Shown: in pieces, positions 1 to 32,000 of the stretch
How positions within the stretch are numbered: position 1 is the stretch's first letter
Layout: the number at the start of each line of letters is the position of its first letter
Assembly (NCBI RefSeq): GCF_900090215.1
Contig: NZ_LT594522.1
Coordinates: 266,472-298,471 of the forward strand
Origin: a secondary endosymbiont of Trabutina mannipara
GTDB taxonomy: Bacteria; Pseudomonadota; Gammaproteobacteria; Enterobacterales; Enterobacteriaceae
Direction: 5' to 3'
DNA length: 32,000 nucleotides
Translations under genes and position numbers: made by a program
Notes under the pieces: model-generated
What the model saw: only the letters and a program-made list of their open reading frames with translations
Database searches by the model: none
What the model was told of the DNA's origin: nothing

Positions 1-809
1 ATAAAGAACTAGTGCATAATGTGGCGCTACGTGTAGAAGAAACAGATGATCCTGATACCTTCTGTGTTTCTGGACGCGGAGAGCTACATCTTTCAGTTCT
101 TATTGAAAATATGCGTAGAGAGGGATTTGAAATCGCCGTTTCTCGTCCCAAAGTAATTTTTCGTACCGTAGATGGCGTTAAGCAGGAACCATTTGAATCG
201 TTAATTTTAGACATAGAAGAGCAGCATCAAGGTCAGGTTATGGACTCTATAGGTGTCCGTAAAGGGGTAATATGTGATATGTTGCCTGATAGGAAAGGAC
301 GTGTTCGTTTAAATTATGTAATTCCAAGTAGGGGGCTGCTGGGGTTTCGCACTGATTTTCTAACCATGACTTCTGGTACTGGTTTATTGCACTCTACTTT
401 CAGTCACTACGATAATGTCCTTACAGGAAAAATAGGTCAACGTAAGTATGGAGTGTTGATTTCTAACGGTCAAGGTAAAACAGTAGCTTACGCCTTATAT
501 GGTCTTCAGGATCGCGGTCGTCTTTTTTTAGGTCACGGTGTTGAAGTTTATAAAGGACAGATTATCGGTATTCATAACCGCTCTAATGATTTGACGGTAA
601 ACTGCTTAATGGGTAAAAAACTAACTAATCTACGTGCTTCAGGTACAGATGAAGCTACTAATCTTATACCTCTTATTAAGATGTCTTTGGAGCAAGCAAT
701 AGAATTTGTTGATGATGATGAATTGGTTGAAGTAACTCCGCAATCTATACGCTTGCGTAAGCGTTATCTTACAGAAAATGAACGTAAGCGTGCACATAGA
801 TCAAATTGA
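1..809 (+). CDS. typA: Translational GTPase BipA/TypA, C-terminal part (5' end lies left of the window)
   Basis: The frame of ORF 12..809 stays open back to position 3 ([16 protein letters not shown]...). [31 protein letters not shown] and [19 protein letters not shown] are colinear with the C-terminal ~265 aa of enterobacterial BipA. The 'M' at 12 is an internal GTG (Val). Confidence 0.93.
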
Positions 810-822
810 TGGTGATGTTAAA

Positions 823-1197
823 TTACTCTGTTATTTTTTTATCACGATCAACAAATTCTATATATGCCATAGGAGCGTTATCTCCTGTACGAAAACCACA
901 TTTTAGAATTCTAGTATAACCACCAGCTCTAATCTTAAAACGAGGTCCCAGTTCATTAAACAATTTTGTTACAATTACATTATCTCTAATTCTAGAAAAT
1001 GCAAGACGACGATTTGCAACACTGTCATTTTTAGCTATTGTAACTAGCGGTTCTACAAAGCGACGAAGCTCTTTTGCTTTGGGCAAAGTTGTCTTTATTA
1101 TTTCATAATAAACTAAAGAACTAGCCATATTACGAAACATAGCCTTAAGATGACTGCTATTACGGTTTAATTGACGACCAATCTTACGATGGTGCAT
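823..1197 (-). CDS. rplQ: 50S ribosomal protein L17
   Basis: 124 aa. [16 protein letters not shown]...[23 protein letters not shown] matches E. coli L17 over its full length. It is the last gene of the alpha operon. Confidence 0.97.
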
Positions 1198-1219
1198 TAT
1201 TTTTTATCCATTTTATAAA

Positions 1220-2197
1220 TTAGTTGGAGGCCGGAGGCCAGTTATCAAGACACATTCCTAAAGATAATCCATGTAGAGCCAACACATCTTTAATTTCAGT
1301 AAGAGATTTTTTACCAAGATTAGGTGTTTTTAATAATTCAACTTCAGTACGCTGTACAAGATCACCTATATAGTGAATCGCCTCTGCTTTAAGACAATTA
1401 GCAGAACGTACCGTTAATTCTAAATCGTCAACAGGACGTAGCAGAATGGGATCAAAATCTGTTTTTTCTTCTTTAATTTCTTGATGACGTATATCACGTA
1501 AGTCTACAAAAGCTTCCAATTGTTCTGCTAAAATGGTTGCTGAACGACGAATTGCTTCTTCTGGATCAAGAGTACCGTTTGTTTCTATATCAATAACTAG
1601 TTTATCTAGATCAGTACGATGTTTTACTCTAGCTGCTTCTACATTATAAGAGATACGCTCTATAGGACTATAACATGCGTCTACCATAAGTAACCCGATG
1701 GGCTTGTACTCATCTTTATTAATTCTGGTAGAAGCTGGAACATAACCACGTCCCAATTGAATCTTTATTTGCATATTTATAGATGCATTTTTATCAGTTA
1801 AATGACATAAAATATGCTGTGGGTTAATAATTTCGATATTACTATTGTAAGTAATATCAGCGGCTATTACTGGACCAATACCAGATTTATTTAAATTCAA
1901 TATTACATCATTTTCACCGTTAACTTTTACTGCTAAACATTTTAGATTAAGTAAAATTTCTAGTATGTCTTCCTGTACACCTTCTTTACTGCTGTACTCG
2001 TGTAGTACACCATCCATTTTAACCTCGGTAACGGCATAACCAGGTATTGATGAAAGTAAAATACGACGAAGTGCGTTACCTATAGTATGCCCAAAACCAC
2101 GCTCTAAGGGCTCAAGTGTTACTTTAGCGTGCGTTGAACTTATTTTTTCGATATCTACTAGTCGCGGTTTTAGAAAATCTGTAACCGAATTCTGCAT
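1220..2197 (-). CDS. rpoA: DNA-directed RNA polymerase alpha subunit
   Basis: 325 aa. [17 protein letters not shown]...[20 protein letters not shown]...[44 protein letters not shown] is typical RpoA. Confidence 0.98.
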
Positions 2198-2251
2198 TAT
2201 TGTTATGTCCTCTTTTATAAATTTATTAATAAAATAGCTCTATCCTTATCA

Positions 2252-2284
2252 TTAGAATAAAGCTCTATTTAGAATAAAGCTCTA
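2252..2284 (-). repeat. Tandem duplication (16 nt x2, period 17) spanning the rpsD stop codon
   Basis: TTAGAATAAAGCTCTA occurs at 2252-2267 and again at 2269-2284. The upstream (in-gene) copy encodes ...ELYSK. The rpsD TAG stop (2265-2267) lies in the downstream copy. Confidence 0.95.
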
Positions 2285-2885
2285 CGATAAGGTGTTCATT
2301 AATATCCGCTGATAGATCAGTACGTTCTGGATATTTTTTAAATATACCTTCCATTTTATCAAAATTAATTTCAATCCAGGTGGGTTTTTCACGTTGATTA
2401 GATAGTTCCAATGAAGCCATAATACGGGATTGTTTTTTCGCTTTTTCATTTATACTTATAACATCATTTTTAGTAACCTGGTAAGAAGCGATATTTACAA
2501 TCCTACCGTTTACTATAATTGCTTTATGGCTAACCAATTGACGCGACTCAGCACGAGTAGCACCAAATCCTATCCGATAAACAACATTATCAAGACGACT
2601 TTCTAGCAATTGCAACAGATTTTCACCAGTATTACCTTTTCTACGTACTGCTTCTTTATAGTAATTATGAAATTGACGTTCTAGTACGCCGTAAATACGA
2701 CGCACTTTTTGTTTTTCACGTAACTGTATACCATAATCAGATAAACGTATTTTACGCGTGCCATGCTGACCTGGAATTTGTTCAATTTTGCACTTGGAAT
2801 TAATTGCTTGAACACCAGATTTTAAGAATAAATCTGTGTTCTCACGACGGCTAAGCTTAAGTTTAGGACCCAAATATCTTGCCAT
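2265..2885 (-). CDS. rpsD: 30S ribosomal protein S4
   Basis: 206 aa. [24 protein letters not shown]...LIVELYSK matches S4 end to end. The TAG stop lies in the downstream copy of a 16-nt tandem repeat. Confidence 0.97.
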
Positions 2886-2930
2886 TTTTTCTCCAATAAT
2901 AGACGCTACTTAACTTAATAATTAACTCTT

Positions 2931-3320
2931 CTATACACGGCGCTTTTTTGGGGGACGACAACCGTTATGAGGAATTGGAGTAACATCAGTAATGTTAGTA
3001 ATGTGGAAACCAGCTGCATTTAAAGCACGAATAGTAGATTCGCGACCTGGACCTGGACCTTTAATCATTACTTCAAGATTCTTAATACCATATTCTTTTA
3101 CTGCTTCAGTACAACGTTCTGCTGCAACCTGTGAAGCAAAAGGAGTAGATTTCCTAGAACCTCGAAAACCTGAACAACCAGATGTTGCCCAACCTAATGT
3201 ATTCCCCTGACGATCAGTAATAGTTATGATAGTATTATTAAAAGACGCATATATATGCGCTATACCATCTAAAACTTGTTTTTTAATACGATTACGTGTC
3301 TTAGGAGGTATTTTATTCAT
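2931..3320 (-). CDS. rpsK: 30S ribosomal protein S11
   Basis: 129 aa. [22 protein letters not shown]...[16 protein letters not shown] matches S11. Confidence 0.97.
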
Positions 3321-3329
3321 TTAATCACC

Positions 3330-3686
3330 TTATTTATTTACTTTTTTACGAGTACCTTTACAGGTACGAGCATTAGTCTTAGTACGCTGACCATGAACAG
3401 GAAGATTACGACGGTGACGTAAACCACGATAAGTATTAAGATCTATAAGTCGCTTGATATTAATAGTTAATTCACGGCGAAGATCTCCTTCTACAACAAA
3501 TTTAGCAACTGCGTCACGCAACTTTTCCAGTTGCTCTTCAGACAAATCATTAATCTTTATATTTTCAGCAATACCTGTAGCAGCACAAATATGTTTTGAA
3601 CAAGATTTTCCAATACCGAAAATTGAAGTTAATGCAATAACAGTATGCTTATTATCAGGAATGTTAATGCCTGCTATACGTACCAT
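3330..3686 (-). CDS. rpsM: 30S ribosomal protein S13
   Basis: The ORF runs 3330..3692, but E. coli S13 begins [10 protein letters not shown]. The third codon, M in [14 protein letters not shown] at 3686, is therefore the likelier start. Confidence 0.95.
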
Positions 3687-3724
3687 GTGCACTCCTAAGT
3701 TAATATATTTCTTCTTTTTAATTG

Positions 3725-3841
3725 CTATCCTTGACGTTGCTTATGTTTAGGAGCAACACTGCAAATAACGCAAACAACACCGTTACGTTTAATTATTTTA
3801 CAGTTATGACATATTTTTTTGACGGAAGCGCGAACTTTCAT
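3725..3841 (-). CDS. rpmJ: 50S ribosomal protein L36
   Basis: Not in the ORF track because it is too short. Hand translation of the - strand from ATG 3841 gives [38 protein letters not shown] followed by TAG. This is 38 aa, nearly identical to E. coli L36, and sits in the expected position between secY and rpsM. Confidence 0.93.
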
Positions 3842-3872
3842 GTTACTCTCCGTAACTTCTTAAATTCAAGAA

Positions 3873-5198
3873 TTATCGATTATAACTTTTTAAAGTTTCT
3901 TTTAAAAATGCATACTCGTACTGAGTAGACATAGTTTGTACTTGGGTCATAAAATCCATGATAACAACAACTACGATCAATAAAGACGTGCCACCGAAAT
4001 AAAATGGAACCTTCATTGCGTTACGCATAAATTCAGGTATTAAGCATATAAAAGTAATATACATAGCACCTACTAGTGTTAGACGATTCATTACCTGATC
4101 TATATATTTTGCTGTTTGTTCTCCAGGACGAATACCAGGTACAAATACTCCTAATTTCTTAAGATTATCTGCTGTTTCTCGAGAATTTAAAACTATTGTT
4201 GTATAAAAATAACATAAAAATATAATTGCCGATGCATATAGTAAGGCATAAAGTGGTTGACCAGGTTGTAAATAAAGAGAGATATTAGTTAGCCATCCAC
4301 AATAGGGACTACCTCCAAACCAGGATACAATAGTAGCTGGAAATAAAATAATACTTGAAGCAAAAATTGCTGGAAGAACTCCAGCCATATTTACTTTTAA
4401 TGGCAAGTGTGTATTTTGATTTAAATAAACACAACGTCCTTGCTGCTGATGCTTTGCGTAATTAACAATAATACGACGCTGACCATGTTCAATGAATATA
4501 ACAAAAAAAGTTACAGCAAAAACTAAAAATGCAACTAAAAGTAAACATAAAAATGGAAAATATCCTTTTATAGTTTGCTTAATAGTATAGCTAATAGCAG
4601 TAGGTAAACCGGCTATAATACCTGTAAATATAATAAGAGATATACCATTACCAATACCACGATCAGTAATTTGTTCACCAAGCCACATAAGGAATATTGT
4701 TCCACAAACTAGACTTAGTATAGCAGTTAAGTAAAAAGAAATTCCTGGAATAATTACTAAAGATTGCATTTCAGGCATATTTGGTAAACCTATTGTAAAA
4801 CTAATTGCTTGAAATATAGCTAATACTAACGCACCATAACGGGCGTATTGGTTTATTTTTTGTATTCCAAATTCACCTTCTTTTTTAATTTCTGAAAGAG
4901 TAGGGTGAATTACAGTTAACAATTGAATAATAATAGACGATGAAATATATGGCATAATTCCTAAAGCAAAAACAGAAGCACGATTAAGTGCACCACCAGA
5001 GAACATGTTAAACATGTCAATAATAGTACTGCGCTGTTGTTCAATTAATTTTGTAAATACAGTACTATTTATTCCAGGTATGGGAATAAAAGAGCCAATA
5101 CGAAAAACAATAAGTGAACCAATAACAAATAAAAATCTACTTTTTAGTTCCTTTATTCCTCTTTTAACATTCCATTCTATTTTTTTATCTTTATCCAT
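3873..5198 (-). CDS. secY: Preprotein translocase subunit SecY
   Basis: 441 aa and multi-[22 protein letters not shown]...[18 protein letters not shown]...[26 protein letters not shown]...[15 protein letters not shown] is colinear with E. coli SecY. Confidence 0.98.
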
Positions 5199-5200
5199 AC

Positions 5201-5644
5201 TTATTCCTCAAATTTCCCACCTGCAGCTTCGATTGCATAACGTGCACCTTTGCTTATACGAATACCAGCTGTTGTTATTATTGTAACTGCTTTTTTTATT
5301 TTACCTGACAGTATAATTTTGGCGCATTTAGTTTTTATATTAACAATCTTAGCAGATTTTAATACTTTTATATCTACTATGTTACCTTCTATATTTGCTA
5401 AATCAGACAAACTTACTTCTGCTGTAAGTATTGCTTTATGTGAATTAAAGCCAAATTTAGGCAAACGACGGCATAAAGGCATTTGTCCTCCTTCAAATCC
5501 ACGATATATTTTACCTCCAGAACGTGACTTTTGACCTTTATGACCTCGACCGCTGGTTTTTCCTAATCCAGAACCAATACCACGTCCTAAACGTTTAGAT
5601 GCAAATTTAGAACCATCAGCTGGAGAAAGATCATTTAAGCGCAT
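5201..5644 (-). CDS. rplO: 50S ribosomal protein L15
   Basis: 147 aa. [13 protein letters not shown]...[25 protein letters not shown] matches L15. Confidence 0.96.
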
Positions 5645-5647
5645 ACC

Positions 5648-5830
5648 TCATTCCTCAATTATCCTAACCATATAGGAAATTAAATTAATCATACCTCGTA
5701 TAGCAGTGGTATCTTCACGGACTATAGTATGGCCAATATGACGCAACCCTAACCCCACCAAAGTTGCCTTATGTTTTGGCAAACAACCAATAGAACTACG
5801 AATTTGAATAATTTTTATATTTTTTATCAT
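5648..5830 (-). CDS. rpmD: 50S ribosomal protein L30
   Basis: 60 aa. [37 protein letters not shown] matches L30, in the expected spc operon position. Confidence 0.94.
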
Positions 5831-5839
5831 AGTAACAAA

Positions 5840-6340
5840 TTAATTCCTAATTTCTTCAACCAATTTCCCCCTTTTTGCAGCAATAATTTCAGGAGAATTC
5901 ATCTTAATAAGAGCTTCAATAGTTGCACGAATTACGTTTATTGGATTTGTTGAACCATATGCTTTTGCTAGTACATTATGAATTCCTGCAACTTCAAAAA
6001 TTGCACGCATTGCACCACCAGCGATAATACCTGTACCTTTAAATGCTGGCTTCATAAAAACTACAGATCCTGTATATGTACCTTTAATTGGGTGTTGTAA
6101 AGTACCGCTTTTTATTGCAATATTTATCATATTTCGACGTGCTTTTTCTATTGCTTTTTGTATTGCTGATGGAACTTCTCGTGCTTTACCATAACCAAAA
6201 CCTACTCTACCATTACCATTACCAACAACTATCATTGCTGAAAAGCTGAAAATACGTCCACCTTTTACTGTCTTAGATACTCTATTGACTGCAATTAATT
6301 TTTCTTGTAAAAAAACAGATTTTTTTTCAATTTGTGCCAT
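5840..6340 (-). CDS. rpsE: 30S ribosomal protein S5
   Basis: The ORF runs 5840..6349 ([10 protein letters not shown]...). E. coli S5 starts MAHIEKQ, so the M at 6340 is the likelier start. [21 protein letters not shown]...[17 protein letters not shown] matches S5. Confidence 0.95.
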
Positions 6341-6354
6341 CTTATACATTTACC

Positions 6355-6705
6355 TTAAAATTGGAGTCCAGCTATACGAGCAGCGTTTGCTAGTGCTTGA
6401 ACGCGACCATGATATTTAAATCCAGAACGGTCAAAAGATACTTTTTTAATTCCTTTTTCTAAGGCTCGTATAGCGATAGTTCTACCTATTTCAGAAGCTG
6501 CATATTTATTACCAGTAACATTTATTTCAAGAATATTTTTTTCTACAGTAGAAGCAGCTACTAGTATTTTATAGCTAGTAGGTTCAAAAATATGTGCATA
6601 AATATGGCGTAGTGTACGATGTATAACTAATCTCATTGATCCTAATTTTTTAATTTTACTTTTTGTTCTTATTGAACGACGAATACGAGCTATTTTTTTA
6701 TTCAT
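6355..6705 (-). CDS. rplR: 50S ribosomal protein L18
   Basis: 116 aa. [15 protein letters not shown]...[26 protein letters not shown] matches L18. Confidence 0.96.
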
Positions 6706-6722
6706 ATTTATTACTCTATGTT

Positions 6723-7256
6723 TTACTTTTTATTTTTTTCTTTGATACGTATAACTTCATCAGCGTAACGAACACCCTTTCCTTTATAAGGTTCAGGACG
6801 ACGATAATTACGTAAATCTGCAGCAACTTGACCAAGAATCTGTTTATTAGATCCTTTAATAATAATCTCATTTTGAGTTGTACATTCTGCAGTAATACCT
6901 TTTGGTAGGTTATAGTTAATAGGATGAGAAAATCCCAGAGATAAATTTACTATATTATCTTTAACTGTAGCGCGATAACCTACTCCTACTAATTGTAATT
7001 TTTTAATAAATCCATAGGTGACACCAATCACCATTCCATTTATTAACGATCGTGTAGTACCTGCAATTGCAGCATATTTTTTGTTATTAATAGTAGGAGC
7101 AAAAGTTAGCTGTTTATTAGCATATTCAATATTTATCATTTCATGAATAGTGTAAATTAGCTCACCATTTTTACCTTTCATGAAAATATCTTTTCCTTTT
7201 ATTTTTACATCTACGCCTGCAGGAATAATAACAGGTGTTTTAGCAACACGAGACAT
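6723..7256 (-). CDS. rplF: 50S ribosomal protein L6
   Basis: 177 aa. [19 protein letters not shown]...[10 protein letters not shown]...[17 protein letters not shown] matches L6. Confidence 0.96.
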
Positions 7257-7266
7257 TTTTTCACCA

Positions 7267-7659
7267 TTATGCTATATAGCAGATAACTTCACCACCAATA
7301 CCAGCCTTGCGTGCAGCACGATCAGTTATTATTCCTAAAGAACTAGAAATTACTGCAACACCCATACCTGCCATTACTTTTGGCAATTTATTTTTTTTAT
7401 TATAGATACGACGACCTGGACGGCTAATACGTTGTATATTTTCTAATACTGGCTTTCCCTTAAAATATTTAAGTATTATTTCTAATTTTAGTTTAGTACT
7501 ACCTAAAACTTTATAATTATCAATAAATCCTTCTTCTTTTAATAAGTTAGCAATTGCTAATTTAACCTTAGAATTAGGTATATAAACTGCAGTTTTCTTA
7601 GCAATTTGACCATTACGAATACGTGTTAGCATATCCGCAATTGGATCTTGCATACTCAT
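7267..7659 (-). CDS. rpsH: 30S ribosomal protein S8
   Basis: 130 aa. [18 protein letters not shown]...GGEVICYIA matches S8. Confidence 0.97.
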
Positions 7660-7684
7660 CTATTTTAACTCCTATAGTTAATTG

Positions 7685-7990
7685 TTACCAACTAGCTTTT
7701 CTTAAACCGGGAATTTCACCACGCATGGCAGCTTCACGTACTTTAATACGACTTAACCCAAATTTTCTTAAATAAGCGTGAGGACGACCAGTTTGACGAC
7801 ATCTATTACGTTTACGAGAAGGACTAGAATCACGTGGTAAAGTTTGCAACTTAAGAACCGCATTCCAACGTTCTTCATCTGCCACATTTATACTAGAAAT
7901 AATATTTTTAAGTTCAGTACGTTTTTTAAAAAATTTATTAGATAATTTCATCCTTTTTACTTCTCGTGCTTTCATAGATTCTTTAGCCAT
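7685..7990 (-). CDS. rpsN: 30S ribosomal protein S14
   Basis: 101 aa. [13 protein letters not shown]...[51 protein letters not shown] matches S14. Its ATG overlaps the rplE stop by 1 nt (TAATG). Confidence 0.97.
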
Positions 7991-8541
7991 TAGTAACTCC
8001 CTTCTTTCCAGAAGGGAAAGTTTAAAGCTGTTAATAAATTACATCCTTCATTATCTGATTTTGCCGTAGTAGTAATAGCAATATCTAATCCACAAACATT
8101 ATCTGCTCTTTCATAAGAAATTTCTGGGAAAATAATATTTTCCTGTACACCAATATTATAATTGCCATTGCCATCAAATGACTTAATAGATAAACCACGA
8201 AAATCACGAATACGTGGTATGGCAATAAAAAGTAATCTTTCTAAAAAATCCCACATACGTTTACCACGTAAAGTTACTTTACATCCAATAGGATATCCCT
8301 TACGGATTTTAAATCCAGCAATAGATTTACGTGCTTTAGTTATAATTGGTTTTTGACCTGAAATTGCTGCTAAATATTCTTTAGCATTATCCAAAAAATT
8401 TTGATTAGAAATTGATTTACCTACGCCCATATTTAAAGTTATCTTATAAAGGTTAGGCACTTGCATAACAGAACTATAATTAAATTTTTTAATTAGTTGA
8501 AAAACTACTTCATTTTTATAGTACTCGTAAAGTTTTGCCAT
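7990..8541 (-). CDS. rplE: 50S ribosomal protein L5
   Basis: 183 aa. [12 protein letters not shown]...ITLNMGVG...[22 protein letters not shown] matches L5. There are about 4 extra C-terminal residues relative to E. coli. Confidence 0.96.
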
Positions 8542-8554
8542 TATCTACTCCTAC

Positions 8555-8863
8555 TTACTTAATAAGTTTACCATTAGATTTGAATATTCTAAATTTATTA
8601 CTATTTTCAATCTTAAATCCGACACGGTCTGCTTTATTAGTAGCTAAATTAAAAATTGCAATATTAGAAAGATCAATTTTAGATTCTTTTTTTAAAATTC
8701 CACCTGAATTATTAGGCATTAGTTTTTTATGTTTTTTAACTAAATTTATACCATTAATAATGCATTTCCCATTAGGGAGGATAGTTTTAATTTTACCTCT
8801 TTTACCTTTATCTTTTCCAGTTATTACGATTACTTCATCATCAATACATATCTTAGCTGCCAT
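8555..8863 (-). CDS. rplX: 50S ribosomal protein L24
   Basis: 102 aa. [25 protein letters not shown] is the KOW motif of L24, in spc operon position. Confidence 0.95.
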
Positions 8864-8912
8864 TTTATTCTTCCTTTTAAAGTTCTTTTTTAATAAAGAA
8901 TAAAGAAGATTT

Positions 8913-9284
8913 CTAGATAACTTCAGGTGCTAGAGAAATAATTTTCATAAACTTTTCAGTACGAAGTTCCCTAGTTACTGGTCCAAAAATACGTGTACCA
9001 ATAGGTTGATCATTATTATCGTTCAATAAAACACAAGCATTATCATCAAAACGAATTAAAGAATCGTCAGAGCGACGAATACCCTTCTTAGTACGCACAA
9101 CTACTGCCTTTAAAACATCACCTTTTTTAACTTTTCCACGAAAAATTGCTTCTTTAATAGCAATTTTAATAATATTTCCAATATTGGCATATCTACGATG
9201 CGAACCACCTAGCACTTTGATACACATTACACGACGTGCTCCTGAGTTATCAGCTACAGACAACATAGTTTGTTCTTGGATCAT
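8913..9284 (-). CDS. rplN: 50S ribosomal protein L14
   Basis: 123 aa. [33 protein letters not shown]...[22 protein letters not shown] matches L14. Confidence 0.98.
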
Positions 9285-9329
9285 GTTAATACTCCATTTA
9301 TAACATATAAAATATAGTTAATATATTAC

Positions 9330-9575
9330 TTATAATATAGCTCTTTCTATAACACGAATTAATTTCCAAGATTTAGATTTAGAAATTGGACGACATTCAT
9401 TTATTTCAACAATATCTCCGATATTGCTTTCATTATTCTCATCATGTACATGAAGCTTAGTTGTACGTTTGATAAACTTACCATATATTGGATGTTTTAC
9501 AAACCGTTCAATTATTACAACAATTGATTTTTCCATTTTATTGCTTACTACACGACCTTGCAAAGTATGTATCAT
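9330..9575 (-). CDS. rpsQ: 30S ribosomal protein S17
   Basis: 81 aa. [46 protein letters not shown] matches S17. Confidence 0.96.
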
Positions 9576-9589
9576 TCATTAAGTACCCT

Positions 9590-9640
9590 TTAAGTTAATA
9601 ATGTTTTCACACGCGCAATTTTTATGCAAAAGTTGTATAC
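9590..9640 (-). pseudogene. rpmC: Remnant of 50S ribosomal protein L29 gene (3'-terminal ~16 codons only)
   Basis: Only 91 bp separate rplP and rpsQ, whereas an intact rpmC needs about 190 bp. Translating the - strand from 9640 to 9590 gives VYNFCIKIARVKTLLT followed by a stop. This matches the C-terminal ...RRDVARVKTLLNEK of E. coli L29. An in-frame TAA lies immediately upstream (9643..9641) and there is no start codon. Confidence 0.8.
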
Positions 9641-9666
9641 TTATTTTTTTATTTTGTTTATAATTA

Positions 9667-10095
9667 TTAATTGAAAACTTCAGTAGTTTCCATATGTTTT
9701 TTTATAAATATAGTTTTTATTGGTAATTTTGCTGATGCTAAATTGAATGCTTCATGGGCTAATTCTTCTGTAATACCATCTATTTCATACAAAATCTTAC
9801 CAGGCTGAATTAAAGCAACCCAGTATTCTACATTACCTTTACCTTTACCCATACGTACTTCTAGAGGTTTTTTAGTAATTGGTTTGTCTGGAAAAATACG
9901 AATCCATATCCTACCTTGATGCTTAATTTCATGTGTTATAGCACGACGCGCTGCTTCAATTTGACAAGAAGTTAAATAACCACGTCCAATAGCTTTTAAA
10001 CCAAAACTACCGAATTTAATATCCATACTTACTGCTAGTCCCCGATTGTGACCTTTATGCATTTTACGGAATTTTGTACGTTTTGGTTGTAACAT
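9667..10095 (-). CDS. rplP: 50S ribosomal protein L16
   Basis: The ORF starts [16 protein letters not shown] and E. coli L16 starts [11 protein letters not shown], so the second Met (10095) is the likelier start. There is a 7-aa C-terminal extension (ETTEVFN) beyond the conserved terminal ...KKHM. Confidence 0.96.
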
Positions 10096-10140
10096 CAAAA
10101 ATTCTCCTTGCCTTACTTACCGCTTTATTTACATTAAATT

Positions 10141-10806
10141 TTAATTATTTGTTTTTTTGTGTTCAATAGTATTCATATTACCTAAAATTTCACCTTTAAA
10201 AATCCATACTTTTAATCCTATAACACCATAGATGGTATACGCTTCAGAAGTACTATAATCAATATCTGCTCGCAAAGTATGTAGGGGAACACAACCTTCT
10301 CGATACCATTCAGTACGTGCTATTTCAGATCCTCCTAAACGCCCACTAACTTCAATTTTAATTCCTTTAGCTCCAATACGCATTGCATTCTGTACAGCAC
10401 GTTTCATTACTCTGCGAAACAGAATACGACGTTCTAATTGTGAAGATATACTTTCAGCAACTAATTTAGCATCCATTTCAGGTTTACGTATTTCATTAAT
10501 ATTAATTTGTGCTGGTAATTTAGCGATATGAGATATAATTTTACGTAGTTTTTCAATATCTTCGCCTTTTTTTCCTATTACTAGACCTGGTCTAGCCGTA
10601 TGAATTGTTACCATAATACTATTTGCTGGACGATCTATTACTATACGAGAAATAAAAGAATTCGATAATTCATTAATTAGAAATTTACGAATTTTAAAAT
10701 CGTTATCTAGATTATTAGCAAATTCTTTAGTATTTGCATACCAAGTAGAGTTCCATAATTTAACAATTCCCAGACGAATACCATTTGGGTTGACTTTATG
10801 ACCCAT
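10141..10806 (-). CDS. rpsC: 30S ribosomal protein S3
   Basis: 221 aa. [16 protein letters not shown]...[30 protein letters not shown] matches S3. The basic C-terminal tail is shorter than in E. coli. Confidence 0.97.
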
Positions 10807-10823
10807 TAATTTACTCCAAAAAA

Positions 10824-11156
10824 TTAAATAGATAAAATTACCGTAATATGATTTTTACGTTTTAAGATACGATCTGCACGACCTTTGGCACGTGGCATAA
10901 TACGTTTAATACTGGGACCAATATCAACAAATATTTTTGCAATTTTTAAATCATCAATATCTTCTACACCATTATTGTGTTCAGCATTAGCAATAGCAGA
11001 TTTTATTGTTTTTTTTATTATACCAGCAGCTTTCTTTTTATTATAAGTTAGTTCTTTTAGAGCTTGCGAAACTTTTTTACCACGAATTAGATTCGCTACT
11101 AATCTAACTTTTTGAGCAGAAGAATTCGCATAGCGATATTGAGCTATAGTTTCCAT
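10824..11156 (-). CDS. rplV: 50S ribosomal protein L22
   Basis: 110 aa. [33 protein letters not shown]...[22 protein letters not shown] matches L22. Confidence 0.97.
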
Positions 11157-11173
11157 CTATTTATTTCCTAAAT

Positions 11174-11452
11174 TTAATTTTTTTTAGTAGTTTTATCTGC
11201 TGCATGACCGCGATAAGTACGAGTGGGCGAAAATTCACCTAATTTGTGACCAACCATTTCATCTACAACAAAAACAGGAACATGCTGTCGTCCATTATGG
11301 ATAGCAATAGTTAAACCTATCATTGCTGGATATATTATTGAACGACGTGACCAAGTGCGAATAGTTTTTTTTTCACCTATTTTAACTGCTTTCTCTATTT
11401 TTTTCAGCAAATGTAAATCAATAAATGGACCTTTTTTGAGAGAACGTGGCAT
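11174..11452 (-). CDS. rpsS: 30S ribosomal protein S19
   Basis: 92 aa. [18 protein letters not shown]...[33 protein letters not shown] matches S19. Confidence 0.98.
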
Positions 11453-11462
11453 ATTTTATCCT

Positions 11463-12287
11463 CTAATTTATTATTCGACGACATACTATAAATTTATCAG
11501 TACGTTTATTACTACGAGTTTTTTTACCTTTTGTCTGAAGACCCCATGGAGATACAGGATGCTTACCAAAATTACGTCCTTCACCACCACCGTGCGGATG
11601 GTCAACAGGATTCATTGCTGTACCCCGAACAGTAGAACGTATACCTCTCCATCGTTTAGCACCAGCTTTACCTAAAATACATAACATATGTTCTGCATTA
11701 TCTACTTCACCTAAAGTTGCACGACATTCAGAATTAATTTTACGTATTTCCCCAGAACGTAACCGTAAAGTAACATAAGCACTATCGCGAGATACTATTT
11801 GAATATAAGAACCAGCAGAACGTGCTAATTGACCACCTTTACCTGGTTTCATTTCTACATTATGTATTATGGAACCAATAGGTATTTTTCGCATAGGAAG
11901 AGCATTTCCTATTTTAATTGCTACATCGACACCAGATTCAATTTGGTCACCAACTTTTAGTCCTTTGGGTGCAATTATATAACGTCGTTCACCATCTTTA
12001 TACATTACTAATGTAATATTAGCTGATCTATTAGGATCATATTCAAAACGTTCTATTATTGCTGGAATATCATCTTTATTACGTTTAAAATCTATTATGC
12101 GATATTTTTTTTTGTGCCCACCACCAATATGTCGCATAGTAATACGACCATTATTATTCCGTCCACCTGATTTATTAAGAGGTTTTAGTAATTTATTATA
12201 CGGTTTACCTTTATGAATATTAGAATTTATTATTTTAACAACGTGGCGACGACCTGGAGATGTGGGTTTACACTTAACAATTGACAT
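11463..12287 (-). CDS. rplB: 50S ribosomal protein L2
   Basis: 274 aa. [12 protein letters not shown]...[18 protein letters not shown] matches L2. Confidence 0.98.
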
Positions 12288-12333
12288 TGTTATTATTCCT
12301 CATAATTACAAACACTCTGTTTTTTTATAAAAA

Positions 12334-12620
12334 TTATATATTTTGACCCTTTTTAAAGATAATATAAGCTTTTTTATAGTTACGTTGTTTATGATGCTTA
12401 TTTTTTTCTTTAAATATAAGAGTATGTATTTTATTAATTTTATTTTTTATAATTTTATTAATTTTATTTTTTATATATAGCAGTTTTAATTTCTGCTTTA
12501 TTTGCATCTTTTTTTACTTTAAAAACAATAGTGTTGTATTTTTTTTGAGGTAGATGCTTTTTCAGAAATATGTTGTGATTTAAGTATATCTTAAAATAAA
12601 TTTTTTTTTCTAAAAATCAT
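12334..12620 (-). pseudogene. rplW: 50S ribosomal protein L23 gene, disrupted (in-frame stop plus two frameshifts in poly(A) tracts plus a 24-bp tandem duplication)
   Basis: The 329-bp gap between rplD and rplB has no long ORF. The ATG at 12620 overlaps the rplD TGA (ATGA), as expected for rplW. Hand translation finds L23 homology in three successive frames. The first frame reads MIFRKKNLF-stop-DILKSQHISEKASTSKK. After an A8 tract (12539-12546) the next frame reads YNTIVFKVKKDANKAEIKTAIYKK-stop. After an A6 tract (12467-12472) the third frame reads NKINKIIKNKINKIHTLIFKEKNKHHKQRNYKKAYIIFKKGQNI-stop (stop at 12334). Compare E. coli ...HVSEKAST...[20 protein letters not shown]...NTLVVKGKVKRHGQR...WKKAYVTLKEGQNL. 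Confidence 0.85.
12427..12474 (-). repeat. 24-bp tandem duplication (2 copies, 23/24 identical) inside the rplW remnant
   Basis: + strand copies are TATTTTATTAATTTTATTTTTTAT (12427-12450) and AATTTTATTAATTTTATTTTTTAT (12451-12474). On the - strand the unit is ATAAAAAATAAAATTAATAAAAT(T/A), which encodes IKNKINKI twice in the third L23 frame. Confidence 0.95.
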
Positions 12621-13222
12621 ACCAACATATCCTCAAATTGCTTAATAGCATTAACTGTTATAATAACTTTATCAAAAACAATTAAACTAATAGGGTTAAC
12701 GCTTTTCGTATCGCTAACCTCTACTTTGTAGAGATTACGTGCAGCTAGAAATAAATTCTCATTTAATTTATCTGTAATAATTAAAACATCATCTAATAAT
12801 AAATTTTGTAATTTCTGTACTAAAAATTTTGTTTTGGGTGCTTTTATATAAAAATATTCAACAATAATTAAACGATTTTGACGAATTAATTCTGAAAAAA
12901 TACTTTTTAAAGCTCCACGATACATTTTTTTATTTACTTTTTTACTATAATCTTGCTGCTTAGCTGCAAAAGTTATACCACCAGATCTCCATATAGGACT
13001 TTTAACACTACCAGAACGTGCCCTACCTGTACCTTTCTGACGCCAAGGTTTTTTATTGGAACCAATTACTTCACCACGATTTTTTTGACAACTAGTTCCT
13101 TGACGAGATCCTGCAAAATAAGCTATAATAATTTGATGAATTAATGCTTTATTAAAATTAAATCCAAATATTTTTTCTGAAACATTTAGTATATCCTGTG
13201 TATCTTTTAGTACTAATTCCAT
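12617..13222 (-). CDS. rplD: 50S ribosomal protein L4
   Basis: 201 aa. [32 protein letters not shown] matches L4. Confidence 0.97.
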
Positions 13223-13239
13223 TAATATATCCTCGATTA

Positions 13240-13866
13240 TTACGCTTTAATAGCTGGTTTAATTATCAAGTGATTACTAATTGCTCCCGGAACAGCACCT
13301 TTTACTAATAATAAATTACGTTGGATATCAATCCTTATTATATCAAGATTCTGAATAGTAACTTTTTTATTACCTAACTGACCTGACATTTTTTTTCCTT
13401 TGAATACTTTACCTGGAGTTTGATTCTGACCTATGGAACCTGGAGCACGATGAGACAGTGAATTACCATGAGTAGAATCCTGAGTATGAAAATTCCAACG
13501 TTTGACAGTACCAGCAAATCCTTTTCCTTTAGAAATACCAGTAATATCTACTTTTTTTATAGTACTGAATATTTCTACAGAAATATTCTGACCCACAGTC
13601 ATTTCTTCAATATTATTAATTTTAAATTCCCATAAACCACATCCTACTTCAACACCTGATTTTGCAAAATGTCCTGCTTCAGATTTATTTATTCTTTTTT
13701 TATTTTTAATACCAGAAGTAATTTGGATAGCATTATATCCATCATTTTTAAAATTTTTAATTTGTATTACACTATTTTCTTTTATTTCAATAACAGTTAT
13801 TGGTATAGAAATACCTTCGGTAAAAAGACGAGTCATACCTACTTTACGTCCTATTAAACCTTTCAT
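13240..13866 (-). CDS. rplC: 50S ribosomal protein L3
   Basis: 208 aa. [17 protein letters not shown]...[52 protein letters not shown] matches L3. Confidence 0.98.
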
Positions 13867-13893
13867 TGCTTTAATCTCTTTATTTTCAAAATA

Positions 13894-14232
<339 letters not shown>

Positions 14233-14328
14233 TTATGAACAAAATGCTCTTTTTTTACAAAAAATAAAAACATAATAGTTCATTTTATGGATATTTGTAG
14301 ACTTTTATTTTGTTTATTTTGGTAAATA

Positions 14329-15513
14329 TTATTCAATAATTTTAGCTACAACACCAGCACCAATAGTATGACCACCTTCACGAATAGCAAAACGTAAACC
14401 ATTATCCATAGCAATTGGAGATATTAAATTAACAACCATCTTTATATTATCCCCAGGCATAACCATTTCAATACCTTCTGGTAATTCTATAGTACCAGTT
14501 ACATCAGTAGTACGAAAATAAAATTGTGGACGATATCCTTTGAAAAAAGGTGTATGACGTCCTCCTTCATCTTTATTTAAAATATAAACTTCTGAATCAA
14601 ATTTAGTATATGGTTTAATTGATCCTATTTTTGCTAACACTTGACCACGTTCAACTTCATCACGCTTTGTGCCACGAAGTAATATACCAACATTATCTCC
14701 AGCACGTCCTTCGTCTAATAATTTACGAAACATTTCAACGCCAGTACAAATAGTTCTTACAGTATTTTTAATACCTACAATTTCTATTTCATCACCTACT
14801 TTAATTATACCTCTTTCTATACGACCAGTTACTACTGTACCACGTCCTGAAATAGAAAATACATCTTCAATGGGTAATAAAAATGGTTGATCAATAATTC
14901 TTTTAGGTTCTGGAATATATTTATCTAGTGCTTCTGCAAGTTCAATAATTTTTTTAGTCCATATTTCATTACCTTCTAATGCTTTTAATGCAGAACCCCT
15001 AATAATAGGTGTCTTTTCTCCAGGAAAATCATATTGAGATAATAATTCACGTACTTCCATTTCTACAAGTTCTAATAGCTCTTCATCATCAACTATATCA
15101 CATTTATTCATAAATACTACAATATATGGTACACCTACTTGACGACCTAAAAGTATATGTTCCCGAGTTTGGGGCATAGGACCATCAGTAGCTGCAACTA
15201 CCAAAATGGCACCATCCATTTGAGCGGCACCAGTAATCATATTTTTTACATAATCAGCATGTCCTGGACAATCTACATGTGCATAATGACGATTTAAAGT
15301 ATCGTATTCAACATGTGAAGCATTAATAGTAATACCACGAGCTTTTTCTTCTGGTGCATTATCTATTTGTTCACAAGCACGTGCGTTACCACCATAAGCT
15401 TTAGCTAGAACAGTAGTAATAGCAGCCGTTAAAGTAGTTTTTCCATGATCAACATGTCCAATAGTACCTACATTTATATGAGGTTTTGTACGTTGAAATT
15501 TTTCTTTAGACAT
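14329..15513 (-). CDS. tuf: Elongation factor Tu
   Basis: The ORF extends to 15534, but EF-Tu begins [28 protein letters not shown] at the Met at 15513, giving 394 aa. It is near-identical to E. coli EF-Tu throughout. Confidence 0.98.
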
Positions 15514-15613
15514 AAAGATTAATCCTCTTTGCAAATAATATTATATTTCATACTGCCATATTAATATATTCAAAGCAACTATAAGTTTTAGAAAAGATAT
15601 TAGCAATCATAAT

Positions 15614-15686
15614 TGCTGACAGGCAGATTTGAACTGCCGACCTCACCCTTACCAAGAGTGTGCTCTTCCTGCTGAGCTATGTCAGC
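15614..15686 (-). tRNA. thrT: tRNA-Thr (anticodon GGU); 3' CCA not encoded
   Basis: The - strand reads GCTGACATAGCTCAGCAGGAAGAGCACACTCTTGGTAAGGGTGAGGTCGGCAGTTCAAATCTGCCTGTCAGCA. It folds as a cloverleaf with a 7-bp acceptor stem, anticodon loop CTTGGTAAG region and T-loop TTCAAAT. The discriminator A is followed by ATT. Confidence 0.93.
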
Positions 15687-15695
15687 AGCGTATAT

Positions 15696-15770
15696 TGGAG
15701 CGAACAGTGAGAATTGAACCCACATCTTCAGCTTGGAAGGCTGAGGTAATAACCATTATACGATGTTCGC
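15696..15770 (-). tRNA. glyT: tRNA-Gly (anticodon UCC); CCA encoded
   Basis: The - strand reads GCGAACATCGTATAATGGTTATTACCTCAGCCTTCCAAGCTGAAGATGTGGGTTCAATTCTCACTGTTCGCTCCA. It is closely similar to E. coli glyT. Confidence 0.93.
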
Positions 15771-15783
15771 AAAATAATGAATA

Positions 15784-15865
<82 letters not shown>

Positions 15866-15879
15866 TCAAAATTTTTGAA

Positions 15880-15952
15880 TGCCGGCAGAAGGAATCGGAC
15901 CTTCAACCTACTGATTACAAATCAGTTACTCTACCAATTGAGCTATACCGGC
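15880..15952 (-). tRNA. thrU: tRNA-Thr (anticodon UGU); CCA not encoded
   Basis: The - strand reads GCCGGTATAGCTCAATTGGTAGAGTAACTGATTTGTAATCAGTAGGTTGAAGGTCCGATTCCTTCTGCCGGCA followed by TTC. The cloverleaf folds. The T-loop reads TCCGATT. Confidence 0.9.
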
Positions 15953-16055
15953 TATTTACTTTCTATTTTTTAGATTTATATAAAATAATACAATATTTTA
16001 TATTTTTGTCTAATATTTATTAGAATTTTTATTCAATAAAAATTTAATTTTATAA

Positions 16056-19000
16056 TTAATCATTTTTTTTATTTAGAAGTTCTGCTAAATTAGCAGAAGC
16101 TTTATCTGCAGTAATTGTTGGTACTTTAGATAATATATTTTTGGGAATAGCACTATTTTTATGAAAATTATAACCAGTTCCTGCTGGAATTAACCTTCCA
16201 ACTATAACATTTTCTTTTAAACCACGTAATTCATCGTATTTTCCAGCTACAGCAGCTTCTGTTAGTACACGTGTAGTTTCTTGGAAAGATGCTGCTGATA
16301 TAAAAGAATTTGTAGCAAGAGAAGCTTTAGTAATACCTAACAAATTTCGAATATAACTTATTTTTTCTTTACCATTTTTTTCTAAATTTCTATTAGCTAT
16401 TTTAATACGAGAATATTCTACTTGTTCACCTTCTAAAAATTCTGAATTATTACTCTTAGTAATTGTTACTTTACGTAACATTTGACGAATAATAACTTCT
16501 ATATGTTTATCATTAATTTTTACTCCCTGTAATCGATAAACCTCCTGAACTTCATTAACAATATAACGAGTTACTTCATGCACACCACGTAATCGTAGAA
16601 TATCATGCGGAGATTCGGGACCGTCAGAAATAACATCTCCTTGCTCTACACGTTCACCTTCAAATACATTAAGATGACGACATTTGGGAATCATTTCTTC
16701 ATAAGAATTATTATTTTCTATAGATGAAATCAGAAGTCTTCTTTTTCCTTTAGTTTCTTTACCAAAAGTAACTATACCACTAATTTCAGCTAAAATAGCT
16801 GGTTCTTTAGGACAACGAGCTTCAAATAAATCTGCTACACGTGGGAGACCCCCAGTAATATCTTTAATACCACTAGTTTCTTGTGGCAAACGTGCTAATG
16901 TATCACCACAAGTAATTTTAGCACCATCTACAAGATGTACAATTGCTTTTCCTGGTAAAAAGTACTGTGCTGGTATTTCAGTACCAGGTAAAAATACATC
17001 ATTACCATTAATATCAACTATTTGTAATGTAGGACGTAAATCTTTACCACTAATAGTGCGTTCTGAAGTATCTAATACTACTAGAGAAAATAAACCAGTA
17101 AGTTCATCTGTTTGACGAGTAATAGTTTGACCATCAATCATATCAATAAAATGAACAAAACCATTAACTTCAGCAATAATAGGCATAGTATGCGGATCCC
17201 AATTAGCAACTATTTCACCACTTTTAACTTCTGATAAATTTACTTTATCCATTACAGCTCCATAAGGAACTTTATATATTTCTTTAGTTCTACCAAATTT
17301 ATCAATTAATTTTAGTTCAGTATTACGTGAAGTAATAACTAACTTACCATTGCAATTAAATACAAATTTAGCATTTATTAAACTAATTATTCCTTTATTC
17401 TTTACTTGAATGCTAGATTCTGCAGCAGCACGTGAAGCAGCTCCACCAATATGAAATGTACGCATAGTAAGTTGTGTACCTGGTTCACCTATAGACTGTG
17501 CTGCTATAACACCAATAGCTTCTCCTTCATTTACTAAATTACCTCTAGCTAAATCACGACCATAACAATTTGCACAAACTCCAAAATCAGTATCACAAGT
17601 TACTACTGAACGTACTTTAATACTATCAACTAAAAATTTTTCTAAAATATCACAACATTGTTCATTTAATAATGAATTTCGTTCTATTAAAATATCTGAT
17701 GTACCTGGTTTTAGAATATTTTCCACTGTAACACGTCCTAAAACTTTCTCACGAAGAGGTTCTTTAATTTCCCCTCCTTCAATAACAGGAGTCATTAATA
17801 TACCTGAAAAGGTACCACAATCTTTTTCAGTTATTATTAAATCTTGTGCTACATCAACTAAACGACGAGTTAAATATCCAGAATTTGCAGTTTTTAGTGC
17901 AGTATCAGCTAATCCTTTACGAGCACCGTGTGTAGAAATAAAATATTGGAGTACATTTAAACCTTCACGAAAATTTGCAGTAATAGGTGTTTCAATAATG
18001 GAACCATCAGGTTTTGCCATTAAACCACGCATACCTGCTAATTGACGAATTTGTGCTGCTGAACCACGAGCTCCAGAATCAGCCATCATAAAAATACTAT
18101 TAAAAGATACTTGATTTTCTTCTATACCATCATTATTAATTACAGTATCAGTAGATAAATTATCCATCATAGCTTTAGCAATACGTTCATTAGCTGCAGC
18201 CCATATATCTATAACTTTGTTATAACGTTCACCAGCAGTAACTAGACCTGACTGAAATTGTTCTTGTATTTCAGCTACTTCTGCTTCAGCTTCATCAATA
18301 ATTTCTATCTTTTTTTCTGGTATTACCATATCATCTATACCTACTGATGATCCTGAACGAGCAGCATAATAAAATCCTGTATACATAATTTGATCTGCAA
18401 AAATTACAGTTGATTTTAAACCTAATAAGCGATAGCAAGTATTCAGCATTTTAGATATGGATTTTTTACCTAATACCTGATTTACTAATGAGAAAGGTAA
18501 TCCATTAGGAACAATAAGCCATAAAATGGCTCTACCTATAGTAGTATTTATTATACTAGTATTTTCTATCCATTCACTATTATTATTTTTTGTATATTCA
18601 GTAATACGTACTTTAACTCTAGCATGTAATTCTACTATACCCAGTAGATATATTTTTTCAGCTTCTTTAGGTCCAGTTAACACCATACCTTCGCCTTTAG
18701 CATTTATACGATCACGAGTCATATAATATAAACCTAGAACCACATCCTGTGATGGTACAATAATAGGTTCTCCATTTGCAGGAGATAATATATTTTTTGT
18801 AGACATCATTAATGTACGTGCTTCCATTTGTGCTTCTGATGTTAATGGAACATGTACTGCCATTTGATCTCCATCAAAATCAGCATTATATGCTGCACAT
18901 ACTAGAGGATGTAATTGAATAGCTTTTCCTTCAATAAGGACTGGTTCAAATGCTTGGATTCCTAAACGATGTAGTGTTGGTGCTCTATTTAACATAACTG

Positions 19001-20258
19001 GATGTTCATGAATAACTTCATCTAGTATATCCCATACTATAGTTTCTTCACGTTCAACCATTTTTTTTGCAGCTTTAATTGTTGTTGCAAAACCACGAAT
19101 TTCTAGTTTTCCATAAATAAAAGGTTTAAATAGTTCTAATGCCATTTTTTTGGGTAATCCACATTGATGAAGATGTAGATATGGACCAACAGTAATAACT
19201 GAACGTCCAGAATAATCAACACGTTTACCTAATAAGTTTTGTCTAAAACGTCCTTGTTTACCTTTAATCATATCTGACATTGATTTAAGAGAACGTTTAT
19301 TAGAACCAGTAATAGCACGTCCACGACGACCATTATCTATTAGTGCGTCAACTGCCTCTTGTAACATACGTTTTTCATTACGTACAATGATATCTGGTGC
19401 AGCTAGATCTAATAAACGTTTAAGACGATTATTACGATTAATTACACGACGATACAGATCATTTAAATCTGATGTTGCAAATCTACCTCCTTCTAGAGGT
19501 ACTAAAGGACGTAAATCTGGTGGTAGTACTGGTAGTACTGTTAATATCATCCATTCTGGTTTATTTCCTGATTCTAGAAAAGATTCTAATATTTTAATTC
19601 TTTTAGTTATTTTTTTGCGTTTTGTTTCAAAATTAGTATGTTCTAGTTCTTCTCTTAAATTTTCGCATTCATATTTTAAATCCAAATTTTTTAATATATC
19701 ATATATTGATTCAGCACCCATTTTCGCTTTAAATTCATCACCAAATTCTTCCAAAGCATTTAAATATTGATCTTCAGTTAAAATTTGGCGGCATTCAAGA
19801 TTAGTCATACCACTTTCAACTACAATATAAGATTCAAAATATAATACACTTTCTATGTCACGTAATGACATATCTAATAATAACCCAATACGGGAAGGTA
19901 ATGATTTTAAAAACCAAATATGTGCAGTAGGTGAAGCTAATTCAATATGACCCATACGTTCACGACGAACTTTAGTTTGTGTAACTTCTACTCCACATTT
20001 TTCACAAATTACACCTCGATGTTTTAATCTTTTATATTTACCACATAAACATTCATAATCTTTTATAGGTCCAAAAATACGTGCACAAAATAAACCATCT
20101 CTCTCTGGTTTAAAGGTACGGTAATTAATAGTTTCTGCTTTTTTTACTTCACCAAAAGACCAAGAACGAATCATTTCTGGTGAGGCTAGTGTAATTTTTA
20201 TTGCATCAAATTCTTCATTTTTATTTTGTTTTTTTAAAAAATTAAATAAATCTTTCAC
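16056..20258 (-). CDS. rpoC: DNA-directed RNA polymerase beta' subunit
   Basis: 1400 aa, colinear with E. coli RpoC. It contains the zinc motif [20 protein letters not shown] and the catalytic [12 protein letters not shown]. Confidence 0.99.
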
Positions 20259-20348
20259 AGATTGATTCCTACCGAAGTTAAATAACTTTAAATTATTCTT
20301 GAACTTGAAACTATCAATCTATCTTGTATACTAAGTACCAGTATATGA

Positions 20349-23300
20349 TTACTTATTTTTTTCCAATTCAATATTTATCCCTAAAGATCTAATCTCTTTT
20401 AATAAAACATTAAAAGATTCAGGCATACTGGGTTCCATCATATAATTACCATCAATGATATTTTTATACATTTTAGTTCTACCATTAACATCATCTGATT
20501 TAATAGTTAGCATTTCTTGTAATGAATAAGCAGCACCATATGCTTCTAAAGCCCATACTTCCATTTCTCCAAAACGCTGGCCACCAAATTGTGCTTTTCC
20601 TCCTAAAGGTTGTTGAGTAACTAAACTATAAGATCCCGTAGAACGGGCATGCATTTTGTCATCTACTAAATGATTAAGTTTTAACATATACATATATCCA
20701 ACAGTAACCTGTCGTTCGAATTTTTCTCCTGTTCTTCCGTCAAATAAAGTTATTTGACCAGAACTAGGTAAACCACTCAGTTTTAATAATTCTTTAATTT
20801 CTTTTTCTTTAGCACCGTCAAAAACTGGTGTAGCAATTGGCATTCCTTTTTTTAAGTTGTTTGCTAAACAAAGTATTTCTTCATCAGAAAATGAATCAAT
20901 GTTTATTTTCTGGCGTAAATTATCACCTACATTATAAGCTTTCTGAATGAATTTACGTAATTTTTTAATATTATTATGCTGATTTAGCATATAATTGATT
21001 TTATCACCAATACCTTTTGCTGCCATACCTAAATGAGTTTCTAAAATTTGACCTATATTCATCCTAGAAGGAACACCTAAAGGATTTAGAACTATATCTA
21101 CAGGTACACCATTTTCATCATAAGGCATATCTTCAATTGGATTAATTTTAGAAATTACACCTTTATTACCATGACGTCCTGCCATTTTATCACCAGGTTG
21201 AATTTGCAGTTTTACTGCTAGATATACTTTAACTACTTTAAGTATACCTGGTGCTAAATTATCATATTGAATTATTTTATTTTTCTTTGCTTCTAATTTC
21301 TTTTGAAATTCATACTTAAGTTCTTGATATTGTTCTATAAGTTGATCAAATTGATTTTTAATATCTTTATTTATAATATCTATTTCTAACCAATTTTTAC
21401 GTGTTAATTTATCTAATTTTGAGGATTCTATTCCACTAAGAATAAGAAGATTACGAATACGTGAAAATAATCCATTTTCAAAAATATGTAATTCTTCAGT
21501 AAGGTCTTTTTTAATCTGTTGAAGTTGTATTTCTTCTATTTCTAACGCACGCTTATCTTTTTTAACGCCATCTCGAGTAAAAATTTGAACATCAATAACA
21601 ACACCTGAAGTACCATTTGGTACCCGTAATGATGAATCTTTTACGTCAGAAGCTTTTTCACCAAAAATAGCTCTTAATAATTTTTCTTCTGGTGTTAATT
21701 GACTTTCACCTTTTGGTGTGACTTTACCTACTAAAATATCACCATCACTAACTTCAGCACCAATATATACAATACCTGATTCATCTAATTTTGAAAGTGC
21801 AGATTCTCCTACATTTGGAATATCAGCAGTAATTTCTTCAGAACCTAATTTTGTATCACGAGATATACAAGTCATTTCCTGAATATGTACAGTAGTAAAA
21901 CGATCTTCCTGTACAACTTTTTCAGATATTAACATAGAATCTTCAAAATTATAACCATTCCAAGGCATAAAGGCAATACGCATATTTTGACCAAGAGCTA
22001 ACTCACCTAAATCTGTAGATGGTCCATCAGCTATTACATCTCCACGATTAATTAGTTCACCTAAAGAAACACAAGGTTTTTGATTAATACAAGTATTTTG
22101 ATTAGAACGAATATATTTTTTTAGATTATAAATATCAATACCAGCTTCTCCAGAAAAAGTTTCATCAGAATTAACATTAATAACAATACGAGATGCATCT
22201 ACGTATTGTACTTTTCCACTACGTTTTGCTACAATAGTAACACCTGAATCAACTGCAACAATACGTTCCATACCAGTACCAACTAATGGTTTATCAGTAA
22301 TCAAATTAGGTATTGCTTGACGTTGCATATTGGCACCCATTAATGCCCTATTAGCATCATTATGTTCTAAAAATGGAATAAGAGAAGCACCAACTGATAC
22401 TATTTGTTGAGTAGAAACATCCATATAATTAATTTGTTTACTGTTAAATAAACTTGATTCGCCTTTATTGCGACAAGTTATAAACTCATCTACAAAATGA
22501 CCATCTTTACTAAGATTAGTATTTGCTTGTGCTATAACAAAATAGCCTTCTTCAATTGCTGAAAGATAATGTATTTCATCAGTAACAACACCATTCTGTA
22601 CAAGACGATAGGGAGTTTCAAGAAATCCATATTCATTAGTTTGTGCATATACAGATAATGAGTTTATAAGACCAATATTGGGTCCTTCTGGAGTTTCTAT
22701 AGAACATATACGACCATAATGAGTTGGATGTACATCACGAACTTCAAAACTTGCACGTTCACGAGTTAAACCACCAGGTCCTAATGCAGAAATACGTCTT
22801 TTATGTGTAATTTCTGAAAGAGGATTATTTTGATCCATAAATTGTGATAATTGACTAGAACTAAAAAATTCTTTTATTGCGGCTGAAATTGGTTTAGCAT
22901 TAATCATATCTTGCGGCATTAAATTATCCATATCTCCTAAAGATAGACGTTCTTTTACTGCACGTTCTACACGTAATAATCCAATACGAAACTGATTTTC
23001 TGCCATTTCACCTACTGCACGAATTCTTCTATTACCTAAATGATCAATATCGTCAATTTCACCTTTACCATTTCGAATATCAATAAGTTTTTTAATAACA
23101 TCAACAATATCTTTTTTTTCTAAAATACCAGGACCTTCACTTTCTTTACGTAAAAGTGAACGATTAAATTTCATCCTACCTACTGCTGATAAATCATAAC
23201 GTTCTTCTGAAAAAAATAAATTTTTAAATAAATTTTCAGCGGCTTCATTAGTGGGTAATTCACCAGGACGCATCATACGATATATTTCTAAAAGTGCATT

Positions 23301-24383
23301 TAAACGATCATTAGTAGGATCAATAAGTAAAGTTTCAGAAATATAAGCACCATTATCTAAATTATTTATAAATAATGTTTCAATAATTTTATGTCCTGCT
23401 TTAATTAATTTGTTGATTATATCAATTGTTAATGCTTTGTTAGCATAAATAATATTTTCTCCAGTTTTTTCATCAAAATAATCTTTTGCTACTATTTTTC
23501 CTATAATATATTCTATAGGAACATTAATCTGTTCAATATTATCTTTTTTTAAATGATCAATATGACGTGATGTTACTCTACGACCTTTTTCCACATAAAG
23601 AATACCTTTCTCTTTTATATCAAATAAAGCAGTTTCACCACGTAAAAATTCAGGAATTAAGTTCATTATCAAATTTTGATTATTAATCTCATAAATTACT
23701 TTTTTGAAAAAAATATCTAAAATTTGATTAGTACTATAATTAAGGGCTCTTAAAAGAAGAGTAACAGGTAATTTACGACGACGATCAATACGAAAAAATA
23801 AATTATCTTTTAAATCAAATTCAAAATCTAACCATGAACCACGGTAAGGAATAATGCGAGCATTATATAATATTTTTCCAGAAGAATGTATTTTACCTTT
23901 ATCACTATCAAAAAAAACTCCTGGACTACGGTGTAATTGAGAAACAACGACACGTTCTGTACCATTAATTATAAAAGTACCGTTATCTGTCATGAGTGGT
24001 ATTTCACCCATATATACTTCTTGTTCTTTTATATTCTTTACTGTAATTTCTGATATTTCGCGTTCATAAATAATAAGACGCAATTTTACACGTAAAGGTG
24101 ACGAAAAAGTTATCCCCCTCATTTGGCATTCTTTTATATCAAAAATAGGATCTCCTAAACGATAAGTAACATACTGTAATTCAGATTTACCATTATAGCT
24201 TTTTATAGGAAATATAGAACGAAAAACTGCTTCTAAACCATATTGACCTTCTATATCTTGTTCTATAAATTTTTGAAATGAATCAAGCTGAATAGAAAGA
24301 AGATAAGGAATATCTAAAATTTGCGGACGTTTTCCGAAATCTTTACGAATACGTTTTTTTTCAGTATGAGAGTAAAAAAACAT
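20349..24383 (-). CDS. rpoB: DNA-directed RNA polymerase beta subunit
   Basis: The ORF opens at 24395 ([25 protein letters not shown]). E. coli RpoB starts [16 protein letters not shown], so the Met at 24383 is the likelier start, giving 1344 aa. It is colinear with RpoB. Confidence 0.98.
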
Positions 24384-24464
24384 AGAGCTCCTCAATTAGT
24401 TAACATAAATATTAACAGAAACAGAAAATGGATATAGTTTAGTATGTGTTTTTAACATCTATAT

Positions 24465-24502
24465 TTAACTAATTAATTAACTAATTAAATTAACCTAATT
24501 AA
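24465..24502. repeat. Three tandem copies of a 12-13 bp unit TTAAC(C)TAATTAA in the rplL-rpoB spacer
   Basis: TTAACTAATTAA occurs at 24465-24476 and 24477-24488. TTAACCTAATTAA occurs at 24490-24502. Confidence 0.88.
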
Positions 24503-24532
24503 ATTTTATTATAATGTAGAAATTTTTCTAAT

Positions 24533-24561
24533 TTATTATTAAATAAATTATTTAATAATAA
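24533..24561 (-). other. 29-nt perfect A/T-only palindrome 5 nt downstream of the rplL stop
   Basis: TTATTATTAAATAA-A-TTATTTAATAATAA has 14-nt arms and is centred on 24547. It sits where E. coli has the rplL-rpoB attenuator region. No U tract follows it on the - strand. Confidence 0.4.
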
Positions 24562-24565
24562 TAAA

Positions 24566-24946
24566 TTAGTTAATGCTAATAGTAGCACCTACCTTTTCCA
24601 GTAAATTTTTTAAATTTTCAGCATCATTTTTATTTAATCCTGTTTTTATAATAGCAGGTGCAGATTCAACTAAATCTTTTGATTCTTTTAATCCTAACCC
24701 AGTAGCTCCACGAACAGCTTTAATAACAGCAATTTTATTGGTACCAATTTCATTTAAAAAAACTTTAAATTCAGTTTGTTCTTCTATTGTTTTTTCAATA
24801 GGTACTTCTTTTGTAATTGCTACATCTATAGCAGTTTGATTAGCAGAAATACTAAATTTTTTTTCCATCATAGATATTAATTCAACTACATCTAGGACAG
24901 ACATTTTAGCAATTGTGTCAATAATTTGTTCTTTAGTTATAAACAT
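24566..24946 (-). CDS. rplL: 50S ribosomal protein L7/L12
   Basis: 126 aa. [31 protein letters not shown]...[27 protein letters not shown] matches L7/L12. Confidence 0.97.
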
Positions 24947-24983
24947 TTTAATTTTTTTCCTAATTTAAAAATTAATTTAAAAA

Positions 24984-25487
24984 TTAAATATTATATTTTT
25001 CTTTTTTATTACATACTGCAATTAATGTACGAAATAATTTCGTTATAGATATATTTTTTATAGTTGATACTAAAAAAATGACTGATTCTTTATAATTTGG
25101 CATATTTACTAAACTCTCAATTTGAGAATCTTGAATAAGATTTCCTTCTAAAACTGCCATTTTAATTTTTAAATTAGTATTTTTTTTAGAAAAAGAGGTA
25201 AGTAAACGAGCTGATGTATTAACATTTTCTTTAGAAAATGCAATAATATTAGGACCAATAAATTTATCTTTTAAACATTCCAAAGAAGTACCTTTAACTG
25301 CACGTTGCATTAATCTATTACGAACAATATATAGTTGAATATTAGATTCACGACTTAATTTACGTAGTTCAGTCATTTGGTTTGCTGTAATACCACTAAA
25401 ATCCATAATAAAAGCAGATATAGCATTCATTGATATTTGTTTAAATTTATTAATAATATTTTTTTTATTTTTAAAATTTAAAACCAT
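24984..25487 (-). CDS. rplJ: 50S ribosomal protein L10
   Basis: 167 aa, more diverged. MTELRKLSRESNIQLYIVRNRLMQRAVKGTSLECLKDKFIGPNIIAFS aligns with E. coli L10 ([48 protein letters not shown]). Confidence 0.93.
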   Translation of the reverse strand: MVLNFKNKKNIINKFKQISMNAISAFIMDFSGITANQMTELRKLSRESNIQLYIVRNRLMQRAVKGTSLECLKDKFIGPNIIAFSKENVNTSARLLTSFSKKNTNLKIKMAVLEGNLIQDSQIESLVNMPNYKESVIFLVSTIKNISITKLFRTLIAVCNKKEKYNI

Positions 25488-25557
25488 AAACTTTATCCCT
25501 TAAGTTATTAACTTTACCTAATACCTAAAATAGGAATTTTTTTTCAAAATTTAAATT

Positions 25558-26262
25558 TTAAATAACAAATCTAGATAAACAATTTTTATTAATTACTATA
25601 CCTGCTCCCATCGTAGTAGATATGCTAATTTTTTTTATATAAATACCTTTTGTAGGTATTGGTTTATCTTTTTTTAATGCAAGAAGTAATGTTTCTAAAT
25701 TTTCTTCTAATTTATTAGAATCAAAATTTATTTTACCTATAGTAGTATGAATTATACCTTTTTTATCAGTACGATATTGTATTTGACCATATTTTGCATT
25801 TTTAACTGCTTCACTAATATTAGAAGTAACAGTACCAAGTTTAGGATTAGGCATTAAATTACGTGGTCCTAAAAATTTTCCTAACTTACTTACAATATGC
25901 ATTAAATCAGGAGAAGCAATAACTATATCAAAATCAAATTTACCTATTTTAATATTATCAACTAAATTGTTAATACCTATTATATCTGCACCAGCAGTTT
26001 TAGCTATTTGAGCATTAATTCCTTGAGCAAATACCGCTACACGAACATTACGACCATTTCCATGCGGAAATACTACAGTACCACAAATATTGTGATTTGA
26101 TTTATGTGTATCGATATTAAGCTGAATAGCAATATCGACACTTTCATTAAAATTAACTAGTGTAAATTTTTTTAATAAAAATAAAGCTGAATTTATATCA
26201 TATTGCTTACTAAAATTAATTTGATCTCGTATAATACGCATACGTTTGGTAAGCTTAGTCAT
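25558..26262 (-). CDS. rplA: 50S ribosomal protein L1
   Basis: 234 aa. [15 protein letters not shown]...VRVAVFAQG...[16 protein letters not shown]...[19 protein letters not shown] matches L1. Confidence 0.96.
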
Positions 26263-26265
26263 ATT

Positions 26266-26694
26266 TTAACTCTCTATTTCTATACCTATAGAATAGGCTG
26301 TCCCAATAATAGAACGGACCATTGCTGATATATCAGAACCTGTCATATCAGGTGCTTTTATTTTAGCTATTTCAATAATTTGTGCATTAGTTATTTTACC
26401 TACTTTATTTTTATTTGGTTTACTAGATCCAGATTTGATACTTACAGTTTTCTTTAATAAAATAGCTGTAGGAGTACTTTTAGTAATAAAAGTAAAAGAA
26501 CGATCAGAATATACAGTAATAACAACTGGAATAGGTAAACCTTTTTCAAGAGAATCTGTTTTAGTATTAAATAATTTACAAAATTCAATTATATTAATAC
26601 CATGTTGACCTAAAGATGGTCCTACTGGAGGACTCGGATTTGCCATACCTGCAGCAATTTGCAGTTTTACATAGGATTTTATTTTTTTAACCAT
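26266..26694 (-). CDS. rplK: 50S ribosomal protein L11
   Basis: 142 aa. [34 protein letters not shown]...[11 protein letters not shown] matches L11. Confidence 0.97.
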
Positions 26695-26783
26695 ATAAAT
26701 CTCATTTAAAATGAAAAAATTTCAATTTTATTGTTTAATAATGTCAGATAAGATGTAAAACTTAAAAAAATAAATAAAAAATT

Positions 26784-26824
26784 TAATTTTTTTTCAACTT
26801 GATTTAATTTTTTTCAACTTGATT
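26784..26824 (-). repeat. Tandem duplication (20/21 nt) of the nusG 3' end including its stop codon
   Basis: + strand TAA-T8-CAACTTGATT (26784-26804) is followed by TAA-T7-CAACTTGATT (26805-26824). The two copies differ only by one T in the homopolymer. The second copy encodes NQVEKN-stop of nusG. Confidence 0.93.
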
Positions 26825-27349
26825 GAAATCTAATTCTACTGAAGTAGCACGACCAAAAATAGAAACTGATACTTTTAAACGATTTTTTTCATAATCTACT
26901 TCTTCTACTGTACAGTTAAAATCAGAAAATGGTCCGTCGATGACACGTATTAATTCACCAGGTTCAAAAATAATTTTTGGTCTGGGTTTATCACCAATTT
27001 TTTTTAATCTATTAATAATTATATCAACTTCTTTATTACTTATCGGTGCAGGACGATCTGAAGTACCTCCAACAAAACCCATAACATGTGATATATTGCG
27101 TACTAAATGCCAACTATCATTGTTCATTACCATTTGTACTAAAATATAACCAGGAAAAAATTTACGTTCACTTTTACGACGCTGATTACCACGAATTTCA
27201 ATTATATCTTCTTTAGGAATAAGAACAGTTCCAAAAAAATTTTCCATATTTTGAAGTTTTATATGTTCTATAATAGAACGAGCTACACGTTTTTCAAAAC
27301 CAGAAAACGCTTGAATAACATACCAATTTTTTTGGAAAGATTCAGACAT
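26804..27349 (-). CDS. nusG: Transcription termination/antitermination factor NusG
   Basis: 181 aa. [18 protein letters not shown]...FPGYILVQM...[14 protein letters not shown]...[50 protein letters not shown] matches NusG. Confidence 0.97.
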
Positions 27350-27361
27350 TTTATTAAAACC

Positions 27362-27574
27362 TCAAGTAATAAATGATATGATATAAACTATAATACCATC
27401 TATTACCCATAAAATTAATGACATTAATGATGTTACCAGAGTTACTATTAATGTATTTTTTAATGTTTCTTGATAAGAAGGCCAAATAATTTTACGTAAT
27501 TCAGCATATAATTCAATTATAAAATAAAAAATAAATTTAATTTTAAATAACATTTTTTTTAAAAAAAGATTCAA
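27362..27574 (-). CDS. secE: Preprotein translocase subunit SecE, short single-TM form
   Basis: 70-aa [49 protein letters not shown] aligns with the C-terminal third of E. coli SecE ([46 protein letters not shown]). No sequence corresponds to TM1 or TM2. The start could be Met1 or Met8. Confidence 0.88.
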
Positions 27575-27594
27575 AAGAATAGATTCTATAATCT

Positions 27595-27624
27595 ATAATA
27601 CATAAATACATAACATACAGTCAA
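27595..27624 (-). promoter_or_regulatory. Candidate sigma70-type promoter for secE-nusG
   Basis: On the - strand, TTGACT (27624..27619) is followed by an 18-nt spacer and TATTAT (27600..27595), which ends about 20 nt upstream of the secE ORF start (27574). AT-rich background makes -10-like hexamers common, so this is tentative. Confidence 0.3.
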
Positions 27625-27683
27625 ATAACTTTTTTTTAAAAAATTACTATTATTTAGTTACTTAGTTAACTGTTATAATCCCA

Positions 27684-27700
27684 ACCCCATATTATGGGGT
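27684..27700 (-). terminator. GC-containing hairpin in the fusA-secE spacer (possible fusA terminator or processing site)
   Basis: ACCCCAT-ATT-ATGGGGT forms a 7-bp stem with 4 G:C pairs and a 3-nt loop. It is the only G+C-rich element in 336 bp of A/T. On the - strand it is followed by TGGGATTATAAC, which is only a weak U tract. Confidence 0.35.
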
Positions 27701-27836
27701 AATATTAAAAACATAAAATATTATATATAGCAATATTTTATTTGTATATTACATTTACTAAATTATGTTTTTAAAATAAATTAACGTACTTTTATTTTTT
27801 TCAAATTGAATAGCTAATTTTCATATATAATATTTA

Positions 27837-27866
27837 TGAAATAAATACCATCGAAATAAATACCAT
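27837..27866. repeat. 15-bp tandem duplication in the fusA-secE spacer
   Basis: TGAAATAAATACCAT (27837-27851) is followed by CGAAATAAATACCAT (27852-27866). Confidence 0.9.
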
Positions 27867-27910
27867 AATTGGATAGTGCTATTAGTTAATAGAATTTTAA
27901 AAAATTTATT

Positions 27911-30013
27911 TTAAACATTATTATGTTTAATAATATTTTGAGCAATATTATTTGGTGTTTCATTATATTTGAAAAATTCCATAGAATAAGAAGCACGACC
28001 TTGAGTTTTTGAACGTAATTCAGTTGCATAACCAAACATTTCAGACAAAGGAACTTGTGCTTTAATAGTTTTAATATTTATATTATCTTCTATACCTTCA
28101 ATTATACTACGACGACGATTTAAATCACCTATTACATCACCTATATATTTTTGAGGTGTTTCAATTTCTACTTTCATTATAGGTTCTAAAATAACTGGTT
28201 TTGCATTTATAAAACCTTCTTTAAAAGCTATAGAACTAGCTATTTTAAATGCCATTTCTGAAGAATCAACTTCATGATATGAACCATCATAAACAGTTAC
28301 ACGAACACCTACAATAGGATAACCAGCTAAAATACCAGTTTTTAACTGTTCTTGAATTCCTTTATCTATTGCAGGAATAAATTCTTTAGGTACTACACCA
28401 CCAACAATTTCATTTATAAATTCATAATCTTTATCATTATTTTTAATTGGTTCAATACGTAACCATACATGACCAAATTGACCACGTCCTCCAGACTGAC
28501 GAATAAATTTACCTTCTTGTTCAACAGAAGATTTAATTGTTTCACGGTATGCAACTTGTGGTTTACCAATATTAGCTTTTATATTAAATTCACGATACAT
28601 ACGATCTACAAGTATTTCAAGATGTAATTCACCCATACCAGATATGATAGTTTGTCCAGATTCTTTATCGATTAAAAATCGAAAAGAAGGATCTTCTTGT
28701 GCTAATCGATATAAAGCTAAACTCATTTTTTCCTGATCTATTTTTGTTTTTGGTTCTACAGAAACAGAAATAACGGGTTCAGGAAATTCCATTTTTTCAA
28801 GAATAATTGGTGTATATAGATCGCATAAAGTATCTCCTGTAGTTACATTTTTTAATCCTATAGCTGCAGCTATATCTCCAGCATATACATTTTTAATATC
28901 TTCACGTTTATTAGCATGCATTTGGACAATACGTCCAAAACGTTCTTTTTTATTTTTTACTGAATTTAATACTATATCTCCAGAATTTATAACACCAGAA
29001 TAAACACGAAAAAATGTAAGATTACCAACAAATGGATCATTAGCAACCTTAAATGCTAAAGCAGAAAAAGGTTCATTATCGTTAGAATAATGTTCCTTAT
29101 TATAAGTATCTTTATCTTTACCACCATTAATAGCAGCAATATCACTTGGTGCTGGTAAATATTCAATAACTGCATCAAGAAGTGCTTGTACACCTTTATT
29201 TTTAAAAGCAGAACCGCAAGTAACTAAAATAATATCATTATTTAAAACACGTTGACGTAAACCTTTTTTAATTTCTTTTTCAGTTAATTTTTTACCGTTT
29301 AAATATTTATCCATAAGATCTTCAGATGCTTCTACTGCAGATTCAATTAAATAATGATGCCATTTATCAGACAATTCAATTAAATTATTAGGAATTTCTT
29401 TATAAAAAAAAGTTATACCTTGATCTTTTTCATTCCAATAAATAGCTTTCATTTTTACTAAATCTATAATACCAGCAAAATTTGCTTCTGCACCAATAGC
29501 TAATTGAATAGGTACCGGATTAACTGCTAAACGAGTTTTTAATTGATCAACTACTCGTAAATAATCAGCACCTATACGATCCATTTTATTAATAAATGCA
29601 ATACGTGGTATATTATATTTATTTGCTTGACGCCAAACAGTTTCTGATTGTGGTTGTACTCCTCCTACTGCACAATAAATCATAACAGCACCATCAAGTA
29701 CACGCATAGAACGTTCAACTTCAATAGTAAAATCAACATGTCCTGGAGTATCGATAATATTAATACGATGTGAATCAAATTGTTTATCCATACCAGACCA
29801 AAAACAAGTAGTAGCTGCCGAAGTAATAGTAATTCCACGTTCTTGTTCTTGTATCATCCAATCCATTGTTGCTTCACCATTATGAACTTCACCAATTTTA
29901 TGGTTTACACCTGCATAGAACAAAATACGTTCTGTAGTAGTAGTTTTACCTGCATCAATATGAGCACTGATACCAATATTTCGATAATTTGTAATAGGTG
30001 TTATACGAGCCAT
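27911..30013 (-). CDS. fusA: Elongation factor G
   Basis: 700 aa. [33 protein letters not shown]...[19 protein letters not shown] matches EF-G over its full length. Confidence 0.99.
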
Positions 30014-30078
30014 TAAAATCCTTAATTTATTTGATTTGAATTTAGATATTAAATTTTAATTTAAAAATGAATTAACTA

Positions 30079-30155
30079 AATTTATTAATTTAATTAATTT
30101 ATTAATTAACATTAACTCTTAACTACATTAACTCTTAATTAATTATTAACTCTAA
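30079..30155. repeat. AT-rich short tandem repeats (periods 16-17) in the rpsG-fusA spacer
   Basis: AATTTATTAATT occurs at 30079-30090 and 30096-30107. ACATTAACTCTTAA occurs at 30109-30122 and 30125-30138. A partial third copy, ATTAACTCTAA, lies at 30145-30155. Confidence 0.9.
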
Positions 30156-30216
30156 TTATTTACCAATAACAATTTAAATTTACTAATAAATAATTTTATT
30201 TTAATTATTTTATTTT

Positions 30217-30687
30217 TTACCAATGATAGTGAGCAAAAGCTTTATTAGCATCTGCCATACGGTGAATAGATTCACGTTTTTTTATAGCACCACCTTTTTT
30301 TTCAATTGCATCAGAAAGTTCTTGTGCTAAACGTAAAGCCATAGATTTATCATTACGTTTACGAGCTGCTTCAACAATCCAACGTATTGCTAAAGTATTG
30401 CGACGAATTTGACGAACTTCTACTGGTACTTGATAAGTAGAACCACCAACACGACGTGATTTTATTTCAACAATTGGACGTACATTATTTATAGCTATTT
30501 CAAAAGCTTCTAATTGATTTTTTTTAGTTATTTTTGTTAAAAAATTTAATGCAGTATAAACAATATTTTCTGCATTAGCTTTTTTACCATCTATCATAAT
30601 AATATTAATTAATTTAGCTAAAATTTCAGATTTAAATTTTAAATCTGGTAAAATTTTTCGTTGGTTAATGAAACGACGACGTGGCAT
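30217..30687 (-). CDS. rpsG: 30S ribosomal protein S7
   Basis: 156 aa. [15 protein letters not shown]...[20 protein letters not shown]...[10 protein letters not shown] matches the short (156-aa) form of S7. Confidence 0.97.
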
Positions 30688-30714
30688 AAAATCTCCATAA
30701 TAAAAATAATTATT

Positions 30715-31089
30715 TTAATTTTTTATATTTTTTACACCATATTTAGACCGTCCTTTTTTACGATTTTTAACACCAGAACAATCAAGAGAACCACGAATAA
30801 TATGATACCGTACACCTGGTAGATCTTTTACACGACCACCACGTATTAATATTACAGAATGTTCTTGAATATTATGACCTTCACCACCAATATATGAAGT
30901 AACTTCAAATCCATTAGTTAATCGAACACGGCAAACTTTACGCAAAGCTGAATTTGGTTTTTTGGGAGTTGTTGTATATACTCGAGTACATACTCCCCGT
31001 TTTTGTGGACAAGATTCTAATGCTGTAACATTACTTTTTGTAATTTTTCTAGAACGTTTTTTTCGTACTAGTTGATTAATTGTTGTCAT
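30715..31089 (-). CDS. rpsL: 30S ribosomal protein S12
   Basis: 124 aa. [13 protein letters not shown]...[47 protein letters not shown] matches S12. An AGGAG (31103..31099) lies 9 nt upstream of the ATG. Confidence 0.98.
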
Positions 31090-31108
31090 TCAATAATGCT
31101 CCTAATAA

Positions 31109-31132
31109 TTATAATTAAAATTATAATTAAAA
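31109..31132. repeat. 12-bp perfect tandem duplication upstream of rpsL
   Basis: TTATAATTAAAA occurs at 31109-31120 and 31121-31132, inside the 173-bp tusB-rpsL spacer, which is almost entirely A/T. Confidence 0.88.
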
Positions 31133-31262
31133 ATAAAAATTTAAATTTATTTAATTAAAATTTAAAATTTTAATTTTTATAAATTTAAATTACTTTTATT
31201 AAATTTTTTATATTAACTTTTTTATAATTTTATTTTATTAATTTTTAATTACTAATTTTTAA

Positions 31263-31571
31263 TTACCATGTTACTTGCTGTAAATTTTTTTCAGTTAATT
31301 TAATAAAATCAATATAATCAATTAGTTTAATATTAGATAAATAATAAGAAAATAGCCCACGGGCTTCAATATCATTTTTTAATGCATATATATTCATAGA
31401 ATTTTTAATTTTCTTTGAAAAAAAAGAATTATTTAATCCCAAAATAACTCCATCAGAGATTAATAATAAATCATCATTAAAATCATCATTACAATCCTCA
31501 TTACAATTAATTATACGTAATACTGATTTAAAATCAGATAAATAAGGAGACCTATTTAAAATATATAACAT
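31263..31571 (-). CDS. tusB: tRNA 2-thiouridine sulfur-relay protein TusB (DsrH family)
   Basis: The ORF opens at 31601, but homology to E. coli TusB (MLHTLHRSPWLTDF...LLLLQDGV...VYALNEDLIARGL...ILIDYTDFVRLT...MAW) begins at MLYILNRSPYLSDF, the Met at 31571. It continues through LLLISDGV, IYALKNDIEARGL, KLIDYIDFIKLT and VTW. It lies immediately upstream of rpsL, as in E. coli. It carries an acidic/Cys insertion CNEDCNDDFNDD. Confidence 0.8.
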   Translation of the reverse strand: MLYILNRSPYLSDFKSVLRIINCNEDCNDDFNDDLLLISDGVILGLNNSFFSKKIKNSMNIYALKNDIEARGLFSYYLSNIKLIDYIDFIKLTEKNLQQVTW

Positions 31572-31720
31572 AAAAAAATATAATATAATATAACATAACA
31601 ATTAAAAAATTTTCTGATAATTTTAAATTATATAAAAAATTTCATAAAATTTCAATCATGAATTCTATCATGAATTTTACCTAAAATAGATAACTAATGA
31701 ATAAAATAGATAACTATAAT

Positions 31721-31820
31721 AGATAATTAAATAACTTAAAGATACTTAAATAACTTAAAAAATAACTTAAAGATAATTAAATAACTTAAAGATACTTAAA
31801 TAACTTAAAAAATAACTTAA
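31721..31820. repeat. Perfect 50-bp tandem repeat (2 copies) with internal ~10-bp periodicity
   Basis: AGATAATTAAATAACTTAAAGATACTTAAATAACTTAAAAAATAACTTAA occupies 31721-31770 and is repeated identically at 31771-31820. A partial third start (AGATAAT) lies at 31823. Confidence 0.97.
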
Positions 31821-32000
31821 ATAGATAATAAGATTTAAGATGATAAGATACTGAATAGATAGATACTGAAATATACTGAATAAGATAATATAAGATACGA
31901 CTAAGATAATAGATATAAATAGAATAGATAAGAGATATAATAAGATATAGATAAAAAGATATAATCTAAATAAAAATAAGATCTAATTTTAGATATATAA
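31821..32000. repeat. GATA/AGATA-rich low-complexity tract (G much more frequent than C on the + strand), non-coding
   Basis: The motifs GATA, AGATA, TAAGATA and ATACTGAA recur many times. The + strand has very few C. No ORF appears on either strand in the supplied track. Confidence 0.8.

What the first reader, a model, noticed from the sequence alone, without database searches (positions are those of the whole stretch)
9576..12620. The only two decayed genes in about 50 are the two neighbouring tunnel-exit proteins L23 and L29
- **Seen in sequence:** every other gene of the S10, spc, alpha, L11, L10 and str clusters in this window is intact. Only rplW and rpmC are degraded.
- **Established knowledge:** L23 and L29 sit side by side at the polypeptide exit site of the 50S subunit. 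L23 is the main docking site for trigger factor and for SRP.
- **Inference:** joint decay suggests relaxed selection on the co-translational chaperone and targeting platform. This could follow loss of tig and/or ffh-ftsY, a shrunken membrane proteome, or replacement by a host factor. It argues against random hits.
- SecY is intact here and SecE is reduced to its minimal form, so translocation itself is kept.
Basis: inference. Interest (0 to 1): 0.62.

Follow-up and report, generated by a model that had tools for sequence, protein, structure and literature searches.

The report
Decayed L23 and L29 ribosomal genes
In a tiny bacterium living inside another bacterium in a mealybug, the genes for two neighbouring proteins at the ribosome's exit hole (L23, L29) are dead while all 52 other ribosomal protein genes are intact; this is real and unusual for L23, but it is one more case of known gene loss in shrinking genomes.

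Summary
The genome is the published 298,471-bp 'Candidatus Trabutinella endobia', which lives inside Tremblaya in the manna mealybug.

- **rplW (12288-12620, minus strand):** it carries a TAA at codon 10, two frameshifts, a perfect 24-bp tandem duplication, a 15-bp deletion and an early stop.
- **rpmC:** only a remnant of about 100 bp survives.
- **Other ribosomal proteins:** all 52 other genes are full length, genome-wide.
- **Sister genome (Mikella endobia):** both genes are intact there.

However, at least 11 other small genomes in 5 genera lack tig and SRP yet keep both genes. Client loss is therefore at most permissive, not sufficient.

Gene loss in this lineage is strongly modular (fab, suf, pyruvate dehydrogenase, recBCD). 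That favours a functional link over pure coincidence, but this is a single case.

- The 23S rRNA has no deletions.
- L22, L24 and L17 are not evolving faster.
- SecY, SecA, Map and Def are kept.

Precedents exist. L29 loss is frequent in tiny genomes, and rplW is reported missing in Shikimatogenerans.

The parts
12288..12620 (-). rplW (uL23) pseudogene. It is about full length but broken by a stop, two frameshifts, a duplication, a deletion and an early stop.
   Evidence: A read-through concept scores 42.1 bits on Pfam L23, against 95.3 bits for the intact same-genus gene.
12591..12593 (-). In-frame TAA at codon 10 of rplW.
   Evidence: frame 0 reads MIFRKKNLF*.
12539..12546 (-). A8 run where 2 bp are missing relative to the sister genome. 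This is the first frameshift (frame 0 to +1).
12428..12475 (-). Perfect 24-bp tandem duplication (TATAAAAAATAAAATTAATAAAAT, two copies) within the second frameshifted stretch.
   Evidence: Alignment to the sister genome.
12334..12507 (-). Longest surviving ORF (57 aa). It covers only the C-terminal third of L23 and lacks 5 residues of the tunnel loop.
   Evidence: Pfam score 20.0 bits, below the cut-off.
9576..9693 (-). rpmC (uL29) remnant. The old start codon and 7 further codons are now the tail of rplP (9693-9667). This is followed by a 91-bp spacer holding the last 16 codons (9640-9590).
9667..10098 (-). rplP (L16), intact, with a 7-residue C-terminal extension read from the rpmC remnant.
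   Evidence: Pfam L16, 155.5 bits.
12617..13222 (-). rplD (L4), intact upstream neighbour.
11463..12287 (-). rplB (L2), intact downstream neighbour with its own GAGGA ribosome-binding site.
9330..9575 (-). rpsQ (S17), intact.
3873..5198 (-). secY, intact and slowly evolving in this lineage.
   Evidence: 23 lineage-specific changes against 103 in the sister genome.
27362..27574 (-). secE, minimal one-domain form (70 aa).
   Evidence: Pfam SecE, 58.9 bits.

Best explanation
Both genes are true pseudogenes that arose in the Trabutinella lineage after it split from Mikella.

1. The common background had already lost the main users of the L23/L29 docking surface. These are trigger factor, SRP (Ffh and 4.5S RNA), its receptor FtsY, and SecB.
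2. The inner-membrane proteome had shrunk to about a dozen proteins.
3. This removed most selection on the docking role of the pair. What remained was only their contribution to 50S assembly. That contribution is dispensable for L29 in E. coli, and for L23 in B. subtilis at a cost.
4. Under the strong drift and deletion bias of this genome, rpmC was probably inactivated first, because it is now half deleted.
5. rplW followed more recently. It is still full length and carries an undiverged 24-bp duplication.

The ribosome most likely works without uL23 and uL29. Secretion then relies on SecA/SecYEG acting after translation.

- **Shown:** the lesions, the lineage specificity, the inventory and the modular pattern of loss.
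- **Inferred:** the causal link, the order of events and the protein-free exit site.
For: - **Lesions and lineage:** lesions are documented. The same-genus genome has both genes intact.
- **No second copy:** none is found in the genome.
- **Relaxed constraint on the rplW remnant:**
  - About 80% nucleotide identity on aligned columns plus 48 gap columns, against 80.5-93% for the neighbouring genes (gaps counted; rplX lowest).
  - 10 versus 3 lineage-specific residue changes, while all other genes give 243 versus 350 (Fisher p = 0.019).
- **Clients absent:** tig, ffh/ftsY, ffs and secB are absent and yidC is truncated.
- **Small and decaying membrane proteome:** cydA is frameshifted and all fab genes are lost.
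- **Modular loss in this lineage:**
  - FabB/D/G/I/Z
  - SufB/D/S/E
  - AceE/AceF/Lpd plus LipA
  - RecB/D plus SbcB and RadA
- **Sister lineage:** it dismantles the same pathway at other points. yidC is gone and SecY is 4.5-fold faster.
- **Dispensability:** L23 is non-essential in B. subtilis (10.1101/300103). L29 is deletable in E. coli and often lost.
Against: - At least 11 genomes in 5 genera lack tig and SRP yet keep both genes.
- The sister genome lacks yidC too and keeps both.
- SecYEG, SecA, Map and Def, which also use this surface, are retained.
- The 23S rRNA shows no deletion, and nt 1301-1400, which I recall as the uL23-binding part of domain III, are 91% identical to E. coli.
- L22, L24 and L17 are not accelerated.
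- This is a single lineage, so no statistics are possible.
- The final version of the comparative study did not retain the TF-uL29 association.
- Reads and RNA could not be examined.
Confidence: 0.5

Rival explanations
1. Coincidence. Two independent neutral losses occurred under drift. L29 is one of the ribosomal proteins most often lost anywhere. L23 was simply the next tolerable hit, and its position next to L29 carries no functional meaning.
For: - Most tig- and SRP-less genomes keep both genes.
- L29 loss is common and can occur as the only ribosomal protein loss.
- The genome has 27 annotated pseudogenes and is still eroding.
- The published Pagel tests do not link uL23 to TF.
Against: - Given L29, a random second loss hitting L23 has a chance of about 1 in 53.
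- L23 was found in every single-contig genome of about 800 sampled in the class.
- Losses in this lineage fall in functional sets.
Confidence: 0.3
2. rplW is still partly expressed. RNA polymerase slippage at the A9, A8 and A6 runs, or ribosomal frameshifting, restores the frame in some transcripts and yields some L23.
For: - Two of the frame changes lie at A runs (12546-12539 and 12472-12467).
- Other genes of this genome are broken at single homopolymers (earlier notes on topA and yidC).
- The remnant is still transcribed as part of the S10 operon. This is inferred from its position.
Against: - Full length needs stop read-through at codon 10 plus two separate one-base slips in the same mRNA. 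The output would be far below the one-per-ribosome need.
- The gene also has a 24-bp duplication, a 15-bp deletion in the tunnel loop, a truncated end and faster substitution.
- The repaired concept scores only 42 bits, against 95.
Confidence: 0.05
3. Supply in trans. uL23 and uL29 come from outside, either from the surrounding Tremblaya cell or from a host-encoded gene, and are imported into Trabutinella.
For: - The 23S rRNA binding regions are unchanged.
- The consortium is known for shared gene products, and Tremblaya keeps most ribosomal proteins.
Against: - The proposed flow of translation factors is from the inner bacterium outwards.
- No ribosomal protein transfers to the host are reported in the genome paper.
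- A betaproteobacterial L23 would have to cross two membranes and fit a gammaproteobacterial ribosome.
- Nothing could be tested here.
Confidence: 0.05
4. Assembly or sequencing artefact.
For: - Some lesions lie in A runs.
- Reads could not be inspected.
Against: - The assembly is Illumina HiSeq at 1216-fold coverage, made with SPAdes.
- Lesions include a substitution-type stop, a 24-bp duplication, a 15-bp deletion and about 92 bp of deletions in rpmC.
- All 52 other ribosomal protein genes, which are equally A-rich, are intact.
Confidence: 0.03

Closest known systems
Loss of rpmC (uL29) in tiny symbiont genomes (Uzinura, Walczuchella, Fokinia), and the 'exit tunnel' loss pattern of TF plus uL29 proposed in the Nikolaeva et al. 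preprint
   Same: L29 is lost in a genome that also lacks trigger factor. In the flavobacterial cases it is lost with an almost complete ribosomal protein set.
   Different: Here L23 is lost as well. [quoted passage not shown]
rplW missing in all 13 'Candidatus Shikimatogenerans' genomes (Bacteroidota beetle symbionts, 172-200 kb; bioRxiv 10.1101/2025.10.31.685726)
   Same: It is a natural loss of the universal protein uL23 in an obligate insect symbiont.
   Different: It is a different phylum with smaller genomes that lack several ribosome genes. Here the gene is caught as a recognisable pseudogene in a genome with every other ribosomal protein. I could not check whether those genomes lack rpmC, tig or SRP.
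Bacillus subtilis rplW deletion mutants (Akanuma et al.; 10.1101/300103)
   Same: They show that a bacterium can live without L23.
   Different: It is a laboratory deletion with a 70S-formation defect and slow growth. E. coli, a much closer relative, is reported to need L23 (my recollection of the Keio collection).
Poly(A)-tract frameshifts rescued by RNA polymerase slippage in Buchnera and Blochmannia (Tamas et al. 2008, recalled)
   Same: Frame changes lie at A runs in an AT-rich endosymbiont.
   Different: Those cases have one lesion in a long run in an otherwise conserved gene. rplW has at least five lesions, including a stop codon and indels outside the runs.
'Candidatus Mikella endobia' (same GTDB genus, 352,837 bp)
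   Same: It has the same niche inside Tremblaya and the same absence of tig, SRP, 4.5S RNA and secB.
   Different: It keeps a full ribosomal protein set. Instead it has lost yidC and has a fast-evolving SecY.

Membership tests
Functional uL23 gene (Pfam PF00276 Ribosomal_L23) | One uninterrupted reading frame of about 100 codons | tested here: not met
   Stop at codon 10 and three frames needed; the longest ORF is 57 aa.
Functional uL23 gene (Pfam PF00276 Ribosomal_L23) | Profile score above the curated cut-off (30.8 bits) | tested here: not met
   Scores of 19.4, 17.1 and 20.0 bits for the natural frames. Only an artificial read-through reaches 42.1 bits.
Functional uL23 gene (Pfam PF00276 Ribosomal_L23) | Position between rplD and rplB in the S10 operon | tested here: met
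   This shows ancestry, not function.
Functional uL29 gene (Pfam PF00831 Ribosomal_L29) | Reading frame of about 63 codons with a profile match | tested here: not met
   No match at E <= 10 in the whole genome. The spacer is 91 bp.
Functional uL29 gene (Pfam PF00831 Ribosomal_L29) | Position between rplP and rpsQ | tested here: met
   The remnant aligns to the 3' end of the sister's rpmC (34 bp, 85%).
Genes rescued by transcriptional slippage at poly(A) tracts | A single one-base frameshift inside a long A/T run in an otherwise conserved gene | tested here: not met
   At least five lesions, with a stop codon and indels outside the runs, and accelerated change.
Genes rescued by transcriptional slippage at poly(A) tracts | Corrected transcripts or full-length protein observed | not testable with these tools
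Exit-site co-loss pattern (TF with uL29) | Trigger factor gene absent | tested here: met
Exit-site co-loss pattern (TF with uL29) | Loss of the ribosomal partner correlates with client loss across lineages | tested here: inconclusive
   The one L23/L29-less genome lacks tig and SRP, but at least 11 tig- and SRP-less genomes keep both. The literature is divided.

The most novel reading that the evidence does not exclude
The two missing universal exit-site proteins are supplied in trans and imported into Trabutinella, either from the surrounding Tremblaya cell or from the host. That would be ribosomal-protein sharing between nested bacteria. The unchanged 23S rRNA binding regions do not exclude it. 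Nothing here supports it directly.
Probability: 0.05. Interest if true: 0.85.

Novelty: new member of a known kind. Interest (0 to 1): 0.4.

Why it matters
uL23 is a universal ribosomal protein. It is the main landing pad for trigger factor, SRP, SecA and the translocon.

This bacterium keeps every other ribosomal protein, SecYEG, SecA, Map and Def, but has just lost uL23 and uL29. It is therefore a natural knockout of the exit-site platform. It could show what that platform is needed for once co-translational targeting is gone.

Comparison with the sister genome suggests that, after SRP loss, different parts of the same pathway decay in different lineages. The sister has lost yidC, has a fast-evolving SecY, and keeps L23 and L29 intact.

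The genome paper does not mention these two pseudogenes.

The finding is a modest addition to a known pattern, not a new kind of system.

Tried and rejected
- **rRNA co-decay.** I expected deletions in the L23 or L29 binding regions of 23S rRNA. None are present.
- **Spread of relaxation to other exit proteins.** L22, L24 and L17 show no excess of lineage-specific changes.
- **Second gene copy elsewhere in the genome.** None was found.
- **Alternative genetic code.** I checked the nine hits flagged with an in-frame stop. Six of the stops are ends of genes and two are real pseudogene hits (grxD TGA; a TAA at codon 5 of a 114-aa gene). One TAG lies in a short ORF I took to be spurious. There is no sign of recoding.
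- **The repeat finder on the rplW slot.** It reported nothing. A script then found the perfect 24-bp duplication.
- **Class-level scan.** It added no very small genomes lacking L23. The misses it listed (20 of 27) were multi-contig drafts.
- **Literature gaps.**
  - Supplements of the genome paper and of Nikolaeva et al. are not held.
  - The journal version of Galperin et al. is not held.
  - I therefore could not learn which ribosomal proteins Tremblaya lacks, or which genomes lack uL23 in those data sets.
- **E. coli queries.** The window genes were rechecked with E. coli sequences from a RefSeq record.
Full report
**What the window is**

The window is the last 32 kb of a single-contig genome of 298,471 bp with 32.6% G+C. 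These figures match the published 'Candidatus Trabutinella endobia'. That bacterium is a gammaproteobacterium living inside 'Ca. Tremblaya princeps' in the manna mealybug Trabutina mannipara. The paper reports 237 proteins and 27 pseudogenes, from Illumina HiSeq data at 1216-fold coverage assembled with SPAdes. Its main text never mentions rplW or rpmC.

The only same-genus genome held is a contig of 352,837 bp. That size matches 'Ca. Mikella endobia'. A survey names Mikella as the smallest genome with a full set of core ribosomal proteins.

**The observation: rplW**

The S10 operon runs on the minus strand. Between rplD (12617-13222) and rplB (11463-12287) lies a 329-bp slot.

- Its ATG (12620-12618) overlaps the rplD stop.
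- Frame 0 reads MIFRKKNLF, then TAA at codon 10, then DILKSQHISEKASTSKK.
- Frame +1 continues with YNTIVFKVKKDANKAEIKTAIYKK.
- Frame +2 ends with NKINKIHTLIFKEKNKHHKQRNYKKAYIIFKKGQNI.

Aligned to the intact sister gene (102 codons), the lesions are as follows:

- the stop codon at codon 10;
- a 2-bp loss at an A8 run (12546-12539);
- a second net frameshift;
- a perfect 24-bp tandem duplication (12475-12428);
- a 15-bp deletion that removes five residues of the loop which, in E. coli, reaches into the tunnel;
- a stop nine codons early.

No natural frame reaches the Pfam L23 cut-off. A read-through concept scores 42 bits. The sister gene scores 95 bits.

**The observation: rpmC**

- The rplP-rpsQ spacer is only 91 bp.
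- rplP now reads through the old rpmC start and gains seven residues.
- Only the last 16 codons (...IARVKTLLT) remain recognisable.
- About 92 bp are missing in five pieces.
- No L29 profile match exists anywhere in the genome.

**Other ribosomal protein genes**

Every other ribosomal protein gene in the window matches E. coli over nearly its whole length. The 22 genes outside the window are also full length. These include the usually dispensable L9, L25, L30, S21 and L31-L36. The pair is therefore 2 of 54 genome-wide.

**Are the lesions real and lineage-specific?**

- An artefact is unlikely. Coverage was very deep, most lesions are not homopolymer errors, and equally A-rich neighbouring genes are intact.
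- All 40 relatives first sampled have L23 and L29, apart from two fragmented drafts that lack an L23 match. One of those drafts also has only a marginal L29 match. The relatives include seven genomes of 0.3-0.6 Mb.
- In two wider samples of 401 (order) and 400 scored (class), this is the only single-contig genome without an L23 match above the cut-off.
  - All 16 other misses in the order sample are drafts of 50-950 contigs.
  - The 20 class misses that were listed are drafts of 30-870 contigs. Seven more were not listed.
- The rplW remnant has diverged faster than its neighbours.
  - It has about 80% nucleotide identity on aligned columns plus 48 gap columns.
  - The neighbouring genes have 80.5-93% with gaps counted, rplX being the lowest.
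- It also has 10 lineage-specific residue changes against 3 in the sister. All other genes together give 243 against 350 (p = 0.019).
- rpmC is half deleted, while rplW is full length and holds an undiverged duplication. I infer that rpmC died first.

**The predicted inventory**

| Item | Result |
|---|---|
| tig | absent |
| SRP54-type domain (ffh, ftsY) | absent |
| 4.5S RNA | absent; the model found it in two 0.5-0.6 Mb relatives |
| secB | absent |
| yidC | frameshifted near its end |
| secA, secY, minimal secE, secG, lepB, map, def | present |

A crude hydropathy screen plus Pfam finds about a dozen inner-membrane proteins. These are ClsA, DsbB, an MscK-like channel, CydA (split by a frameshift), CydB, YggT, one CydC/D-type ABC transporter with a second unscanned ORF beside it, LepB, YidC and SecY. 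A 633-aa two-helix protein was not scanned and is perhaps FtsH. SecE and SecG were identified separately.

**Does client loss explain the decay?**

It explains it only in part. Both tig and SRP are also missing in the following genomes, all of which have intact L23 and L29:

- the sister genome;
- two 0.5-Mb genomes;
- two 0.9-Mb genomes;
- at least six 0.2-Mb genomes.

The sister has even lost yidC entirely. Client loss is therefore common and not sufficient.

Three observations still favour a functional link over pure chance.

1. Gene loss since the split from the sister is strikingly modular.
   - FabB/D/G/I/Z
   - SufB/D/S/E
   - AceE/AceF/Lpd with LipA
   - RecB/D with SbcB and RadA
   - H-NS, Fis and Hfq
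   - several redox proteins and RNA-modification enzymes
2. The sister lineage erodes the same pathway at other points. yidC is gone, and SecY has 103 lineage-specific changes against 23 here.
3. The second hit fell on the one protein that shares the docking surface with L29.

Against a deeper remodelling of the ribosome:

- The 23S rRNA has no deletions. Nucleotides 1301-1400, which I recall as the uL23-binding part of domain III, are 91% identical to E. coli.
- L22, L24 and L17 are not accelerated.

**Slippage rescue**

Two frame changes lie at A runs. Full-length L23 would still need read-through of a TAA plus two separate one-base slips in one mRNA. It would also carry the duplication, the loop deletion and the truncation. 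This cannot supply one copy per ribosome. I give this reading about 5%.

**What is known**

- L29 is among the most frequently lost ribosomal proteins and is the only one missing in Uzinura and Walczuchella.
[quoted passage not shown]
- L23 is dispensable in B. subtilis at a cost to 70S formation.
- rplW is reported missing in all 13 Shikimatogenerans genomes.

This case is therefore a new member of a known kind. It is notable for catching rplW in the act of decaying, in a genome with every other ribosomal protein.

**Verdict**

- Best reading (about 0.5): relaxed selection on the exit-site docking pair after loss of SRP and TF, followed by chance fixation.
- Coincidence is about 0.3. The other readings are small.

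Noticed in passing
window 14329-30013 (minus strand): The gene order is unusual. rpsL-rpsG-fusA is followed directly by secE-nusG-rplKAJL-rpoBC. Then come thrU-tyrU-glyT-thrT (15613-15952), a single tuf and rpsJ. This looks like the outcome of recombination between tufA and tufB with loss of one copy.
   Followed up: no
L020/L025 (sister genome G001, secY at about 94542-95849): SecY of the sister genome is intact but has 103 lineage-specific residue changes against 23 in this genome. The sister has also lost yidC entirely.
   Followed up: partly
G000:C1:36321-37846 (outside the window): cydA (cytochrome bd subunit I) is split into two frames (227 and 278 aa). cydB and a CydC/D-type ABC transporter (one of two adjacent ORFs scanned) look intact.
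   Followed up: partly
G000:C1:104849-106227 (outside the window): tilS (lysidine synthetase, normally essential) matches the sister gene in two pieces in different frames (residues 2-368 and 372-463), so it appears frameshifted near its C-terminal domain.
   Followed up: no
G000:C1:223635-223772 (outside the window): grxD carries an in-frame TGA in place of a conserved Gly in an otherwise 89% identical stretch. This looks like a very young pseudogene.
   Followed up: no
whole genome versus sister genome: Genes present in the sister but absent or broken here fall into whole pathways. These are fatty-acid synthesis, Suf Fe-S assembly, pyruvate dehydrogenase plus lipoate, RecBCD/SbcB/RadA, H-NS/Fis/Hfq, TrxA/GrxD/Fpr/FldA/NfuA, and Tgt/RlmN/RluB/TusE/YgfZ/PrmB.
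   Followed up: partly
window 9667-9693: L16 has acquired a 7-residue C-terminal tail (METTEVFN region) by reading into the dead rpmC start.
   Followed up: yes
window 31001-32000: G+C falls to 15.5% in the last kilobase of the contig, beyond tusB (31263-31601).
   Followed up: no

What the first reader, a model, noticed from the sequence alone, without database searches (positions are those of the whole stretch)
12334..12620. rplW (ribosomal protein L23) survives only as a multiply disrupted frame, with both frameshifts in poly(A) tracts
- **Seen in sequence:** the rplD-rplB gap (329 bp) has the size and position of rplW, and its ATG overlaps the rplD stop (ATGA).
- No intact ORF exists. Recognisable L23 sequence is spread over three reading frames (HISEKAST, then NTIVFKVKKDANKAEIK, then HTLIFKEK...YKKAYIIFKKGQN).
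- There is an in-frame TAA at codon 10.
- One frame change falls in an A8 run (12539-12546) and another in an A6 run (12467-12472). Each would be corrected by minus one A or plus two A. A 24-bp tandem duplication is also present.
- The longest ATG-initiated frame is 57 aa (12507..12334) and covers only the C-terminal half.
- **Established knowledge:** L23 is essential in E. coli. Transcriptional slippage on long poly(A) tracts has been reported to rescue frameshifted genes in Buchnera and Blochmannia.
- **Inference:** the amino-acid similarity is still high for a fast-evolving AT-rich symbiont. The gene was therefore either inactivated very recently or is still expressed through polymerase slippage or ribosomal frameshifting. 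Homopolymer sequencing error is the trivial alternative for the two frameshifts, but it does not explain the TAA.
Basis: partly seen in the sequence, partly recalled or inferred. Interest (0 to 1): 0.72.

Follow-up and report, generated by a model that had tools for sequence, protein, structure and literature searches.

The report
Dead L23 gene in nested symbiont
In the tiny genome of "Candidatus Trabutinella endobia", a bacterium living inside another bacterium in a mealybug, the gene for the normally indispensable ribosomal protein L23 is a recently broken, decaying pseudogene and the neighbouring L29 gene is almost erased, so this is ordinary genome decay, not a cleverly rescued gene, but it raises the question of how this cell's ribosomes cope.

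Summary
Between rplD and rplB (329 bp, minus strand), recognisable L23 sequence is spread over three frames. The stitched product passes Pfam Ribosomal_L23 (43.5 bits, cutoff 30.8); no single ORF does.

The window is from "Ca. Trabutinella endobia" (298 kb, Illumina, 1216x), the symbiont living inside Tremblaya in the mealybug Trabutina mannipara. Its sister Mikella and 16 other reduced relatives keep rplW intact.

Compared with Mikella, the remnant has at least six lesions:
- TAA at codon 10
- a net -2 bp change that created the A8 run
- a perfect 24-bp duplication within a net +1 shift
- a 15-bp deletion
- Trp to Tyr in the invariant WKKAY motif
- a shortened 3' end

It also shows relaxed codon-position constraint and intergenic-like GC (16.7%). 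The 37 intact genes carry 139 A/T runs of 6 or more bases with no frameshift, so sequencing error is unlikely.

Rescue by slippage is not supported. It would need two -1/+2 events on short runs plus TAA readthrough, and the sister gene is intact.

New here: rpmC (L29), L23's partner at the exit tunnel, is only a fragment in the 91-bp rplP-rpsQ spacer.

Verdict: a genuine, fairly recent pseudogene. Moderate interest.

The parts
12334..12620 (-). rplW (uL23) pseudogene as a whole, from the ATG that overlaps the rplD stop to the terminal TAA
   Evidence: The three-frame translation matches L23. The stitched product hits Pfam PF00276 at 43.5 bits against a cutoff of 30.8. It sits in the syntenic slot between rplD and rplB, where Mikella has an intact 102-aa rplW.
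12591..12593 (-). Premature TAA at codon 10 (Mikella has AAA, Lys)
   Evidence: TAA terminates 31 of the 37 intact CDSs in the window.
12539..12546 (-). A8 run at the first frame change (net -2 bp relative to four relatives)
   Evidence: Mikella reads TCAATAAAAAAATAT and Trabutinella reads TCAAAAAAAATAC.
12428..12475 (-). Perfect 24-bp tandem duplication (2.0 copies) holding two A6 runs; the second frame change (net +1) lies in or next to it
   Evidence: TRF reports 100% matches.
12379..12390 (-). Junction of a 15-bp in-frame deletion (five codons of the K-R-H-x-x-x-G-x-R loop preceding WKKAY)
12376..12378 (-). TAT (Tyr) in place of the Trp that all 17 relatives have in the WKKAY motif
   Evidence: (every relative has W, or TGA read as Trp in Stammera).
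12285..12301 (-). rplB Shine-Dalgarno sequence (GAGGA) and start codon, retained downstream of the remnant
   Evidence: No terminator-like site lies in 12100-12800, so the remnant should be co-transcribed with the S10 operon (inference).
9590..9619 (-). rpmC (uL29) 3' remnant, IARVKTLLT*, just upstream of rpsQ
   Evidence: It matches the Profftia L29 C-terminus (IARVKTLLTEKA) residue for residue over these nine positions and aligns to Mikella rpmC codons ~48-56.
9667..9696 (-). rpmC 5' remnant fused in frame to the end of rplP (HMETTEVFN*; compare Mikella rpmC HKENIQTLN)
   Evidence: The rplP ORF here is 142-143 aa, against 139 in Mikella and 136 in E. coli.

Best explanation
The 329-bp stretch between rplD and rplB is a genuine, non-functional and fairly recently inactivated pseudogene of rplW (ribosomal protein uL23). 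The genome is that of "Candidatus Trabutinella endobia", the gammaproteobacterium that lives inside Tremblaya princeps in the mealybug Trabutina mannipara.

The remnant is still transcribed passively as part of the S10 operon, but it makes no L23. Translation starting at the retained ATG stops at codon 10. The rest is decaying toward AT-rich spacer by deletions, a duplication and substitutions.

It is the second step in the erosion of the ribosomal exit-tunnel platform. The adjacent-acting rpmC (uL29) was lost earlier and survives only as two short fragments.

Shown: the lesions, the relaxed constraint, the intact orthologues in the sister lineage and in other reduced relatives, and the organism's identity.

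Inferred: that no functional L23 is made from this locus; that uL29 was lost before uL23; and that the cell's ribosomes either work without uL23 and uL29 (which I favour) or receive uL23 from a partner genome.
For: - Identity: RplD is 100% identical to the protein of the 'secondary endosymbiont of Trabutina mannipara' on a 298,471-bp contig. The genome was sequenced on Illumina HiSeq at 1216x, and its authors report 27 pseudogenes.
- At least six independent lesions relative to the intact Mikella rplW: TAA at codon 10, net -2 bp, a 24-bp duplication with a net +1 shift, a 15-bp deletion, Trp to Tyr in the invariant WKKAY motif, and a truncated 3' end.
- Relaxed constraint: the stitched product is 62% identical to Mikella L23 with 22 gap columns, against 72-96% for 20 intact neighbours. 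Codon-position identity is 74/83/70%, against 79-95/90-100/73-84%.
- Composition: GC is 16.7%, like the spacers, against 28% and 35% for the flanking rplD and rplB. Homopolymer density is five times that of CDS.
- Internal control against sequencing error: 139 A/T runs of 6 or more bases (22 of them 8 or more) in 27.7 kb of intact CDS, with no frameshift.
- TAA is the normal stop codon (31 of 37 CDSs), and there is no sign of recoding.
- rplW is intact in Mikella, in three independent assemblies, and in 16 other reduced relatives with genomes down to ~220 kb.
- No L23 named for this genome turned up in protein-database searches that do contain its RplD.
- rpmC is reduced to fragments in the same operon. 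This fits the published pattern in which exit-tunnel components (TF, uL29) are lost in tiny genomes, with rare uL23 loss as well.
Against: - uL23 is not among the E. coli ribosomal proteins reported as dispensable (the lists are quoted). Its loss from a cell that still keeps SecY, SecE and L24 intact is therefore uncomfortable.
- The remnant keeps its ATG in the coupled ATGA arrangement and still shows a weak coding signature.
- I could not read the raw reads, the rest of the genome, the Tremblaya contigs or the host assembly. A second copy or a supply in trans is excluded only weakly; the protein searches rely on a word index and were insensitive.
- The order of loss, uL29 before uL23, rests only on the degree of decay.
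Confidence: 0.85

Rival explanations
1. The gene is still functional. RNA-polymerase slippage on the A8 and A6 runs (or +1 ribosomal frameshifting or sliding on Lys codons), together with readthrough of the TAA or initiation downstream of it, yields enough full-length L23.
For: - Both frame changes coincide by position with A runs, and each is formally corrected by removing one A.
- The ATGA coupling to rplD is retained.
- Residual similarity to L23 is still high.
- Rescue of poly(A) frameshifts by slippage has been proposed for Buchnera and Blochmannia (my own knowledge; discussed).
Against: - Three independent low-frequency events would be needed for each protein molecule, yet ribosomal proteins are needed in stoichiometric amounts.
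- TAA is the standard stop codon (31 of 37 CDSs), and both release factors are encoded.
- Slippage at A/T runs is mostly +1 insertion, rises exponentially with run length, and restored no reading frame in Buchnera. Here -1 or +2 is required, twice, on runs of only 8 and 6.
- Even the 'repaired' product lacks five loop residues and the invariant Trp, and it carries an 8-residue duplication.
- The sister Mikella has an ordinary intact ORF, so no conserved recoding signal exists. Galperin et al. make the same argument in general.
- Excess change at codon positions 1 and 2 indicates lost constraint.
Confidence: 0.04
2. The disruptions are assembly or sequencing artefacts and the real gene is intact.
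For: AT-rich homopolymers and a short tandem repeat are classic trouble spots. Galperin et al. attribute many frameshifted ribosomal-protein genes in databases to sequencing error.
Against: - The data are Illumina HiSeq at 1216x coverage, assembling to a single circular contig.
- None of the 139 A/T runs of 6 or more bases in 37 intact genes of this window causes a frameshift.
- The lesions include a base substitution to TAA, a 15-bp deletion, a 2-bp deletion and a Trp to Tyr change. None of these is a homopolymer-length error.
- GC drift and relaxed codon-position constraint are spread along the whole remnant.
- rpmC in the same operon is independently degraded.
Confidence: 0.04
3. The locus is a redundant pseudogene, because an intact rplW exists elsewhere: in the Trabutinella chromosome, in the Tremblaya genome with the protein reaching Trabutinella, or in the host nucleus.
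For: - Tremblaya princeps retains most ribosomal proteins (49 of 56 in strain PCIT; 'most ribosomal proteins').
- Translation functions are already partitioned between the two bacteria.
- Trabutinella has no cell-envelope genes and an amorphous cell shape.
- Host-to-inner-symbiont protein import is known in the related Planococcus citri system (my own knowledge).
Against: - No L23 attributed to the Trabutina symbionts appeared among hits to either the stitched L23 or the Mikella L23, although RplD of this genome is in that database. This is a weak test.
- The genome paper reports no ribosomal-protein gene among the bacterial genes in the host genome.
- The known direction of protein dependence is from the inner to the outer symbiont, and immunolocalisation in P. 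citri showed little bulk protein exchange.
- Whether Tremblaya from T. mannipara encodes rplW could not be checked here.
Confidence: 0.15

Closest known systems
Ribosomal-protein gene loss in bacteria with tiny genomes (Nikolaeva et al. 2021, PMC7782861; Galperin et al. 2021, bioRxiv 10.1101/2021.01.31.429008), in particular the 'exit-tunnel block' pattern (trigger factor plus uL29)
   Same: - A reduced endosymbiont genome is losing large-subunit proteins that surround the polypeptide exit.
- uL29 is on the published 'frequently lost' list.
- uL23 is not among the nine never-lost proteins, and its loss was seen in at least one small genome.
   Different: - uL23 is not a frequently lost protein, and it is not in the lists of E. 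coli-dispensable ribosomal proteins quoted.
- Here the loss is caught in progress, as a still-recognisable pseudogene beside an older uL29 remnant.
- The genome is 298 kb, and its 353-kb sister is cited as the smallest genome with a complete ribosomal-protein set.
- None of the texts I could read discusses this locus.
Frameshifted genes in poly(A) tracts rescued by transcriptional slippage in Buchnera and Blochmannia (Tamas et al. 2008; Wernegreen et al. 2010; from my own knowledge)
   Same: An AT-rich insect endosymbiont with frame changes located at A runs in an otherwise recognisable gene.
   Different: - The runs are short (A8 and A6).
- The required correction is -1 or +2, not the prevailing +1.
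- There are further disabling lesions: TAA, a 15-bp deletion, a duplication and loss of the invariant Trp.
- The frameshifts are not conserved in the sister lineage.
- Genome-wide measurement in Buchnera found no restored reading frames.
Partitioning of translation machinery between Tremblaya princeps and its intrabacterial gammaproteobacterium (Moranella, Mikella, Trabutinella)
   Same: It is the same biological system. Gene loss in one partner is tolerated because the consortium as a whole keeps the function.
   Different: - Published complementation runs from the inner symbiont to Tremblaya (aminoacyl-tRNA synthetases, release factors, RRF, peptide deformylase).
- Moranella and Mikella keep full ribosomal-protein sets.
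- Here the inner symbiont itself has lost a core ribosomal protein. If that loss is compensated, it would require supply in the opposite direction.

Membership tests
Ribosomal protein uL23 gene (rplW; Pfam PF00276) | Sequence matches the family profile above the curated threshold | tested here: met
   The stitched three-frame product scores 43.5 bits against a cutoff of 30.8, E=4.5e-11, covering profile positions 1-84 of 86. No single-frame piece passes (20.0 and 22.5 bits).
Ribosomal protein uL23 gene (rplW; Pfam PF00276) | Syntenic position between rplD and rplB in the S10 operon | tested here: met
   Mikella and 16 other relatives have rplW immediately after rplD.
Ribosomal protein uL23 gene (rplW; Pfam PF00276) | Uninterrupted ORF of about 95-105 codons | tested here: not met
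   There is a TAA at codon 10 and two frame changes. The longest ATG ORF is 57 aa.
Ribosomal protein uL23 gene (rplW; Pfam PF00276) | Invariant Trp of the C-terminal WKKAY motif, and a full-length loop preceding it | tested here: not met
   All 17 relatives have Trp at this position (TGA in Stammera). Trabutinella has Tyr and lacks five loop codons.
Decaying pseudogene of a reduced endosymbiont genome | Several independent disabling lesions relative to an intact orthologue in the sister lineage | tested here: met
   At least six lesions relative to Mikella rplW. Mikella's gene is intact in three assemblies.
Decaying pseudogene of a reduced endosymbiont genome | Relaxed purifying selection and drift toward non-coding base composition | tested here: met
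   Codon positions 1 and 2 are 74% and 83% identical to Mikella, below all 18 intact neighbours. GC is 16.7%, like the spacers.
Poly(A)-frameshifted gene rescued by transcriptional slippage | A frameshift in a long A/T run is the only defect of an otherwise intact ORF | tested here: not met
   The gene also carries a TAA nonsense codon, a 15-bp deletion, a 24-bp duplication and a Trp to Tyr change. The runs are only 8 and 6 nt long.
Poly(A)-frameshifted gene rescued by transcriptional slippage | The frameshift is maintained across related lineages | tested here: not met
   Mikella and all the other relatives have in-frame genes.
Poly(A)-frameshifted gene rescued by transcriptional slippage | Heterogeneous transcripts that include frame-restoring lengths | not testable with these tools
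   This needs cDNA or RNA-seq from T. mannipara bacteriomes. Published Buchnera data show mostly +1 insertions and no restored frames.
Programmed ribosomal frameshift (prfB or dnaX type) | A conserved slippery site with a stimulatory element, conserved among relatives | tested here: not met
   The relatives have no frameshift at either site. No Rfam element lies in the region. Stimulatory structures were not searched for specifically.

The most novel reading that the evidence does not exclude
Trabutinella no longer encodes uL23 or uL29, yet it must still translate about 237 proteins and all the aminoacyl-tRNA synthetases for the consortium. The most novel reading the evidence allows is that its ribosomes are completed with uL23 encoded by another genome (Tremblaya princeps or the insect nucleus). 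That would mean chimeric ribosomes and protein flow from the outer to the inner bacterium, an organelle-like step in a bacterium-within-bacterium symbiosis. A slightly less novel reading is a natural bacterial ribosome that works with no uL23 at all.
Probability: 0.15. Interest if true: 0.85.

Novelty: new member of a known kind. Interest (0 to 1): 0.4.

Why it matters
uL23 is a universal ribosomal protein. It forms, with uL29, the docking site for trigger factor, SRP and the Sec translocon, and it is not on the published lists of ribosomal proteins that E. coli can lose.

Here its gene is caught mid-decay next to an already erased uL29. The organism is the inner partner of the only known bacterium-in-bacterium symbiosis, and its sister lineage still has the full ribosomal-protein set. 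This gives three things:
- a dated, stepwise example of the exit-tunnel platform being dismantled;
- a clean negative example for the idea that poly(A) slippage rescues such genes;
- a concrete marker protein for testing whether ribosomal components are exchanged between Tremblaya, its inner symbiont and the host, a question the mealybug literature explicitly leaves open.

On its own, the finding is a case of the known process of pseudogenisation in a published genome that reports 27 pseudogenes.

Tried and rejected
- Exact look-ups of the window's RplD, RplB and P0001 in the gene-position index found nothing. I could therefore not fetch the rest of the genome or any independent assembly.
The organism was identified through the protein search instead.
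- The search with the stitched L23 was insensitive: 23 candidates, and not even Mikella's L23 was returned. I repeated it with the Mikella L23. Both negatives for a second copy are weak.
- Supplementary tables of Szabo et al. and Nikolaeva et al. are not held. The journal version of Galperin et al. and the McCutcheon & von Dohlen 2011 paper could not be opened. As a result I could not establish which genomes lack uL23, whether LT594522 annotates rplW as a pseudogene, or whether Tremblaya encodes rplW.
- Alternative genetic code: rejected. TAA ends 31 of 37 CDSs, and there are 51 TGG codons and no in-frame TGA.
- The 57-aa ORF as a functional mini-L23: rejected. It scores 20 bits, below the cutoff, covers only the C-terminal half, begins out of frame inside the middle fragment, and has no evident Shine-Dalgarno sequence.
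- A -1 slip in the upstream A9 run (12609-12601) would bypass the TAA and enter the middle frame directly. However, it replaces the conserved HISEK segment with unrelated sequence and still ends at the next stop, so I rejected it.
- Known RNA element, or a terminator or promoter inside the remnant: none found. Promoter-like hits were at the level expected by chance.
- A tuf remnant in the 336-bp fusA-secE spacer: none found.

Full report
**What is there**

The window carries the S10, spc and alpha ribosomal-protein operons on the minus strand. Upstream of them lie rpsL-rpsG-fusA, secE-nusG-rplKAJL-rpoBC, four tRNAs and tuf.

rplD ends at 12617 and rplB starts at 12287, which leaves 329 bp. Translating this stretch in three frames gives:
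- [26 protein letters not shown]
- NTIVFKVKKDANKAEIKTAIYKK, after the A8 run at 12546-12539
- ...NKINKIIKNKINKIHTLIFKEKNKHHKQRNYKKAYIIFKKGQNI*, after the A6 region

Stitched together, these pieces match Pfam Ribosomal_L23 over positions 1-84 of 86, at 43.5 bits (cutoff 30.8, E=4.5e-11). No single-frame piece reaches the cutoff.

**Whose genome it is**

RplD is 100% identical to the L4 protein of the 'secondary endosymbiont of Trabutina mannipara', on a 298,471-bp contig. The next-best hit is Ca. Mikella endobia at 80%.

This organism is "Ca. Trabutinella endobia", which lives inside Tremblaya princeps in the manna mealybug. The genome paper (PMC5322300) reports:
- Illumina HiSeq 2000 data, a single circular contig and 1216-fold coverage;
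- 237 proteins and 27 pseudogenes;
- no cell-envelope genes, and no transporters apart from one mechanosensitive channel.

Neither rplW nor rpmC is mentioned in its main text.

**Comparison with relatives**

Mikella has the same gene order and an intact 102-aa rplW and 64-aa rpmC, seen in three independent assemblies. Sixteen other reduced Enterobacterales symbionts, with genomes down to ~220 kb, also have an uninterrupted rplW directly after rplD. The one apparent exception is a TGA at the Trp codon in a Stammera isolate, discussed under 'In passing'.

**The lesions**

Aligning the remnant to Mikella rplW shows:
1. AAA changed to TAA at codon 10 (12593-12591).
2. A net -2 bp change at the A8 run. 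All four relatives compared share the same HISEK-to-NTIV spacing, so the simplest event is a 2-bp deletion that created the run.
3. A perfect 24-bp tandem duplication at 12428-12475, lying within a segment that is otherwise 8 bp shorter than in Mikella. This gives a net +1 shift that cannot be pinned to one A6 run.
4. A 15-bp in-frame deletion that removes five loop codons.
5. Trp to Tyr in the WKKAY motif, which is invariant in all 17 relatives.
6. A C-terminus about eight residues shorter than Mikella's.

**Evidence that constraint is gone**

- The stitched product is 62% identical to Mikella L23 with 22 gap columns. Twenty intact neighbouring genes are 72-96% identical with few gaps.
- Identity at codon positions 1/2/3 is 74/83/70% for the remnant, against 79-95/90-100/73-84% for 18 intact neighbours. 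The remnant has therefore taken extra changes at replacement positions. It still keeps a weak coding signature, which fits a fairly recent inactivation.
- GC is 16.7%, like the intergenic spacers. The flanking rplD and rplB are 28% and 35%. A/T runs of 6 or more bases are five times denser than in CDS.

**Why it is not a sequencing artefact**

- Coverage was 1216x on a platform that reads short homopolymers well.
- The 37 intact CDSs of the window (27.7 kb) contain 139 A/T runs of 6 or more bases, including 22 of 8 or more, and none causes a frameshift.
- Most of the lesions are not homopolymer-length changes at all.

**Why rescue by slippage or frameshifting is unlikely**

- TAA is the stop codon of 31 of the 37 genes, and there is no sign of recoding. 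Both release factors are encoded.
- Both frame changes need -1 or +2. In genome-wide measurements in E. coli and Buchnera, slippage at A/T runs gave mainly +1 insertions, rose exponentially with run length, and restored no reading frame (PMC5574713).
- Three rare events would have to coincide for each molecule of a protein that is needed stoichiometrically.
- The 'repaired' product would still lack the invariant Trp and five loop residues.
- The sister genome has a plain ORF, so no conserved recoding signal exists. Galperin et al. use the same argument in general.
- No Rfam element or terminator lies in the remnant. It is presumably transcribed passively with the operon, and rplB keeps its own Shine-Dalgarno sequence.

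**An addition: rpmC (uL29) is also gone**

The rplP-rpsQ spacer is only 91 bp. It contains IARVKTLLT* (9619-9590), which matches the Profftia L29 C-terminus residue for residue over those nine positions and aligns to Mikella rpmC codons ~48-56.

The rplP frame has lost its own stop codon and runs on into former rpmC codons ~5-13 (HMETTEVFN*, 9696-9667; Mikella has HKENIQTLN). The interior of the gene is deleted.

At least 15 of the 16 relatives checked keep rpmC; L006 gave no hit to the E. coli query. rpmC is far more eroded than rplW, so uL29 was probably lost first (inference).

L24, L30, L36, SecY and SecE are intact.

**Comparison with what is known**

- uL29, uL24 and trigger factor are 'frequently lost' in genomes under 1 Mb, and loss of uL29 correlates with loss of trigger factor.
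- The nine never-lost proteins are uL5, uL14, uL15, bL20, uS5, uS8, uS11, uS13 and uS17. uL23 is not on that list. The preprint tests 'loss of uL23' for association with trigger factor, so uL23 was missing in at least one small genome. It is not frequently lost.
- The E. coli dispensability lists quoted in that paper do not include uL23.
- Mikella is cited as the smallest genome with a full ribosomal-protein set.
- In the P. citri system, Tremblaya encodes 49 of 56 ribosomal proteins and Moranella encodes all of them. Whether the two partners' ribosomal components are exchangeable was left open.

**What I could not do**

- I could not read the rest of the Trabutinella chromosome, the Tremblaya contigs or the host assembly.
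- Two protein-database searches found no L23 attributed to the Trabutina symbionts, although RplD of this genome is in that database. The word-index search was insensitive, so this is weak evidence against a second copy.
- The status of tig, ffh, ftsY, rplI and the 23S rRNA is unknown to me.

**Verdict**

This is a real, multiply disabled and fairly recent rplW pseudogene, beside an older rpmC remnant, in a published and still-eroding 298-kb intrabacterial symbiont genome.

Its 'recently inactivated' reading is supported. Its 'still expressed by slippage' reading is not.

The remaining open question is how the ribosome copes. It may do without uL23 and uL29, which I favour, or it may receive uL23 supplied by Tremblaya or the host. 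The second option would be notable, and I give it about 0.15.

**In passing**

The Stammera capleta locus L034 and the psyllid-symbiont locus L031 carry in-frame TGA at conserved Trp positions in rplW and rplP. This suggests UGA=Trp recoding in those genomes.

Noticed in passing
window 9590-9696 (rplP-rpsQ junction): rpmC (uL29) survives only as two fragments. IARVKTLLT* lies in the 91-bp spacer. Former rpmC codons ~5-13 are fused in frame to the end of rplP, which has lost its own stop codon (…[11 protein letters not shown]). Mikella, and at least 15 of the 16 relatives checked, keep rpmC intact.
   Followed up: yes
L034:4842, L034:7293, L034:7377 (Stammera capleta MIFJIFIK, CP144846.1); L031:7304 (Enterobacteriaceae PSmali, CP181165.1): There are in-frame TGA codons exactly at conserved Trp positions of rplW and rplP. 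This suggests UGA=Trp reassignment (code 4) in these very small Enterobacterales symbiont genomes. PSmali also still uses TGG at another Trp position in the same gene.
   Followed up: partly
window 14329-30013; L081:1-7323: The gene order is rpsL-rpsG-fusA | secE-nusG-rplKAJL-rpoBC | tRNA Thr-Tyr-Gly-Thr | tuf | S10 operon. The single tuf gene is thus separated from fusA by the block that normally follows tufB, as expected after a tufA/tufB recombination. The rpoB-rpoC-tuf-rpsJ part is shared with Mikella. The 336-bp, 17% GC fusA-secE spacer (27575-27910) holds no recognisable tuf remnant.
   Followed up: partly
window 3873-5198 (secY), 27362-27574 (secE), 8555-8863 (rplX): SecY (441 aa), SecE (70 aa) and L24 are intact. 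Yet the genome paper reports no envelope genes and almost no transporters, and the L23/L29 docking site for the translocon is gone. L24 is the least conserved intact ribosomal protein relative to Mikella (71.6% identity).
   Followed up: partly
window 10141-10806 (rpsC): S3 is 221 aa here, against 254 aa in Mikella, a difference of 33 alignment gap columns. I did not examine which of the two is unusual or where the difference lies.
   Followed up: no
window 3654-3759: The alpha-operon ribosome-binding-site regulatory RNA (Rfam RF00140, 45 bits against a gathering score of 38) is still recognisable upstream of rpsM in this 298-kb genome.
   Followed up: no
window 12-809 (+ strand) and 31263-31601 (-): Only the C-terminal part of TypA/BipA is visible at the left edge of the window, because the ORF runs off the end. 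A TusB/DsrH-family gene lies upstream of rpsL.
   Followed up: no
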